64,000 nucleotides of DNA, taken from the NCBI GenBank assembly GCA_963730185.1, contig CAVSQW010000015.1:96001-160000 (forward strand), read 5' to 3'. The notes below the pieces were generated by a model that had not been told where the DNA came from, did not search any database, and saw only the letters and a program-made list of their open reading frames with translations. Both the position numbers and the translations under genes were made by a program. Positions 1 to 64,000 of this stretch are shown here, piece after piece. Every line of letters begins with the position of its first letter. Positions within the stretch are counted from its first letter, which is position 1. This DNA comes from an uncultured Gemmatimonadales bacterium. Lineage in GTDB: Bacteria; Gemmatimonadota; Gemmatimonadetes; Gemmatimonadales; GWC2-71-9.

Positions 1-8
1 GGGCCACC

Positions 9-2183
9 GTGCTCCGGGATGGCCGGGAGGTCGAGCTCCCGTTTGGGGAGGTCGTCCCGGGCGACGTGATCTGCCTCAGCGCCGGCAGCACCGTGCCGGG
101 CGACGGTCGGCTGCTCTCGGCCCGTGATCTTTTCGTCGACGAGGCCTCTCTCACCGGAGAGGCCTTTCCGGTCGAGAAGTCGGTCGACCCGGCGCCGGCT
201 GGGGCCGCCTTGGCGCACCGGGTCAACGCGGTATTCCAGGGCACCCACGTGGTGAGCGGTGTGGCCCGGGCGATAATGGTTCGCTTGGGCCGGGAGACCG
301 AGCTCGGCCGGGTGGCGGGCCGGCTCCGCCGCGCGCCCCCCGAGACGGAGTTCGAGCGTGGGGTCCGGACCTTCGGGAACTTCCTGGTCCGGGTGACCCT
401 GGTGCTGGTGCTGGTGATCTTCGCGATCAACGTGTGGCTCGACCGGCCCGTGCTTCACGCGCTGCTCTTCTCGCTGGCGCTGGCCGTGGGGATGACACCC
501 GAACTGCTCCCGGCCATCGTGACCGTGACCCTCTCCACCGGGGCCAGACGGATGGCGCGGGCCCGGGTGATCGTGCGGCGGCTCGGGGCGATCGAGGACG
601 TCGGCAGCATGGACGTGCTCTGTGCCGACAAGACCGGGACGCTCACCGAGGGTGTGATGTCGCGGCGCGGCGCCGTCGATTGCACCGGCCGACCCAGCGA
701 GGCGGTGGTGCTCCACGCCTGGCTCAACGCCGCCCTGGAGTCCGGGTTCGTCAACCCGATCGACGCCGCTCTCCGGGCGGCCCCACCGCCCGGCGCCGAT
801 CCGATTCGCTGGCGCAAGGTCGACGAAGTGCCCTACGACTTCGTTCGCAAGCGGCTCAGCGTAGTGGTGGAGGACCGAACCGCGCCGGGCCGCTCGCTGA
901 TGATCACCAAGGGTGCGGTCCGGAACGTGCTCGAGGTTTGCAGTCGGGCGGCGTTAGGCGGCGATCCCCGGGGCGAGACGGCCCCGCTGGCGGAGCAGCG
1001 CGCCCTGGTCGAGGCCCGGTTCGCCCAGGCGTCCGCGGAGGGGCTCCGGGTGATCGCCGTGGCGGCCAAGGACGTGACCGGCGATCCCACGATCACCCGC
1101 GACGACGAGACGGACCTTACCCTCCTCGGGCTGGTGGCCTTCGAGTCGCCCCTCAAGGCCGACGCCGAGGGGGCCCTGGCCGAGCTGGCTGGCCTGGGGG
1201 TGTCGCTCAAGATCATCACCGGCGACAATCGCCACGTGGCCGCCGGGATCGCCGCCAGGCTCGGCCTCGCGCCGGCCCTCCTGACCGGACCGGAGCTCCG
1301 CGAGCTGACCGACGAAGCCCTCGACCAGCGGGTCGAGGCCGTGAGCGTGATCGCGGAAGTGGAGCCCAATCAGAAGGAGCGAATCATCGTGGCGCTCAAG
1401 CGCCGCGGGCACGTGGTCGGCTTCCTGGGCGACGGCATCAACGACGCCTCGGCCATTCACGCCGCCGATGTCGGGATCTCGGTCGAGTCGGCCGTCGACG
1501 TCGCCAAGGCGGCGGCCGACCTCGTGCTGCTCGACCGCGATCTGGCGGTGCTCGCGGAGGGGATCCGACAGGGGCGCCGGACCTTCGCCAACACCCTCAA
1601 GTACGTCTACACCACCACCAGCGCCAACTTCGGCAACATGCTCAGCATGGCAGGGGCGTCCTTGCTGCTTCCCTTCCTGCCGCTCCTCCCCAAACAGATT
1701 CTCCTCAACAACTTCCTCTCCGACCTCCCGGCGATGACGATCGCGACCGATCGGGTGGATCCCGAGCTGGTGAGCCGGCCCCGCCGGTGGGACGTGCGCC
1801 GGATCCGCCGGGCGATGATCGGCTTCGGGCTGGTGAGCTCGGCGTTCGACTTTCTCACCTTCGGGCTGCTCCTCGTGGTCCTTCGGGCCGGCGAGGCGGA
1901 GTTCCAGACCGGGTGGTTCGTCGAATCGCTCCTGACCGAGCTCTTCATCGTGTTCGTGATTCGGACCGGACGGGCGGCCTGGGCCAGCCGGCCGGGGTGG
2001 CTGCTGGCGGGGGCGACGATCGCGGTGACCGGATTGGCGCTGACCCTCCCGTTCCTGCCGTTGACGCGGGTGTTCGGGTTCGTGCCGCTGCCGCCCCGGT
2101 TCCTTGGCGTTCTGGCCCTCGTGACGATGGGGTACCTGGTGGCGTCGGAGACCATCAAGCGACGGGTGTTCCGGACGGGCTGA
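9..2183 (+). CDS. mgtA: Magnesium-translocating P-type ATPase (5' end truncated by window edge)
   Basis: TGE actuator motif (LTGEAFPVEK), PELLP, DKTGT phosphorylation motif, PYDFVRKRLSV, GDGIND and FQTGWFVES, typical of MgtA/P3B ATPases. Confidence 0.88.
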   Translation: MLRDGREVELPFGEVVPGDVICLSAGSTVPGDGRLLSARDLFVDEASLTGEAFPVEKSVDPAPAGAALAHRVNAVFQGTHVVSGVARAIMVRLGRETELGRVAGRLRRAPPETEFERGVRTFGNFLVRVTLVLVLVIFAINVWLDRPVLHALLFSLALAVGMTPELLPAIVTVTLSTGARRMARARVIVRRLGAIEDVGSMDVLCADKTGTLTEGVMSRRGAVDCTGRPSEAVVLHAWLNAALESGFVNPIDAALRAAPPPGADPIRWRKVDEVPYDFVRKRLSVVVEDRTAPGRSLMITKGAVRNVLEVCSRAALGGDPRGETAPLAEQRALVEARFAQASAEGLRVIAVAAKDVTGDPTITRDDETDLTLLGLVAFESPLKADAEGALAELAGLGVSLKIITGDNRHVAAGIAARLGLAPALLTGPELRELTDEALDQRVEAVSVIAEVEPNQKERIIVALKRRGHVVGFLGDGINDASAIHAADVGISVESAVDVAKAAADLVLLDRDLAVLAEGIRQGRRTFANTLKYVYTTTSANFGNMLSMAGASLLLPFLPLLPKQILLNNFLSDLPAMTIATDRVDPELVSRPRRWDVRRIRRAMIGFGLVSSAFDFLTFGLLLVVLRAGEAEFQTGWFVESLLTELFIVFVIRTGRAAWASRPGWLLAGATIAVTGLALTLPFLPLTRVFGFVPLPPRFLGVLALVTMGYLVASETIKRRVFRTG

Positions 2184-2371
2184 GTCGAGCCGGGGTCTGC
2201 GTCTGCCGGGACACCGCCGGAGTCGAGCCGGGCGGCCGCCGGCGACCCGGTGCGGGGGACCGGGGACCGTCGGAACGCCGGTCTCGGACTCAACCCCGAC
2301 CCCGGACCTGCCGATTCTTGAGAGGGGTGACTGCGCCGTAGCGGCGGGCCCCTCGGGAGGAGGCAACCGGG

Positions 2372-3847
2372 ATGACCACGCCGGAGCGCGAGGAAAAAGT
2401 CGAAGCCAGGATCCAGCGGATCCTGGCCCATCGGGACTTCCCGGCCCTCTCGGACCAGGTCCGTGAGGTGATCCGCCTGTCGGAGGACGAAGACGCGGCC
2501 CTCGACCGGCTGGCCGATCTGGTGCTCCGGAACTACGGGCTCACGCTTCGGGTGCTCCGAGCCGTCAATTCGATTCACTACAATCGCTCGGGGCAGCCGA
2601 TTCTCAGCGTGGCCCGGGCCATCATCCTGCTCGGCGTCCGGACCGTCCGCGACATGGCGGCGAGCTTCCTGGTGTTCGACCACTACCAGCGTCAGTCCTC
2701 CGAGCTCAAGCGACTGATGCTGCTCTCGATGGTGACGGCGGGGCACGCGGAGATTCTGGCGCAGTTCGCCCGCGGGGTGAGCGCCGAAGAAGCCTACGTC
2801 TGCGGGATGTTCCGGAACCTGGGCGAGGTGCTGATCGCCCATCACTTCCCGGAGGACTACGCCAAGATCGAGGCCGACCGGCGGGCGTCGGGCGATCCCG
2901 GGGCCGAGACCGCGGTCCGGCTGCTTGGCTTCCATTACGAGGACCTGGGTGCGGCGATGGCCCACTATTGGGGCATGCCGGTCGTCGGGGAGACGATGCT
3001 CCCAATGGGCACCGGCTCGGGCCTCCGTTCGGTCACGGCGTTAGGCCACGGCCTGACCACGCTGGTGTACCGGGGTGCCGAGCGGGCCTCTGAGGAGGAG
3101 ATCAAGCGGTTGTTGGACCGTCACAAGCGCGACCTGCCGGTCCCGGCCGGCAAGGTGGACGACGTGGTCCGTGGAGCGGCGGCGATGGTCAGGAAGCTCT
3201 TCACCGGGCTCGGTGCCACCGCCCGGGAGCTCGAGATCCTGGGGCGGAGCGATCCGGCCGTTCAGCCGGCCGTCGCCGAGGACGCCGACCGGACCACGGG
3301 GTCGGGCTACGGGCCGATCTCGGTCAAGGAGGCCCGGGAGCCGCTCCTCGGCGAGATCGCGGCGGCCACGGCGCCGGCGGACCTCGACATCCGGCGGGTG
3401 ATGCTGATGGTGCTCGAGGCCCTCCAGCGCGGCGGGCCCTTCGATCGGGTCCTGTTCTGCCTCCTCGACGACGACCGGGCCGAGGTTCGGGCTCGTCTCT
3501 CGCTCGGCGAGGGCGCGGAGGCGATGGTGGAGCGGTTCCGCTTTCCGATCGGGAACGACGGGCGGCAGTCGCCGATCGGGACGGTGATGATTGACCGAGA
3601 GCCGCTCTTCGTGACGCTCCCGACGGCCGGGCCTCGGGAGGCACGGCTGGCCCGGGCGCTGGGGGCGGCCGAGCTCGGGGTGCTACCGCTCACGGTGGAA
3701 GGGAAGTCGATCGGGTGTCTCTACTGCGACCGGCGGGTGCCGGGCGGCGCGCTCGATCCCGGCACCTTGATCTTCCTGGGGCGGGTCCAGGCGGCGGCCG
3801 AGCAGGCCATCACCCGGAGCCGACAGCACGCCGACGCGATGGCGTGA
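2372..3847 (+). CDS. HDOD domain signalling protein with C-terminal GAF-like domain
   Basis: FPAL..LTLRVLRAVNS..SVARAIILLG..EEAYVCGMFRNLG..LGFHYEDLGAAMAHYWGMP HDOD pattern; C-terminal LPLTVEGKSIGCLYCD is GAF-like; GGAGGAGG RBS upstream. Confidence 0.8.
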   Translation: MTTPEREEKVEARIQRILAHRDFPALSDQVREVIRLSEDEDAALDRLADLVLRNYGLTLRVLRAVNSIHYNRSGQPILSVARAIILLGVRTVRDMAASFLVFDHYQRQSSELKRLMLLSMVTAGHAEILAQFARGVSAEEAYVCGMFRNLGEVLIAHHFPEDYAKIEADRRASGDPGAETAVRLLGFHYEDLGAAMAHYWGMPVVGETMLPMGTGSGLRSVTALGHGLTTLVYRGAERASEEEIKRLLDRHKRDLPVPAGKVDDVVRGAAAMVRKLFTGLGATARELEILGRSDPAVQPAVAEDADRTTGSGYGPISVKEAREPLLGEIAAATAPADLDIRRVMLMVLEALQRGGPFDRVLFCLLDDDRAEVRARLSLGEGAEAMVERFRFPIGNDGRQSPIGTVMIDREPLFVTLPTAGPREARLARALGAAELGVLPLTVEGKSIGCLYCDRRVPGGALDPGTLIFLGRVQAAAEQAITRSRQHADAMA

Positions 3848-3868
3848 GCCGTCAGACCGGTGACCCGC

Positions 3869-5872
3869 TCAGCTCCGGAGTAGCCGTCCCAGGAGCCGGG
3901 CCAGCACGATCGGCAGCTGGGCCGGGTGGGTCACGACGGCGTAGTGACCGGGCCCGAAGACCCGCGGGCCGTATCTCGTCGCGTCCCGGTCCACGGTGAG
4001 ACAGAACGGGACAATCCCCAGGTGGCGGGCCTCGGCCATGGCCTGTCGGGTGTCTTCCACCCCGTACCGTCCGTCATAGACGTCGATGTCGTTGGGACGT
4101 CCGTCGGAGAGCATCAAGAGGAGTCGGTGCTTCGCGGCGTGTTGTCCGAGCAAGGTCGTGGCGTGGCGGATCGCCGCGCCCAGTCGGGTGTAGCCATCCG
4201 GCTCGAGCCCCGCGATCCGGCGGCGCACGCCCTCGCCGGGTGGTTCGGTGAACCGTTTGATCAGGCCGATGCCGACGTGCTCGGGGCCATGGCTCGAAAA
4301 GGACAAGATGGCATGCGGGTCGCCCAGCGCCGCGAGCGCCTCGGACACGACCACGAGGGCCTCCTTCTCGACGTCGATCACCCGTCGATCGGCGTGGACC
4401 CAGCCGTCCGTCGAGGCGCTGGCATCGATCAGGAGCGTGATCGCCGCATCCGGCCGTTCGGGACGGGTCGCGACGTAGAGCCTGCCGTCGGGCGGACGCG
4501 ATGCTCGAAGGTCCGCGAACGTCTCCACCCAGGCGTCGATGTCCACGTCGGCTCCGTCCGGCTGGCGGTGGCGCTGGACTCGGCGGGGTCGAAGGCGCTC
4601 GAAGTCGCGCCGGACCCAGCGGACGAGGCCACTGCGGGTTCGAAGAATCCGATCAGCCCACCCGGGATCGCCGTCGGTGTCGACCCGCTCCCTCACGATC
4701 GCCCCCGGCATGCGATAGCTCCGAGCGCGCCAGTCCCACTCCGGATAGACGATACCGTCCGCCCCCGTAACCGAGCGAGCTTCACGAACGGTTGGGGGAA
4801 GCGGGGCTCCGCCCTCGAGGATCTCCGCCACCGGTCCCTGCCGGCGCACCAGTCGGGCCTCAGGCAGTTCGGCCAGAAGCTCTGCCAACTCGCCCGGCTC
4901 GGCTTGGTCGTCGCGGTCGGTGGGGCGTTGGAGGCCCATGGGGTCTTCGACCTTCTCTTGCGGATCGTCGGCTCTCACGATCCAAGTTCCGGCCTGGCCG
5001 TCGTGATCGTCCTCGCCGTCCCGGGGGGTACGGATGAGCGGACGACGGTCGAGCCGGCCGACCCGCGCGGCACGGGTCCGGTCTTCGGGGCCCAGGTGGT
5101 CGGCAGTCCCGGCCTTCAGGGATGCCTCGGCGCCCCGTGGGGGCCCGCCCCAGAGCGGTACCGGGACTGGCGCTCGGTACCGGCCGGCAAGTCGGCGGAC
5201 GCCCGCCGCCTGACGCTTCGCCCAGGCGCGCGACGCCGAAGGTGAGGAGGCCGTTGGGAAGGAGGCGGGAATGGTGGTCGGATCGGCGGCAAGCGCCTCG
5301 AGCAGGAGCTGGTCGACCGCTCGCCCGGGAGCGCCTCTTGCGGGCCGCCGATTCCGAACTGCCGCGGCCCGGCTCTCACGGAGTTCGGGGAGCAGGGCGG
5401 GGAACCGGGCCGCCAGCTCGCGGTCGACGGCTACGGCTTCGGCGAGGAGATACAGGTCTCGCTCGAGGGGATCGGCCGGAAGGAACGACCCGGTGCCCCG
5501 CCGTAACCTGGCGGCCTGCTCGATGGCCAGCAGGAGAAAGCGATCGGCAGCGGCATCGTCCGGCGTGTCCTCGAGGACCGGGGGCAGGAGAATCCTCCCG
5601 CCGTCGGTCGACGCAAGCGGACCGGCCGACCGAGGCGTGGCAGGTCCGGACCGGGCCAGCCGGGCCAACAGTGTCGGCGGTGGCGGAGGCTCGGCCGGCC
5701 CAATCTCGGTCTCGCCACCGAAGAGGGCCGAGATGACGAGCTGGAGGCGTCGGCGGAGGCCGTCGAGCCCTGGCCGGTTGTTGCCGGAGGGCCGCCAACG
5801 CTGCCAGAGGTCCCGGGTCAGTCTGGTGGCGAGATGCGCGCCCTCGATCAGGACTTCCTCCGGCTCCGCCAC
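3869..5872 (-). CDS. norD: Nitric oxide reductase activation protein NorD (VWA domain)
   Basis: C-terminal VWA with DASAS MIDAS, GYTRLGAAIRHA, LSDGRPND, YDGRYGVEDTRQA; follows norQ. Confidence 0.9.
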   Translation of the reverse strand: MAEPEEVLIEGAHLATRLTRDLWQRWRPSGNNRPGLDGLRRRLQLVISALFGGETEIGPAEPPPPPTLLARLARSGPATPRSAGPLASTDGGRILLPPVLEDTPDDAAADRFLLLAIEQAARLRRGTGSFLPADPLERDLYLLAEAVAVDRELAARFPALLPELRESRAAAVRNRRPARGAPGRAVDQLLLEALAADPTTIPASFPTASSPSASRAWAKRQAAGVRRLAGRYRAPVPVPLWGGPPRGAEASLKAGTADHLGPEDRTRAARVGRLDRRPLIRTPRDGEDDHDGQAGTWIVRADDPQEKVEDPMGLQRPTDRDDQAEPGELAELLAELPEARLVRRQGPVAEILEGGAPLPPTVREARSVTGADGIVYPEWDWRARSYRMPGAIVRERVDTDGDPGWADRILRTRSGLVRWVRRDFERLRPRRVQRHRQPDGADVDIDAWVETFADLRASRPPDGRLYVATRPERPDAAITLLIDASASTDGWVHADRRVIDVEKEALVVVSEALAALGDPHAILSFSSHGPEHVGIGLIKRFTEPPGEGVRRRIAGLEPDGYTRLGAAIRHATTLLGQHAAKHRLLLMLSDGRPNDIDVYDGRYGVEDTRQAMAEARHLGIVPFCLTVDRDATRYGPRVFGPGHYAVVTHPAQLPIVLARLLGRLLRS

Positions 5873-5874
5873 GT

Positions 5875-6711
5875 TCAGCTCGTGAGCCGGATCAGGTCTC
5901 CGATGGCGGTGAGAAGGTCGGGATCGTCCGTCAGCGCCCCGGCCACCCCCACCTGGCAGGCCCGCTCGAACTCGATGCCCGAGGCGATCAGGCGGGCGGC
6001 GGAGACGAGGAGCCGGGTACTGGGGACCTCTGCCAGACCCTGGTCGCGGAGGCGGCGAACGGCCCGGGCCAGCTCCACCAGGCGGCCGGCGATGGCGCCG
6101 TCCACTCCTCCTTCATGGGCGACGATCGCCCGTTCCTGAGGGGGAGGCGGAAAGTCGAACTCGAGGGCCACGAAACGCTGCCGGGTGCTCGGCTTCAGGT
6201 CCTTGAGCAGGTGTTGATAGCCCGGGTTGTAGGAGATCACCAGCTGGAATTCGGGGGGCGCCTCGATCACCTCGCCGGTCTTCTCGATCGGGAGAATCCG
6301 TCGGTCGTCGGCGAGGGGGTGGATGGCGACCACCACGTCTTGTCGGGCTTCGACCACTTCGTCGAGGTAGCAGAGCGCGCCGTGTCGCGCCGCCAGGGCG
6401 AGCGGGCCGTCCTGCCAGACGGTCTCACCCCCTCGGACCAGCCAGCGGCCGGTGAGGTCGTTCGCGGTCAGGTCGTCGTGACACGCCACGGTCAGCAACG
6501 GGAGCCCGAGCCGCCACGCCATGTGCTCCACGAAGCGGGTCTTGCCGCAGCCGGTCGGACCCTTGAGCATCACCGGCAACCGGCGATGGTGGCACTCCGT
6601 GAAGACCCGCACCTCGTCGGCGGCAGGGACGTAGAACGGCTCGGCCGATGGGGGTGGCCTGACGCCCTCCGGCCCGCGGAGGGCGCGGACAGTGGCCTCC
6701 CGCGCGGTCAC
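5875..6711 (-). CDS. norQ: NorQ/CbbQ/NirQ MoxR-type AAA+ ATPase
   Basis: KGPTGCGKTRFVEHMA Walker A, CYLDEVVEARQD, SYNPGYQ, DLKPSTRQRF; GTG start overlaps the norB stop (GTGA); the 674-aa ORF in the track is over-extended. Confidence 0.92.
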   Translation of the reverse strand: MTAREATVRALRGPEGVRPPPSAEPFYVPAADEVRVFTECHHRRLPVMLKGPTGCGKTRFVEHMAWRLGLPLLTVACHDDLTANDLTGRWLVRGGETVWQDGPLALAARHGALCYLDEVVEARQDVVVAIHPLADDRRILPIEKTGEVIEAPPEFQLVISYNPGYQHLLKDLKPSTRQRFVALEFDFPPPPQERAIVAHEGGVDGAIAGRLVELARAVRRLRDQGLAEVPSTRLLVSAARLIASGIEFERACQVGVAGALTDDPDLLTAIGDLIRLTS

Positions 6712-8075
6712 GGGGTCGTTGCCTGGCCAGGCGCCGCCCGGGGTCCGGCCTCTGGGGCCGGTCGAGAGGCGAGGAAGAAGAAGTCGAAGAGGTAGAGTGC
6801 CACCCCGGTCGTGAAGACCAGCCCGGTGGCGAGCAGCATCAGGAAATGGACCTGGATCTTCTGTTGGGTCTGCAGGTAACCGAGCCCGAGAATTCGCTCG
6901 AGATAGGTCTGGGTGATGCCGGCCGCGGCGAAGGCCATGGTCATCCCGAACATCCCACCGACCTGGAGCCAGAAGGCCCAGAGCGCGGCGCCGGTCTCCC
7001 GCTTCTCTTGGGGATGCCCCCAGAACGTCGGCGCAGCGTACGAGATCACCGCCAGGACGATCATCACGTAGGCGCCGAAGAAGGCCATGTGCCCGTGCAT
7101 CGGTGTGATCATGGTGCCGTGAGTCCAACGGTTCACCGACGGCCAGGTATGGGCCAACCCGAGGATGCCGGCACCCAAGGCCGAGAGGACCGCGCTGCCG
7201 ATGGTCCAGTGGATGGCCATTCGATTGGGGTGGGCGAGCCCCGACCGGCGCATGGCCGAGTACGCGTAGACCGCCATGCCCAGGAAGGCCAGCGGCTCGA
7301 GTGCGCTGAAGACGCCGCCGATCGGCAGCCAGTACTGCGGCACGCCGATGAAGAAGTAGTGGTGCGCGGTCCCGAGCAGGCCGGCGATGAAGGTGAGCCC
7401 CACGATCACGTAGAGCCACTTCTCCATCACCTCGCGATCGGCGCCCGACAGCCGGATCAGCAGGTAGGCGAGGAGCCCTCCTTGCACCATCTCCCACACC
7501 CCTTCGACCCAGAGGTGGACGGTCCACCAGCGGTAGTAGATGCTGAGGGTGTAGTTGTCGAAGGTGAGGAGCGCGGGCAGATAGAGCACGGCGGTGAGTG
7601 CGAGCCCGGCGACCATCACGCCCTCGGTCGTGGTGAGCCGCTTGGCCTTCCAGATCGTCATGCCCAGGTTGTACAGGAACATCAGCATCACCACGACGAT
7701 GGCGAGCTTGACCGGCATCGGTTGCTCCAGGAGCTTGTTGCCGGCGGTCCAGCCGAAGAGGTATCCCACCACCGCCGTCACGCCGGCCAGCGTCCAGAGC
7801 GCGAGCTGGGCATAGGCCAGCTTGGGCGAGTAGAGCTCGGTCCGGGACTCCTCGGGCACCATCCAGTATGCGGCGCCCATGAAGCCGGTCAGGACCCACA
7901 CGATCAGCAGGTTCGTATGGATTTCCTTCGAGACATCGAAAGGCAGGATCGTCAGGAGGGGGTCGGGGCCGAGATACTTCGCGATCGACAGCAGGCCGAA
8001 CGCCATCTGAAGGCCGAACAGCAACAGCGCCACCGCGAAGTAGGCGTAGGCTACGCCCTGGGTTCGGTATCGCAT
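6708..8075 (-). CDS. norB: Nitric oxide reductase large subunit (cNOR)
   Basis: HTNLLIVW, RWWTVHLWVEGVWE, GTAHHY, FSALEP and HGHMAFFGAY heme-copper-family ligands and NOR glutamates; 455 aa. Confidence 0.95.
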   Translation of the reverse strand: MRYRTQGVAYAYFAVALLLFGLQMAFGLLSIAKYLGPDPLLTILPFDVSKEIHTNLLIVWVLTGFMGAAYWMVPEESRTELYSPKLAYAQLALWTLAGVTAVVGYLFGWTAGNKLLEQPMPVKLAIVVVMLMFLYNLGMTIWKAKRLTTTEGVMVAGLALTAVLYLPALLTFDNYTLSIYYRWWTVHLWVEGVWEMVQGGLLAYLLIRLSGADREVMEKWLYVIVGLTFIAGLLGTAHHYFFIGVPQYWLPIGGVFSALEPLAFLGMAVYAYSAMRRSGLAHPNRMAIHWTIGSAVLSALGAGILGLAHTWPSVNRWTHGTMITPMHGHMAFFGAYVMIVLAVISYAAPTFWGHPQEKRETGAALWAFWLQVGGMFGMTMAFAAAGITQTYLERILGLGYLQTQQKIQVHFLMLLATGLVFTTGVALYLFDFFFLASRPAPEAGPRAAPGQATTP

Positions 8076-8087
8076 TGCCCGCGCCTT

Positions 8088-8903
8088 CTATTTGAGGGTC
8101 ATGAGGTAGGCTACCAATGCGTCGATCTGCGCCGGCTGGAGCGTCTGCCCGAAGTTGGGGGGCATGAACGAGACGCCGCCGGCGGAGAAGGTCGCACCGG
8201 GCACGAGGAACGCGGCCGGGTCGAGGATCGATTCCCGGATGTAGGCCTCAGCCCCGTGGGCGGCGCCGTGGTAGTCCGCGGCCTGCACCCGCTCGGCCGC
8301 GCGCGTCGCGATCCCGGCCAGCGAGGGTCCGACCAGGTTGACGCCCGGCGCGACCGAGTGGCAGGTGTTACAGCCGGGTGGCGTGGTCTTGAACAGCGCC
8401 TCACCCAGAGCGACGGGATTGGAGGACGCCGCCGCGGGCGGAACCCCGCCCACGTCGGTTCCCGGAATCGATGCCCCGGATACCAGGATCGGCCGCGGGG
8501 GCCAGCCCTGAGTATTGATGTGACCGACCCAGGTCAGGAACGCGATCAGCTCGTCGATCTCCTGGTCGGTCAGCTTGAGGTTCGGCATCAGACGGCGGTC
8601 CCGCTCCTCGGAGTAGAAGCGCGACGGATCCTGAAGGAACGCCTTGAGGTATGCGGCGCCCCGCTGTTGGGTGATCTTGGTCAGATCGGGCGCGTAGTAG
8701 GCACCCTCGCCCAGCAGTGTGTGGCAATTGATGCAATCCTTCCGGTGCCAGACGTGCTTGCCGGCGATCACCTCGGGCGTGATCTGGTCGGCGTGGGTAA
8801 GGGCCGGAACCTGGCGGTGGGTATCGACGGTGAGGGCCACGAAGATGGCCGCGAAGAGCCCACTCGCGGCCAGAAAGAAGGCTCGAGTCTGTCGCTTGGT
8901 CAT
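8088..8903 (-). CDS. norC: Nitric oxide reductase cytochrome c subunit, di-heme
   Basis: N-terminal TM helix, CINCHTLLGEGAYYAPDLTK NorC motif, plus a second CNTCH domain with MPPNF. Confidence 0.92.
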   Translation of the reverse strand: MTKRQTRAFFLAASGLFAAIFVALTVDTHRQVPALTHADQITPEVIAGKHVWHRKDCINCHTLLGEGAYYAPDLTKITQQRGAAYLKAFLQDPSRFYSEERDRRLMPNLKLTDQEIDELIAFLTWVGHINTQGWPPRPILVSGASIPGTDVGGVPPAAASSNPVALGEALFKTTPPGCNTCHSVAPGVNLVGPSLAGIATRAAERVQAADYHGAAHGAEAYIRESILDPAAFLVPGATFSAGGVSFMPPNFGQTLQPAQIDALVAYLMTLK

Positions 8904-8918
8904 AGTGGGAGCCCTTCC

Positions 8919-9056
8919 TCAGACGTGGATAGCGCCGAAGTATCGGATTCCGATCCAGCCAGAGTAGAGCATGGCCGCAGCCATGAGAACGAAGACCAGG
9001 ATGCAAAGCGCTTTCACCACCGGGGACGGGGGTGCGAGCACGTCATCGCCTGGCAT
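8919..9056 (-). CDS. 45-aa single-TM protein heading the nor operon
   Basis: AGGAG RBS 5 nt before ATG 9056; MPGDDVLAPPSPVVKALCILVFVLMAAAMLYSGWIGIRYFGAIHV; ends 15 nt before norC. Confidence 0.65.
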   Translation of the reverse strand: MPGDDVLAPPSPVVKALCILVFVLMAAAMLYSGWIGIRYFGAIHV

Positions 9057-9251
9057 GGTGGCTCCTGTGAATGAGGGGGACTCGAAGCGTGATCCGACCA
9101 TACGAACCTCCGCCGCGATCGGCCCCGTGTCAACCGGTCCTGGGATGGCCTGGGGCAGGGCCCGACCGCGGTCGCTCGACCTTAGGCTGAGCTACCGGGC
9201 CGTGACCCGGGATGGTACGGGACGCTGGCCGGCGGCTCGGTCGAGGTGGTG

Positions 9252-11503
<2,252 letters not shown>

Positions 11504-11896
11504 TCAGGCCGTCGCGTCCCGCTGAAGCCTCAACGAGGCCGAGTTGAGGCAGTACCGGAGGCCGCTGGGCCCGGGACCGTCGGGGAAGACGTGCCCCAGG
11601 TGGGCGCCGCACCGGGCGCAATGGGCTTCGGTCCGGGTCATTCCGTGGCTCAGGTCCACCTCTTCGGCCACCGCGCTCTGGTGCACCGGCGCCGTAAAGC
11701 TCGGCCATCCGGTACCCGAGTCGAACTTCGTGGTCGAGGCGAAGAGCTCGGCATCGCAGCCGATGCAGTGATAGGTGCCGGGATCGTGGCAGTCCCAGTA
11801 GGCGCCGGTGAAGGCCCGCTCGGTGCCGCGCTGGCGGGTGATCCGATATTGCTCGGGCGAGAGCCGGGCTCGCCACTCGGCGTCGGGAAGCTCCAC
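11504..11896 (-). CDS. msrB: Peptide methionine-(R)-S-oxide reductase
   Basis: [35 protein letters not shown], two CxxC zinc pairs. Confidence 0.96.
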
Positions 11897-12241
11897 TCAA
11901 TCCTCCGGGGCCGGGACCGCCGTCTCGGCCGGGGGCAGGGGACCCACGGTCCAACGGATCTCCCGCACCCGGCCTTCGCGACGGTCGTTCAGCTTGGCCA
12001 GGATCCGGGGGGCCCCGAGCGAGAGCTCGGCGGCCCATGCCGAGGATACGACCCTGACCCAGAGGACGCCATCGGCGCTCACCCCTTCGGCCCGGGTCAC
12101 CGAGGCCACCTGTGGGCCCACCAGCTCGGACCAGCGCTCCACCGCCGCGGCCAGGTCCACCCGGCGGGCCAGACCCTTCTTCTCCAGGAAGGGGGGCACC
12201 AAGTCGGCCAGGGAGCGGAGGTTGCTCCGCTTGCGCTTCAT
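11897..12241 (-). CDS. DUF721/DciA family protein
   Basis: W.ELVGP.VA..T, GVLWVRVVSSAWAAEL pattern; canonical position between recF and gyrB. Confidence 0.85.
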   Translation of the reverse strand: MKRKRSNLRSLADLVPPFLEKKGLARRVDLAAAVERWSELVGPQVASVTRAEGVSADGVLWVRVVSSAWAAELSLGAPRILAKLNDRREGRVREIRWTVGPLPPAETAVPAPED

Positions 12242-13338
12242 CGGGGCACGCCTTCCGGCGCGGGGCGAACCTGACCCTCGTCGACTTCAATGATCGGGAG
12301 GTCCAGCTCCTCCGGCACCTCATCTCGCCGCGGGGCCGTCACGAACACCTGAGGGGCCCGTCCGGCGCCAAGGGCTTGGGCCAGCCGGCGCTGACGGTCG
12401 CGGTCCAGCTCGGCGAACACGTCGTCGAGGAGGAGGGCCGGCTCGACTCCGGCCCGCTCGGCGATGGTCCACCGCTCGCAGAGCTTCAACGCCACCGCGG
12501 CGGTCCGTTGCTGGCCGGTGGAGCCGATCTCCCGGAGCGACCGGCCGCCCAGACTGAGGGCCAGGTCATCCCGGTGCGGTCCCATGGTCGTGGCGCCGGT
12601 CACCAGGTCGCGCTCGCGGGTCTGGTCGAACCGGGCCGGCCAGGCCGCCGGATCGGCCAGTTCCTCGCGGCCACGGTAAGCCAGGGTCACGTCGAGCGGC
12701 TCGCCCAGCTCCCGGGTGGCGTCGGCCCAGCGCTCGCCGTAGTCGGCCACCCACTGGAGCCGGTGCCCGATCAGCCGGCTCCCGGCCACGGCGAGGGCCC
12801 CCTCGAACGCTCCCGCCGCCGTTGCCTGGCCCTGACGGAGCGCGGCGTTTCGCTGCTCGAGGGCGGTGCGATAGCGGCGCGCGGCCCGGAGGTAGTCCCG
12901 GTCGGTCAACGAGAGGACCCGGTCCAGGTACTGCCGCCGCTCGCTCGCCCCGCCGGAGACGAGCCGGACGTCGTCGGGCAGGAAGGCGACGGCCAGCCAG
13001 GCGCCGAGGGCGTCGGTCAGCCGGGTCTGCTCGGCGCCGTCCACCGCGACCCGCTTCCGACGGCCCTCCCGGGCAAAGCCGGCCTCGACCTGGGCGTCGG
13101 GCAGCCCCTCGCGAGCGACCGTGACCCGGAGGTGAAAGGCGTCCTGCCCGAAGGTGATCAGATCGAGGTCCCGCGCTCCTCGCACGCTCCGGAACAGCAC
13201 CGGGTAGTAGAGGAGCTCGAGCAGGTTCGTCTTCCCATGCCCGTTGGGCCCCAGGAACACGGCTCCCGCCTCCGGGAGATGGAGGTCGACCCCCACCAGA
13301 TTCCGGAATCCACGGGCAACCACCCGCCCCGCCTTCAC
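12238..13338 (-). CDS. recF: DNA replication/repair protein RecF
   Basis: GFRNL, GPNGHGKTNLLE, GPHRDDL, STGQQR, LLLDDVFAELD; GTG 13338 with GGAGA RBS preferred over 13368. Confidence 0.95.
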   Translation of the reverse strand: MKAGRVVARGFRNLVGVDLHLPEAGAVFLGPNGHGKTNLLELLYYPVLFRSVRGARDLDLITFGQDAFHLRVTVAREGLPDAQVEAGFAREGRRKRVAVDGAEQTRLTDALGAWLAVAFLPDDVRLVSGGASERRQYLDRVLSLTDRDYLRAARRYRTALEQRNAALRQGQATAAGAFEGALAVAGSRLIGHRLQWVADYGERWADATRELGEPLDVTLAYRGREELADPAAWPARFDQTRERDLVTGATTMGPHRDDLALSLGGRSLREIGSTGQQRTAAVALKLCERWTIAERAGVEPALLLDDVFAELDRDRQRRLAQALGAGRAPQVFVTAPRRDEVPEELDLPIIEVDEGQVRPAPEGVPR

Positions 13339-13360
13339 GTGCCCGTCTCCCTCACCGGTC

Positions 13361-13476
13361 CCTCCCAATCACGATTCACCACCCCTATTCCCACTCCTAT
13401 TCCCACTCCCTATTCCCAACTCCCTCCCCAATCACCATTCACCACTCCCTATTTCCCGCTCCCCGCTCCCCGCTCC
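13361..13476. repeat. Degenerate tandem heptamer array (C-rich on + strand)
   Basis: Units such as CCCAATC, ACCATTC, ACCACTC, CCTATTC, CCCGCTC x3; almost no G. Confidence 0.85.
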
Positions 13477-14250
13477 CTAGGTCCCGCTCCATTTCGCCGC
13501 CCGCTTCTCGAGAAACGCCTGCGCGCCTTCGCGGGCGTCCTTGGTCTCGAACAGCGAGCCGAAGAGCGACGACTCGAGTGCCAGAGCGTCGTCGAGCTGC
13601 ATCCCGTCCTGGGTGCTGGCCAGCTCCAGGCAGGCCGCGATGGCCAGCGGCGCGTTGGCGCCGATCGCCCGGGCCAGCTTGTCGGCCTCGGCCAGGAGCT
13701 GATCGGCGGCGTAGACGTGGTTCACCAGCCCGATCCGAAGCGCCTCGGCCGCGTCGATCATGCCGCCGGTGGTCAGAAGTTCGATCGCCCGACCCTTCCC
13801 GATCAACCGCGGCAGCCGCACCGTCCCGCCATAGCCCGGCGGAATGCCCAGCCGGACCTCGGGTTGTCCGAATTTGGCGTTCTCGCTGGCGATCCGGATG
13901 TGACACGCCATGGCCAGCTCGCACCCGCCGCCGAGGGCGAACCCGTTCACCGCCGCGAGCCACGGTTTGGCGCTCTTCTCGATGCTTCGGAAGATGCCCG
14001 AGCCCTTCTGGGAGTACTGCCGGGCGGTGGCTCCGCCGAGCGTCTGGAACTCGGCGATGTCCGCCCCCGCCACGAAGGCCTTGGGCCCGGCCCCGGTCAG
14101 GATCGCGGCCCGAATCTCGTCCGCGCGGCGGACTCGGTCCACCGCGTCGCCGAGCCCGTCGATCACCTCCGCGTTCAGGGCGTTGAGCTTGTCGGGCCGA
14201 TTGACGGTGATGACGGCGACGCCGTCGTGTGCCTCGAAGATGACTGACAT
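13477..14250 (-). CDS. Enoyl-CoA hydratase/crotonase family protein
   Basis: NRPDKLNALN, AFVAGADI, VNGFALGGGCELAMAC, FGQPEV, PGYGGT. Confidence 0.93.
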   Translation of the reverse strand: MSVIFEAHDGVAVITVNRPDKLNALNAEVIDGLGDAVDRVRRADEIRAAILTGAGPKAFVAGADIAEFQTLGGATARQYSQKGSGIFRSIEKSAKPWLAAVNGFALGGGCELAMACHIRIASENAKFGQPEVRLGIPPGYGGTVRLPRLIGKGRAIELLTTGGMIDAAEALRIGLVNHVYAADQLLAEADKLARAIGANAPLAIAACLELASTQDGMQLDDALALESSLFGSLFETKDAREGAQAFLEKRAAKWSGT

Positions 14251-14355
14251 GGGCGTAGGGAGTAGGGAGTAGGGAGTCGTGAATAGGGAGTGAGTCGTGA
14301 GTCGTGAGTGAGGCCTGGTGAGCCGTGAGTCGCGAGTCCTGAGTCGTGAGTGGGG
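14251..14355. repeat. Degenerate tandem heptamer array (G-rich on + strand)
   Basis: GGGCGTA GGGAGTA GGGAGTA GGGAGTC GTGAATA GGGAGTG AGTCGTG AGTCGTG ... AGTCGCG AGTCCTG AGTCGTG. Confidence 0.85.
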
Positions 14356-14418
14356 CCAGCTGTGGAAGGTACTCCGAGGCGGGCTTCGACTCTACCGCGA
14401 ACCGGTGGCCGGCAGTAC

Positions 14419-14519
14419 CCTCCCCCTATTCCCCAGTCCCCACGCCCCACGCCCCTAATCCCTACTCCCTACTCACTCCCTACTCCCCATTCACCACTCA
14501 CTACTCCCTATATCTCTCC
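14419..14519. repeat. Degenerate tandem heptamer array (C-rich on + strand)
   Basis: CTATTCC CCAGTCC CCACGCC CCACGCC then CCTAATC CCTACTC CCTACTC ... CCCATTC ACCACTC ACTACTC, running up to the glpK ATG. Confidence 0.85.
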
Positions 14520-16034
14520 ATGTCCGTTCTGGCTCTCGACCAAGGCACCACCAGCTCCCGGGCGCTCGTCATTCATCAGGACGGGCGGATCCTCGGCCGC
14601 GGGCAGCGGGAGTTCGCCCAGCACTTCCCGGAGCCCGGCTGGGTGGAGCACGACCCGCTCGACCTCCTCCGGAGCACCGTGGAGTCGGCCCGGGAGGCCG
14701 TGGCCGCCGCGGGCGAGCAGCCCACCGCGATCGGGATCACCAATCAGCGGGAGACGGTGGTGCTCTGGGACCGGCGGACGCTCGAGCCGGTGGCGCCGGC
14801 GATCGTCTGGCAGGATCGCCGGACCAGCGCCCGCTGTGCCGAGCTCAAGGCGGAGGGAGTGGAGTCGATGGTCCGAGAGCGGACCGGCCTCGTCCTCGAT
14901 CCCTATTTCTCGGCCACCAAGCTGGAGTGGCTCCTCCGCCAAGAGCCCGGTCTCCGGCGCCGGGCCGAGCGGGGCGACCTCGCGGCCGGGACGGTGGACA
15001 GCTGGCTCGTGGCCCGGCTGGCGGGTGGGGCCCCGCATGTCACGGATCCCACCAATGCCTCTCGCACCCTGCTGTTCGACTTGCGGAGGGCGGCATGGGA
15101 CCCCGATCTGCTGACCTTGTTCGGGGTGCCGGCGCCGCTCCTACCCAGGGTGGTGCCGTCGGCCGGCGTGGTCGGCGAGTCGGACCCGGCGGTGCTCGGA
15201 TTCCGGGCACCGATCGCCGGGCTCGCCGGCGACCAGCAGGCGGCCCTGTTCGGCCAGGGGTGCGCCCGGCCCGGCCTGGCCAAGAATACCTACGGCACCG
15301 GGGCCTTCCTGCTCGTCTACACCGGGTCGGAGGCGCCCGAGCCGGGGCCCGGCCTCCTGGCCACGGCGGCCGCGGGCCCCCGCGGCGAGCTGGGTTTTGC
15401 ATACGAGGGAAGCGTTTTCATCGCCGGGGCGGTGATGCAGTGGCTCCGGGACCAGCTGGGGGTGCTCCCCGCCGCGGCCGAATCGGAGGCGATGGCGCGT
15501 TCGGTGCCGGATACCGGCGGGGTCCATTTCGTGCCGGCGTTCGTGGGGCTGGGATCGCCCCATTGGGAGCCGGAGGCCCGAGGGACGATCACCGGGTTGA
15601 CCCGGGGCACGACCCGGGCCCATCTGGTGCGGGCGGCGCTCGAGTCGATGGCCTTCAGCAGTCGGGACCTTCTGGAGACCATGGTGGCCGCGGGCCACCT
15701 CGACGTCTCCCGGCTCCGGGTCGACGGCGGCGCGACGGCCAACGACTGGCTGATGCAGTTCCAGGCCGATCTCCTGGGGATTCCGGTCGAGCGGCCGGAC
15801 TGCGTCGAGACCACGGCCCTCGGGGCGGCGGCGCTGGCCGGGATCGCGACCGGCGTGTGGTCGGGGCTCGATCAGTTCGTCGCCACTCGGACGTTCGCCA
15901 CGTTCGAGCCGTCGGTGGAGCCGGCCGAGCGCGCTCGCTGGACCCGGGGCTGGGAGCGGGCGGTCGGTGCCGCCCTCCACTGGGCCCGGAATGGTCCGGT
16001 CGAGACTGGCCCGAAACCGGGGTCAGGCCATTAG
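14520..16034 (+). CDS. glpK: Glycerol kinase
   Basis: LALDQGTTSSRA, GITNQRET, IVWQDRRT, DPYFSATK, GDQQAALFG, KNTYGTG, LRVDGG; start set at ATG 14520. Confidence 0.95.
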   Translation: MSVLALDQGTTSSRALVIHQDGRILGRGQREFAQHFPEPGWVEHDPLDLLRSTVESAREAVAAAGEQPTAIGITNQRETVVLWDRRTLEPVAPAIVWQDRRTSARCAELKAEGVESMVRERTGLVLDPYFSATKLEWLLRQEPGLRRRAERGDLAAGTVDSWLVARLAGGAPHVTDPTNASRTLLFDLRRAAWDPDLLTLFGVPAPLLPRVVPSAGVVGESDPAVLGFRAPIAGLAGDQQAALFGQGCARPGLAKNTYGTGAFLLVYTGSEAPEPGPGLLATAAAGPRGELGFAYEGSVFIAGAVMQWLRDQLGVLPAAAESEAMARSVPDTGGVHFVPAFVGLGSPHWEPEARGTITGLTRGTTRAHLVRAALESMAFSSRDLLETMVAAGHLDVSRLRVDGGATANDWLMQFQADLLGIPVERPDCVETTALGAAALAGIATGVWSGLDQFVATRTFATFEPSVEPAERARWTRGWERAVGAALHWARNGPVETGPKPGSGH

Positions 16035-16061
16035 ATTGGAACCACGTTGAAGGGGGAAATC

Positions 16062-16487
16062 ATGAAGCCTGGTTCAAAGTTCGCCATCGGCGCCGCGGTC
16101 ATCATTTTGGCCGTAATCGGCTTGATCTATCAGGGCGTGCAGCAGACGGGCGTGTATTTCCTGAGCCCGACCGAGCTGCTCCAGCGGACCCAGACGGATC
16201 CGTCGTTCCACGATGTCGGCCTCAAGGTGGGCGCCAAGGTGGTGCCGGGCACCATTCGGCGCGATCCGTCCAGCCAGCGGATCGACTTCGAGGTGAGTGA
16301 CGGCCACGCCCAGTTCCCGGTCACCTACACCGGTCTGGTGCCGGACACGTTCACGGACGCCAATAACATCGAGGTGATCGTCGCCGGCAAGCTCGGCCGC
16401 GACGGCGTGTTCCACGCCACGGAGGTGCTGGCCAAGTGCGGATCGCGCTACGAGGCCGAGTTGGACAAGCTCCGCACGGCCAGTTGA
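16062..16487 (+). CDS. ccmE: Cytochrome c maturation heme chaperone CcmE (CxxxY type)
   Basis: N-terminal TM, YTGLVPDTF, FHATEVLAKCGSRY. Confidence 0.92.
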   Translation: MKPGSKFAIGAAVIILAVIGLIYQGVQQTGVYFLSPTELLQRTQTDPSFHDVGLKVGAKVVPGTIRRDPSSQRIDFEVSDGHAQFPVTYTGLVPDTFTDANNIEVIVAGKLGRDGVFHATEVLAKCGSRYEAELDKLRTAS

Positions 16488-16524
16488 TCGAACCCCGGCC
16501 CCCGGCCGCTCGTAGGATTCTCTC

Positions 16525-18552
16525 ATGACACTCCTGGGACAGTTCTGTCTCTGGTCCGCGCTCCTCCTCGGAGCGTGGACCACCGTCGTTTCGTTCTCGG
16601 GGCGCTGGCGCGACCGGCCGGCGCTCGGCCGGGCCCTGATGCGCGCGCCGCTCGCGATCAGCATCGTGCTCTGGGTCGCGGCGGTGGCGCTCTGGAAGGG
16701 GCTCTTCGCCCACGACTTCAACATCGAGTACGTGGCGGCCTATACCTCCCGGAACCTGCCCGACTACTACGTCTTCGCGGCCTTTTGGGCCGGCCAGAAG
16801 GGGTCACTCCTCTTCTGGGCGTTGGTCCTCTCGACCTTCGCTGCCATCACCCAGCTGGTCACCAGCGCCCGGTATAAGGACCTGCTGCCGTACGTCGCCG
16901 GGGTGACCAGCGGCGTGACGGTGTTCTTCCTGATGGTCATGGTGATGGGCGGGGCGAATCCGTTTGCCCGGCTCGACTTCACGCCGATCGACGGGAGCGG
17001 GCTCAACCCGCAGCTCCAGAACCCGGGCATGGTGATGCACCCGCCGATGCTCTACCTGGGGTACATCAGCATCACGATCCCGTTCGCGTTCGCGATCGCG
17101 GCGCTCCTCGCCCGGCGGGTGGACTCGGGCTGGATTCACGCCATCCGGAAGTGGTCGCTTCTCTCCTGGCTCTTCCTCTCGGTGGGGATCACGATCGGGA
17201 TGTGGTGGGCCTACGTGGAGCTGGGATGGGGCGGCTACTGGGCTTGGGATCCGGTGGAGAACGCGAGCCTGCTTCCCTGGCTGACGATGACGGCCTTCCT
17301 CCACTCGGTGATGATCCAGGAAAAGCGGGGGATGCTCAAGCGCTGGAACCTGGGGCTGGTGATCGGCTCGTTCATCCTGAGCGTGCTGGGCACCTTCCTG
17401 ACCCGCTCGGGTGTGATCGCCAGCGTCCACAGCTTCGCCCAGTCGAACGTGGGGTACTTCTTCCTCGGCTTCCTGATCATCGTGGGCGTGGCCAGCTTCA
17501 CCCTGCTCTACACCCGGTGGCCCTCCCTCGAACCCGACGCCAAGCTGGAGTCGCTGGCCAGCCGGGAGGCGGCGTTCCTGTTCAACAACCTGCTTCTGGT
17601 GGGGATCGCCTTCAGCGTCCTCTGGGGGACGCTCTTCCCGATCATCTCCGAGTGGGTCCGGGGCACCAAGATCTCGGTCGGGCCGCCCTTCTTCAACCGG
17701 GTCAACGTGCCGCTCGGCCTCCTGTTGCTGGCCCTGACCGGGATCGGTCCGCTGATCGCCTGGCGGAAGACCTCGATCCCGAACCTCCGGCGGCAGTTCG
17801 TCTTCCCGACCGGCTTTGGGGTGGTGACGGCCGCGGTGCTGCTCGGCTTGGGGATGCGGTCGTTCTACGGACTGATGGCGTTCGCCATCGCGGGCTTCGT
17901 GTCCGGGACCATTCTCCAGGAGTTCTATCGCGGGATCCGGGCTCGGCGCCGGCTGTACGGGGAGAGCACGGTCATGGCCTTCGCCCGGCTGATCGGGCGG
18001 AACCGCCGCCGCTATGGGGGCTACATCGTCCATACGGCGATCGTGATCTACTTCGTGGCCTTCGCGGGCACGTCGTTCAAGACGTCGAAGGAAGCCACCC
18101 TGCGGGTGGGCGAATCGGTCGACGTCAAGAGCCCCTACGGGCACACCTATACGCTCACCCACATGGGGCTGTCGCAGTACGAGGCGCTCAACCGGGTGGT
18201 GACCGCCGCCACGCTCGAGGTGAAGAAGGACGGGAAGTACGTCGGGCGGGTGTACTCGGAGAAGCGCCAGCACGTCGACAGCTTCAAGCGTCCCACCTTC
18301 CAGCCGTCCACCGAAGTCGGGATCATGGGTGGACCGATGGAGGATCTCTACGTGGTCTTCGCGGGGACCGTCGATCAAACCGATCGAGCGTCGTTCGCGA
18401 TCACCATCAACCCGCTCGTCTGGTGGGTCTGGTACGCGGGCGGGCTCCTGGTCTTCGGGGGCCTGATCACGCTCTGGCCCGGTGCTCCGGCGCCGGCCAT
18501 CGTCACGGTCCGAACCCCCGCCCGACCGGCCGAGGAGGCAGTGCCGGCATGA
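16525..18552 (+). CDS. ccmF: Heme lyase CcmF/NrfE
   Basis: GLNPQLQN, HPPMLYLG, WAYVELGWGGYWAWDPVENAS, SVHSFA. Confidence 0.96.
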   Translation: MTLLGQFCLWSALLLGAWTTVVSFSGRWRDRPALGRALMRAPLAISIVLWVAAVALWKGLFAHDFNIEYVAAYTSRNLPDYYVFAAFWAGQKGSLLFWALVLSTFAAITQLVTSARYKDLLPYVAGVTSGVTVFFLMVMVMGGANPFARLDFTPIDGSGLNPQLQNPGMVMHPPMLYLGYISITIPFAFAIAALLARRVDSGWIHAIRKWSLLSWLFLSVGITIGMWWAYVELGWGGYWAWDPVENASLLPWLTMTAFLHSVMIQEKRGMLKRWNLGLVIGSFILSVLGTFLTRSGVIASVHSFAQSNVGYFFLGFLIIVGVASFTLLYTRWPSLEPDAKLESLASREAAFLFNNLLLVGIAFSVLWGTLFPIISEWVRGTKISVGPPFFNRVNVPLGLLLLALTGIGPLIAWRKTSIPNLRRQFVFPTGFGVVTAAVLLGLGMRSFYGLMAFAIAGFVSGTILQEFYRGIRARRRLYGESTVMAFARLIGRNRRRYGGYIVHTAIVIYFVAFAGTSFKTSKEATLRVGESVDVKSPYGHTYTLTHMGLSQYEALNRVVTAATLEVKKDGKYVGRVYSEKRQHVDSFKRPTFQPSTEVGIMGGPMEDLYVVFAGTVDQTDRASFAITINPLVWWVWYAGGLLVFGGLITLWPGAPAPAIVTVRTPARPAEEAVPA

Positions 18553-19142
18553 ATCGACGCGCATTTTTCGGAGGCCTGGCCGGGGTCGGCGTCGTCGCGG
18601 CGCGGGCGTTCGCCCAGAACCCGGCCTCCCGCGACACGACCCGGGGCGCGGCCGATCCGTTACCGTGGCCCGGCGCCGCCGGCGCCGACCGGCCCGTCGT
18701 GCAGGCCAGCGACAACGACCCCACGATCAAGAACCTGGAGAAGCGCTTCCGGTGCACCTGCGGGTGTGGGCTCGACGTCTACACCTGTCGGACCACCGAC
18801 TTTACCTGCACCTACTCGCCCGAGCTTCACCGCGAGGTGGTGGCGTTGATGGAGGCGGGGCAGACGCCCGACCAGGTGGTCGACTCGTTCATCGCCAAGT
18901 ACGGTGAGTCGATCCTGATGGCGCCCGAGGCCAAGGGCTTCGGCGCGATCGGCTACGTCCTGCCCGGCGCCGCCATCCTGGTGGCCGGCTCGGTCCTGGC
19001 CATGATCCTGGTCCGCCGGTCGCGGCGGATGCAGCAGGTCGCCCCGGCCCCCGCCGCGTCGGCCGGCGCCGGTCCGGTCGGCAGCGCGTCCAGTGACGAG
19101 ATGGCCCGGTTGGAGCGGGCCCTCCGGGAGCTCGAATCGTGA
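18549..19142 (+). CDS. ccmH: CcmH-like cytochrome c biogenesis protein with Tat-like signal
   Basis: ATG overlaps ccmF stop; MNRRAFF leader; RCTCGCGLDVYTC..TC; FIAKYGESILMAP plus C-terminal TM; the track ORF from 17151 is over-extended. Confidence 0.8.
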   Translation: MNRRAFFGGLAGVGVVAARAFAQNPASRDTTRGAADPLPWPGAAGADRPVVQASDNDPTIKNLEKRFRCTCGCGLDVYTCRTTDFTCTYSPELHREVVALMEAGQTPDQVVDSFIAKYGESILMAPEAKGFGAIGYVLPGAAILVAGSVLAMILVRRSRRMQQVAPAPAASAGAGPVGSASSDEMARLERALRELES

Positions 19143-19666
19143 TCATCGAGCTGGTCGCGGCGGTGCTGCTCGCGGCGCTGGTGCTCTGGATGGTGGCAGG
19201 CCCCCTGACTGCGGGAGATGCCGGTCGCTCGGCTCCGCTGGACGAGATCGTCCCCGCGGAGGAGACCCGACGGGGTCAAGCGCTCCTGGCGCTCAAGGAC
19301 ATCGACTTCGACCGCGCCACCGGCAAGCTCTCCGAGTCGGACTATGGCCGGCTGCGCGAGAAGTACGTGGCCGAGGCGCTCGACGTGTTGCGGAACGACG
19401 AGGCCGCGGCGGCGCCCCCAACGGCCGATCCGGCCGAGGCCCTGGTGGCCTATCGGGCCCACGTTCTCTCGGGCGGGAACGGCCACCAAGCTACCGTCTG
19501 CCCCAAGTGCGGTCCCCGTCCGGAGGCCGACGCCCTGTTCTGCTCCAGCTGCGGCGAATCGATCGGGGCTGTCGAGCCCTGCGAGTCCTGCGGCGCCAAG
19601 ATGCCCCCGGCCTCCCGGTTCTGTCCCACCTGCGGACAGCGGTCGGAGATCGCGGTCGCCGGGTGA
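19139..19666 (+). CDS. Membrane-anchored CcmI-like N-terminus plus double zinc ribbon protein
   Basis: TM, LKDIDFDRATGKLSESDY..LREKY, then CPKCG/CSSCG/CESCG/CPTCG. Confidence 0.8.
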   Translation: MIIELVAAVLLAALVLWMVAGPLTAGDAGRSAPLDEIVPAEETRRGQALLALKDIDFDRATGKLSESDYGRLREKYVAEALDVLRNDEAAAAPPTADPAEALVAYRAHVLSGGNGHQATVCPKCGPRPEADALFCSSCGESIGAVEPCESCGAKMPPASRFCPTCGQRSEIAVAG

Positions 19667-19745
19667 TCCGGCGGCCGCGACCGGCCGCGATGTCCATCTC
19701 TCGGTCCGGACTTCCGATAGCGTAGCGCGTTTGGGGCCGGGCCCG

Positions 19746-20984
19746 TCAGTGCATTTCCAGCCGTAGCGCCCCGTTGACCACCGAGTTCTCTCCTCGAATC
19801 AGCCAGTTGGCGCCCGCCAGGTACGCCGAGGCGGCGCCGACGTCGTTGACCGCGTTGCCGACCGGGTCGTCGTTGGTCTGGATGACCGAGGACACCGCCT
19901 TGTAGGCGTAGTAGAGCAAAGGCGCGTACTTGAAGACCTTCTGGGCCGGCGAGAGCGTGCTGTCCTTCCCGGCGGTGAGGCCGCTATAGGCCTGGCTCAC
20001 CTCCTTCAGGAGCCGGCTCGTCCGGGTCGAGTCGATCTTGATCTGGCAGGCCGTGTCGTCGTCCTCCACCACGAAGATCACCAAGCTCTTGCCGGGGTGC
20101 TGCTGGTGGTAGGCGTCGAGCTGGGCCTGGCTGAACAGCATGACACTACCGGTCCAATCCGCCCCATTCTGGTCGAACGTATAGGGACCGCCCGCGTGCT
20201 CACCCGCGCACTGGTAGCTGGTCAGGGCCGAGCCATTCCCGTCCTGTCCCAGTACGTGGATCTCGAACTCCGGGTTGCCCTTGAACCAGCCCTCGAAATC
20301 GTTGGGGATCCGGCTCCGGGTCATGAACAGCCCGCTCCCCGTTGGCCCGGTGGCCACCGACCCGCCCCCGCCCCCGCCGCCGGCGTCGCAGTCCATGAGG
20401 CAGGTCAGTGCCGCGGGCCCGGCGTCGAAGTCCAGCTCGGCCTGACTCACCATGAGGACGGGTGTCTCGGGTGGGCGGTCGGGGTCGAGCCGGCGCTCGT
20501 GGCCCTGGAGGTCGAAGGCAACCGGCGCGTCGTGATCCAGCTCCGCGGTGGCCACCAACAGGTCGGGTCCGCCGCGCCAGTGGGTCCGGTGCGCGGGAAC
20601 GGGGAAGTACATCTCGATGCTTCCGCCCGCGAGGTCCTGGGAAATCCGATCGCCGGCCTCGCTGACCAGGTTCGCCATTTCGCGCCGCTCGGCCCCACCG
20701 TCGGCGTCGAGGAAGGCTTGCAGGTGGACCTTCTGCTCCGGGTAGCGCGAGCCGTTGATCGCCCGGTACACCCGGCCCCGGAAGTCCGGGTCGCGGAGGG
20801 CCCGGGCCATCCGTCGGGCGAAGCGCTCGTGGCGGGCCCGGCTGGTGGCCAGGCTCACCGGGTTATCGGGTGGCGCCTCGATCCGGGCGCCGGGATCGGG
20901 GGCGGTGACCGGACCGTCCGGCCGGGAACAGGCGCCCAGCACCAGGCCGGCGCCGAGGATGAGGGTCCTCGTGAATCGAAACAT
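19746..20984 (-). CDS. Lipoprotein of unknown function, DUF3103-like
   Basis: Lipobox LGAC, GGAG RBS; motifs AFDLQG..LDP..PPETPVLMV and DFEGWFKGNPEFEI resemble DUF3103 from memory. Confidence 0.55.
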   Translation of the reverse strand: MFRFTRTLILGAGLVLGACSRPDGPVTAPDPGARIEAPPDNPVSLATSRARHERFARRMARALRDPDFRGRVYRAINGSRYPEQKVHLQAFLDADGGAERREMANLVSEAGDRISQDLAGGSIEMYFPVPAHRTHWRGGPDLLVATAELDHDAPVAFDLQGHERRLDPDRPPETPVLMVSQAELDFDAGPAALTCLMDCDAGGGGGGGSVATGPTGSGLFMTRSRIPNDFEGWFKGNPEFEIHVLGQDGNGSALTSYQCAGEHAGGPYTFDQNGADWTGSVMLFSQAQLDAYHQQHPGKSLVIFVVEDDDTACQIKIDSTRTSRLLKEVSQAYSGLTAGKDSTLSPAQKVFKYAPLLYYAYKAVSSVIQTNDDPVGNAVNDVGAASAYLAGANWLIRGENSVVNGALRLEMH

Positions 20985-21113
20985 GACTCCTCCCGCGGAT
21001 GAGATGGAAGACACGGGCGCGCCCGCTGGGGGGCGGCCGACGTGGCTCCACGGTGCCGAGGGAGGGGGAGAGCGACTGAACCGGGAAAGCGCGAGAGGGC
21101 GCGCCGAAACGCG

Positions 21114-22832
21114 CTACAGCTCGAGGGCCTCGAGCCGCTTGAGGCTCAGATGGAGGGGGTAGAGCGTCGCCGCGGCCGTCAGGAGGAACACCTCGAGGAC
21201 GGAAATCCAGAGCTGGCGCGAGAAAGGATCGGTCTCGAGTCCCATCTGGTAGGTGGCGAGGTGGGCGGAGACCGGCCGGGCCTCGATCGCCACGATCGCG
21301 GCCAGGAGGCCGATCGCGGCCATCATGAACACCAGGCCGCCGAAGCTGGTCGGGATCTGGGCCGCGTTCTCGGTGTCGAATTGCGGATAGAGCACGCCCA
21401 GGCTCAGCGCCAGCGCGCCCGCCGCCATGGTGTACGCGGCGATGGTGATCACGCTCAGGAACATCATGAAGGGCGAGGCGCGGAGGATCCCGTTGGTGAC
21501 CACGGTGATGCTCAGCGCCACCACGAGGAGCGGCGCCGTCCCCACCCAGTACTTGCTCCAGAGCATCTGCTTCAAGTCGAGCGGGCTCGACTTGAGGAGC
21601 CAGAGCTGACGCCCCTCGAGCGAGACCGACGGGAAGATGAACCGGGCCGCGATCGCGGCGAGCACGAAGCCGCCCAGCCCCTGATTGAGGAACACCACCA
21701 GGGTGATCAGCATGTAGGGCACCCGCTCGCCGGTGTAGAGCGGGAGCGCCTGGATGTTGAAGACGTAGACCACCAGCAGGACCGCCAGCAGGATCAGCTG
21801 GCTCCACTGGGTGGTGTCGCGGAAGAAGACCCGGAGGTCCTTGAGGATGAACTCCCGCCGGGTGACCGGCAGGAAAGCGAGCAGCTTGGAGGCGGCGGTC
21901 TGCCAGCCCGTGCCGGCGACGAACTTGTCGGCGCCTTCCTGCGCCTTGGAGAACCCGCCTGGATAGAGCCGGCTGTGGAGCGACGCGCCCATCACGATGA
22001 AGGCCGCCACGGTGGTCCAGAGCAGGACCAGCGGCAGCGGATCGGCCACCCGCTCGAGCCAGTTCATGATGGCGTTGGCGGCCCACTCGCTCGGCAGGAG
22101 CGGATGGGTGGGTGTCTTGAGGTCGGCCACGAAGTCCACCAGGCTTCGGAAGCCCTCGGGACGCGACAACCGCTCCGGGCGGAGAAACCGGAGGAAGAGC
22201 ACCACGCCGCCCACCGTCCCGATGGCGACCAGGCTCAGGAGGTCGCGAGTCCGGCGGGCTGGAAAGACGTTGACCAGCACCAGCGTGATGGCCGAGCCCA
22301 CCACCGTGGGGAGGAGGAAGAGCGGCACCAGGGCGCCGATCGCGGCCAGCGGAAAGAGGGGGCCGCCGTGATACACCACGGCGTACGCGGTGAGGATCGG
22401 GACCAGCATCAGCGCCACCATCCACGACGAGTGGATCGCGGTCTCCCAGAGCTTGGCCAGGTACAGGCGAGCCCAGTCGACCGGCGCCGAGGCCAGCATG
22501 TCGAGGTCCTTCGCGAGGAAGAACACCGAGAGGGCCGTGACCAGGTTCGAGAGCAGCAGGATCGACCCGAAGGCCAGCAGGATCATGCTGAGGATCTTGC
22601 CGGCCAGCAGCGCGCCGATGTCAGGCGTGGTGCCGAGGTACTTGAGCACCCGGTAGAAGACCCCGAAGGCGCCGAGCCAGAAGCCGCCCCCGATCAGCAC
22701 CAGGAGGAGGACGCGGGTGCCCGTGCCGGAGCGCTCCCGGGTGAGCCGGGCCACGACGCTCCGCCACTTGGGGAAGAGGATCTGGCGGATCCCCGCGCCC
22801 CGGACCGCCCGCTCAGCTTCCGAGAACGGCAT
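21114..22832 (-). CDS. ABC transporter permease (multi-TM, ABC-2-like)
   Basis: Many TM helices, FFLAKDLDMLASAPV, KDLRVFFRD, FPSVSLEG..WLLKSSP; coupled to ABC ATPase; start ATG 22832. Confidence 0.85.
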   Translation of the reverse strand: MPFSEAERAVRGAGIRQILFPKWRSVVARLTRERSGTGTRVLLLVLIGGGFWLGAFGVFYRVLKYLGTTPDIGALLAGKILSMILLAFGSILLLSNLVTALSVFFLAKDLDMLASAPVDWARLYLAKLWETAIHSSWMVALMLVPILTAYAVVYHGGPLFPLAAIGALVPLFLLPTVVGSAITLVLVNVFPARRTRDLLSLVAIGTVGGVVLFLRFLRPERLSRPEGFRSLVDFVADLKTPTHPLLPSEWAANAIMNWLERVADPLPLVLLWTTVAAFIVMGASLHSRLYPGGFSKAQEGADKFVAGTGWQTAASKLLAFLPVTRREFILKDLRVFFRDTTQWSQLILLAVLLVVYVFNIQALPLYTGERVPYMLITLVVFLNQGLGGFVLAAIAARFIFPSVSLEGRQLWLLKSSPLDLKQMLWSKYWVGTAPLLVVALSITVVTNGILRASPFMMFLSVITIAAYTMAAGALALSLGVLYPQFDTENAAQIPTSFGGLVFMMAAIGLLAAIVAIEARPVSAHLATYQMGLETDPFSRQLWISVLEVFLLTAAATLYPLHLSLKRLEALEL

Positions 22833-23571
22833 CGAGCTCCCGCTCGTTGAGGCCGCCGGTGAGCTTGAGGAAGAGCTCCTCGAGGCTGGCGTCGCCCGAT
22901 TCGGTCTGGACTCGGATCTCGGCCATCGTCCCGGCCGCCACGACCTGGCCACCGAACACGATCCCGATCCGGTCGCACATCACCTCGGCCACCTCCAGGG
23001 TGTGAGTGCTCATCAGGACCGTGCCGCCCCGGTCCACGAAGTGGCGGAACAGCTCCTTCAGCAGTCGCGAGCTCTTCGGGTCGAGCCCCACCATCGGCTC
23101 GTCGACCACGATCACTTCGGGACGGTGCACCAGTGCGCTCGAGATGATCAGCTTCTGTCGCATGCCGTGACTGTACGACTCGGTCAACTCGTTCTTCCAG
23201 GGCGTGAGCTCGAAGAGCTCGAGCAGCTCGTCGATCCGCTTCTCGACGTCGGCCCCGCCCTGATCGTAGAGGCCCGCGACGAAACGCAGGAACTCGGCCC
23301 CGGTGAGCTTGTCGTAGACGAACGGCCGGTCCGGAATGAAGCCGAGCCGCGCCTTGGCCTGCATTGGCTGGCGGACCACGTCGAAGCCGGCCACCGTCAC
23401 CCGCCCGGAGGTGGGCCGGAGGATCCCGGCGATCATCCGCATGGTGGTGGTCTTGCCGGCCCCGTTCGGCCCGAGGAGGCCGTACAAGGTGCCCTTCGGG
23501 ATCTCGAGGGAGATGCCGTTCACGGCGGTGAACTTGCCGTAGCGCTTGGTGAGGTCTTCGAGGCTGATCAT
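22813..23571 (-). CDS. ABC transporter ATP-binding protein
   Basis: GPNGAGKTT, YSHGMRQK signature, VVDEP, STH. Confidence 0.95.
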   Translation of the reverse strand: MISLEDLTKRYGKFTAVNGISLEIPKGTLYGLLGPNGAGKTTTMRMIAGILRPTSGRVTVAGFDVVRQPMQAKARLGFIPDRPFVYDKLTGAEFLRFVAGLYDQGGADVEKRIDELLELFELTPWKNELTESYSHGMRQKLIISSALVHRPEVIVVDEPMVGLDPKSSRLLKELFRHFVDRGGTVLMSTHTLEVAEVMCDRIGIVFGGQVVAAGTMAEIRVQTESGDASLEELFLKLTGGLNERELDAVLGS

Positions 23572-25121
23572 GGCGACGTCACGGGTGAACCGGCCGCGAA
23601 GCGGGCCGAGCCGAGCAGGGGAACCAGGTCGATGGCGTGGCCCGTCCCGCCCACCTGCGCCCGGACCAGGCTGGTGGGCGCCGGGACCGTGCCGAAGGTG
23701 GGGTCGACCGCCACCCAGCCGTCGAGCCAGACCTCGGCCCAGGCGTGCCCGTAGGGACGGCCGCGAACGAACGCGAGACCGCTCACCGGGCGGGCGGTGA
23801 GATCGAGGGCCCGGGCCATGTCCACCAGCAGCCGGGCGTGACCCTCGGCGCCGGCTTCGGCTGCCGCGAGGACGTGGGCGGGCAGGGTCGGAGCGGTCGG
23901 ATCGGTCGTGATCCGGATCGACCGGGCGGTCCAGGCGGTGAGGCGGCGGACCATTTCCCTGGGGTCGCGGGTGCCGGCCACGATGGCCCGGGCCCGAGCG
24001 GCCACCGCGGCGTCCGTGGTGGGTGGCGGGTCGAGATACTCGCTGTGGTCCGGGCGTCCCTCGGCGGCGGGCGCCTCCGCCCGTTGACGGACCTCCAACC
24101 GGTTTCCGGAGGCTCGCTGCCGACCGCCGTCCAGCCAGGCCACCCGGGGGAGAAGGAACCGCTCCACGGACGCGCCGGTGACGTCGAGGCTCTCCGGGGC
24201 GGTGCCCGGACTGGGACGGAGCCCCGCCTCGAGCAGGTTCTCCATCCCGGGGACCGCGCGGAGCTTGCCCGGGCCACCGGCCTCGAGCACCCCCCGATAG
24301 TTGAGGGTCACCAGCTCGAAGGCCGAGCGCTGGAGTCGGACGCCGAGGGCGGCTTCGGTGCTTACCAGGCCACCAGAGCGGTCGACCCAGGTGACCGTCG
24401 GACTGCCGAGCGCGGTGTGCTCGATCCGGAAGGCTCGCACGGTATCGTAGGTCACCGGAACCCAGCGATGGCTTGGTCGCCGTTCCACCGCGCTGTCGGC
24501 CACTACGAAGGTGGACTCGGCCGTGGCCCGGAACTCGACCCGGTCGACCGTCCCGGTGTTCAGGTCGAAGACGTTCGCCTTGACCGACCGCCCGACCTCG
24601 AGGCGCTGGCTGAAGGCCAGGCGGTAGGGCAGGACTTCGGGCAGCACCACGTCACCGGGAAGCGGCAGGGACCATTCGACCGCGGTCGAGTCCCGGGCGT
24701 CGCGCTGATGGAGCCGGAAGATCGAATCGCCCTCGATCCTGCCGCCCAACTCCTCGTAGAGGCCGCCGCCGGTCACGGTCCGGAGGAAGCGGCGGAGGCG
24801 GAGGCTTCGGGAGAGCTCCACCGTGGTCCGGCGGGTAACTCTTCGAGTCGAGTCGGCTTCGGGAATGTCGAGCGCCATCACCTCGGCCAGGCGGAAGCCG
24901 ATCTCGGTGGTGTCGACGGTCAGGCTGGCGTAGCCGATCTGGGTGCCGCCCGCCTCGACCGCGTAGAAGTGCGCTTCGGGGCTGAGTCGGAGGGTGGCCT
25001 CGGCGATGATCTGCGACTCGTCCTTACCCAGCTCCCGGCGGGCCAGCCACGCAAGGGCGACCGCCCAGGCGAGCATCACCAGTCGGGCGCCGGTTCGGCG
25101 GTTCAGGGCTCCGACTCTCAC
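23568..25121 (-). CDS. Exported transglutaminase-like domain protein (catalytic Cys absent)
   Basis: N-terminal TM; C-terminal HAWAEVWLDGWVAVDPT; GTG start overlaps the TPR gene stop. Confidence 0.8.
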   Translation of the reverse strand: MRVGALNRRTGARLVMLAWAVALAWLARRELGKDESQIIAEATLRLSPEAHFYAVEAGGTQIGYASLTVDTTEIGFRLAEVMALDIPEADSTRRVTRRTTVELSRSLRLRRFLRTVTGGGLYEELGGRIEGDSIFRLHQRDARDSTAVEWSLPLPGDVVLPEVLPYRLAFSQRLEVGRSVKANVFDLNTGTVDRVEFRATAESTFVVADSAVERRPSHRWVPVTYDTVRAFRIEHTALGSPTVTWVDRSGGLVSTEAALGVRLQRSAFELVTLNYRGVLEAGGPGKLRAVPGMENLLEAGLRPSPGTAPESLDVTGASVERFLLPRVAWLDGGRQRASGNRLEVRQRAEAPAAEGRPDHSEYLDPPPTTDAAVAARARAIVAGTRDPREMVRRLTAWTARSIRITTDPTAPTLPAHVLAAAEAGAEGHARLLVDMARALDLTARPVSGLAFVRGRPYGHAWAEVWLDGWVAVDPTFGTVPAPTSLVRAQVGGTGHAIDLVPLLGSARFAAGSPVTSP

Positions 25122-25912
25122 GCGCTGCTGATCTCCCGCGCTCGTCGATGCATAGCCATCGCGTCGTCGCTCCGTCCCAACCGGTCGAAGAGGCGGCCCA
25201 TCAACGTCCAGGGCCGAGGATCCTTGGGGTGCCGGGCGGCCACCCCCTCGAGGATGGTCAGCGCCTCGTCGGTCGCCCCGGTCACGCTCAGGGCTTCGCC
25301 CAATGCAAGGCCCGCGTCCGGGTCGTCGGGTGCGAGCCTCACCGCTTGACGAAGGACCGGCACCGCGTCGTCGGGCACCCCCCGACGCAATCGGGTGGAT
25401 CCGAGATAACGGTATGCCAGCCAATAATTTGGGTCGCTCCTGGCCGCCGCCTGGAGATCCCGCTCGGCCTCCGCCGTACGCCCCTGCTGTGCATGGAATG
25501 CGCCACGGGCGGTGAGGAGATCGGCCCGGTTCGGGGTCCGGGCCAGGGCGGCCGTCAGGTGCTCGATCGCGGCCTCGAGTTCGCCGGTCCGGGCCAGCGC
25601 TTCGGCCAACAGGGCCCGGCTGGGGACGTCGTCGGGCCGCTGGTCCACGGCCTGCTCCAGCACCAGGATCGCCTCCAGCCGGCGCCCCCGTTCCAGCAGG
25701 GCTCTCGCGCTGGCGAGCGGCCGGTCGACCGGGGCGGTGCCGGAGGGAATCTCGGGACCCAGAAACGGCGCCGGCACGTCCCGGCCGAAGAGCCGGAGGG
25801 AGCTGATGGCGTCGGGAGTGGGGACGAGGACGTCGCCTTCGAGCCGAACGGGGTCGAAGCCCTGCAGGCTCGCCGGGTCGGGCTGGGCGCCGCGGGAGTG
25901 GGAGAGGCGCAT
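25118..25912 (-). CDS. Tetratricopeptide repeat protein
   Basis: About 5 consecutive TPR-like repeats (A..LG......G...EA...L..A....P); start uncertain. Confidence 0.85.
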
Positions 25913-25979
25913 GGAGGGGAAGATAGCCTACCCCCTCCAACTTGAACCCCGTCGGATCTCGCCCTTACCTTCCGGGGCT

Positions 25980-28901
<2,922 letters not shown>

Positions 28902-28979
28902 CGTCCCGACCCCGGGGGGCCCGGCCCGAGACTTGCCCGGTCCTCGAACGGCATTGACCTCGACCAGCGAGCGAGCCCG

Positions 28980-30086
28980 ATGGGTGTGCTGACCTGGATT
29001 CTGATCGTGATCGGCCTCGGGGTGCTCTTCCTCGTGGGACAGGGCATCTACCTCTCGGCCGTGCTGTCCTGGGAGCAGGAAAAGACCAAGGGACTGGGGT
29101 ACTACGGTCTCTCGCCGGCCGAGCGGGAGCGCTTCAAGCGGACGTTGCGCCGCCATACCCGGTTGCTGAGTCCGATCCTCTCGATCCTCAGCCAGTCGAA
29201 CAAGCTCGATTTCAAGAAGATCAGCTTTCGCTATCGGGGCGTGGCCGGGCCGGGCGGGACCTGCAGCGAGGCTAGCTTTGCCCGGGCGGCGGAGTACCAG
29301 GCCCGTCCCGAAGACGTCTTCGTCGCGACCCAGATGAAGTGCGGGACCACCTGGATGCAGCACGTGGTCTTTCAGGTGTTGACCCGGGGCCAAGGCGACC
29401 TGGTGGGTGCCGGCCAGACCCTCTACTCGGTGTCGCCCTGGATCGAGGGACTCAAGAGCGTGTCGATGGAGGAGGCGCCGCTGATTGGGACCGAGCGCCC
29501 GTCCCGGATCATCAAGACCCATCTTCCCGCCCAGCTCTGTCCGGCCAGTCCGGCGGCGCGCTACCTCTACGTCGCCCGCCATCCGGTGTCGTGCCTCGCC
29601 AGCTGCGTCGACTTCGTGGCGACCAACGCCGGCGGGATGACGCCGGACCTGGCGGTGTTCGAGGAGTGGTTCACGTCGCCCGAGCTGATGTGGTGGGGCA
29701 CCTGGCCGGACCACGTGAAGGGCTGGTGGGAGCGGGGGACCCGCGACGCCAACGTGCTGTTCGTGTTCTTCGAGGACATGAAGCGCGACCTCGCCGCCAC
29801 GGTGCGTCAGGTCGCCGAGTTCCTCGGCGTGGCCCCACTCACCGAGGCCGAGCTGGCGCAGGTGGTGGAAAAGTGCAGCTTCAAGTACATGCAGCGGCAC
29901 CAGGACGCCTTCGAGATGACGCCGCCCCACGTCCTCCAGACCCGGGCCGAGCTGTTTGTCCGGGGTACCGCCGACCGCCACCTCGACGTGCCGGAGGAGG
30001 TCCGCATCCGGGTCCTGGCCTGGTGCCGCGAGATCACCCGGACCAGCGATGCCCCGCTGGCCCGGGTCTATCCCGAGCTGGGCTAG
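28980..30086 (+). CDS. Membrane-anchored PAPS-dependent sulfotransferase domain protein
   Basis: N-terminal TM; DVFVATQMKCGTTW 5'-PSB loop, IIKTHL, YVARHPVSCLAS 3'-PB, FEDMKRD. Confidence 0.88.
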   Translation: MGVLTWILIVIGLGVLFLVGQGIYLSAVLSWEQEKTKGLGYYGLSPAERERFKRTLRRHTRLLSPILSILSQSNKLDFKKISFRYRGVAGPGGTCSEASFARAAEYQARPEDVFVATQMKCGTTWMQHVVFQVLTRGQGDLVGAGQTLYSVSPWIEGLKSVSMEEAPLIGTERPSRIIKTHLPAQLCPASPAARYLYVARHPVSCLASCVDFVATNAGGMTPDLAVFEEWFTSPELMWWGTWPDHVKGWWERGTRDANVLFVFFEDMKRDLAATVRQVAEFLGVAPLTEAELAQVVEKCSFKYMQRHQDAFEMTPPHVLQTRAELFVRGTADRHLDVPEEVRIRVLAWCREITRTSDAPLARVYPELG

Positions 30087-32955
30087 CTCGTCGTGGCCAC
30101 CTTGGCCTTGGCCTGCCGGGCCTTGAGGTGCTTCTCCATGTCGATCCGCGGGACGCCGTGCTCGATCCAGTCCGCCGCGGGGAGCCCGCGGATGTAGTGG
30201 TCGAAATACTCCTCCATCCGGAGGGTGTAGTCCTTCATGTTCTTGGGCACCCGAAGGCCGTGGTTCTCGCCCACGTATTGGAGCAGGATCACGTTCTTCT
30301 CCAGCTCCCGCAGGGTGTTGAACCAGGTGATGCCCTGGTTGAAGTCCACCGCCCCGTCGTGCTCGTTGTGGAGGATCATCACGTTCGTCTGGACCTGATC
30401 CGAGTGGAACGCCGGCGAGTTCCGGATGTAGGCGTCGTAATTCTCCAGGAAGTTGCCCTTGAACCGGCCCTGGCTCGACTCGAAGATCGCCATGTCGGCC
30501 GTGCCGGTGTTCCAGTAGATCGACGAGTACATGCTCACCATGTCGGTGAGCGGCGCCCCGGCGATGATCCCCTTGAACATCGTCCCGGTCTGGGTCGCCA
30601 GGAAGGCCGACTGGTAGCCACCCCACGAATGCCCGTGGAGGCCGACCCGGTCCGGATCGACGATCCCCGTGGCGATCGCCGCCTTGACCGCCGGCACCAC
30701 GCACCACACCGCCGACATCCCGGGGTCATTGACCCGGTAGACGATGTCGGGCATCAGCACCGCGTAGCCGCGTGAGGTGAAGACGCTCGGGTTGAAGGCC
30801 CGGGTCTCGTTCGGCACCGCGTACTGGTGGAGCATCTGCGAGAGCTTCTCGTAGATGTAGACGATGGTCGGGTACCTCTTGCCCTCCTGATAGTTGGCCG
30901 GCAGGAAGAGGGCCCCCTGGAGGGTGTCGCCTTTGGCGCTGACATAGTCGACCAGCCGGGCCCCCGAGGACCAGGCGTAGTCCTTCTGCTCGGGATTGGC
31001 GTCGGTCAGCCGCCGGGCCGGCTTGAAGCTCCGGTCGGCCAGCCAGTAGTCGGGGAACTCGACGTTGGTCTGCCGGGTGTAGACCCAGGTGTCGGCGGTC
31101 TTGGCCCGGGTGAAGTCGTAGGCGGCGTCGTCCCACGCCAGGACCTGGACGCCGGCTTTGCCGGGCTGAATCCGACCCAGCCCCTCCTTCTTGGTGCGCT
31201 CGCCATAGAGGTTGAGGTAGAGCGGCTGCTTGAGGTCGATGCCCTTCTCGTCGGGATCGATCACCACCCGGGTGCGGTAGCGGATGCCGTCTTTCCGCCC
31301 GTTGACGGTGAGGTTGGTGACCGGGCCGCCGGCGGCCGATGCCACCCAGATGTCCCAGTTGTCGCGAAGCAGCACGTGGGCGTTGTCCGCCGCCCAGCCC
31401 AGGGCCGGGACGGGGGGCCGGTCTACGTTGTGGTCGTCCTCGACGTTCACGAAGGTGGTGGGAGCGCCCTGGGTGAGGTTGACCGAGCGTTTGGTCTGGA
31501 AATCGTAGACGTGGTACTGGCCGTCGTCGTAGAACAGGACCTTGGTCCCGTCCGGCGACGGGGTGGGGTTGTAGCGCGCCGCCTCGAGGATCAGCGCCTT
31601 CCCTCCCGTGGTGACGTCGACGGCGTACAGGTCCTGTCGCCGGCCGCCGTCGATCTCGTCGCGTCGCTCGTAGGCTCGCCGGTCGGTGCCGATGGCCCAG
31701 CGCCCCGGGGCGCGAGCTCCACGTCGCGGAGCTCGTCGGTGGCCAGCCGGAGATAGCGGTGATCGGCGAGACGATAGGCGCTGAGGTACGAGAACTGCTG
31801 GTCGCGCTTCTCCTGCACTTCCTGCTGCGACTGGAGCCGGTCGTCCGCCTTGCCGTGCCAGATCACGAGCGTGGGCAGGTCGTCGTCTTGGTCGCCGACC
31901 GGGGTCGACTGCATCGCCCCTGGGGTGCCGGCCACCGGCTTGACGTCGGGTCGGCCGTGCTTCGACTCCTTCTCGGTTCGCCGCTCCGAGATCCCGAAGA
32001 AGACCGTGGAGAAGTCGGCGGACCACTCGGGGGCCCGCTCGGGGCTCACCCGCATCCCCGCCGGGAATCCGTCGATGTCCGCCGGGTCGATCACCGTCCG
32101 GGCCGGGGCGGCGCTCCCGGCCGCCGTGAAGGCCACCACCGCGTAGGTGGTGTCGACCGAGCCGCTGTCGGCGTGGCCGCGGAGCACCGCCAGGGCGAGG
32201 CCGCTGTCGGCCCAGGCCAGCTTCCGATAGATGGCCTCGGCGCCGTCCAGCGTGCGGACCTGATCGGTAGCCAGGTTCCGCACCTGCACGCCGTTGCCGA
32301 CCAGGTCCTTCGCCGCCGTGGTCCAGGCCAGCTGGGTGCCGTCCTTGTCGATCGCCCACTCGCCGACCGAGCCGATGGTGGTGGTGACGCCGCTCCGGAG
32401 ATCGGCCAAGAGCAGGTCCGACTCGCTTGCTCCCTGGGCGGGATATCGTTCCAGCACCAGCCAGGCCGGGTGGTCACCCGCGAACCGGAAGCCCCGGACC
32501 TTCTCGAACTCCCGCTTGGTGCCGGTGGACAGGCTCAACAGGGTGACCGAGTTCTGGGCTGGCTTCTTCTCCTTTTCGAGCTTCTTGGCCGCCGCGGCCG
32601 TCGGATAGACGGTGAACGCGAGCCAGTGGCCGTCGCCCGAGATCAACACCGAAGGGTCCCGTCGGGCGCCGAACCCGCCGCCGGACGGCGGCTCGCCGAT
32701 CGGAAAACGTCGTTCGGTCGCCTCCGCCCCGGTCGACCGCACCACCAGCTCGGCATCGCCCTCGTTGGGTGCCAGGACGTAGGCGAACCAGGCTCCGTCG
32801 GCGGAGAGCGCCGGATCGCGGATGCTCTTCCAGAAGTCGAGGTTCGCCGGGTCGAGCGGTCGCTGGCCGGTCGGCGCTTGCGCGGTGGCGACGTTCAGTC
32901 CGGACAGGCCGATCAACAGGCCGGCCGCGACGAGCAGGGAGCGCGTCTTGGGCAT
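30083..32955 (-). CDS. Secreted S9 prolyl oligopeptidase family peptidase; one frameshift near 31710
   Basis: Signal peptide and beta-propeller in ORF 31591-32955; catalytic GHSWGG, DGAVD and ENHG in the other frame (ORF 30083-32359). Confidence 0.88.
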
Positions 32956-33151
32956 GCAGGTACCGTCCTCAGGGGGTGGGCCGGCCGCCGTGAGACGGCC
33001 GAAGGGTCGGCGACGATCGCTCCAATGTGGCCCCGAACGGCGGCGAGGCCCAGCCCGCTGGGGTGGGCCGGACCTCAGGACGGGCGCGGTGCCGCCGCGC
33101 CCGCCGTCGAGGAGGGGTCGAGCCGATACCCCAATCTAGTGTTCTCTGGGC

Positions 33152-33517
33152 TCATCGGGACGAGAGCACGAACTGGTTGCCGTCGGGATCCTTGAAGATG
33201 GCGGCCGTGCCCCAGTCGGCTTCCTTCGGCTCCTGCACGAACTCGACCCCGCGCGCGGCGAGCTCTCGATGGGTCGCCCGCACGTCGTCCGCCAGAAACG
33301 AGATCCCGGTGAACATGCCGATCCGGGCCTCGTGCCCGGGCGGAGTGAAGAGGACGACGCCGGTCTGGGCCTTGGGAATGCCCAGCTCGATCCAGCGCAT
33401 CCGGTTGTCGAACGGCTGGTCGGTGACGACCTTGAAGCCCAACTTCCCGGTGTAGAACGCGAGGGCGCGATCTTGATCAGTGACGGGAATGCTGGCGAAC
33501 TTGAGGGCCTTGATCAT
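33152..33517 (-). CDS. VOC/glyoxalase family protein
   Basis: ASIPVTDQDRALAFYTGKLGF, WGTAAIFKDPDGN; start ATG 33517. Confidence 0.92.
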   Translation of the reverse strand: MIKALKFASIPVTDQDRALAFYTGKLGFKVVTDQPFDNRMRWIELGIPKAQTGVVLFTPPGHEARIGMFTGISFLADDVRATHRELAARGVEFVQEPKEADWGTAAIFKDPDGNQFVLSSR

Positions 33518-33613
33518 GAGGACGGTTCCGGTTGTGGGTGGGACCTGGACCGCGAACGGCGCGGCGGTCCCCCAAGATTTGGCCGGCCGTCCCGCCGGAC
33601 AAGCCGGGCAGAC

Positions 33614-33650
33614 GCTGCCATGGCAGCCACTACTATGGCATTCCCTGCCA
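33614..33650. promoter_or_regulatory. Candidate operator between divergent VOC and HTH genes
   Basis: Perfect palindrome GCTGCCATGGCAGC (33614-33627) and TGGCA-N5-TGCCA (33636-33650). Confidence 0.5.
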
Positions 33651-33668
33651 ATCAGAGGACGACCCGCC

Positions 33669-33980
33669 ATGAGCCTCTCCCTCGACGCCCACGTCGTCGA
33701 CGTCCTGATGCCGGATCTGGTCGGTCACGACCGTCACGCGTCGGCGTTCGTGACCTATCTGTTCCTCTGGCGACGTACCCATGGGGCGGACCGGGACGAC
33801 CTCAGGATCAGTCTCGCCGACATCGCCGAGGGGACCGGGCTCTCGAAGCGGGCGGTGCAGGAAGCGCTCAACCGCCTGGTGCGGCGGCAGCTCGCGTCGG
33901 TGAGTCGGGAGAGCATCACCGCGGTGCCGGTCTATCGGGTCCTCCGGCCCTGGCGGTCGTGGGACCCTAGCAGAGAATGA
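33669..33980 (+). CDS. Winged helix-turn-helix protein
   Basis: SLADIAEGTGLSKRAVQEALNRL HTH; GAGG RBS; start ATG 33669. Confidence 0.85.
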   Translation: MSLSLDAHVVDVLMPDLVGHDRHASAFVTYLFLWRRTHGADRDDLRISLADIAEGTGLSKRAVQEALNRLVRRQLASVSRESITAVPVYRVLRPWRSWDPSRE

Positions 33981-34713
33981 TGCCGCCGTTGATGTCGATC
34001 GCCGCGCCGTTGATGTAGCCGGCCCGCTCCGACGCGATGAACGCCACCAGGTCCGCCACCTCGCCCGGCCGCCCGATCCGCCTCACCGGCACGACCGTGC
34101 GCTCGAGCTCGGCCAGCCGCTCGGGGCTCGCGGTCTCCCGGATCAAGCCGGTGTCGGTCAGGCCGGGGCAGACGCAGTTCACCGTGATCCCGAACGGTCC
34201 CAGCTCGCGCGCGGCGGCCCGGGTCAGCCCGAGCAGGCCATGCTTGGACGCGGTGTAGTGCGCGCCGCCCAGGGTGCTCACCGTCTTGCTGGCGGTCGAG
34301 CCGATGTTCACGATCCGCCCGTAGCCGGCGTCGCGCATGGCCGGGAGTGCCACCCGGAGCAGGAGAAAGGGCGCGGTGAGATTCACGTCGACCGCCCGCC
34401 GCCACTCGTCGATCCCGAGCTCGGGGAGCCGAGTCGGGCTCGCGAAGGCTGCGTTGTTGACCAGAATGTCGAGGCGGCCGTGGGCCTCGAGCACCGTCTC
34501 CACGACGTCGGCGGCCTCGTCCGGCCGGCTCACGTCGCCGGGGGCGGCCATAGCCCCGGCGCCGAGCTCGCCCGCGAGGGCCACGGCCCGCTCCCGCTCC
34601 CGGACGTTCACCGCCACCCGCGCCCCGCGCTCGAGCAGCACCTCGGCGATAGCCCGGCCGATTCCCCGGCGGGCCCCGGTCACCAGCGCCACTCGCCCGT
34701 CGAAGTCGGCCAT
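33967..34713 (-). CDS. Short-chain dehydrogenase/reductase (FabG-like)
   Basis: TGARRGIG, LVNNA, YTASK, VNCVCPG; start ATG 34713. Confidence 0.93.
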   Translation of the reverse strand: MADFDGRVALVTGARRGIGRAIAEVLLERGARVAVNVRERERAVALAGELGAGAMAAPGDVSRPDEAADVVETVLEAHGRLDILVNNAAFASPTRLPELGIDEWRRAVDVNLTAPFLLLRVALPAMRDAGYGRIVNIGSTASKTVSTLGGAHYTASKHGLLGLTRAAARELGPFGITVNCVCPGLTDTGLIRETASPERLAELERTVVPVRRIGRPGEVADLVAFIASERAGYINGAAIDINGGIILC

Positions 34714-34891
34714 GAGGGGCTCCACGTTTGGGGGTAGCTGGAATGTAGAGGGCCAGGCCACCGCCCGGAGGAGCCTGGCGGAGCTGAAGGAAGACGGGAG
34801 ACGGCTCGCCCGCCCGCCCGCCAATCGCCTCCCCGTGCCTGTCCGTCGGAGGCGCCGATCCCTAGATTTGTCTTCAGCCTGGAGGCTCCCC

Positions 34892-35107
34892 ATGGAATAC
34901 GAGTCGATCGTCGAGGTTCTGGGATATGCCACCGGTCACGAGCGGCAGGTTCGGATCACCACCACCGATGCCCGCGAGGTGGTCGGTGTGCCGACCAGCC
35001 TCGACCCCGACATCGGCGCCCTCGAGGTGTACCTTCACCCGGTCGGGGCGGACGATGTCGAGATCGCGATCTCTCTCGCCCAGATCGCCCGAGTGGACAT
35101 GGCGTAA
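34892..35107 (+). CDS. 71-aa hypothetical protein (helix plus beta-rich, possibly Sm/SH3-like)
   Basis: GGAGG RBS at 34881-34885; MEYESIVEVLGYATGHERQVRITT...ISLAQIARVDMA. Confidence 0.65.
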   Translation: MEYESIVEVLGYATGHERQVRITTTDAREVVGVPTSLDPDIGALEVYLHPVGADDVEIAISLAQIARVDMA

Positions 35108-35117
35108 GGACGAGCGC

Positions 35118-35144
35118 TGAAACATTTTGGAACGTTTGAACGTA
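35118..35144 (+). promoter_or_regulatory. ECF sigma (SigW-type) promoter of the psp-like operon
   Basis: TGAAAC-ATTTT...(17 nt)-CGTA in an AT-rich patch about 90 nt before the first gene. Confidence 0.6.
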
Positions 35145-35234
35145 CACCCCTTCGAGTCGACGAGCCGGAGACCAGATCTCGGCATCGATCGACCAACCTC
35201 AATGATGGCAAATACTTGAGGCATTCCCGGGCAG

Positions 35235-35516
35235 ATGTTTAGTGACGTGATCGTTTCGATTGCCGGCATGCTTTCGGGCATCGTCGTTGTCGGCTTTCTG
35301 GCCGTCGCGGTCGTGAAGATCTTCCGCGGGCCGGTTGGTCAGGCACTCGCCCGACGGCTCTCGGGCGGTGCGGGCGCTGGCCCCGAGGTGCTGGGCGAGG
35401 TCGAGGATCTCCGGCAGCAGCTCGAGCACGTCCAGCAGCGGCTGCTGGATGCGGAAGAGCGGCTCGACTTCAGCGAGCGACTACTGGCGCAGCGTTCGGA
35501 GGCGGAACGCGGATGA
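35235..35516 (+). CDS. Small TM plus coiled-coil protein, PspB-like paralog 1
   Basis: TM, FRGPVGQALARRL, AEERLDFSERLL. Confidence 0.8.
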   Translation: MFSDVIVSIAGMLSGIVVVGFLAVAVVKIFRGPVGQALARRLSGGAGAGPEVLGEVEDLRQQLEHVQQRLLDAEERLDFSERLLAQRSEAERG

Positions 35517-35812
35517 ACCGTGATGCCGTGACCTTTCTGGGCGTGATGATGGGACTCGCGCTGACCGGGGCGTTCAGCTACGCCGCGTTCACCGTGATCA
35601 ACGGGATGGCTCGGCGGATCAACTCCCGGTCGGCGCCGCCGGGGCTCGAGCCCGACGAGGTCGAGGCGCTTCGGGGCCAGGCCATGGAGATCGACGACCT
35701 CCGGACCCGGCTCCTCGAGGTGGAGGAGCGGCTCGACTTCACGGAACGATTGCTCACCGATGCCCGGGACGGCGGTCGGCTTCCCGGCGTCGGGCATGAG
35801 ACGCCGGTATGA
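35513..35812 (+). CDS. Small TM plus coiled-coil protein, PspB-like paralog 2
   Basis: TM, GMARRI, VEERLDFTERLL; ATGA overlap. Confidence 0.8.
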   Translation: MNRDAVTFLGVMMGLALTGAFSYAAFTVINGMARRINSRSAPPGLEPDEVEALRGQAMEIDDLRTRLLEVEERLDFTERLLTDARDGGRLPGVGHETPV

Positions 35813-36180
35813 TCGGGCTCGGGCTTCGATCCCTGGTCCAGCAGGCGCCGCTGCCGCCGCTGCCGCCGCTGCCCCCGGACATGCCCCAGGTGTTCGTCGG
35901 GAGCGGCCCCCCGGTCGAGGCGATCATCTCGGTGGTGGTGGTAATCGTCGGAGCGTTCCTGCTGTGGCCTCTGGTTCGGGCCTGGGCTCGCCGGCTCGAG
36001 CGGGGCGGCGGCGGGGCCGACCAGGAGGCCCGGGGTGAGATCGAGGCGCTCCGGGCCCGTGTGGCGGAGCTCGAGGTGGTGGAGCAGCGGGTGCTGGAGC
36101 TCGAGGAACGAATGGACTTTTCGGAGCGGCTCTTGACTCAGCGAACCGGTGAGCCGCTTCGGAGGGGGGAGGACGCGTGA
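35809..36180 (+). CDS. Small TM plus coiled-coil protein, PspB-like paralog 3
   Basis: Pro-rich N-terminus, TM, PLVRAWARRL, LEERMDFSERLL; ATGA overlap. Confidence 0.8.
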   Translation: MIGLGLRSLVQQAPLPPLPPLPPDMPQVFVGSGPPVEAIISVVVVIVGAFLLWPLVRAWARRLERGGGGADQEARGEIEALRARVAELEVVEQRVLELEERMDFSERLLTQRTGEPLRRGEDA

Positions 36181-36449
36181 ATCCGAACGATGTCGCGCCG
36201 ATGGTCATGGGGCTGGTCTTCTTCGTCGTGGCGGGAGCGGTTCTCATCTTTCGGGGGCCGATCGGCAAAGCCATCGCCCGCCGACTCGATGGGGGACAGG
36301 TGGCGCCGGAGGGACTGGAGGGCCGGGTTACCGAGCTCGAAGTGCGCTTGGCCGAAGCGGAGGTGGAGCGGCACGAGCTGGCGGAGCGGGTCGACTTCGC
36401 GGAGCGCCTCCTGGCGCAGGTCCGCGAGCGCAAGGAGCTGCCCCGGTGA
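36177..36449 (+). CDS. Small TM plus coiled-coil protein, PspB-like paralog 4
   Basis: TM, FRGPIGKAIARRL, LAERVDFAERLL; GTGA overlap. Confidence 0.8.
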   Translation: MNPNDVAPMVMGLVFFVVAGAVLIFRGPIGKAIARRLDGGQVAPEGLEGRVTELEVRLAEAEVERHELAERVDFAERLLAQVRERKELPR

Positions 36450-36826
36450 CCTCGTTCCGCCGGGCCGTCGGCGTCGACTTCGTGGACGTCGTGATCCAGG
36501 CCGGCGTGACGCTGGCGCTGGTCGGCTCCGTGGCTGCCGGGGACGGACCGATCGAGGCGGTCGGGCTGATCATCGCGACCTCATTCGTGATCCTGGGCCT
36601 CCGACGCCACTTGGCGCTCAAGCGGGGCGGCGAGCCGGCCGGGCTTTCCACCGGCCAGATGGCGGCCGAGCGGGTGGCCGATCTGGAAGCGCGGCTGGAG
36701 GAGCTCGAAGCCGTGCACGCCCGGATGGTGGAGCTGGAGGAACGGGTCGACTTCACGGAGCGGCTGCTGGCCCGAGGCGCCCAGGTCGAGCTGCCGGCCG
36801 AACCCCGCGCACCGACCCCGGTCTGA
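36446..36826 (+). CDS. Two-TM plus coiled-coil protein, PspB-like paralog 5
   Basis: GTG 36446 overlaps previous stop; two hydrophobic segments; LEERVDFTERLL. Confidence 0.78.
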   Translation: MTSFRRAVGVDFVDVVIQAGVTLALVGSVAAGDGPIEAVGLIIATSFVILGLRRHLALKRGGEPAGLSTGQMAAERVADLEARLEELEAVHARMVELEERVDFTERLLARGAQVELPAEPRAPTPV

Positions 36827-36860
36827 GGAGGCCCGATGATCGCGAAAGAGAGGGGAGCCG

Positions 36861-37193
36861 ATGGGGCGTGATCGGTCGCTGCTGGCCATGGCCATCGTGG
36901 GCGTCGCGCTGCTCACCGCCCACGTCGTCCTCGGCGTCGCCATTGGTGACGACTACGCCATCCCGGTGACCGTCATCGGTGCCATCGCCGCGACGATCGT
37001 GCTGCGGGGACCGCTGGGGCAGGCCCTGGCCCGGCGAATCCAGGGAGAGACCGTGTCCGGCGAGCTCCCGCCGGAGACGGTGCTGAACGAGCTCGACGAT
37101 CTGCGCTCCCGGGTGTTGGAGCTCGAGGAACGGGTGGATTTCTCGGAGCGATTGCTGGCGCAGGCGCGAGAAAGCGAGCGGGCGGGTAGCTGA
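36861..37193 (+). CDS. Two-TM plus coiled-coil protein, PspB-like paralog 6
   Basis: GGAG RBS; two TMs, LRGPLGQALARRI, LEERVDFSERLL. Confidence 0.8.
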   Translation: MGRDRSLLAMAIVGVALLTAHVVLGVAIGDDYAIPVTVIGAIAATIVLRGPLGQALARRIQGETVSGELPPETVLNELDDLRSRVLELEERVDFSERLLAQARESERAGS

Positions 37194-37228
37194 ACCCCCC
37201 GTTATCTTCCGTCTCGGAGGAACGCCGA

Positions 37229-37624
37229 ATGATTACGAAGGATGATCTGCAGTCGTTCATCGATCGGCTGGAGGGTGGATCGGCCGACGCGAAGGAAATC
37301 GAGCCCGGTATCTGGGTGGTGCGAACCCCCCAAGGGGCCGAGGTGGTCGTGAGCTATTCGCCGCCGGTGGTGATCCTCCGGGTTCGGGTCATGGAGCCCC
37401 CGGGAGACGCCGGCAGGCGAGGCGGACTGTTCCGCCAGCTCCTCGAGCTCAATGCCCGCGACCTGGTACATGGGTCGTACGGCCTCGAAGGCGAGCACGT
37501 GGTGCTCACCGACACGCTCGAGCTCGAAAACCTCGACTACTCCGAGTTCGAGGCGAGCTTCGACTCGCTCACCCTCGCGCTCGCCTCGCACCTGGGCGCC
37601 CTCGCCCCGTACCGGGAAAGGTAA
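37229..37624 (+). CDS. CesT/YbjN-like (type III chaperone fold) protein
   Basis: 131 aa acidic; LFRQLLELNARDLVHGSYGL..VVLTDTLELENLD..EF; directly upstream of pspA; GGAGG RBS. Confidence 0.75.
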   Translation: MITKDDLQSFIDRLEGGSADAKEIEPGIWVVRTPQGAEVVVSYSPPVVILRVRVMEPPGDAGRRGGLFRQLLELNARDLVHGSYGLEGEHVVLTDTLELENLDYSEFEASFDSLTLALASHLGALAPYRER

Positions 37625-37631
37625 CGATCCG

Positions 37632-38393
37632 ATGGGGATCTTCGAACGCTTCTCGACGATGCTCAAGTCGAACATCAACGACTTGATCTCCCGGGCCGAG
37701 AACCCGGAGAAGATGTTGAACCAGCTAATTCTCGACATGAAGTCGAACCTGGCCAAAGCCAAGCAGGAAGCGGCCGGGGCGATTGCCGACGAGAAGAAGC
37801 TCCAGGCTGACGCCGAAGGCCTCCGCAAGCAGGCCGAGGACTGGGAGCGCCGGGCCATGCTCGCGGTGCAGGAGGGACGCGACGACCTCGCCAAGCAGGC
37901 CCTCCTCCGCTACAACGAGGCGCTCCAGGGCGCGCAGAGCCTCCACGAGACCTGGCTCAAGCACAAGGCCGACACGGAGACGCTGAAGCTCCAACTTCGC
38001 CAGCTCAACGACAAGATCGAAGAGGCCAAGCGGAAGAAGAACATCCTGGTGGCCCGGGCCAAGCGGGCGGAGGCCCAGCAGCGGATCCAGGAAACCATGG
38101 CCGGGATGTCGGACAAGAGCGCCTTCGAGTCGTTCGATCGGGTGGCCGAAAAGATCGAGGCAATCGAACGGAAGGCGCTGGCCGCGGCGGAGCTCCAGCA
38201 GGAGTTCCAGACCGACGACCTGACCGCCCAGTTCAAGCAGCTGGAGTACAAGGGCTCGGCCGACCAGCAGCTCATCGACCTCAAGAGCAAGATGGGGCTC
38301 CTGGGCAAGGGTGAAGCTGCCAAGCAGATCGGGAAGGGTGCCGACCAGGTCGACGACGCCGAGGTCGTCGAGGACGAAACCGACGCTCACTGA
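37632..38393 (+). CDS. pspA: PspA/IM30 (bacterial ESCRT-III) family protein
   Basis: MGIFERF..KSNINDLISRAENPEKMLNQLILDM, WERRAMLAVQEGRDDLAKQAL; start ATG 37632. Confidence 0.95.
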   Translation: MGIFERFSTMLKSNINDLISRAENPEKMLNQLILDMKSNLAKAKQEAAGAIADEKKLQADAEGLRKQAEDWERRAMLAVQEGRDDLAKQALLRYNEALQGAQSLHETWLKHKADTETLKLQLRQLNDKIEEAKRKKNILVARAKRAEAQQRIQETMAGMSDKSAFESFDRVAEKIEAIERKALAAAELQQEFQTDDLTAQFKQLEYKGSADQQLIDLKSKMGLLGKGEAAKQIGKGADQVDDAEVVEDETDAH

Positions 38394-38446
38394 CCCCGGC
38401 CGAGCCGGGGGCCTCGAGCGGGCGGGGGGGAATCCCCGCCCGCTCG
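38394..38446 (+). terminator. Two GC-rich hairpins after pspA
   Basis: CCCCGGC-CGA-GCCGGGG and CGAGCGGGCGGGG..CCCCGCCCGCTCG; no clear U-tract. Confidence 0.5.
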
Positions 38447-38464
38447 GCGTTACAGCTTGGTCGC

Positions 38465-38499
38465 TTGACCCGGGCCGGGTTTAGCATACAATTCTGTAT
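38465..38499 (+). promoter_or_regulatory. Sigma70 promoter with overlapping palindromic operator
   Basis: TTGACC-N16-TACAAT; ATACA-ATTC-TGTAT inverted repeat (38486-38499) over the -10. Confidence 0.6.
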
Positions 38500-38547
38500 A
38501 CGAAGCCCGGGCTGGCCCCGGCATCCGCATCCCGAGAACGACGACCC

Positions 38548-39630
38548 ATGCCCGAGCCTCGCTACCTCATCATCGCCGACGGCAACTTCCACCCGTTGGA
38601 GTCGAAGACGGCCAACTCGGTGATCCGATATCATCCCCAGCGGGTGGTCGGGGTTGTGGACCGGCAAACCGCCGGCAAGACCGTCCAGGACATTCTGGGC
38701 TTCGGCGGCCCCACCCCGATCGTCGGCTCGATCGAGGCCGGGCTGGCCCTCAAGCCCAACGCGGTGATGATCGGCATCGCCCCGGCCGGCGGGCGGCTGC
38801 CCGACGAGTGGCGGGGGTGGCTGGTCAAGTCGTTGGAGGCGGGGTGTGACCTGATCAGCGGACTCCACACCTTCCTCGGCGACGATCCCGTGCTGGCCGC
38901 CGCGGCGGCCAAACACGGCCGGACGATCACCGACGCCCGGAAGGCGCCTGCCAACCTGCTGATTGCGGCCGGGCAGGCCCGCCTGGTCGAGCCGTTCGTG
39001 ATCCTGACCGTCGGCACGGACTGCAACGTCGGCAAGATGACCGCGCAGCTTCAGCTGACCCAAGCTCTCAAGGCCCGGAAGGTCAGGACCAACTTCGTTG
39101 CGACCGGCCAGACCGGCATCTTCATCGAGGGGTGGGGCACCGCCGTGGATGCGGTGGTGGCGGACTTCATCGGTGGCGCCGCCGAGGAGTTGGTGCTTCG
39201 GGGCGCCAAGGATGCCGACATCGTGATGGTCGAAGGGCAGGGGAGCATCAACCATCCGGGCTACTCCGGGGTGACGCTCGGGTTGCTCCACGGCTCCTGC
39301 CCCGATGCGATGATCCTTTGCCATCAAGCCAGCCGGGACCACATCGGGGAGTACCGGACCACACCCTGGCTCCGGATTCCGCCCCTGTCCAAGTACGTGG
39401 AGATGTACGAGCTGATCGGCTCGGCCGTCCACCCCACTCGGGTCATCGGGATCTCGCTCAACACCTACGACCTGTCTCCCGAGGCCGCCCAGGCCGCGTG
39501 TCGGGCGGCGTCGGAGGAGACCGGGCTCCCGTGCACCGACCCGGTCCGCTTCGACTCCGCGCCCTTGGTCAACGCGATCCTCCGGGAGCGCGAGGCCTAC
39601 CTGGAGCGGCGGGCCCTCTTCCGAGACTGA
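38548..39630 (+). CDS. DUF1611 domain P-loop protein
   Basis: IGIAPAGG, VGTDCNVGKMT, ATGQTG, DAVVADF, VEGQGS..HP.YS, LLHGS.PD. Confidence 0.92.
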   Translation: MPEPRYLIIADGNFHPLESKTANSVIRYHPQRVVGVVDRQTAGKTVQDILGFGGPTPIVGSIEAGLALKPNAVMIGIAPAGGRLPDEWRGWLVKSLEAGCDLISGLHTFLGDDPVLAAAAAKHGRTITDARKAPANLLIAAGQARLVEPFVILTVGTDCNVGKMTAQLQLTQALKARKVRTNFVATGQTGIFIEGWGTAVDAVVADFIGGAAEELVLRGAKDADIVMVEGQGSINHPGYSGVTLGLLHGSCPDAMILCHQASRDHIGEYRTTPWLRIPPLSKYVEMYELIGSAVHPTRVIGISLNTYDLSPEAAQAACRAASEETGLPCTDPVRFDSAPLVNAILREREAYLERRALFRD

Positions 39631-39637
39631 CCCACCC

Positions 39638-41176
39638 TCAGCGGGCGTCCGCGCGAATCAGCTCGGCCGCCCGCTCCCCGATCATCACCGAAGGCGCGTG
39701 GGTGTGACCGGTCGGAATGGCCGGCATGACGGACGCGTCGGCGACCCACAGATTCTCGAGGCCCCGAACCTGGAGCCGCTCGGACACCACGGCCTCGGAC
39801 CCCTGGCCGATCCGGCAGGTGCCGACCGGGTGGTACAGCGTCTCCGCCCGATGGCGGATGAACGGCTCCAGCGGCTCCTTGCCCGGCAGAACCTCGTCGC
39901 TCCGGAACTCGGCCAGCTCCGGCGCTCGGCCGAGGTGTCGGGCCAGCTTGAGTCCCGCCAAGAGGCGGGGCAGATCGGCGGGGGCGGAGAGGTACCGAGG
40001 GCGGATGGCCGGCGGCGCCTCGGGGTCGGCCGAGGTGAGGCCGATCCGCCCGCGGCTCTCGGGGTGCTGGAGGATGGCGGCCACGGTAAACCCGGAGCCG
40101 GGGAGCTTCGTGAAACCGTGGTCCACGAAGAAGGTCGGAGCGACCAGGAGTTCCACGTCGGGCGCCCGGCCGCCCCGCTCGAGCCGCACGAAGGCGCCGG
40201 CCTCCGCCACATTGGAAGTGAGGGGACCGGTCCGCCGGACGAGATACCGGAGCACGCTGAACAGTCCTTCGGCCCGGTCGAGGGTGACCGGCTTCGGGCA
40301 CTCGAACAGGGCGCCGATGGCGAGGTGGTCCTGGAGGTTGCCGCCGACTCCCGGCAGCTCGTGGTGCACCGCGATTCCCAAGGGCTCGAGGTCTTCCGCG
40401 GGGCCGACCCCCGAACGGAGCAGCAGCAGCGGCGACCCAATCGCTCCAGTCGCGAGCACCACACGGCCCCGGACCTCGGTCACGCTGGTGGTGCCGGCCC
40501 GGCGAAAGGCGACCCCCACGGCCCGGCGGCCGTCGAACCGGATCCAGTGGGCGGTTGCGTCGGTGAGGACGGTGAGGTTCGGCCGGCCGGCAGCGGGGGT
40601 GAGGTAGCCGTCGGCCGCGCTGACCCGGGCCCCGCGACGCTGCGTGACCCGGAAGAGCCCCACCCCGTCGAGCGAACCGGAGGCGAAACCGTCGTTCGGC
40701 AGGAGGCCGTGGGCCAGCCCCGCCGCGACGAACGCCGCTGCGATCGGATTCACGGTGCGGAGCTCGGCGATCGGAATCCCCGACGCGTGATCGGATTCCG
40801 CTCGCTCCGCCCGCTCGAAGGCGGGCGCCACGTCGTCCCAGGCCCATCCCGCCGCGCCCAGCTCGACCCAGCGGTCGAAGTCCTCGCGGGCCGGACGGGT
40901 CCAGATCATGGCATTGATGGCACTCGACCCGCCGAGGAGCCGGCCGCGGGGCCAGTAGAGGCGCCGGGCGGCGAGCTCCGGCTCGGGCTCGGTCTCGAAG
41001 GCCCAGTCCCACCGAGTCTTGAAGAGGCGCGAGAACGCCGCCGGGATCCGGCTCTCGCGGGGGACGCGAGCGGGGCCGGCCTCGAGGAGCACGACTTGGA
41101 GCGATGGGTCCTCGGATAACCGGCTTGCCACCGCCGCGCCGGCGGAGCCGGCTCCGACCACGACGAAGTCGGCCAT
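39638..41176 (-). CDS. GMC oxidoreductase (choline dehydrogenase-like)
   Basis: GAGSAG, PRGRLLGGSSAINAM, VGGNLQDH, YHPVGTC, VADASVMP. Confidence 0.93.
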   Translation of the reverse strand: MADFVVVGAGSAGAAVASRLSEDPSLQVVLLEAGPARVPRESRIPAAFSRLFKTRWDWAFETEPEPELAARRLYWPRGRLLGGSSAINAMIWTRPAREDFDRWVELGAAGWAWDDVAPAFERAERAESDHASGIPIAELRTVNPIAAAFVAAGLAHGLLPNDGFASGSLDGVGLFRVTQRRGARVSAADGYLTPAAGRPNLTVLTDATAHWIRFDGRRAVGVAFRRAGTTSVTEVRGRVVLATGAIGSPLLLLRSGVGPAEDLEPLGIAVHHELPGVGGNLQDHLAIGALFECPKPVTLDRAEGLFSVLRYLVRRTGPLTSNVAEAGAFVRLERGGRAPDVELLVAPTFFVDHGFTKLPGSGFTVAAILQHPESRGRIGLTSADPEAPPAIRPRYLSAPADLPRLLAGLKLARHLGRAPELAEFRSDEVLPGKEPLEPFIRHRAETLYHPVGTCRIGQGSEAVVSERLQVRGLENLWVADASVMPAIPTGHTHAPSVMIGERAAELIRADAR

Positions 41177-41180
41177 CGGG

Positions 41181-41381
41181 TCAGGCCGGGGGGTCGGACC
41201 GGTCGGGCTCGGGTGCCGGCCGGCCGTCCCGCCGGCCGGCGGGCTCGTCGTCGTGGAGCACTCGGAGCGCGGGGGTGTCGAGGTCGTCGAACTGGCCGCG
41301 CCGGGCCGCCCAGACGAAGGCGCCGATGGCGACGGCCACGATGGCCAGGGCCACGGGCAGGAGCAGGAGGAGGACGCTCAC
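41181..41381 (-). CDS. ccoS: cbb3 oxidase assembly protein CcoS
   Basis: VSVLLLLLPVAL...FVWAARRGQFDDLDTPALRVLHDD; GTG overlaps ccoI stop. Confidence 0.92.
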   Translation of the reverse strand: MSVLLLLLPVALAIVAVAIGAFVWAARRGQFDDLDTPALRVLHDDEPAGRRDGRPAPEPDRSDPPA

Positions 41382-43807
41382 CGGGGAACCGTGAAGGTGC
41401 GGCTTCGCCAGGCGAGCAACACCACGGTGAGCGAGCTCACCGGCATCAGAATGGCCGCGATGAGCGGGTTGACCCGTCCGGTCATGGCCAGCCAGGCGCC
41501 GACCACGTTGTAGGCGAGCGACAGGCCGATCAGCCGGTGGATGACGCGCATGGTCCGCTCGGCGCCTTCGATCAGTCCGCCGAGCGGGGCCATGCCGGGC
41601 TGGGCGAGGTAGACGTCGGCCGCGGCGAGTGAGGCCTCGGCGCCGCCGTGGACGCCGATCCCGACCGTGGCCCGGGCGATGGCGGCCGCGTCGTTGACGC
41701 CGTCGCCGACCATCACGGTGGGTCCCCGGGTCAGGGCCCGCTCGACTGCGGCCAGCTTGCCTTCGGGGGTGACCCCGCCCCGAGCGGCCTCGGGGGCGAT
41801 CGCGAGGGAGCGAGCGACCTCGGCCACGACGGCGGGCGCGTCGCCGGAGAGGATGCCGACCTCCCATCCACGGCGTCGAAGCCGGTCTAGGGTCGGGCGG
41901 CTGTCCTCCCGGAGCGGATCGCCGAACGCCGCTGCGGCCACCACTCGGCCGGCGTCAGCGACGAGCACCGGCGTGAGATGGTCGGGCATTCGGTTGGCCA
42001 CCCCGTCGGGATCGGCGGCCCGGGCCAGGACGAATGCCGGAGCGCCGACCACGAGCTCCCGTCCCCGGACCGTGCCGACCAAGCCACCGCCCAGGGTATG
42101 AGTAACCCGGTCGGCCGGGGTCTCGTGGAGTCCGGGCCACGCCTCGACGAAGGCCCGGGCCAGCGGGTGGCTCGAGTGCCGCTCCAGGGCCAGCACGTCG
42201 GGGCGGATGTCGTCGTCGCCGACCCAGGCGACCAGCCGAAGTCGGCCCTCGGTCAGGGTCCCGGTCTTGTCGAGCAGCAGTCGGCCGGGGCGGGCAAGCG
42301 ACTGGAGCGCGTCGGCGCCGCGGATCAGGATCCCGGCCCGGGCGGCCCGACCCACCGCGACGGTGGTGGCCAGCGGCGTCGCCAGGGCCAGGGCGCAGGG
42401 GCAGGTCACGATCAGGAGCGCGATGGCCCGGTCGAGCGCGTCGGGTGCGCCCGCTCGGTAGGCGGCCATCCAGGTGACCGCCGCCAGCACCAGCACCGTC
42501 AGCACGAACCACCCGGCCAGGCGATCGGCCAGCTGCACCACCGGCGCCCGGCGGCGGGCTCCGGCTTCGACCTCCCGGAGAAGACGGCCGAGCCGGCTGG
42601 ACTCGCCCGCGCGGGTGACCCGGACCCGGAGCGCCGCGCTCCGGTTCAGGGTACCAGCGAAGACCTCGCTCCGGGGGCCGACCGCGACCGGGCGGGACTC
42701 GCCGGTGAGGAGCGAGAGGTCGATGGCGGACTCGCCGGCCGTGATCACGCCGTCGGCGGGCACGGTCTCCCCGGCGCGCACCTCGACGGTCATCTCGGGG
42801 ACCAGCGCTTCGGTCGGGATCTCCCGGATCGTCTCGCCGTCGACCAGCCGGGCCGACGAGGGCGTCATCCCATAGAGCAGCTCGGCCGAGTCGGTGGCGG
42901 CCCGCTGGGCCCGCTGCTGGAGGAAGCGACCGACCAGGAGCAGGAAGATCAGGCTGGCGACGCCGTCGAAGTAGATCGGCCCGGTGCCGGTGATGGTGTT
43001 GATGGCGCCCCGTCCGAACCCGGCCACGAGGGCCAGCGCGACGGGAACGTCCATGTGGAGCCGCCGGGTCCGGATCGCAGCCAGGGCACCGCGGAAGAAC
43101 AGCTGGCCCGGCCAGAGCAGGGCGGGGAGAGTGAGGAGGAGGCTCACCCAGCGGAAGTAGTCGATGTCCTCGGGCGCCATCGCGCCGAACCATCCGGCGT
43201 AGAGCGCGGCGGCCACCAGCATGATGTTGCCGGCCAGGGCGCCGGCCACCCCGATCCGGACCAGCATGGCCCGATCCTCGGCCCGACGGAGCTGGTCGGC
43301 CCGACCGCCCCGGTAGGGGTGCGGGCGGTAACCAATCGAGTCGAGGAACCGGGCAATGGCGGCGAGCGAGGTCCGAGCGGGGTCCCACCGGATCCGGGCC
43401 AGCGAACGTCCCACGTTGAGCTCGGCGGAGGCGGCGCCGGGCACCGCGAGGGGCACCCGCTCCACCAGCCACACGCAGGAGGCGCAGTGGACCCCCTCCA
43501 GGTAGAGCTCGGTCTCGGCCAGCCCATCGGGACGGAGGGCCACGTAGAGCGACTGGAAGGCGTCGTGATCGAACTCGTCGAAGCTCCGTCCGCTGGTCCG
43601 CACCGCCAGCTCGCGGCGCTCGCCGAAGCGGTAGTAGGCGTCGAGCCCGGTGTCGTGGAGGATGGCCCAGGCCGTCCGGCACCCGGCGCAGCAGAACTGG
43701 TAGTCCTCGTCGGGAACGATGAGACCGGCGGGCACCGGCAGGGTGCAGTGCGCGCAGGTCGCCTCAGCCCGGGGTGGAGCGCCTGGGTCAGCGAGGCGCG
43801 GCGTCAT
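41378..43807 (-). CDS. ccoI: Copper P1B-type ATPase CcoI/FixI
   Basis: CAHC..FCCAGC N-terminus, HCASC, TGES, TCPCAL, DKTGT, YN and MPVSS; lies in cco cluster. Confidence 0.92.
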   Translation of the reverse strand: MTPRLADPGAPPRAEATCAHCTLPVPAGLIVPDEDYQFCCAGCRTAWAILHDTGLDAYYRFGERRELAVRTSGRSFDEFDHDAFQSLYVALRPDGLAETELYLEGVHCASCVWLVERVPLAVPGAASAELNVGRSLARIRWDPARTSLAAIARFLDSIGYRPHPYRGGRADQLRRAEDRAMLVRIGVAGALAGNIMLVAAALYAGWFGAMAPEDIDYFRWVSLLLTLPALLWPGQLFFRGALAAIRTRRLHMDVPVALALVAGFGRGAINTITGTGPIYFDGVASLIFLLLVGRFLQQRAQRAATDSAELLYGMTPSSARLVDGETIREIPTEALVPEMTVEVRAGETVPADGVITAGESAIDLSLLTGESRPVAVGPRSEVFAGTLNRSAALRVRVTRAGESSRLGRLLREVEAGARRRAPVVQLADRLAGWFVLTVLVLAAVTWMAAYRAGAPDALDRAIALLIVTCPCALALATPLATTVAVGRAARAGILIRGADALQSLARPGRLLLDKTGTLTEGRLRLVAWVGDDDIRPDVLALERHSSHPLARAFVEAWPGLHETPADRVTHTLGGGLVGTVRGRELVVGAPAFVLARAADPDGVANRMPDHLTPVLVADAGRVVAAAAFGDPLREDSRPTLDRLRRRGWEVGILSGDAPAVVAEVARSLAIAPEAARGGVTPEGKLAAVERALTRGPTVMVGDGVNDAAAIARATVGIGVHGGAEASLAAADVYLAQPGMAPLGGLIEGAERTMRVIHRLIGLSLAYNVVGAWLAMTGRVNPLIAAILMPVSSLTVVLLAWRSRTFTVPR

Positions 43808-44480
43808 GGGCCCCGGCGGGGAGGGTGGCGGTGATGGTGGCGTGGTGGCCCGGGGCTCGGCCGAGGGCGGCCAGCAGGCCGATCGCGATCAGGGCGAACG
43901 CGGTGACGGCCGGGAGCCGCCTCCGGAGTGACCCCGTGACCCGCTGAAGCAGGAGGCCGGCCGTGGCGACCGCCGGCACGGTGCCGGTCCAGAACACCGC
44001 CATCGCCAGGGAGCCCTGGACCGGCGACCCGGTGCCGCCGGCCGCCGCCACGAAGGCGTAGAGCCACCCGCAGGGGAGGAGGGCGGAGGCGGCGCCGAGG
44101 GTGACACCGCGGGCCGCGGGCGGCACCTGGCTCAGCCGTCGATAGAGCCCGGCGGTGAACCTGGCGAGCGGATCGCGCCGCCCGAGCCGGAGGCCGAGGC
44201 TCCGAAGGAGGGTGACGAGACCGAAGGCAATCAGCACGACCCCGGCGATCCGGGCCGCCGACGCCGACCAGCCAAGCCGGAGGCCGAACCGGTCGAGCAG
44301 GCCGCCCGCGGCGCCGGCCAGCGCACCGAGGGCCAGGTAGACGACGAGCCGGCCGCCGTGATAGGCGAGCCGGCTCCAGGCCCGGCCCCGACCGGCCTCC
44401 GCGGCGGCCGCAAGCGGGCCGCACATGGCGGCGCAGTGGACGCTGCCCAGCAGACTGGCGACGAAGACGGCCCAGAGCAT
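43788..44480 (-). CDS. DsbD_2/TauE-like membrane protein of cco clusters
   Basis: SLLGSVHCAAMCGP, YHGGR, LLPCGWLY, FWTGTVP; start ATG 44480. Confidence 0.88.
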   Translation of the reverse strand: MLWAVFVASLLGSVHCAAMCGPLAAAAEAGRGRAWSRLAYHGGRLVVYLALGALAGAAGGLLDRFGLRLGWSASAARIAGVVLIAFGLVTLLRSLGLRLGRRDPLARFTAGLYRRLSQVPPAARGVTLGAASALLPCGWLYAFVAAAGGTGSPVQGSLAMAVFWTGTVPAVATAGLLLQRVTGSLRRRLPAVTAFALIAIGLLAALGRAPGHHATITATLPAGAHDAAPR

Positions 44481-44959
44481 CAGGCCCGCGGGACCAACCG
44501 ATCTCCCGGCGTGCCGCGCAGCACGGCCGTGAACCGGTCGGAGCCACGGATGACGGTCACCCGGACTTCGTGCAGTCCACCATGTGGTCGGGGGATGGTG
44601 CCTTCGTAGGTTCCGGCCGACTCCAGCGCCAGGGTGGCGTGGTAGAACTCGGCGGCCTGGGCCAGGGCGAAGCCTTCGACCGCCACCCGCGCGCCGTCCA
44701 GCGGGGTGCCGGTGGAATCGGTCAGGCGGAGCGTCAGCTCGCCGCCGGGATCGAGCCGGCCCCGCACCTGCCAGGCCAGGACCACGTTCTCCCGGGCCTG
44801 AGCCATGGCCGAATCCCAATTCACGGCTTTCCGGTAGTAGTCGGGCTCGACCGCTTCGGTATCGGTCTTGGTGGCTTCATAGAGCAGGAAGCCGTTGGCG
44901 ACGACCGTCAGGCCCAGGACCCCGGCGATCGAGAGGGGCCACCATCGACCGGCTTGCAT
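44480..44959 (-). CDS. ccoH: FixH/CcoH family protein
   Basis: WWP + TM + VEPDYYRKAVNWD; between ccoG and the DsbD_2 gene; start ATG 44959. Confidence 0.85.
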   Translation of the reverse strand: MQAGRWWPLSIAGVLGLTVVANGFLLYEATKTDTEAVEPDYYRKAVNWDSAMAQARENVVLAWQVRGRLDPGGELTLRLTDSTGTPLDGARVAVEGFALAQAAEFYHATLALESAGTYEGTIPRPHGGLHEVRVTVIRGSDRFTAVLRGTPGDRLVPRA

Positions 44960-46367
44960 CAGTGCGCCTCCGGGTGGGCGTTGTCGTCGGCGCCTTCGTC
45001 TTCCGGGCCCACGAGGTTGTAGGGGTAGGTCCCGGTGAAGGATGCCCCGTCCGACACCTTGATCGCAACCGACCGGGCGCCGTCGTGGAAGACGGCGGGC
45101 GCCACTTCGACGAACAGGCTGGTGGTGGCGATCTCCCCGGGCCCGACCGGGACCGGGTTCTCGGCCATGACGACTTGAGCGTCCACGCCTTCGAGGCTGA
45201 TCCGATACTGGCGAGCCGTCTTGGTCCGGTTGGTAATCCGGACCCGGATCTGGTTCAGGATCCGGCCGTCGGTCTCGACCGTGAAGGGCGCGCCGATGCC
45301 CCGGAGGACGGTCACGTCGGTGTCCTGCTTCGTGCCCAGGAAGAAGAGGAAGGCGCCGAAGGAGAGGGCCAGCGCGGCCGGATAGAGGACCACGCGGGGC
45401 CGGAGCAGGCGGCTCCCCTTGCCCTCGAGCCGGTCGCGCGACGTGTAGCGGATCAGGCCGCGCGGTTTCCCGACCCGATCCATGATGTCGTCGCAGGCGT
45501 CGGCGCACTGGGTGCAGTGGATGCACTCCATCTGGAGCCCGTCGCGGATGTCGATGCCGGTGGGGCAGGTCAGCACGCAGGCACCGCAGTCGATGCAGTC
45601 GCCGGCGTCGCTGGGACGGTCCTTGCCCCGGGCCCGAGGCTCACCGCGGCCGGGGTCGTAGCCGACGATCAGCGATTGCCGGTCGAGCAGCACCGACTGG
45701 AGCCGACCGTAGGGGCAGGCGACCAGGCAGGTCTGCTCGCGGAAGTAGGTGAAGTCGAAGAAGATCGCGCCCGTCGTCGCGGCCATCACGAAGAACGCGG
45801 TCGGGTGCTGGACCGGCGAGAGCTGGACCCAGCGGACCAGGGTGTCGATCCCGACGAAATAGGCCAGGAAGGTGTGGGCGAGGAAGAGCGAGAGCAGGAG
45901 GTAGACGCCGTACTTGGCGAGTCGCCTCGGGTAGAGCTTCCGCCGCCTGTCCATCGCGAGGCTCCCGCTCCGGCCGCCCTCGAAGAACCGCTCGATCGGC
46001 CGGAAGAGGAACTCCATGTATACCGTCTGGGGGCAGGTCCAGCCGCACCAGACCCGCCCGAAGAGCGCGGTGAGCAGGAAGATCCCGATCAGGATGCTCA
46101 GGAAGAGCAACATGAACAGCAGGGTGTCGGTCGGCAGGAAGGTGGTCCCGAAGATCGTGAACTCGCGCCGCGGGATGTCGAGCAGGATCAGCGGCTTGCC
46201 CGGAACGGGATGTAGGGGATGGCGAAGAACACGAACATCAGGAGGTAGGCCACCACCCGCCGCCGATGCCAGAAGTGTCCGGTGGCGAGCTTCGGGCGGA
46301 GCCAACGGCGCGACCCATCGACGTTGAGTGTCGAGAGGACTCGTTCCGGGGCGTTGGCGTGCGACAT
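44959..46367 (-). CDS. ccoG: cbb3 accessory ferredoxin-like protein CcoG; one frameshift near 46200
   Basis: GRVWCGWTCPQTV, CPYGRLQ, CIDCGACVLTCPTGIDIR, ECIHCTQCADAC; N-terminus MSHANAPERVLSTLNVDGSRRW lies in another frame. Confidence 0.92.
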
Positions 46368-46404
46368 CGTTCCTACCCGTCTTTCCGTTCCGGCCCGGCC
46401 GGCC

Positions 46405-47007
46405 TTACCTGGCCGCCCCGGTGTCAGCCTGGACCGCGGTCGTGTCGAGGGGCGTCCCCTCGGGGGCTTTGGGCTTGGCCGGAGTGGTGCCGCGGAGCGA
46501 CACGACGTATCCGGCCACGGCCAGCAGCTGATCCGGCTTGAGGATCTTGCCCCAAGCCGGCATGCCCTTGGCCGCCACCCCCTCCACGATGGTCCGCATC
46601 AGGTCGATCGGCCGGCCCCCGTGGATGTAGTAGTTGTCGGTCAGGTTGGGACCGATCACGCCGCCGCCGTCCGGGCCGTGACACGGCGTGCACATCTGGG
46701 TGAAGGTCGCCTTGCCCAGCGCGTGGGTCGTGGCGTCGGTCGACGCGGCCAGCACCTTGGCCGAGGTCATCCCGGCCAGCGGGTCGTTGGCGGCGGCGAG
46801 CTTGGCCGCTTCGGCCATGTCGGCCTCGTAGTCGGCGATCCGACCCTTGCCGTTCCCGATGTACGGCACGTTCAGCGCGTACAGGATCGAGAAGAGAATC
46901 GTCACCCAGAACGTCGCGAGCCACCACCGGGGCATCGGATTGTCGTACTCCTGGATGCCATCGTACTCGTGGTCCAGCAGCCGATCCTGCTCGGACTCCC
47001 GGCTCAT
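46405..47007 (-). CDS. ccoP: cbb3 oxidase subunit III, mono-heme
   Basis: HEYDGIQEYDNPMPRWW, single CTPCH, GPNLTD, GMPAW. Confidence 0.93.
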   Translation of the reverse strand: MSRESEQDRLLDHEYDGIQEYDNPMPRWWLATFWVTILFSILYALNVPYIGNGKGRIADYEADMAEAAKLAAANDPLAGMTSAKVLAASTDATTHALGKATFTQMCTPCHGPDGGGVIGPNLTDNYYIHGGRPIDLMRTIVEGVAAKGMPAWGKILKPDQLLAVAGYVVSLRGTTPAKPKAPEGTPLDTTAVQADTGAAR

Positions 47008-47228
47008 CGCCGTCCTCCTGGCGTGGGGTTGTCGGGCGCGGAATCCCCTTGCCTGAAGCTGGACTCCCCGTCCTTGAACGGAATTTCCCCGTCGGCTTCC
47101 AGCTCCCGCCGGCGCGACGGCCGGAAGATCCAGATGATGAGCGCGACGAAGGCGACGATGAAGATCACCATGGCGACGACCGCGTAGCCGGCCAGGCCGG
47201 CCCCGCTCATGATGTCGGTCAGTCGCAT
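47004..47228 (-). CDS. ccoQ: cbb3 oxidase subunit CcoQ
   Basis: Small single-TM protein (IFIVAFVALIIWIF..IPF.D) between ccoO and ccoP; start ATG 47228. Confidence 0.85.
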   Translation of the reverse strand: MRLTDIMSGAGLAGYAVVAMVIFIVAFVALIIWIFRPSRRRELEADGEIPFKDGESSFRQGDSAPDNPTPGGRR

Positions 47229-47229
47229 C

Positions 47230-49428
47230 TCACTGCCCTCCGGCCGGCTGGGCGCCGGCTGGCGCGGTCCCGGCATGCGCCAGCTTGATGTCCTTGCCAA
47301 GGCGCTGGAGGTACGCGACCAGCGCGATGATCTCCTTGTTCTGGAGGTCGGCCGGGCCGCCCTGGGCCGCGATACTCTGGGCCAGGGTGGTGGCCTGGGT
47401 CCGCGCCATCTCGGGCGCCCGGTTCACGGCGTCGCCGTAGGGCACTCCCAGCATGGCCATCGCGTCGACCCGGGACTGGATCGAGGCGAAGTCGAGCTGG
47501 TTCCGGAGCAGCCAGGGATAGGCCGGCATGATCGACTGGGCCGTGATCGACCGGGGATCCTCCATGTGCCGAACGTGCCAGAGATCGGGATACTTGCCAC
47601 CCTCGCGCGCCAGGTCCGGCCCGATCCGCCGGGAGCCCCAGAGGAACGGGTGGTCGTAGACGAACTCGCCCGGCTTCGAGTATTCGCCGTACCGCTCGGT
47701 CTCCCAGCGGAAGGGCCGGATCATCTGCGAGTGGCAGTTGAAGCACCCTTCCCGGATGTAGATGTCGCGTCCGGCCAGCTCCAGAGGCGTATAGGGCTTG
47801 ACCGACGCGATGGTCGGGACGTTGGAGCGAATCAGGAAGGTGGGGACGATCTCGAACAGCGAGGCCACCACCACGGCGACCGTGACCAGCACGGTGAAGG
47901 TGAGCGGCAGCGCCTCCCACTTCCGGTGCCAGCCGGCCCGGGCGAAGCGGGCCCAGAGGCCGCCGGTCGCGGGCGTCGGCGTCCCGGTCAGCGCGGTGAG
48001 CGGCGCGGCCTGGATCACCGGCTCCTCGTAGGTGGCCGGTCGGGCCAGCCAGGTCTTGAGAATGTTGTAGCCGAAGAGGACCATCCCGAGGATGTAGAGC
48101 GTGCCGCCCGCGGCCCGGACCAGGTACATCGGCATCAGCTTGACGGTGGTCTCGACGAAGTCGGGGAAGACCAGCCTCCCGGTCTGGTCGAACGCCCGCC
48201 ACATGAGGCCCTGCGTCAGGCCGGCGCTGTAGATCGCGGCGGCGTAGAGGATCATGCCGAAGGTCGCCAGCCAGAAGTGGACCTCGGCCAGCTTCTGGCT
48301 GTGCAGCTTGGTCTGGAAGAGCCGCGGCAGGAGCCAGTAGATCATGCCGAAAGTCAGGAGGCCGTTCCACCCCAGGGCGCCGGTGTGGACGTGGGCGATG
48401 ATCCAGTCGGTGTAGTGGGCCAGGCCGTTCACGCTCTTGATGGAGAGCATCGGTCCTTCGAACGTCGCCATGCCGTAGGCGGTGACCGCCACCACGAAGA
48501 ACTTGAGGACCGGATCCTCGACCACCTTCCGCCAGGCCCCCCGAAGGGTCAGCAGGCCGTTGACCATGCCACCCCACGACGGGGCCCAGAGCATCACCGA
48601 GAAGAGCATGCCCACCGTGGAGGCCCACTCGGGGAGCGCGGTGTAGTGGAGATGGTGCGGGCCGGCCCAGATGTAGAGGAAGACCAAGGTCCAGAAGTGG
48701 AGGATCGAGAGCCGGTAGCTGAACACCGGCCGGTCGGCCGCCTTCGGCATGAAGTAGTACATCAGGCCGAGGAACGGCGTGGTCAGGAAGAAGGCTACGG
48801 CGTTGTGTCCATACCACCACTGCATGAAGGCGTCCTGGACGCCCGCGTAGATCGAGTAGCTCTTGAAGGGCCCGGCCGGGATCGAGAGGTTGTTGAAGAT
48901 GTGCAGGATCGCGACGGTGATGATGCTGGCGATGTAGAACCAGATCGCGACGTACAGATGCCGTTCCCGGCGCTTGGCGATGGTGCCGAAGAAGTTGACC
49001 GCGAAAATCACCCAGACGATCGCGATCAGGATGTCGATCGGCCACTCCAGCTCGGCGTATTCCTTGGCCTGGGTGAAGCCAAGGGGCAGGGTGATCGCCG
49101 CCAACACGATGATCAGCTGCCAGCCCCAGAAGTGGAGCTTGCTCAGCAGGTCGCTGAACATCCGCGCCTTGAGGAGCCGTTGGGTGGAGTAGTACGCGCC
49201 GCAGAAAAAGGCGTTCCCCGCGAACGCGAAGATCACCGCGTTCGTGTGGAGCGGCCGGAGCCGGCCGAAACTGATCCAGGGCAGCCCGCCGTTGATGGCG
49301 GGATAGGTCAGCTCGAGGGCGATCAGCAGCCCCACCAGCATCCCGACCAGGCCCCAGATGAACGTGGCGAAGAGGAACTTCCGGACGATTGCGTCGTCGT
49401 ACGTGAAGTTATCGAGTCGGGCGTTCAT
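47230..49428 (-). CDS. ccoN: Fused cbb3 oxidase subunit I/II (CcoN-CcoO)
   Basis: FGRLRPLHTN, QWWYGHNAV, WAGPHHLHY, IAHVH, followed in frame by EGCFNCHSQMIRP, WGSRRIGPDL, SIMPAY. Confidence 0.97.
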   Translation of the reverse strand: MNARLDNFTYDDAIVRKFLFATFIWGLVGMLVGLLIALELTYPAINGGLPWISFGRLRPLHTNAVIFAFAGNAFFCGAYYSTQRLLKARMFSDLLSKLHFWGWQLIIVLAAITLPLGFTQAKEYAELEWPIDILIAIVWVIFAVNFFGTIAKRRERHLYVAIWFYIASIITVAILHIFNNLSIPAGPFKSYSIYAGVQDAFMQWWYGHNAVAFFLTTPFLGLMYYFMPKAADRPVFSYRLSILHFWTLVFLYIWAGPHHLHYTALPEWASTVGMLFSVMLWAPSWGGMVNGLLTLRGAWRKVVEDPVLKFFVVAVTAYGMATFEGPMLSIKSVNGLAHYTDWIIAHVHTGALGWNGLLTFGMIYWLLPRLFQTKLHSQKLAEVHFWLATFGMILYAAAIYSAGLTQGLMWRAFDQTGRLVFPDFVETTVKLMPMYLVRAAGGTLYILGMVLFGYNILKTWLARPATYEEPVIQAAPLTALTGTPTPATGGLWARFARAGWHRKWEALPLTFTVLVTVAVVVASLFEIVPTFLIRSNVPTIASVKPYTPLELAGRDIYIREGCFNCHSQMIRPFRWETERYGEYSKPGEFVYDHPFLWGSRRIGPDLAREGGKYPDLWHVRHMEDPRSITAQSIMPAYPWLLRNQLDFASIQSRVDAMAMLGVPYGDAVNRAPEMARTQATTLAQSIAAQGGPADLQNKEIIALVAYLQRLGKDIKLAHAGTAPAGAQPAGGQ

Positions 49429-49481
49429 CGCCGCTCCCGAGAAGGTGAAGGAGACATCTTCTGGCGGTCACGAAACCTTGC

Positions 49482-49526
49482 AAGATGGCCATCGGTCGAT
49501 AAAGCGATCATAAGGCCGGCGTGAAC
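49482..49526 (-). promoter_or_regulatory. Island promoter (3 hexamers, 11 nt, -10) upstream of ccoNO
   Basis: GTTCAC-N5-CCTTAT-N5-CTTTAT-N11-CATCTT. Confidence 0.55.
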
Positions 49527-51424
49527 GGATCTTCAGCGATCGCATCTCGTTCAGCGGCTTCCGACGCCCGGGCCGCTGCGGCCTGGTGCAGGGCCTGCTC
49601 GGCGGGGCCGGCCCGAACGACCCGGAGGGCATTGAGGATCACCGCCACGTCGATGGCCTCCTGGATGAGGGCCCCGATCGGCGGCGCCACGAAGCCAAAG
49701 GCGGCGAAGAGCATCCCGGCGGCGCTCAGTCCCAGTCCTACGCCGATCGACTGCCGGGCGATCTGCATGGTCCGCCGGGCGATGGCTACCGCCTCGGGCA
49801 CGCGGCCCAGGTCGTCGACGAGGAGTACGATGTCCGCCGCTTCGGCGCTGATCCCGCCACCCGAGCCGGCGAGCGCGAGGCCGACACCCGCGGCGCTCAG
49901 GGCGGGCGCGTCGTTGGCGCCGTCGCCCACCATGAGCACCCGTCGTCCCAGCTTGGTGAGCCGGGCCACCAGGGCCACCTTGTCCTGGGGGAGGAGGTCG
50001 CCCCGGGCCTCGGTGATGCCGAGGGCCTCGGCCGTCGCCGTCACGTTGGCGGTCCGATCGCCGGAGAGCAGGAGGACGCGCTTGACTCCGAGATCACCGA
50101 GGGCGCGGACCACCGCGGCCGCGTTGGACCGGAGCCGGTCCGCGTAGTTGATGATCCCGGCGGCCCGGCCGTCCACCGCGATGTAGCCGCGGAGGCCGAG
50201 GCTCGGCTCCTGCTCGGCGAAGCCAGCCGCCGCGGCCGGCTCCCACTCCCGAAGCAGGCTCAGTGCCCCGACCGTCACCTGGTGGCCGTCGACTGACCCG
50301 GCCACCCCCCGCCCCGCCGCTTCGACCACGTGCTCGGCCGGCGGCAGCGGGCCGCATCGGGCGAGCGCCGCCTCGACCACGGTCGTGGCCAGCAGGTGGC
50401 CGGATCCCTGCTCCACCGCGCCGGCCAGACGGTAGAGCTCGGTCTCCTCGAACGGCGGGAGGGCGTCGATCCGGGTCACGATCGGCCGGCCCAGGGTCAC
50501 GGTCCCGGTCTTGTCGAACACCGCGGTGTCGATTTGGGCCAGCTGCTCCAGCGCGCCGCCGTGCCGGACGATGATCTGGTGCTTGGCGGCCCGGTTGATT
50601 CCGCCCAGGAAGGCGACCGGCGCCGCCAGAATCAGGGGGCAGGGGGTGGCGATCACCAGGACGGCCAGCACCCGGGTCGGGTCGCCCGACGCGAGCCAGG
50701 TAACCAGGCAGACGACGATGGTGAGAGGCGTGAACCAGATCGCCGCCCGGTCGGCCAGCCGTTGGAGCGGGGCCTTGCTCTCCTGCGCGCTCCTGACCAG
50801 CTCCACGATCCGGTTGTAGAGGCTCATGGCGGCGACGGCGGTTACCTCGACCGTCAGCGGCCCGTCCAGGTTCACCACCCCGCTCGAGAGAGCGGTGCCC
50901 GCCTCGGCGGCGAGAGGGAGCGGCTCACCGGTGAGCCGCGATGTGTCCACGCCCGACCGCCCGGCGATCACCCGGCCGTCGCAGGGCACCATCTCACCCG
51001 GACGCACCAGAACCCGGTCGCCGACGACGACCTGGTCCACCGGTACGTCCACGATCCCGTCGAGCACCACCTGGTGGGCGATGACGGGGGCCTCGGCTTC
51101 GAGCTGCTCCACTGCGCGTGACGCCCGGCGGGCGGCGTAGTCCTCCAGGGCCTCGCCGCCGGTTTGCATCAGCACGATCACCATCCCCGCGAACGGCTGG
51201 ACCAGCACGACCGCCGCGACCACGGCCAGCGAGGCGACGATGTCGGCCGCGTAGCGCCCCCGCAGCATCCCGCGGATCGTCGCGACCACGATGGGAGTTC
51301 CCAACACGACCAGCCCCACCATCCAGACGATGGTGCGGGCGGAAGGGGCGGATACGACTCGCGGGGCCAGAAGCCCCGCGAGGATCACACCGCCGGCCGC
51401 GGCGGGACGGATGGCGTGACGCAC
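49508..51424 (-). CDS. Heavy-metal P1B-type ATPase, P1B-5-like
   Basis: TGEP, ATPCPLIL, DKTGT, GDGANDAPAL, QEAID; no N-terminal metal-binding domain. Confidence 0.88.
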   Translation of the reverse strand: MRHAIRPAAAGGVILAGLLAPRVVSAPSARTIVWMVGLVVLGTPIVVATIRGMLRGRYAADIVASLAVVAAVVLVQPFAGMVIVLMQTGGEALEDYAARRASRAVEQLEAEAPVIAHQVVLDGIVDVPVDQVVVGDRVLVRPGEMVPCDGRVIAGRSGVDTSRLTGEPLPLAAEAGTALSSGVVNLDGPLTVEVTAVAAMSLYNRIVELVRSAQESKAPLQRLADRAAIWFTPLTIVVCLVTWLASGDPTRVLAVLVIATPCPLILAAPVAFLGGINRAAKHQIIVRHGGALEQLAQIDTAVFDKTGTVTLGRPIVTRIDALPPFEETELYRLAGAVEQGSGHLLATTVVEAALARCGPLPPAEHVVEAAGRGVAGSVDGHQVTVGALSLLREWEPAAAAGFAEQEPSLGLRGYIAVDGRAAGIINYADRLRSNAAAVVRALGDLGVKRVLLLSGDRTANVTATAEALGITEARGDLLPQDKVALVARLTKLGRRVLMVGDGANDAPALSAAGVGLALAGSGGGISAEAADIVLLVDDLGRVPEAVAIARRTMQIARQSIGVGLGLSAAGMLFAAFGFVAPPIGALIQEAIDVAVILNALRVVRAGPAEQALHQAAAARASEAAERDAIAEDPFTPAL

Positions 51425-51434
51425 GGGGCCTCTC

Positions 51435-52133
51435 TTAGTGCCGACCGACCTTGACCGCCGCCTCCGCGTGTCGGAGGCAGAAGCCGACCCCGCGCACCGT
51501 TTCGACCCGGGGGTCGTTCACGTGCTTGGCGAGCTTGCGGCGGAGGTTACCGACGTGCACGTCGACGACATTGCTCTCGGGGTCGAAGTGCATGTCCCAG
51601 ACCTTCTCGAGGAGCGTCGTCCGCCGCACCACCTCTTCAGGATGGAGCATGAAGTACTCGAAGAGCTGGAACTCCTTCGCCGTCAGGTCCAGCCGCTGGC
51701 CGTTGGCCATGGCCTGGTGCCGCAGCCGGTCGAGCTCGAACGGACCGTAGCGAAGGACCTCCAGCCGGTCGGCGCCGCCGCGGCGGTGGAGCGCTCTGAG
51801 CCGGGCCAGGAGCTCCTCGAATCGGAACGGCTTGGTGAGATAGTCGTCGGCCCCGACGTCGAGCCCCCGTACGATGTCTTCCACCGAGTCCCGTGAGGTC
51901 AGCATCAGGATGGGCGTGTTCCGCCCTTCGCGGCGGAGCTCCGCGGCGACCTGAAACCCGCTCTTCTTGGGAAGGAGGACGTCGAGCAAAATGACGTCGT
52001 ACTCGTAGACGTGGGCCAGCATGGTGGCTTCCTCGCCGTCGGGGGCAACGTCGACGACGTACCCCTCTTCCTTGAGGCCCTGCTCGATGAAGCCCGCGAC
52101 TTTCCGGTCGTCTTCCACCACGAGGATCTTCAT
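51435..52133 (-). CDS. OmpR/PhoB family response regulator
   Basis: VVEDD, LLDVLLP, GADDYLTKPF, LTAKEF, NVVDVHVGNLRRKL, TVRGVG. Confidence 0.96.
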   Translation of the reverse strand: MKILVVEDDRKVAGFIEQGLKEEGYVVDVAPDGEEATMLAHVYEYDVILLDVLLPKKSGFQVAAELRREGRNTPILMLTSRDSVEDIVRGLDVGADDYLTKPFRFEELLARLRALHRRGGADRLEVLRYGPFELDRLRHQAMANGQRLDLTAKEFQLFEYFMLHPEEVVRRTTLLEKVWDMHFDPESNVVDVHVGNLRRKLAKHVNDPRVETVRGVGFCLRHAEAAVKVGRH

Positions 52134-52166
52134 GTCGTCTTCCTTCCCAAGGGTATCGTGAGGGAG

Positions 52167-52211
52167 AGTTTACTCGGTCCCCTCTAAACCCCGGGTCAAG
52201 GTTTTATGAAG
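52167..52211 (-). promoter_or_regulatory. Island promoter upstream of the response regulator (autoregulation)
   Basis: CTTCAT-N5-CTTGAC-N5-GTTTAG-N11-TAAACT. Confidence 0.7.
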
Positions 52212-52217
52212 AGTAGC

Positions 52218-53450
52218 TCATGGTCCCGCGGCCGGCAATCTCAGGGCGAACCGGCCGCCATGGCCGGGCTGGGCGACGGCGATCAGGTCGCCGCCCAGGA
52301 CGCGAGCCAACCGGCGGGACAGGGGGAGCCCCACGCCGTAGCCCACCCGGCCGGTCTCGGCCGCGTTCGCGGTGGTGTAGTAGATGTCGAAGATCCGCTC
52401 CACGTCGTCCTCGGCCACCCCGTCGCCCTGGTCGAGCACGGTGATCTCGACCCGACCGTCGACCGCCTCCGCGGTGAGCTCGATCTGGCTTCCGGCGGGT
52501 GTGTGGCGGATGGCATTGGTCAGGACGTTGACCAGGATCTGCTCCACCCGGTGAGCGTCGGTATGGCAGAGCAGATGGACGTCTCGAGGGGGCGTCCCGA
52601 AGGTGACCCGTTTTTCGTCCGCCGAGGGCGTAATTCGGATGATCGCTGTCTGGATCAGCTGGCAGCAGTCGACCACTTTGAGGATCGGCTTCAGGCGGTC
52701 CTCGTCGAGACGGTTCAGGTCGAGGAGGTCGTTCACCAGCGCCACCGCCTGCTCGGCCGCCTCGAGAATCTCGAATGCGCCCCGCGGCACCGTCTCGGGG
52801 TCCTTCCGGCGGACCAGCATCTCCGACCAGCCGTAGACCGCGGCCAGGGCGTTCCGGAGTTCGTGGTTGACCATCGCGAAGAACCGCTCGCGGGAGCGGT
52901 GGAGCTGCTGGACCTCCTCGAGGAGATGCGCGGTCCGCTCGTAGAGGCGGGCGTTTTCCACGGCGGAGGCGATGATCGCGGCGAGGAGCTGGGCCAGGTG
53001 CACGTCTTCGTCGCTGAACTCGGCGGCGTCGACCTTCTCGGTGAGGTAGAGGTCGCCCAGCACGCCCTGGCGCCCGACGATCGGAACGCCGAGGAACGAC
53101 TTCATGGGCGGGTGGTGCTTCGGGAAGCCGACCGACGCCGGGTGCCGCTGGATGTCGGGCAGCCGGACCATCTGGCCTTCCCGGATGACCAGGCCCAACA
53201 CACCGTGCCCGATGGGGAGGGTCCCGATCCGGGCGCGCTCGGCGTCGCCCAGGCCGGAAGTGGTGAAGCTGGCCAGCGTCTCGTTGTCGGGATTGAGCAG
53301 GCCGATGGCGCTGTACCGCGCGCTGAGCACTTCGCGGCCCAGGTCGGCCACCCGCTGGAGCACCCGATCAAGCCGAAGCTCGCCGACGAGCTCCGGAGTG
53401 ATGCGGACGAGCCGCTCGATGCGTTCGTGGGAAGCGCCGCCAGTCGGCAT
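52218..53450 (-). CDS. Soluble sensor histidine kinase with DosS/DevS-type GAF domain and HisKA/HATPase
   Basis: HPASVGFPKHHPPMKSFLGVP..GDLYLTEK GAF; NHELRNAL H-box; NVLTNAIRH, DQGDG, GYGVGL; no TM. Confidence 0.92.
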   Translation of the reverse strand: MPTGGASHERIERLVRITPELVGELRLDRVLQRVADLGREVLSARYSAIGLLNPDNETLASFTTSGLGDAERARIGTLPIGHGVLGLVIREGQMVRLPDIQRHPASVGFPKHHPPMKSFLGVPIVGRQGVLGDLYLTEKVDAAEFSDEDVHLAQLLAAIIASAVENARLYERTAHLLEEVQQLHRSRERFFAMVNHELRNALAAVYGWSEMLVRRKDPETVPRGAFEILEAAEQAVALVNDLLDLNRLDEDRLKPILKVVDCCQLIQTAIIRITPSADEKRVTFGTPPRDVHLLCHTDAHRVEQILVNVLTNAIRHTPAGSQIELTAEAVDGRVEITVLDQGDGVAEDDVERIFDIYYTTANAAETGRVGYGVGLPLSRRLARVLGGDLIAVAQPGHGGRFALRLPAAGP

Positions 53451-53512
53451 GGGAGAATAGTACGGGGTCGGCGGCCGATTCGCACCGGGGTCGGGAGCCT
53501 CTTGGCGCCGAT

Positions 53513-53557
53513 CTTAGTGAAGGCTTCACCCGCTCTTCATGGAGCCGCCGGTAGTGT
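53513..53557 (+). promoter_or_regulatory. Island promoter upstream of USP1
   Basis: CTTAGT-N5-CTTCAC-N5-CTTCAT-N11-TAGTGT. Confidence 0.7.
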
Positions 53558-53589
53558 TTCGCTACGAGGGAAGGAGTGCTGCAACGTCG

Positions 53590-54456
53590 GTGGACCTCAA
53601 ACACATGCTGGTGGCAACCGATGACTCGCCGGGCGGGCGGCACGCCGTCCGGACCGCGCGCGCCTTGGCGAGCGCGCTGCACGCGACCCTGGCGATCCTG
53701 ACCGTGGAGTCGGTCCGGCCGGAGGGGCCGCTGCCGGCCGGACGTCTGGTGTCGACCCGAGTGAAGGACGGGCCGCCGGTGGACGACTTGGGCAGGTTTT
53801 CGAGCTGGCTCGGGAGCGATGCCGCCACCGACGGGCTGCCCGAGCCGCCCGAGTTGGCGGTCGGGTTCGGGATCGCGGGGATCGAGATTGGGCGGTTCGC
53901 GACGCTCCGAGCGGCCGATCTGATCGTGCTCGGGCGCCGCCCTCGCGCCCCCGACCGCCGTCTCGTCTTGGGCGCGACGGCCGACGGGTTGGTTCGGCGC
54001 TCGGCTACGCCGATCCTCTTCGTTCCCCCCGAAGTCACTACGCTGCGCTCGGTGCTGCTCGCGTTGGATCCGACGGAGCGGAGCGCCCGGGTGGCGCGGG
54101 TCGGGCTCGACTTCGCGCGGACGGTGGGAGCCACGGTGGTGGAGGCCGTGACGGTCCGGCCGAGCGGGACCGGGGAGCCCAGCGCGCCGTCGGTCCTGCC
54201 GGGGCGCCGGCCGGTGCGGATCGATCAAGTGCTGCATCGGGCGGCGGCGGCGATGATCGAGCTCGGTCCGATCCCGCTCACCATCCGGCAGGGTGATCCA
54301 ATCGAAGAGGTGCTCGCGGAGGCGGCGTCCAGCGGGGCGGACGTCCTGGTGATCGGCTATCGGCGGGGTGGTCCGCCCAAATACGTGAGCCCGACGGAGA
54401 TCGCCCGGAACCTCCTGTACGCGGCGCCCTGTGCCGTGTTGACCGTCCCGCTCTAG
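53590..54456 (+). CDS. Tandem-domain universal stress protein
   Basis: LVATDDS, ADLIVLG..LGATADGLVRRSATPILFVP, ADVLVIG..APCAVLTVP; GTG 53590 chosen because ATG 53539 lies inside the predicted promoter. Confidence 0.88.
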   Translation: MDLKHMLVATDDSPGGRHAVRTARALASALHATLAILTVESVRPEGPLPAGRLVSTRVKDGPPVDDLGRFSSWLGSDAATDGLPEPPELAVGFGIAGIEIGRFATLRAADLIVLGRRPRAPDRRLVLGATADGLVRRSATPILFVPPEVTTLRSVLLALDPTERSARVARVGLDFARTVGATVVEAVTVRPSGTGEPSAPSVLPGRRPVRIDQVLHRAAAAMIELGPIPLTIRQGDPIEEVLAEAASSGADVLVIGYRRGGPPKYVSPTEIARNLLYAAPCAVLTVPL

Positions 54457-55361
54457 TCGCGGGCCGCGCGGATCGCCGCCCAGCGGCGCAGGAGAACTGC
54501 CCGCCGGCGGGCCAGGTGGCGGGCCACCAGACCGCGGTGCGGCTCGAGCAGTCCCGGCTCGCCGCTTCTTACCTTCCGTTCCACACTGGCCAGGTCATGG
54601 AGCCCCCCGAGCACGTCCTGGATCCCGGCGGAGCCGCGCCAGGCTGGCGTCGGGCTCGCGGTCGACGGGGCGGGTCAGGATCTCCACCCGGTAGCGGAGC
54701 CCCTTGATCGCCTTGCGAAGGTCGTGCAGGCATCCGTCGTCGTCGGCGGCGGTCGGCCGGCCGCCCCGGGTGGGGCGGGTCCAGGCCTCGTGCCGGGTTA
54801 CCCGGTCGCGCGCCGGGTCGAGCAGGAGGTCGGCCGCATCGCGGACCGGTCGATAGGCGAAGGGAAAGAAGCGGGGCGAGCGGACCCAGCGCCGGAGCGA
54901 TCGCTGGGTCCGCTGCAGGTCGGGATGGGCCAGCGTGTCGCGGACCCGTCGCCGGGCGGCCCGCCGCTGGGCCCTGAGCCGGCGGATCGCGTGCTGCAGG
55001 AGATCGCCCTGGACGCCCTTGGCGACCGGGACCAGGTCCTCGAGCGTCTCGAGCACCACGTCGAGGTCGCGGAGCCGGCCCAGCGATCGGCCCAGAGCCG
55101 GGCCAGCCGGGCCGTGTCGATCGGGGCGGGGAGGTCGAGGGCCTCGTGCCCGAGCGTCAAGGCGGCCCGGAGCCGCCGGAGCGCCACCCGGAGCTGGTGG
55201 AGGTCCTCGGGATCGGAGCCCAGGCGGACCAAGCGGGCATGGCGGCGGAAGCGGCGGGTCTGTTCCGCCACCGCCAGCCAGAGGGTCGCCCCCACGCTGC
55301 CGGGGGCCGTCGGGAGGGACGCTCGTTCCGGGAGCGGGAGGAGGGCGTCGATCGCGGTCAT
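54453..55361 (-). CDS. CHAD domain (polyphosphate-binding) protein; two frameshifts near 55088 and 54625
   Basis: DPEDLHQLRVALRRLRAAL / LGRLRDLDV..LHDLRKAIKGLRY / IQDVLGGLHD recovered across three frames. Confidence 0.8.
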
Positions 55362-55410
55362 GGCTGATGATACCGCCGGCTGGGCTGAGCGGAAGGCCGT
55401 CTGAACCGGA

Positions 55411-55455
55411 CTTCACGCCCCGCTCACCGCTCGCTCAGGCCGCTGGATCTACCCT
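55411..55455 (+). promoter_or_regulatory. Island promoter upstream of the DUF2892-acg-mgtC operon
   Basis: CTTCAC-N5-GCTCAC-N5-GCTCAG-N11-TACCCT. Confidence 0.62.
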
Positions 55456-55494
55456 ATCATGGCCGGGCTCGGGCTCGGGCCCGAAGGAGGTACC

Positions 55495-55704
55495 ATGACG
55501 CGCAATGTGGGAGGCCTGGATCGGGCGATTCGCCTGCTGCTCGGTGTGCTCCTGCTGGGGCTCTACGGTGCCCTGGATCCGCCCTGGAAGTTCGTGACCC
55601 TGCTGGGGTTGATTCCCCTTGGCACTGCCCTGACCGGAATGTGCCCCCTCTATTCGATGCTCGGGATCTCGACCCGTCGGTCGGGGCCGGGCGGGGCTCG
55701 ATGA
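55495..55704 (+). CDS. DUF2892/YgaP-like membrane protein
   Basis: MTRNVGGLDRAIR..TALTGMCPLYSMLGIST; AAGGAGG RBS. Confidence 0.92.
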   Translation: MTRNVGGLDRAIRLLLGVLLLGLYGALDPPWKFVTLLGLIPLGTALTGMCPLYSMLGISTRRSGPGGAR

Positions 55705-55719
55705 GCCACGGAGGCCCTC

Positions 55720-56748
55720 ATGGCCGACCTCTGGCTGGAACCGTTCGAAGAGGCCATCGCCGAGTTTCCGGTCACCGGCACGCCGAGCGAGAAGTTCTCG
55801 GCGGCGCTCCAGATCGCCTCGCGGGCTCCCTCGGTTCATAACACGCAACCCTGGTGGGCCCGAGTCCGGAGCGGCCGGCTCGAAGTCCATGCCGATGGAC
55901 GCCGCCAGCTCCTGGTGGCCGATCCCGACGGCCGGGAGATGCTGGCCAGCTGCGGTGCCCTGGTGGAGCACCTCTGGGTGGCCCTCCGGCGCTTCGGCCA
56001 CGACGCCCAGATCGAGATGCTGCCGGAAGGGCCGGGCAGCCTCCTGGTGGCCCGGATCGATCTCGGTGATCTGCATCGGGTCGATCCCAGCGATCGGCAT
56101 CTGTTCGAGGCCATCGGCGGGCGGGTCACCAACCGGCGGCCCTTCCAGCGGCGGGCGGTTCCCGAGCTGGCGCTGGAGCGGGCGTCGCGACGTGCCATTC
56201 AGCGGCGGGCCCGGCTCGGGGTGCTTCGCGACGCGGCGGAGCGATCGGTGCTGGCCGGGTTGGTAACCGAGGCGGACCGCCGGCAGATGGCCAGTCGCGA
56301 GTTCCGTCAGGAGTTGGCGAGCTGGCTCCGCCCGACCGGCAGTCGACGGCTTGACGGGATTCCCGCGCAAGCCGGCAAGGCCCCGGCCGCCATCCGACCG
56401 CTCGCCCCACTGTTGGTTCGCACCTTCGACCTGGGCGACGGGGTGGCCGCCTACGACCGGCGGCTGGCGACCGGCAGTCCGGTGCTCGCCGTGCTCTGGA
56501 CCCCCAGCGATTCCCGGGCCGCCTGGGTGGACGCCGGCCGCGCCCTGGCGCGGGTGCTGCTCTCGCTCACCGCCGACGGGATCTCGGTCTCGTTCCTCAA
56601 CCAACCGATCGAGGACCGGGAGCTCCGGCTGGAGTTGGCCCAGGCCATCGGCCCCCACGAGTTTCCCCAAATGGTGCTCCGGGCCGGCTACGGTCCAGAG
56701 CTCCCCTTGACTCCGAGGCGCCCGCTCAAGTCGATCCTCCGACCCTGA
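55720..56748 (+). CDS. Acg family FMN-binding nitroreductase-like protein
   Basis: RAPSVHNTQPW, DPDGREMLASCGA, RVTNRRPF, AWVDAGRALARVLL, NQPIE, PQMVLRAGY. Confidence 0.92.
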   Translation: MADLWLEPFEEAIAEFPVTGTPSEKFSAALQIASRAPSVHNTQPWWARVRSGRLEVHADGRRQLLVADPDGREMLASCGALVEHLWVALRRFGHDAQIEMLPEGPGSLLVARIDLGDLHRVDPSDRHLFEAIGGRVTNRRPFQRRAVPELALERASRRAIQRRARLGVLRDAAERSVLAGLVTEADRRQMASREFRQELASWLRPTGSRRLDGIPAQAGKAPAAIRPLAPLLVRTFDLGDGVAAYDRRLATGSPVLAVLWTPSDSRAAWVDAGRALARVLLSLTADGISVSFLNQPIEDRELRLELAQAIGPHEFPQMVLRAGYGPELPLTPRRPLKSILRP

Positions 56749-56755
56749 CCCGGCC

Positions 56756-58015
56756 GTGGACATCCTGACGTTGGTGCGGAACCTGGCCGTGGCCGGTCTG
56801 GTGGGGCTCGCGGTCGGAATCGAGCGGGAATGGTCCGGCCACGCCACCGGGCCCAACGCCCGGTTCGCCGGGATCCGGACTTTCCTGCTCCTCGGGCTGA
56901 CCGGTGGCGTCGCCGGGCTGCTCGCCGGGACGGAGGGGCGAGCGCTGGCGGTGGTGCTCCTTGCCATCGCGGGCGCGCTGATCGTCGCCGCCTACGTGCT
57001 CGCGGCCCGGCGGGTCCCCGAAGCGATCGACGGCACCACCGAGGCCGCCGCGATCTTGGTACTGGGCGTCGGGGTCCTGGCGGGGCTCGGGTCGATCCGG
57101 ATCGCGAGCGGGGTCGCGGCCGTGATGGTCCTGGCGCTGAGCGAGAAGGACGCGCTCCGGCGCTTCATCGAGCGGGTCGACGCGGCCGAGCTTCGAGGGG
57201 CGTTTCAGTTCGCGGTGCTGGCGTTGGTGGTCCTGCCGCTCCTGCCCGAGGGACCGTACGGGCCGGCCGGCGCGATCCGCCCGCGGATGCTCTGGATGGT
57301 GGTCCTCCTGATCTCCGGGGTGAACTACCTTGGGTATCTCGCCCGACGGCTGGTGGGTGAGGCCCGGGGTTACGTCATCGCCGGGGGTCTGGGCGGGATG
57401 ATCTCCTCGACGGCGGTGACCTTGGCCTTTGCCCGGGCCAGTCGGAGGGAGCCGGAGCACGCCCGAGCCTTGGGGCAGGGCACCATCGCTGCGTCGGTCG
57501 TCCTGGTGCCGCGGGTGCTGGCCGTGGCTCTGGCGCTCAACCCCGGGTTTGTCCCGAAGGCGGCGCTGGCCCTGGCTCCGATCCTCCTGGTCGGGGTGAT
57601 CTCCCTCGCCCTCGGCCATCGGTCGGCCGGTGGCGGCGGTGGGAATTCGGTCCCGGCGTCGCGCAATCCGCTCGAGCTCGGCCAAGCGATCCGGATGGCG
57701 ATCCTCTTCCAGGTGGTCCTGACCGGAGTCGAGTTGGCCCGGGCCCGGTTCGGCGATCCCGGGGTGCTGGCTGGGGCGGCCGTCGCCGGACTCACCGACG
57801 TGGACGCCCTGACCCTTACCATGAGCCGGGTGGCCCAGCGCGTCGACCTCGTCACCCTCGCTGCCCAGGCGCTGGCGATCGGCGTCGTCGCCAACGCGGT
57901 GCTCAAGTCGATCGCGGCGATGGTCCTCGGGCACCCGGACTTCCGGCGCCGAGCGGTGCCCGGCCTGCTGGGCATGGCGGTGGTGGGCGTGGCGACGGTA
58001 CTCTGGCTCGGGTGA
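56756..58015 (+). CDS. MgtC/SapB plus DUF4010 membrane protein
   Basis: GLAVGIEREW, AGIRTF, GTTEAAA, LGGMISSTAVT, AGLTDVDA. Confidence 0.92.
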   Translation: MDILTLVRNLAVAGLVGLAVGIEREWSGHATGPNARFAGIRTFLLLGLTGGVAGLLAGTEGRALAVVLLAIAGALIVAAYVLAARRVPEAIDGTTEAAAILVLGVGVLAGLGSIRIASGVAAVMVLALSEKDALRRFIERVDAAELRGAFQFAVLALVVLPLLPEGPYGPAGAIRPRMLWMVVLLISGVNYLGYLARRLVGEARGYVIAGGLGGMISSTAVTLAFARASRREPEHARALGQGTIAASVVLVPRVLAVALALNPGFVPKAALALAPILLVGVISLALGHRSAGGGGGNSVPASRNPLELGQAIRMAILFQVVLTGVELARARFGDPGVLAGAAVAGLTDVDALTLTMSRVAQRVDLVTLAAQALAIGVVANAVLKSIAAMVLGHPDFRRRAVPGLLGMAVVGVATVLWLG

Positions 58016-58036
58016 CGGCGGTGACCCGTGTGGCCG

Positions 58037-58081
58037 TTTCGGGAGACTTTCACGTCTCCTTCAGGCGCGAGCGGGCATCTT
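58037..58081 (+). promoter_or_regulatory. Island promoter upstream of USP2
   Basis: TTTCGG-N5-TTTCAC-N5-CTTCAG-N11-CATCTT. Confidence 0.65.
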
Positions 58082-58132
58082 CCGAGTGTGAAGGATTCCT
58101 TGGAGTAACGATCCGAGAAGGAGGGTCAAACC

Positions 58133-59056
58133 GTGTTGCGAACCATCGTAGTGCCCCTCGACGGGTCGCGTTTCGCCGAGACGGCGGTGGCGCCGGCGGC
58201 CGAGTTGGCCAGGAAGGCCGGGGCGCGCCTCCACCTCGTGATGGTCCACGAGCCCATCTTGGCCCTGGTCCCGGCGGCGGACGTGCCGGCGCCGGCGGCG
58301 CCCGACGACGTCGAGCTGCGCCAGCAGGAGCAGGCCTATCTCACCGAAACCGCCGAGCGGCTCGGCACCGTCGGCTCGGGCCCGGTCAAGCTGGAGCTGG
58401 TGGACGGCATGGCCGGCCCGGCCCTGACCGACTACGTCGCCAAGGTGCGTCCCGATCTGGTCATCATGTCGACCCATGGCCGGGGTCCGCTGAGTCGCTT
58501 CTGGCTGGGGAGCGTGGCCGATCATCTGATCCGTCACGCTTCGGTGCCGCTGCTGCTGTTGCGGCCCAAGGACGGCGAGAAGGCCCAGCCCGAGGTGCTC
58601 GAGCTCCGCTCGGCGCTGGTCCCGCTCGATCTCTCGGACGAGGCCGAGACGGTGGTGCCGGTGCTTCGTGACCTGATCCGGCTGACCGGCGGCGAGATCA
58701 CCCTGCTGCACGTCGTGGAGCCGATCCTGGGGATCTCGGGCGCGGTGCCGCCCTATCCGGTGGCTGTACCGGCCGATCAGCTCGAGTACTCGCGGGAGGA
58801 AGCCCAGAAGCGGCTCGAGGGCGTCGCGGTCCGGCTCCGGACCGACGGGCTCACCGTGTCGAGCCGGGTGGTGGTGGGTCTGGGGGTGGCCGGGACGGTG
58901 CTCGAGACCTTGGAACAGTCGCACCTCGACTTCGTGGCGATGTCGACCCACGGGGCGGGCGGCTTCAAGCGGCTCCTGGTCGGGAGCGTGGCGGACAAGG
59001 TGATTCGCGCGTCGTCGCACCCGGTGCTGGTCTACCGGCCGCCCGCCAAGGCCTGA
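58133..59056 (+). CDS. Tandem-domain universal stress protein
   Basis: IVVPLDGS, MSTHGRG..LGSVAD, MSTHGAGG..VGSVADKV. Confidence 0.95.
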   Translation: MLRTIVVPLDGSRFAETAVAPAAELARKAGARLHLVMVHEPILALVPAADVPAPAAPDDVELRQQEQAYLTETAERLGTVGSGPVKLELVDGMAGPALTDYVAKVRPDLVIMSTHGRGPLSRFWLGSVADHLIRHASVPLLLLRPKDGEKAQPEVLELRSALVPLDLSDEAETVVPVLRDLIRLTGGEITLLHVVEPILGISGAVPPYPVAVPADQLEYSREEAQKRLEGVAVRLRTDGLTVSSRVVVGLGVAGTVLETLEQSHLDFVAMSTHGAGGFKRLLVGSVADKVIRASSHPVLVYRPPAKA

Positions 59057-59059
59057 GCG

Positions 59060-59467
59060 TCAGCCGGCGAGCGCCGCCGCGACGGCTTCGATGCGGCGGC
59101 GCGCCTCGGCGGCGATCGGTTGAATCGCCGGATCGTCCGCGAGGCCGCCGAGTCCCATCATCGCGCCGGGGTTGCCGACCCGCACCAGGGTCCGGTCGGC
59201 TCCGGCGCTTTCCACGGTCACCGTACAGGGAAGCAAGAGCCCGACGTCGGCTCGGGCCGACAGCGCCCGGTGGGCCAACTCCGGGTTGCAGGCGCCGAGG
59301 ATGGCGTAGGGGCGGAAGTCCTGGCCGAGCTTCTCCTTGAACGTCTGCCGCACGTCGATCCGGGTCAGGATCCCGAACCCCCGGGCTTGGAGCGCATCGG
59401 TGACCCGGGTAAGGGCCTGGTCGTAAGGCTCGGCCAGCAGGGCTTCGAAGAAGAGGGGCTCGGCCAT
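59060..59467 (-). CDS. DUF302 domain protein
   Basis: GFGILTRIDV..KEKLG..YAILGACNP..VGLLLPC. Confidence 0.93.
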   Translation of the reverse strand: MAEPLFFEALLAEPYDQALTRVTDALQARGFGILTRIDVRQTFKEKLGQDFRPYAILGACNPELAHRALSARADVGLLLPCTVTVESAGADRTLVRVGNPGAMMGLGGLADDPAIQPIAAEARRRIEAVAAALAG

Positions 59468-59485
59468 GGCGAGGTCTCCGGGGGG

Positions 59486-60655
59486 CTAGCGTCCAGTGCG
59501 AAAGCGGAGCAGGGCGGCCAGGCCGTCGATCCGGCGGGCGAGTGCGGGGTCGTCGATGACCCGGACCTCGCTCCGCTGGTTGAGGGCCTCGTCGATCGCG
59601 GCGTCGATCAGGTTGGGGACGGGCTCGGGGTCGCCCTCCCCCCGGCAGTGACGAGGCGAGGCCACCAGCCGGCCGCTCGTCCCGCACCGGAAGCCGGCCG
59701 ACCCCTCTCCCTCGGGAACGACCAGCACCCGGACCTGGCCCTTGGCCAGGGCGCCGAGGGTCGCCCGAATCCCATTGCGGGCCCAGCCGGTGGGACCGCC
59801 TGCCTCCACCGCCTCGACCAGCGTCTCTTCGTCCGAGCGTTCCCAGGCGGCCTGGAGGAGCCAGGTGGCCTCGGCGACGTCGGCCGCCTCGGCGACGGTC
59901 GGGTTGAGCCGGCCGGTGCCCATCAAGCGTTCCCGGAGACCGTGGGGCAGGAAATCGAGCAGGGCCGCGGTGTGCTCCGGCGGTCCCATGATCGCGATCC
60001 CCGCCGGCCGCTCCGCTCGCGCCAACCGCGCCATCTCCTCGGCCGTCGTCGCGTAGTGCCGGTGCTTCTCCGACGCGATCCGGTTGTGGTACCGTCGCTC
60101 GCCCCATCCCGGGGCATCCCCCCGGTCCGACCGGAACCGCCCGCCCCGCCGGGTCGGCGAGGTCACCCCGGTCAGCTCCTCGGCGCCGTCGGCGGCGACC
60201 GCGAAGAAGCGGGCGTGCTGCCGGTCCAGGACCACCGTGAGGTAGCGGTCGAGCGTCTCCTGAGCGTCGAACAGCTCGAGCAGCGCGGGCCGCCGGTCGA
60301 CCGTGACCCGGTTCCGATGGACCCGCCCCAGCGGGATCACTTCGAACAGGTCGAGGCGCTCGCAGGCGAACAGGGCGACTCCGGGGAGCCCTGGGAGATG
60401 GCCCGGCTTGGCGAGCCAGTCGAGAATCCGGTCCAGGTCGCCCCGGACCTCCCGAAGCGCCTCCCGGTCGACATCGAGGGCCTCGAGTTGCTTGACCATT
60501 GCCCGGGCTCGCTGGCGGATGGCCGTCAGGTAGCGCTTGCGCTGCCGGTGCTCCACGTCGAGACGGACGTAGCATGACACGACGACCGGCTGGTCGGCGG
60601 TCATCCGATCGAGTTGCTCGAGGATCTGGTCGGTGCTGGCGACGCTGGTCCCCAT
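59486..60655 (-). CDS. Bacterial archaeo-eukaryotic release factor 1 (baeRF) homologue
   Basis: PVVVSCYV N-domain, GVALFAC, VVLDRQHARFF RNase H-like middle domain, GIRATLGALAKGQVRVLVV..GLAALLRF L7Ae-like C-domain; GGAGGA RBS favours ATG 60655. Confidence 0.85.
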   Translation of the reverse strand: MGTSVASTDQILEQLDRMTADQPVVVSCYVRLDVEHRQRKRYLTAIRQRARAMVKQLEALDVDREALREVRGDLDRILDWLAKPGHLPGLPGVALFACERLDLFEVIPLGRVHRNRVTVDRRPALLELFDAQETLDRYLTVVLDRQHARFFAVAADGAEELTGVTSPTRRGGRFRSDRGDAPGWGERRYHNRIASEKHRHYATTAEEMARLARAERPAGIAIMGPPEHTAALLDFLPHGLRERLMGTGRLNPTVAEAADVAEATWLLQAAWERSDEETLVEAVEAGGPTGWARNGIRATLGALAKGQVRVLVVPEGEGSAGFRCGTSGRLVASPRHCRGEGDPEPVPNLIDAAIDEALNQRSEVRVIDDPALARRIDGLAALLRFRTGR

Positions 60656-60686
60656 CGCGGTCCTCCTGGGCATCGAGTCCTGCGGG

Positions 60687-60731
60687 ATTTTAGGCGTGGA
60701 TGGCTGAAGTCACCGTGAAGGGCCGGTGAGC
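60687..60731 (-). promoter_or_regulatory. Island promoter upstream of baeRF-DUF302
   Basis: GCTCAC-N5-CTTCAC-N5-CTTCAG-N11-TAAAAT. Confidence 0.75.
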
Positions 60732-60759
60732 CCAGGTCCGATTCTCGACTCGCCGAACG

Positions 60760-60804
60760 CTACACGGTCGCTTCACCTCCGATTCATCGGCCTCCGGCCA
60801 GATT
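60760..60804 (+). promoter_or_regulatory. Island promoter upstream of the degenerate hydrolase
   Basis: CTACAC-N5-CTTCAC-N5-ATTCAT-N11-CAGATT. Confidence 0.62.
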
Positions 60805-60859
60805 GGCTCCCGATGCTTGGCGTCGCCAAGGGGCCGACAACCCGACGGAGGCGAACTCC

Positions 60860-61498
60860 TTGAACGTAACCCCGCTGTCCGAACCCAGTCTGGCGCGGAG
60901 CCGATCCACCGCCGGCTCGTGGTGCGTTCCCCGGCGTCCGGTCGGGGCGGTCCTGTTGTTGGCGGCCCGGTCGTCCGGGCTCGATGACGATGACGAGCCC
61001 GACCGGCTCCTGGCCGATGCCGTCTCGAACGCCGGTTTCGTCGTCCTGACGCTCGATCCCGGCGACTGGGCCGACGACGAACCGGGCGGCGTCGGCCATC
61101 GCGCCGCCGAGGTGGCCGGGTGGCTCGCCTGCCAACCGCTCGCCTGCCGGCGACCGATCGGGGTGATCGGGTGGGGGACCGAAGCGGCGGCCGCACTCCG
61201 GGCCGCCGCCGGCGCGTCGGGGTTCGTCGGGGCGGTGGCCTGTCAGGTGGCCGCCCAGGCCGAGGACACGGCGGAGGCGCTCGGCGCGGTCCGAGTCCCC
61301 ACGTTGTTGACGCTGGGCCGCGACGGGTGGGACGAGATGGGGCCCGCCCGTCTGGCGTTGGAGCGGATGGCCGCCCCGCACCGGATGGTGGTGATGCCCT
61401 CCGACGCCGGAGCCGCCTGCACGGCCGAGGCTCCGGTCGTGGGGCGGCTCCTGGCTCGGTGGTTCACCGAGCACTTGACCGCGGCCCGCCTCAGGTGA
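60860..61498 (+). CDS. Degenerate dienelactone-hydrolase-like alpha/beta fold protein
   Basis: AGFVVL, IGVIGWGTEAAAALRAAA, LGAVRVPTLL..G, WFTEHL; TTG 60860 with GGAGG RBS. Confidence 0.6.
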   Translation: MNVTPLSEPSLARSRSTAGSWCVPRRPVGAVLLLAARSSGLDDDDEPDRLLADAVSNAGFVVLTLDPGDWADDEPGGVGHRAAEVAGWLACQPLACRRPIGVIGWGTEAAAALRAAAGASGFVGAVACQVAAQAEDTAEALGAVRVPTLLTLGRDGWDEMGPARLALERMAAPHRMVVMPSDAGAACTAEAPVVGRLLARWFTEHLTAARLR

Positions 61499-61952
61499 GG
61501 CGGCCGGCCGCGTAGGCGCGGTTGATGTCGCTCCGGGAAATGATGCCCACCAAGTTTCCGTCAATCTCCACGAACAACCGATGCACGTCGGCGTAGTCCA
61601 TTTGCAGCGCGGCCTCGCGCACGTCGAGGGTCGGAGCCACCACCAGGGGCCGGGCGGTCATCACGTCGCGGACGACGGCCTCGGTCAGGAAACGGGCCCG
61701 CGCCTCCTGGTCGCCGGTCTCCGATTCGGCATCGAGGATGTCGCTGGCCGACACGACCCCGACGAGCTTGCCGTGCTGGTCGAGCACGGCGAGGCCGGTG
61801 ACGTGGCTGTCGGCGAGCCGGGCCACGGCCTCGTCGACCCGGGCCTCGTTCCGCACCGCGATCACGTCGCGGGTCATCAAATCGTTGACGGTGAGGTGTC
61901 CCGCCTTGGGCACCGGTCGGGGCTCGTGCTGCGGTTGCCTGATGGTTGCCAT
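61491..61952 (-). CDS. CBS domain pair protein
   Basis: VNDLMTRDVI..GKLVGVVSASDI and VRDVMT..LVGIISRSDI. Confidence 0.93.
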   Translation of the reverse strand: MATIRQPQHEPRPVPKAGHLTVNDLMTRDVIAVRNEARVDEAVARLADSHVTGLAVLDQHGKLVGVVSASDILDAESETGDQEARARFLTEAVVRDVMTARPLVVAPTLDVREAALQMDYADVHRLFVEIDGNLVGIISRSDINRAYAAGRLT

Positions 61953-61981
61953 GGGGTCGCCTCGGGTGGAAGGTCATTCCT

Positions 61982-62026
61982 ACACTACCGGGCGGGACCT
62001 AAAGCCACCTTGAAGGACCTCTGAAG
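61982..62026 (-). promoter_or_regulatory. Island promoter upstream of the CBS gene
   Basis: CTTCAG-N5-CTTCAA-N5-CTTTAG-N11-TAGTGT. Confidence 0.75.
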
Positions 62027-62037
62027 CGGAGGGCGCG

Positions 62038-62997
62038 ATGACCATTCCAGCGACGGGGCCGCGGCCGCCGGGCGAAAATAGGCGGGTCGGCCGGCTGCTC
62101 GGGGAGACCGCGGCTTTGCTGGAGGAACAGCAGGCCAGTCCTTTCCGCGTGGCCGCGTATCGGCGCGCGGCCGAGGTCGTGGCCGGACTGGCTCAGCCGG
62201 TGAGCGCGATTCTGAAGGCCCGGGGCCTCGACGGTCTCGAGCAGCTGCCGGCCATCGGCCCGAGCATCGCCCGCGGGATCCGCGAAATCGTGCTCGGCGG
62301 TCGGCTCCCGATGCTCGACCGACTCCGGGACGCGCGCGATCCCGTCGCCCTGCTGAGCCAGCTGCCGTTCGTCGGCCCGGTGCTCGCCGACCGGCTGCAC
62401 CACGATCTCGGAATCGATTCGCTCGAGGAGCTGGAGGTCGCGCTCCACGACGGGCGAGTCGCCGGCCTCGAGGGGTTCGGCCCCAAGCGGGTGGCCGTCC
62501 TCCGGGAGGCGGTCGCCGCGCGGCTCGGGCGGCGACCGCCCGCCGTCCCGGGTCCGCCGGGGGAGCAGCCCTCGGTGGCCGAGCTGCTCGACGTGGACCG
62601 GGAGTACCGGCTCGGCGCCGCCCACGGTACCCTGCCGCGGATCACCCCCCGCCGTTTCAACCCGAGCCGGAAGCGCTGGCTCCCGATCCTGCACACGGTC
62701 CATGGCGACCGCGACTACACCGCGCTCTTCTCGAACACCGCGCGGGCCCATCAGCTGCATCGGACCGACGACTGGGTGGTGATCTACTACGACGGGCGGG
62801 ATCGCGAGCACCAGGCGACCGTGGTGACCGAGCGGCGGGGGCCACTCCGGGGCCGGCGGGTGGTGCGGGGCCGGGACCGGGAGTGTCTCGCCCACTACGG
62901 CGCCACTCCGCCCCCTCCCACCGAGGTGGCCTGGTTCGAGGGGCTCGAGTCCGCGGTGACTCAGGAACCTACGGCGGTCGATGACTGCGAGCCGTGA
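62038..62997 (+). CDS. PolX N-terminal/helix-hairpin-helix protein lacking polymerase core
   Basis: SPFRVAAYRRAA, LPAIGPSIA, LPFVGP, LEGFGPKR HhH motifs; C-terminal PRRFNP..WLPILHT..FSNTARAH..DWVV domain. Confidence 0.85.
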   Translation: MTIPATGPRPPGENRRVGRLLGETAALLEEQQASPFRVAAYRRAAEVVAGLAQPVSAILKARGLDGLEQLPAIGPSIARGIREIVLGGRLPMLDRLRDARDPVALLSQLPFVGPVLADRLHHDLGIDSLEELEVALHDGRVAGLEGFGPKRVAVLREAVAARLGRRPPAVPGPPGEQPSVAELLDVDREYRLGAAHGTLPRITPRRFNPSRKRWLPILHTVHGDRDYTALFSNTARAHQLHRTDDWVVIYYDGRDREHQATVVTERRGPLRGRRVVRGRDRECLAHYGATPPPPTEVAWFEGLESAVTQEPTAVDDCEP

Positions 62998-63036
62998 AAC
63001 GGTCGTGAAGCCGGCGCGAGTGGAGGCGAAGCCGAT

Positions 63037-63081
63037 CTTATCCGGCCGTTAAGCGTGGGTTCATGCTGGGGTTGCCATATT
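63037..63081 (+). promoter_or_regulatory. Island promoter upstream of hsp20
   Basis: CTTATC-N5-GTTAAG-N5-GTTCAT-N11-CATATT; an extra inverted pair CTTCAC-N5-TTTCAC lies at 62994-63010. Confidence 0.55.
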
Positions 63082-63135
63082 GCGCGCGCACAGGGAACCC
63101 GAGACACGCCCGGACTGCCGGGCAAGGAGGTTGGA

Positions 63136-63579
63136 ATGCGAATGGTCAAATCCAATCCCGTCGCGACGATGAAGCCCGACGTCGACCGCTTCTTCGATCG
63201 CTTCTTCAACACCCCGCTCTGGCCGCTGTCCACGCCGCGGGCGGCATTCGAGACCATTTGGGAACCGGTGCTCGACTTTTCCGAGACCAACAAGGAGTAC
63301 ATGATCCGCCTCGAGATCGCGGGCGTCACCCGCGACGATCTCGACGTGAATCTCGACGGCAACCTGTTGACCCTCTCCGGCAAGCGCGAGCTCCACAAGC
63401 AGGAAAAGAACGAGGATTTCCTCTGGGAGGAGCGGGAAGAGGGACGTTTCATCCGGACCCTCCGGCTGCCCGGGGCCGTGGACGAGGCCAAGATCGAGGC
63501 CGTGTACTCCGACGGCGTGCTGACGGTCAAGCTCCCGAAAGCGGAGGTGGCCGCCAAGAGTAAGGTCACCATCAAGTAG
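63136..63579 (+). CDS. Hsp20/alpha-crystallin small heat shock protein
   Basis: WEPVLD, GRFIRTLRLP, AVYSDGVLTVKLPK; AAGGAGG RBS; start ATG 63136. Confidence 0.95.
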   Translation: MRMVKSNPVATMKPDVDRFFDRFFNTPLWPLSTPRAAFETIWEPVLDFSETNKEYMIRLEIAGVTRDDLDVNLDGNLLTLSGKRELHKQEKNEDFLWEEREEGRFIRTLRLPGAVDEAKIEAVYSDGVLTVKLPKAEVAAKSKVTIK

Positions 63580-63580
63580 G

Positions 63581-63638
63581 CCGGGACCCGCGGGTCCCGG
63601 ATCATGCCCCCGGATCGGGTCAGGCCCGGTCCGGGGGC
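63581..63638 (+). terminator. Hairpins after hsp20
   Basis: Perfect 20-bp palindrome CCGGGACCCGCGGGTCCCGG, then GCCCCCGGATCGGG..CCCGGTCCGGGGGC followed by GTTT. Confidence 0.55.
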
Positions 63639-63653
63639 GTTTCACACGGTGGC

Positions 63654-63687
63654 TTGACGGATAGAGATAGTACATATACTATATACT
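63654..63687 (+). promoter_or_regulatory. Sigma70 promoter with ArsR-type operator
   Basis: TTGACG-N17-TACTAT; ATAGTA-N4-TACTAT inverted repeat (63667-63682) and ATATACT x2 in an AT-rich patch. Confidence 0.65.
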
Positions 63688-63711
63688 ATGTTCTTAACGG
63701 ATTCCTGAACC

Positions 63712-64000
63712 ATGGCCGCTCGCAAACCCCTCCTCCGCGGGATCGACGCCCGCGTCCTCAAGCGGGCCGCGGAGATCATCAAGCTCGTCGGACACCCGGA
63801 GCGCCTCAAGATCGTGGAGGCCCTGGAGGGCGGCGAGTGCACGGTCGGCACCCTCTGCGAGATCTGTGATCTGGGGCAGGCGATCTGCTCCCAGCACCTG
63901 AGCCGGCTCCGAGACAAGGGCGTGGTGGCATCCCGGCGGGACGGCCTCCACGTGATCTACCGGCTGATCGAACCCAAAGTCCCCATGATCCTCGAGTGTA
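63712..64000 (+). CDS. ArsR/SmtB family regulator (runs off window; absent from ORF track)
   Basis: Own translation: MAARKPLLRGIDARVLKRAAEIIKLVGHPERLKIVEALEGGECTVGTLCEICDLGQAICSQHLSRLRDKGVVASRRDGLHVIYRLIEPKVPMILEC. Confidence 0.92.
   Translation, partial: MAARKPLLRGIDARVLKRAAEIIKLVGHPERLKIVEALEGGECTVGTLCEICDLGQAICSQHLSRLRDKGVVASRRDGLHVIYRLIEPKVPMILEC

Follow-up and report, generated by a model that had tools for sequence, protein, structure and literature searches.

Proteobacterial PspA, a member of the bacterial ESCRT-III family, is encoded in pspF-pspABC operons together with PspB and PspC. PspB, like the PspB-like C-terminal domain of PspC, joins an N-terminal transmembrane (TM) helix to a cytoplasmic coiled coil in a small protein, and ends in E-R-h-x-x-x-E-[RS]-h-h. 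According to the available part of PMC5596341, the PspA-binding part is the C-terminal domain of PspC and not PspB, and in Yersinia PspBC protect the cell without PspA and suffice against secretin toxicity. Tandem multi-copy PspB arrays have been published: in the PMC11237479 supplement, Erythrobacter litoralis (AOL22920.1) is given PspA, PspB, a PspC+PspB protein and five further PspB. A different arrangement, the CesT/Tir-PspA dyad, has a CesT-like gene directly 5' of pspA (Ravi et al. 2024, PMC11237479 section 19); the partners named there are band-7/flotillin, polyamine genes or YjfL, and a PspB-like array is not among them in the sections and supplement consulted. In Bacillus, the small membrane anchor LiaI recruits the PspA homolog LiaH (PMC7619361), and TGAAAC/CGTA fits the sigmaW-type consensus of envelope-stress promoters (PMC5758882).

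The window analysed here is a stretch of 64,000 nucleotides from an uncultured Gemmatimonadales bacterium. It carries a real, conserved operon-like layout in which an array of six paralogs is followed by a cesT-like gene and pspA:

35118-35144, + strand: predicted ECF-type promoter, TGAAAC-N17-CGTA, with a TG[ACG]AAC[AG]T box (candidate operator) 10 bases past the first box
35235-35516, + strand: paralog 1, 93 aa; one TM helix, GPxGxAxARR helix, coiled coil, tail EERLDFSERLL
35513-35812, + strand: paralog 2, 99 aa; one TM helix
35809-36180, + strand: paralog 3, 123 aa; proline-rich N-terminus, one TM helix
36177-36449, + strand: paralog 4, 90 aa; one TM helix
36446-36826, + strand: paralog 5, 126 aa; two hydrophobic segments, without the ARR motif
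36861-37193, + strand: paralog 6, 110 aa; two hydrophobic segments
37229-37624, + strand: CesT/Tir-like chaperone-fold gene, 131 aa; PF22550 CesT_Tir_1, 83.1 bits (cut-off 27)
37632-38393, + strand: pspA, 253 aa; PF04012 PspA_IM30, 159.1 bits (cut-off 33.9)
38394-38445, + strand: two GC-rich hairpins without a T run, 3' of pspA, from sequence
38465-38492: sigma70-like site upstream of the next gene (DUF1611)

A first-pass annotation had reported six consecutive genes of 90-126 aa, the first five joined by ATGA/GTGA overlaps, followed by a chaperone-fold gene and pspA; the reading frames, the overlaps (ATGA, ATGA, GTGA, GTGA) and both domain assignments were confirmed. Genes 5 and 6 are separated by 34 nt, cesT and pspA by 7 nt, and GC3 is 0.77-0.90. 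The operon probably ends just after pspA, given the hairpins and the sigma70-like site ahead of the DUF1611 gene. Gene content and order, their conservation, the paralog classes tied to array position and the promoter motif are all observed features of the locus.

The six paralogs share 31-47% pairwise identity. Hydropathy gives one segment for paralogs 1-4 and two for paralogs 5-6, and the AlphaFold2 model of paralog 1 (mean pLDDT 89.7) has helices at 2-31, 33-43 and 50-92, in keeping with the N-terminal TM helix and following helical domain of PspB. The earlier description of 1-2 TM helices, a common tail, an ARR motif in five paralogs and its GPxGxAxARR form in three agrees with our data. 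A cytoplasmic side for the tails is inferred from the basic ARR directly after the TM helix. The tails read EERLDFSERLL, EERLDFTERLL, EERMDFSERLL, AERVDFAERLL, EERVDFTERLL and EERVDFSERLL, with R-x-[DE]-F-x-E-R invariant in all six. Across 118 sequences the residues R, F, E and R, at heptad positions g, c, e and f, are without exception (118/118), and position d holds only A, S or T; this invariance exceeds what a zipper would require. Six-frame translation of the genome yields 12 instances of the strict tail motif, against 0.002 expected. In a quick tree, on which the grouping of the paralogs depends, array members cluster by array position across the genus. Other Pfam matches of the paralogs, V-SNARE and MerR included, are all under cut-off and were set aside as coiled-coil noise. 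A search for longer proteins of the family gave 3 matches, and the four multi-copy "fusion" proteins inspected were read as frameshifted arrays rather than genuine fusions.

The paralogs are probably remote relatives, in multiplied form, of PspB and of the PspC tail. None passes the curated cut-off of any PspB model (PF06667, TIGR02976): within the array only paralog 5 matches TIGR02976, at 11.6 bits against a cut-off of 51.7, PF06667 is absent from the 25 families most often matched by the relatives, and nothing in the whole genome exceeds its cut-off. TIGR02976 is nevertheless the NCBIfam family matched most often (37/118 relatives at E<=1, best 1.8e-5), with coiled-coil families nearly as frequent (SlyX-type 26/118, GspM-type 20/118). 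One dispersed relative matches PspC positions 31-105 (E 2.9e-6), and the closest Pfam-bearing ESM clusters are PspB (0.77). The paralog profile aligns in register with E. coli PspB and with two extra genes of a Sphingomonas psp operon; the two extras are its best single matches. With hhalign, the probability is 40% for E. coli PspB, 50-52% for the two extras and 40% for a PspB profile of 11 rows, a size that reflects homolog and plasmid searches returning mostly enterobacterial copies of 82-100%; it is below 4% for four others (Sphingomonas PspB, the third Sphingomonas extra gene and both PspC proteins). Heptad-preserving shuffles reached the real score in 6, 1 and 0 of 300 cases for E. coli PspB and the two extras, and over all eight targets in 0-8 of 300 for six and in 37 and 64 for the other two. 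The PspB-like character proposed in the first-pass annotation is thus retained as a weak kinship (TIGR02976, hhalign, shuffles), with no PspB model passed; the profile comparison it suggested reached 40-52% at best, and the paralog 1 model found no PDB entry with Foldseek at E<=0.001. The PDB sequence search with the family gave only weak channel-tail matches, among them the KcsA C-terminal bundle, whose tail is similar (E 0.041).

The array shares with PspB and the PspC tail its small size, topology, terminal motif and linkage to pspA, but it scores under all cut-offs and its last heptad reads D-F-[AST] instead of x-x-L. In contrast to proteobacterial pspF-pspABC, the array genes precede pspA, the promoter is of ECF type, and pspC and pspF are missing from the operon. 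In the alphaproteobacterial arrays of Erythrobacter and Sphingomonas, too, a pspA operon contains diverged PspB-like membrane genes in tandem; pspF and pspC are kept there, whereas the operon described here lacks both and includes a CesT-like gene as well as an ECF promoter. With Bacillus the locus shares the TGAAAC/CGTA promoter type and, as proposed below, the anchor role of LiaI; it differs in its many paralogs and diderm lineage, and profile searches found no LiaI-family match among the paralogs.

A CesT/Tir-family gene lies directly before pspA, as in the published dyad; its product had no match in the PDB sequence search, and cesT was undetected in 14/24 sampled genomes of the same family. 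PspA matches PF04012 over positions 1-217 of 220, the full length, scores under the cut-off of the E. coli-type equivalog TIGR02977, and is the only copy detected in the genome. The claim that neither pspC nor pspF is nearby was correct, and can be extended by nine dispersed members of the paralog family and a single PspC gene (68 aa) on another contig (C8:12282), in surroundings with a GC of ~0.60 against 0.695 for the genome. PspC was detected in 11/60 genomes of the family, in line with the PspC-less system suggested earlier. Among 20 NtrC-type matches in the genome (82% complete), none exceeds the TIGR02974 cut-off for PspF and none lies on the contig of the window.

The promoter core was found in 17/22 upstream regions of the same family (4/5 misses are cut by contig ends), and 16/17 of these also carry the second box. 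In the genome TGAAAC-N17-CGTA occurs 19 times, against 0-5 at ten other spacings. By motif match alone, the conserved element would place the operon in a sigmaW-type ECF regulon, and a stress sigma factor is predicted to activate the array together with two other small genes. Across relatives, the array shares the second box (TG-AAC-T) with the genes of a PAS-Fis HTH regulator and a small membrane protein, and the three form a candidate three-member regulon. The ECF sigma gene at C8:488611 carries the promoter motif, but conservation does not back it as the cognate factor: the motif stands at only 2/30 homolog loci, itself included. The putatively co-regulated 72-aa gene did not qualify as PspG (PF09583/TIGR02975; 1/21 members matched, E 0.073 and 0.5; hhalign 13%), and pairwise comparison of the PAS-Fis protein with E. 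coli PspF was not significant (E 0.38). The ECF-type promoter had been missed in the first-pass annotation.

A DNA-pattern scan for related loci gave 136 matches, of which 80 were listed. The layout is kept across Gemmatimonadales, with the array ahead of cesT-pspA in 27/33 relatives: 21/21 loci of the same family and 6/6 of a third family have it directly 5' of cesT-pspA, and 0/6 of a second family, in which relatives of the paralogs are flanked by a histidine kinase on one side and an NtrC-type regulator on the other. In all genomes without a detected cesT (7/7), the array lies directly 5' of pspA, with 3-9 copies and an unchanged tail. In other orders, a single divergent copy precedes cesT in 5/10 genomes, and no member precedes cesT-pspA in 5/10 loci. 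Copy number ranges from 1 to ~12. The proposed linkage of tail and pspA is thus conserved, but the tail is not confined to pspA operons: one of the nine dispersed copies is fused to TM2, the promoter core precedes 1/9 of them, and tail-family matches occur in 269/301 genomes of the phylum, mostly 1-4 outside the array-bearing families, in settings that include a kinase/NtrC operon, bshC-murJ, PadR-ABC and a TM2 fusion.

We give about an even chance to the reading that the paralogs, as probable remote kin of PspB and of the PspC tail, anchor PspA at the stressed inner membrane through their common tail, and are induced from the predicted ECF promoter. Envelope stress would activate an ECF sigma factor, and the array, cesT and pspA would be transcribed together. 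The paralogs would pair through their coiled coils, as PspB does with PspC, and expose cytoplasmic tails whose outward-facing invariant R-x-D-F-x-E-R residues would dock PspA and seed its polymerisation at the membrane. The array would act as an effector or anchor, as LiaI does for LiaH, rather than in signalling, given that there is no PspF to release. The differing N-termini may correspond to different membrane positions or cues, CesT could be an optional helper, and the PAS-Fis HTH protein might add feedback through the second box. Counted against this anchor reading are the nine copies away from pspA, just one of them with the promoter core, the second-family and other-order loci in which no member precedes cesT-pspA, the weak PspB profile scores, the near-equal frequency of SlyX- and GspM-type matches and the PspA-independence of Yersinia PspBC as given in the available part of PMC5596341. 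The earlier statement that PspB helps recruit PspA also has to give way, the same text naming the PspC C-terminal domain as the binder, and the first-pass reading as a whole is partly supported.

It is rather unlikely that the paralogs are co-induced protectors working independently of PspA, as a hetero-oligomer that plugs or engages damaged membrane proteins in the way that Yersinia PspBC act on mislocalised secretins. The dispensability of PspA in Yersinia (PMC5596341, in the part available), the co-assembly suggested by translational coupling and fixed order, and the many family copies away from pspA agree with this; the array nonetheless adjoins pspA in all seven genomes without detected cesT, and a copy number so variable fits a fixed complex poorly. 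A little less probable is that the tail serves across the phylum as a module for docking or oligomerisation with another partner (a kinase, a protease or itself); the array would then be just one of its stress-linked settings, and its PspB likeness coiled-coil convergence. The breadth of the tail family, its varied settings and the KcsA resemblance speak for such a module, but the in-register, shuffle-tested likeness to psp-operon proteins and the linkage to pspA in several orders each point separately to Psp. CesT-type folds are binders of short segments, and cesT, where present, always lies between array and pspA. Both facts would suit a tail that is a client motif of the chaperone, which would bridge the membrane proteins to PspA; we find this quite improbable, with the tail unaltered in the seven arrays without detected cesT and cesT-pspA persisting without an adjacent member in 6/6 second-family loci. 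PspA is the likelier partner than CesT because the array stays beside pspA in those seven genomes.

A bolder form of the anchor reading, which we consider unlikely, makes the array an ordered multi-subunit ESCRT-III adaptor. Fixed paralog classes would co-assemble into a heteromeric scaffold showing many identical PspA-docking helices, a functional counterpart of eukaryotic ESCRT-I/II, under a two-layer control new for Psp, in which an ECF sigma factor is joined by a PAS-Fis protein that lacks an ATPase and takes the place of PspF, with a three-member regulon (array-cesT-pspA, small membrane gene, PAS-Fis gene) mirroring pspABC/pspG/pspF.

The array speaks to the question of how bacterial ESCRT-III reaches damaged membrane beyond the E. 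coli, Bacillus and Mycobacterium models. A natural panel of up to ~12 paralogs that have a single invariant exposed helix in common offers residues to mutate and a small soluble peptide for PspA, and this tail peptide could also reveal how the PspC and PspB tails engage PspA. The common promoter box points to a concrete candidate regulator for a system without PspF, in a phylum that is abundant but has hardly been studied.

Re-reading the window sequence bore out the first-pass annotation: the six open reading frames are there, overlap at ATGA or GTGA, and encode the tails and ARR motifs described. The six paralog genes (35235..37193, +) have a coding-like GC3, their products share 31-47% pairwise identity and an invariant R-x-[DE]-F-x-E-R tail, and a genome-wide count of the strict tail motif gives 12 where chance predicts 0.002. 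The array is followed on its 3' side by a PF22550 CesT_Tir_1 gene and then by a PF04012 pspA, both above cut-off and each the sole copy found in the genome; 3' of pspA there are hairpins and a separate sigma70-like site. A DUF1611/DgcN-like gene (window 38548-39630, +), with its own sigma70-like site, lies 3' of pspA in most related loci. In an AlphaFold2 model of paralog 1 (input alignment of 118 rows, mean pLDDT 89.7, pTM 0.43), a TM helix (residues 2-31) leads into a short juxtamembrane helix (33-43), from which a loose linker connects to a long one (50-92); given that basic residues come after the TM helix, we infer a cytoplasmic placement. The tail lies in heptad register, with R (g), F (c), E (e) and R (f) invariant in 118/118 rows, and D in 91% of them; the residue at core position d is always A, S or T. 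Since the invariant aromatic sits outside the heptad core, the sequence suggests that the tail is a binding surface rather than a mere zipper.

The array is real and conserved. The CesT protein query matched 35/41 genomes, and loci were examined for 33 of the 34 relatives; members of the paralog family were directly 5' of cesT in 21/21 same-family loci (1-9 copies, some clipped by contig ends), in 6/6 loci from another family, f3 (2-5 copies), and in 0/6 from a further one, f2. Three cesT-bearing genomes of other genera carry 6, 10 and ~12 array copies, and among 10 genomes of other orders one divergent member precedes cesT in 5 and none in 5. The family profile matches at least 269 of 301 phylum genomes (a tally that takes in one genome marked unpublished, G181, which is never the sole basis of a claim) and 125/125 within the source family, with at most 16 candidates scored in each genome. 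Among the matches listed in a tail-pattern scan of GTDB genomes, 78/80 were from Gemmatimonadota, the others being one actinobacterial and one unclassified record, and the nearest ESM clusters to the array proteins are also from Gemmatimonadota. In a quick tree of 141 rows (3 with N or too short excluded; many forks weak) the paralogs cluster by array position across the genus, and therefore the paralog classes appear to be old and retained. At one locus (L033, G013:C16) only the last array gene is left, with a tail-coding remnant between promoter and gene, an apparent internal deletion.

Upstream of the array we found the following element.

117 nt 5' of gene 1 (window 35118..35144, +): predicted ECF promoter

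Its core, TGAAAC-N17-CGTA, is present 19 times in the genome, versus 0-5 for other spacings. Most of these sites stand just 5' of a transport, PadR or envelope gene (judged by eye), and the core fits the sigmaW-type consensus of PMC5758882. The core precedes the array in 17/22 same-family and 5/6 f3 regions, and the first operon gene in 8/10 other-order loci, at a background frequency of ~0.3% per 200 nt. A 71-aa gene of no known family (window 34892-35107, +) ends 10 nt before the promoter and has a homolog in 1/33 related loci. Ten bases past the first box there is a second, TG[ACG]AAC[AG]T, and the extended motif with a leading T has three genomic sites: the array operon and the first two genes listed here. 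A fourth, near-match lies 5' of the sigma gene in the third entry.

G000:C6:492953-493402 (-), L077: PAS + Fis-type HTH_8 protein, 149 aa, no ATPase domain
G000:C3:84143-84361 (+), L076: 72-aa membrane protein, no known family
G000:C8:487615-491840, L284: ECF sigma, zf-HC2 anti-sigma and two Toastrack (DUF4097) genes, divergent from a band-7 gene

The PAS-Fis start codon is ~10 nt past the -10 box, so that its transcript is likely leaderless. The 72-aa gene, whose product resembles PspG in size only, is present in 38/41 genomes of the order, and the ECF core accompanies it at 28/29 loci. The sigma, anti-sigma, Toastrack and band-7 genes are all known Psp-network partners. Same-genus genomes carry the extended motif at the same three targets in 5/5 cases (15/16 matches); it was found at 22/25 PAS-Fis loci, at 23/29 loci of the 72-aa gene and in 24/60 family genomes, where 29 of the 30 matches with loci (of 40 matches) fall at the three targets. 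All 24 of these genomes are within the 32 that have a close PAS-Fis ortholog, and none is among the other 28, although kin are not independent. PAS-Fis itself might bind the second box; this is proposed tentatively, at somewhat below an even chance, because the protein is present in 58/60 family genomes, G078 has the box and no PAS-Fis match with the query used, Fis-type proteins usually bind inverted rather than direct repeats, and the motif at the sigma gene is conserved at only 2/30 homolog loci.

The proposed kinship to PspB reached no curated cut-off, but weak PspB/PspC signals keep recurring. TIGR02976 (PspB) was the most frequent family match (37/118 members; SlyX-like 26, GspM 20), and among 32 dispersed or divergent members 6 match PspB and 3 PspC at E<=0.1 (best 2.9e-6). 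The nearest Pfam-bearing ESM clusters are PspB (0.77, a lead only). In profile comparisons, E. coli PspB and two Sphingomonas psp-operon genes aligned in register with 40-52% probability, and four others gave <4%. When heptad-preserving shuffles were used, six of eight targets were equalled by 0-8 of 300, PspD by 64/300 and a third Sphingomonas gene by 37/300. On these sequence comparisons, we judge that the array proteins are probably remote homologs of PspB/PspC. The Sphingomonas operon (NZ_CP155749.1, L372:4712-5592) has three unannotated small genes 3' of pspC, two of which resemble the tail; these extra genes are an alphaproteobacterial parallel of the array.

The reading we favour most, at an even chance, is that the array proteins are stress-induced membrane anchors, predicted to pair and to offer PspA a common helix. 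Stress would induce the membrane-anchored paralogs, these would pair via their coiled coils, and the helix shown to PspA would nucleate repair polymers, with CesT optional. That they are instead CesT clients is very unlikely: for all the cesT-linked arrays, CesT was found in just 10/24 further family genomes, and 3-9 members lay directly 5' of pspA, at loci lacking cesT, in 7/7 array matches examined (five of the 14 CesT misses and two further genomes, G122 and G209). The same pspA-adjacent loci count against PspA-independent protection, which we consider rather unlikely. A general docking role for the tail is unlikely as well. Nine further members are found elsewhere in the genome, the promoter core at just one, and they include a fusion.

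G000:C1:99445-99843 (+), L073: TM2 domain (PF05154) fused to the tail

This fusion is near full length in 23/24 family genomes and may parallel the architecture of PspC, a membrane sensor with a PspB-like tail. In f2 (L079-L087), one or two tail-diverged relatives have a histidine kinase on one side and an NtrC-type response regulator on the other (by eye). The dispersed copies, the fusion and this kinase/NtrC setting weaken a PspA-only reading.

PspC was found in 11/60 family genomes, and no PspF above cut-off in the source genome (82% complete). A stand-alone 68-aa PspC (G000:C8:12282-12449, L066) lies in a region of GC ~0.60 versus 0.695 for the genome, and was possibly transferred or mis-binned. 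PMC11237479 describes a dyad of CesT and PspA, fusions of PspB domains to PspC, and five additional PspB genes within one Erythrobacter operon; 'Gemmatimonad' had 0 occurrences in its searched main text and supplement, and 0 in the searched part of PMC9239133. A description of the array was not found in the literature searched, although the web-app tables of the former and the external data of the latter could contain one. The Erythrobacter operon is a published precedent for a PspB-like array, of which the Gemmatimonadota array is a PspC-less, PspF-less, ECF-type variant. The array is apparently undescribed for this phylum, with an alphaproteobacterial precedent already published.

Follow-up and report, generated by a model that had tools for sequence, protein, structure and literature searches.

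The window analysed here is a 64,000-nucleotide stretch of a contig from an uncultured Gemmatimonadales genome (82% complete). It contains a two-component system. The response regulator (51435..52133, minus strand) has receiver and Trans_reg_C domains in Pfam and a predicted phospho-acceptor at Asp51. Upstream of it is a sensor kinase (52218..53450, minus strand) made up of one DosT-like GAF domain, a long helix, a HisKA domain (His196) and a HATPase domain, with no apparent transmembrane segment. Directly downstream of the regulator, and likely co-transcribed with it, is a heavy-metal P1B ATPase (49508..51424, minus strand; start at 51322 or 51424). This is followed by ccoNO (47230..49428, minus strand; NCBIfam NF011053), which encodes a fused cbb3 oxidase and is the first gene of a cco operon reaching to about 41181.

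On the other side of the kinase, Pfam identifies two tandem universal stress proteins, USP1 (53590..54456, plus strand) and USP2 (58133..59056, plus strand). Between them are three plus-strand genes with Pfam/NCBIfam assignments, encoding a DUF2892/YgaP-like protein (55495-55704), an Acg-family FMN oxidoreductase (55720-56748) and an MgtC/DUF4010 protein (56756-58015); NF047509 scores above its cut-off within this group (55495..58015). Beyond USP2 are a baeRF family 10 protein with DUF302 (59060..60655, minus strand; Pfam/NCBIfam, a weak match to the Rv2629 family of ribosome hibernation factors), a CBS-pair protein (61491..61952, minus strand; Pfam) and an Hsp20 small heat-shock protein (63136..63579, plus strand; Pfam). 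One further gene, labelled a hydrolase in a preliminary description of this DNA, has no Pfam match and seems to have diverged from a paralogous hydrolase that the contig encodes farther on (38% over 134 aa); we refer to it as alpha/beta-hydrolase-like.

A repeat motif precedes nine promoters of the locus

The preliminary description had listed nine 45-bp sites in front of these genes, each with three CTTCAN-like hexamers at an 11-bp period, a spacer and a −10 box. All nine were recovered at the same coordinates and on the same strands, with identical −10 hexamers. The ccoNO promoter (49482..49536, minus strand; −10 CATCTT) has three repeats that lie partly inside the 3' end of the ATPase gene and an inverted half-site, CTGAAG, at 49531-49536. 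The predicted autoregulatory promoter of the regulator (52167..52221, minus strand; −10 TAAACT) has three repeats and a partial inverted half-site, ATGAGC (52216-52221), which overlaps the kinase stop codon. The other predicted operator/promoters face USP1 (53513..53557, plus strand, divergent from the kinase), the DUF2892-acg-MgtC/DUF4010 genes (55401..55455, plus strand, with inverted half-site CTGAAC at 55401-55406), USP2 (58037..58081, plus strand), baeRF10 and DUF302 (60687..60731, minus strand), the hydrolase-like gene back to back with the baeRF site (60760..60804, plus strand), the CBS-pair protein (61982..62026, minus strand) and hsp20 (63037..63081, plus strand).

Some details required correction. 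The sites had been called intergenic, and the first 19 nt of the cco site are inside the P-type ATPase gene. The cco and hsp20 copies had been described as the most degenerate; the cco site is among the strongest (27.2 bits), and hsp20 (21.6 bits) is third weakest, after USP2, the weakest of the nine (17.8 bits), and DUF2892 (18.2 bits). Missing from the earlier description was a fourth, inverted half-site, found upstream of the three direct repeats at many promoters in the genome.

The motif stands clearly above background. In a leave-one-out matrix test, each held-out site ranked within the top 14-56 of 10,549,018 genome positions, counts that include other true sites. AT-rich islands on contigs C7 and C12 gave many spurious matrix matches and were masked in later scans. 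A non-circular scan with the hexamers only, leaving out the training region and masking stretches with local GC<0.60, returned 28 matches at period 11, all of them intergenic (28/28). Control periods of 7, 8, 10, 13, 14 and 16 gave 1-7 matches each, and periods 9, 12 and 15 gave 56-60, with just 0-4 intergenic, because of codon phase. ANNNT followed at spacer 11 in 20 of 36 intergenic hexamer-only matches; among the remaining spacers between 5 and 19, none exceeded 4. A fixed pattern of two hexamers plus a −10 box occurred on the sense strand in 12/38 island upstream regions (antisense, 4) and in 8/4440 upstream regions outside the island; when the island regions were dinucleotide-shuffled 300 times, it never occurred. 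Chance or base composition as the source of the motif is ruled out by the leave-one-out, period/spacer and shuffle tests.

Sites extend across the genome

The earlier idea of a local regulon was not sustained: we found 37 sites genome-wide, 35 of which point at a gene within 300 nt. The spacer of exactly 11 nt holds for all nine sites of the locus, while a spacer of 10 is present at other sites of this genome and in certain related genomes. The target island spans about 40 kb and includes the cbb3 oxidase, five USPs, Acg, Hsp20, two CBS proteins and baeRF, as well as a PCMT/erythromycin-esterase fusion, a phosphoribosyltransferase and glycogen synthase. About 20 promoters are scattered outside the island. 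Targets of the genome-wide set include the NiFe hydrogenase small subunit, a molybdopterin oxidoreductase, a di-haem cytochrome c peroxidase, a cytochrome c, OmpW, alanine dehydrogenase, two radical-SAM proteins, a peroxiredoxin and OsmC. As predicted from its sites, the regulon thus contains the USPs, Acg nitroreductase, small heat-shock protein and related dormancy genes typical of DosR-type systems.

It should also be noted that the promoter of a paralogous OmpR regulator in the source genome carries a similar site, with spacer 10, and that the scattered targets include a heavy-metal-resistance (CpxP/Spy-like) protein. Some scattered sites may therefore belong to paralogues.

The sensor kinase resembles DosT

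The closest solved relative of the kinase GAF domain is the DosT-numbered GAF 2vzw (E 9.5e-40), with the DevS GAFs next. Kinase residues Gly50, His113 and Tyr135 align to DosT Gly85, His147 and Tyr169 and are invariant in 18/18 aligned orthologues; the proximal His (149/147) and distal Tyr (171/169) of the DosS/DosT GAF-A domain are thus both present. PMC4082495 describes the roles of this proximal His and distal Tyr and links the DosT-type glycine to stable O2 binding. The heme-ligand His is kept in 48/49 Gemmatimonadota loci.

The rest of the kinase differs from DosS/DosT. Domain search and model give a single GAF instead of two, lacking GAF-B, and HisKA instead of HisKA_3; HisKA_3 is found in 18/21 non-Gemmatimonadota relatives tested, with actinobacterial relatives among the carriers. 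A whole-protein fold search returned HisKA-class kinases and nothing further on the GAF domain, and a profile search of protein representatives was dominated by large multi-domain kinases.

No repeat operator faces the kinase. A TACTAT −10 box (53457..53462, minus strand) lies 6 nt before its ATG, a leaderless arrangement, and is likely a constitutive promoter of the sensor. Among 67 orthologues, YANNNT precedes the kinase ATG by 6, 7 and 8 nt in 24, 8 and 10 cases. A sensor promoter with no operator parallels dosT, which is not induced by hypoxia (PMC4082495).

Oxygen as the probable signal

We consider it probable that this is a DosR-like hypoxia and dormancy regulon, in which the DosT-like heme-GAF kinase phosphorylates the 51435-52133 regulator at low oxygen and the repeats are its operator, activating genes genome-wide. 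Regulator binding, heme binding and the oxygen response are all predicted from sequence comparison. The preliminary description, which had proposed the regulator and its operator, is borne out but incomplete; it lacked the DosT-like kinase, the inverted half-site and the genome-wide extent.

In proteobacteria, FNR/FixK places cbb3 oxidase, OmpW, cytochrome c peroxidase, USPs and hydrogenase under low-oxygen control. These are also among the targets here, but the regulator and site are unrelated. The two Crp-family proteins of the source genome have too few cysteines (0 and 1) to be an Fe-S FNR; no cysteine-rich Crp/Fnr protein was found in this 82% complete genome, and a TTGAT-N4-ATCAA box is absent from 22/22 ccoN upstream regions. 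In Gemmatimonas phototrophica, the cco operon has the same gene order and rises about 3-6-fold at 10% O2 (PMC11406998, entries of Table S2), showing that the cco operon is oxygen-regulated in the order. In the parts of that table covered here, no such two-component pair stands beside the G. phototrophica cco operon, and no response regulator comes after the single entry checked that is annotated "GAF sensor kinase". These data thus support the targets, not the regulator.

It is unlikely that the same regulator and sites respond mainly to another signal, whether NO, CO or redox, or a metal such as copper relayed by a CusS-like membrane kinase. The best NCBIfam match of the regulator is the heavy-metal CusR/CzcR subfamily, but below cut-off (TIGR01387, 231.6 vs 279.2 bits), and the regulator forms its own supported clade, separate from same-genome paralogues (99/97). 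A P1B ATPase follows it, and the Corynebacterium glutamicum CopR site TGAAGATTTnnTGAAGATTT has the same 11-bp period with the CTTCA core on the other strand (PMC3140484). CopR, however, has a single site, unlike the large predicted regulon here, whose targets are low-oxygen and dormancy genes, not metal efflux genes. A membrane-bound CusS-type partner is missing at the source locus, where the neighbouring kinase reaches only 79.9 against 292.55 bits for TIGR01386 (kinase core only). At loci L127 and L130, where regulator and GAF kinase are transcribed divergently, the regulator is followed by a different, membrane-type kinase, which could provide such an input. As for NO and CO, the heme of DosS/DosT binds both (PMC4082495), but the DosT-type glycine and the GAF-HisKA-HATPase neighbour, with its heme-ligand His in nearly all Gemmatimonadota loci, argue for oxygen.

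The motif co-occurs with the regulator

The regulator combines a receiver with a winged-helix Trans_reg_C domain and has 11-bp-period direct repeats beside the −10, as expected of the OmpR/PhoB family; it scores below the PhoB cut-off (200.5 vs 296.2 bits). Its recognition-helix segment is identical in 25/29 orthologues. Autoregulation, proposed earlier, is supported by comparison, since the site at the regulator's own promoter is retained in 23/28 related regulator-holding loci; among further loci, 24/44 keep it at spacer 11. ANNNT stands 6 nt before the regulator start codon in 28/74 orthologues and 7 nt in 30/74, which is where a genuine −10 of a leaderless transcript would be expected.

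Within the family, sites occur in 100/103 regulator-positive genomes (mean 6.9) vs 3/22 negative genomes (mean 0.23). All 8/8 mixed genera show this same direction; the genomes are related and the counts are not independent. Three positive genomes had no pattern match, and 19 of the 22 negative genomes had no site anywhere. At ccoN, promoters scoring >=19 were found at 10/18 loci in positive genomes (6/18 had no site within 400 nt) and 0/4 in negative genomes. Upstream of orthologous ccoN, the site is thus missing in 4/4 genomes that lack the regulator. This pattern favours the original assignment of the repeats, as an OmpR/PhoB-type operator upstream of the −10, to the 51435-52133 regulator.

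Could another factor bind the repeats, with the correlation reflecting joint loss of the island? The genome encodes eight classical OmpR regulators, including the paralogue with a similar site at its own promoter, and two genomes have sites with no regulator orthologue found: G177 (1 contig, 96% complete) with 3 good-looking sites and G052 (87% complete) with 5. We nevertheless regard such a binder as very unlikely. Sites are absent from 19 of the 22 negative genomes, although the three checked still encode 2-8 other OmpR regulators, and orthologous ccoN genes that persist in the absence of the regulator lack a site, even at loci with an intact ATPase-ccoN order. G003 (16 sites), an apparent counter-example, was rejected; its contig starts at USP1, the very point at which the kinase gene would be expected to start.

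A predicted activator architecture

In the pho box, 11-bp direct repeats replace the −35 about 10-11 nt from the −10, and PhoB binds over the −35 region and recruits sigma-70 polymerase. The present sites share this geometry and their regulator shares the receiver and Trans_reg_C domains, but the half-site differs, the array has an odd number of three repeats with an optional inverted fourth, and the sensor is of a cytoplasmic heme type. It is barely plausible that the regulator represses (bound in air and released in hypoxia, its repeats covering the −35 region where a protein could block polymerase) or that the repeats are elements of an alternative sigma factor promoter (TTCA resembles TTGA), since the rigid 10-11 nt spacer fits an activator contact, the −10 boxes conserve little except A and T, none of the repeats is placed 16-18 nt away from the −10, and a triple 11-bp period with an inverted half-site is not a pattern known from sigma factors.

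For the DosR-like activating regulon, we propose the following model. The kinase would be made from its leaderless, repeat-free promoter and, by analogy with DosT, held off by O2-bound heme and turned on by deoxy (or NO/CO) heme. Phosphate would pass from His196 to Asp51, and the phosphorylated regulator would contact one face of the helix through TTCA half-sites near −51, −40 and −29, with the extra inverted half-site at about −61 occupied at some promoters. Bound regulator would cover the −35 region of weak, −10-only promoters and recruit sigma-70 polymerase, and the internal promoter between kinase and regulator would give positive feedback.

More tentatively, the system may act as the master switch for low oxygen throughout a large Gemmatimonadales family. 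In this view, a DosT-type heme sensor was joined to a HisKA kinase and to an OmpR protein derived from a metal regulator, and the latter took over both DosR-type dormancy and FNR-type respiratory genes. The hybrid operator combines one inverted pair with tandem repeats and may accommodate two dimers in different arrangements, which could give the cco and autoregulatory promoters a different threshold from USP-type promoters. Because it mixes orientations and has an odd number of direct repeats, this operator offers a tractable way to study the arrangement of OmpR-family dimers on DNA.

Comparison with known dormancy systems

DosR is a NarL/LuxR-type regulator, unlike the OmpR winged-helix protein described here. 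The mycobacterial DosS/DosT-DosR (DevSR) and Streptomyces OsdK-OsdR systems share with the present one the GAF proximal His, distal Tyr and DosT-type Gly, as well as autoregulation. Targets are likewise clustered around the regulator, with USPs, nitroreductase/Acg, a small heat-shock protein and a pyruvate-phosphate-dikinase-type gene, but the site listed for OsdR is a GC-rich 16-bp palindrome, unlike our TTCA 11-bp repeats (PMC5069765 for the known systems). The predicted regulon here also covers the cbb3 oxidase and hydrogenase. We found no description of a heme-GAF HisKA kinase combined with an OmpR regulator and a TTCA operator among open-access literature listings and abstracts. If our reading is true, the mycobacterial/streptomycete dormancy programme is modular, with heme sensor and targets conserved and kinase class, regulator family and operator replaced. 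It would also provide a first candidate global regulator, with a precise operator and a list of targets, in a widespread lineage that is represented mainly by metagenome bins and whose low-oxygen physiology would become readable from sequence and testable with two small proteins. In this family of mostly uncultured bacteria, the repeat signal precedes dozens of genes of low-oxygen or dormancy type.

The repeated promoter element

The preliminary description proposed a 45-bp layout of three CTTCAN-like hexamers at an 11-bp period, an 11-nt spacer and a (T/C)AnnnT -10 box in nine promoters (cco, regulator, USP1, DUF2892, USP2, baeRF, hydrolase, CBS and hsp20). All nine sites are present as described, and the repeat is a real feature. 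However, not every site is intergenic, as had been stated, since the cco site overlaps the 3' end of the ATPase gene; the weakest copies by matrix score are those of USP2 and DUF2892 rather than that of cco, which had been listed among the most degenerate.

The matrix combined one profile common to the three hexamers with a separate profile for the -10 box. In leave-one-out tests, only 14–56 of 10,549,018 genome positions matched the score of the omitted site. A non-circular scan used the hexamers alone, with the training region and AT-rich DNA left out. Period 11 gave 28 matches, all 28 intergenic, compared to 1–7 at other non-codon periods. ANNNT was found at spacer 11 in 20 of 36 intergenic hexamer matches and in at most 4 at other spacers. 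Enrichment over background was also evident for a fixed pattern, which occurred in 12/38 upstream regions of the island (the gene cluster around the regulator), in 8/4440 others and in none of 300 shuffles. AT-rich stretches of this 70% GC genome (C7: about 716000-758000; C12: about 422000-435000) gave spurious matrix matches and are probably foreign DNA.

Genome-wide extent of the predicted targets

The genome (G000; 5.27 Mb, 82% complete), in which the window occupies C15:96001-160000, has Gemmatimonadales bins as its nearest named relatives among the matches listed. It contains 37 spacer-11 sites of at least 17 bits, 17 in the island and 20 elsewhere, and a gene lies within 300 nt downstream of 35 of them. 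The island runs on past the window to about C15:182100, where a simple in-house gene caller placed three more USPs, a second CBS protein, a PCMT/erythromycin-esterase fusion, a phosphoribosyltransferase, a hydrolase, glycogen synthase, an S30AE hibernation-type protein and PEP synthase. Target identification by Pfam covered 24 downstream genes, three of which had no match. Scattered targets include a NiFe hydrogenase small subunit, a molybdopterin oxidoreductase, cytochrome c peroxidase and cytochrome c. Also among them are OmpW, alanine dehydrogenase, two radical-SAM proteins, an AAA_33 protein, peroxiredoxin, OsmC, a beta-eliminating lyase, an acyl-CoA dehydrogenase, a peptidase and one heavy-metal-resistance protein.

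Several other features of the island should be noted. It is broken by an ArsR regulator followed by TolC/RND efflux genes, a YgaP-like protein and thioredoxin (window 63712-64000 and C15:160008-166488). A helix-hairpin-helix protein (HHH_8, HHH_5; 62038-62997, +), divergent from the CBS gene, has no site facing it; a homologous gene is also found in the island of a relative, G003. The CHAD-domain gene (54595-55361, -) lies across two frames, its N-terminal part matching Pfam CHAD, and is apparently frameshifted. The P1B ATPase (49508-51424, -) has TPCP and Q-x4-G-x3-S-x3-M motifs, which we take to be marks of the P1B-5 subgroup, and in relatives such an ATPase often lies between the regulator and ccoNO.

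The sensor kinase and its probable signal

The kinase (52218-53450, -) has one GAF, at about residues 10-175, one HisKA and one ATPase domain. The solved structure closest to its GAF is the mycobacterial 2vzw, whose numbering fits DosT (E 9.5e-40), with DevS GAFs next. In DosT, according to PMC4082495, Gly85 is the residue of the open channel, His147 binds the heme on the proximal side and Tyr169 contacts O2 on the distal side; Gly50, His113 and Tyr135 of the kinase align with them in that order. These three residues are invariant in 18 aligned orthologues, and the heme-ligand His is present in 48/49 Gemmatimonadota loci. Among G000 gene calls, the kinase is the sole protein with the heme-GAF motif.

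Oxygen is probably the main signal of the predicted kinase-regulator system. NO/CO, redox or copper would be the rival signals, and the half-site core resembles that of Corynebacterium glutamicum CopR, as given in part of PMC3140484. The predicted targets gain indirect support from Gemmatimonas phototrophica, in which expression of cbb3 genes, hemN and a USP is raised at 10% O2 (PMC11406998 and portions of its Table S2). Those portions gave no sign that G. phototrophica uses the same regulator, so its O2 data bear on the targets and are no test of the regulator.

The best 50 loci among the matches listed in a collection scan with the kinase were all Gemmatimonadota. The Gemmatimonadota sequences group in the GAF tree (90/88), which is unrooted and names no donor. 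An orphan DosT-like GAF-kinase homologue was seen in G045 (L208:6586-7953), where the regulator was not found. At loci L127 and L130, the regulator orthologue and the GAF kinase point away from each other, and a membrane-type kinase comes after the regulator; this order may be ancestral or may provide two inputs.

Probable assignment of the sites to the regulator

The regulator (51435-52133, -) belongs to the OmpR family; CusR/CzcR is its nearest subfamily, and the protein scored below every cut-off shown. G000 encodes seven further classical OmpR proteins, and binding of the repeats by another protein is a less likely rival reading. In a tree with 12 hand-chosen orthologues, the regulator orthologues form a supported clade with the paralogues outside, and the recognition-helix segment is identical in 25 of 29 orthologues. 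As expected from the preliminary description, the site is conserved in orthologous promoters: 23 of 28 related loci have it in the gap that separates the kinase gene from the regulator gene. Of 44 further loci, 24 have it there at spacer 11 and several others at spacer 10. Gemmatimonadota loci had 104 motif matches in 766 kb (18, 25 and 1 in shifted controls), compared to 1 in 503 kb for loci of other phyla.

Co-occurrence follows the same direction, although kinship among genomes inflates these contrasts. Mean pattern count per genome was 8.6 with the regulator and 1.9 without it (60 relatives plus G000). Among 125 GWC2-71-9 family genomes at least 90% complete, sites were present in 100/103 regulator-positive and 3/22 regulator-negative genomes, and all eight genera of mixed status agreed. 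The three regulator-negative genomes checked still have 2–8 OmpR paralogues. Upstream of orthologous ccoN, 10 of 18 loci in positive genomes scored at least 19 and 12 of 18 at least 13; none of 4 loci in negative genomes scored above zero. Binding of the repeat sites by this regulator is predicted with high confidence.

G052 is an exception, with sites and no regulator orthologue found; G003 was rejected as another because its contig begins at USP1, just where the kinase gene would be expected. A further exception is the one-contig genome G177, which lacks a regulator orthologue and has three well-formed sites (C1:594664, 1871780 and 2083333). A similar TTCA-repeat site with spacer 10 (G000:C7:325693-325736, -) lies at the own promoter of a paralogous OmpR regulator, the gene at C7:324974-325663. 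In regulator-negative G055, G039 and G037, the ccoN upstream regions (L183-L185) contain GATTCCCC-like words, to which some other low-oxygen regulator may bind.

Promoter geometry and proposed mode of action

ANNNT lies 6 nt before the regulator start codon in 28 of 74 orthologues and 7 nt before it in 30, and the -10 box is likely real. Transcription is predicted to begin 6-8 nt after each ANNNT, which for most regulator orthologues would be at the ATG itself. On this spacing the repeats fall at about -51, -40 and -29 and cover the -35 region, as in PhoB-type activation. Repression of the target promoters by the regulator, the rival mode of action, is the less likely reading. The kinase gene has a leaderless layout like that of the regulator, with no repeats facing it.

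The repeats and -10 box of the preliminary layout stand, but an inverted half-site, NTGAAG, was overlooked; it precedes the first repeat by 4 nt. This element is present in 28/29 regulator promoters of relatives and at 30/115 of their other sites (no other offset had more than 6), as well as at 6 of the 37 G000 sites. In regulator promoters its TGA/TAA doubles as the stop codon of the kinase gene, and this accounts for some of the conservation; the following A is kept in 28/29 and the G in 25/29. The element recurs at ccoN promoters, and sites that have it tend to show a weak middle repeat. These patterns suggest two promoter classes, one with an inverted pair plus tandem repeats and one with tandem repeats only.

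In the most likely model, the heme-GAF kinase would be made constitutively and switched on by falling O2. It would then phosphorylate the regulator, which would activate its own and the target promoters.

Relation to known systems

The system is a member of the OmpR/PhoB family. Its predicted way of working is similar to that of DosST-DosR and OsdKR, as outlined in PMC5069765, but it lacks their second GAF and differs from them in kinase class, regulator family and operator. Searches of the open-access literature gave no account of this combination or of the motif.

Of 30 relatives in other phyla, 21 were examined: 18 have HisKA_3 (DosS-type) and 3 have HisKA. One of these, a Chloroflexia locus (L140:7827-11533), encodes a USP, an OmpR-like regulator that looks different from the Gemmatimonadota regulator, and a heme-type GAF-PAS-HisKA kinase, and lacks the G000-type motif. 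The heme-GAF kinase/OmpR pairing may therefore have arisen more than once, and L140 may be a case in which this rewiring occurred independently. An NC10 locus (L134:10001-12722) has, in order, a DosT-like GAF-HisKA kinase, a match to an NtrC-like regulator and Fe-S assembly-like genes, all labelled by appearance.
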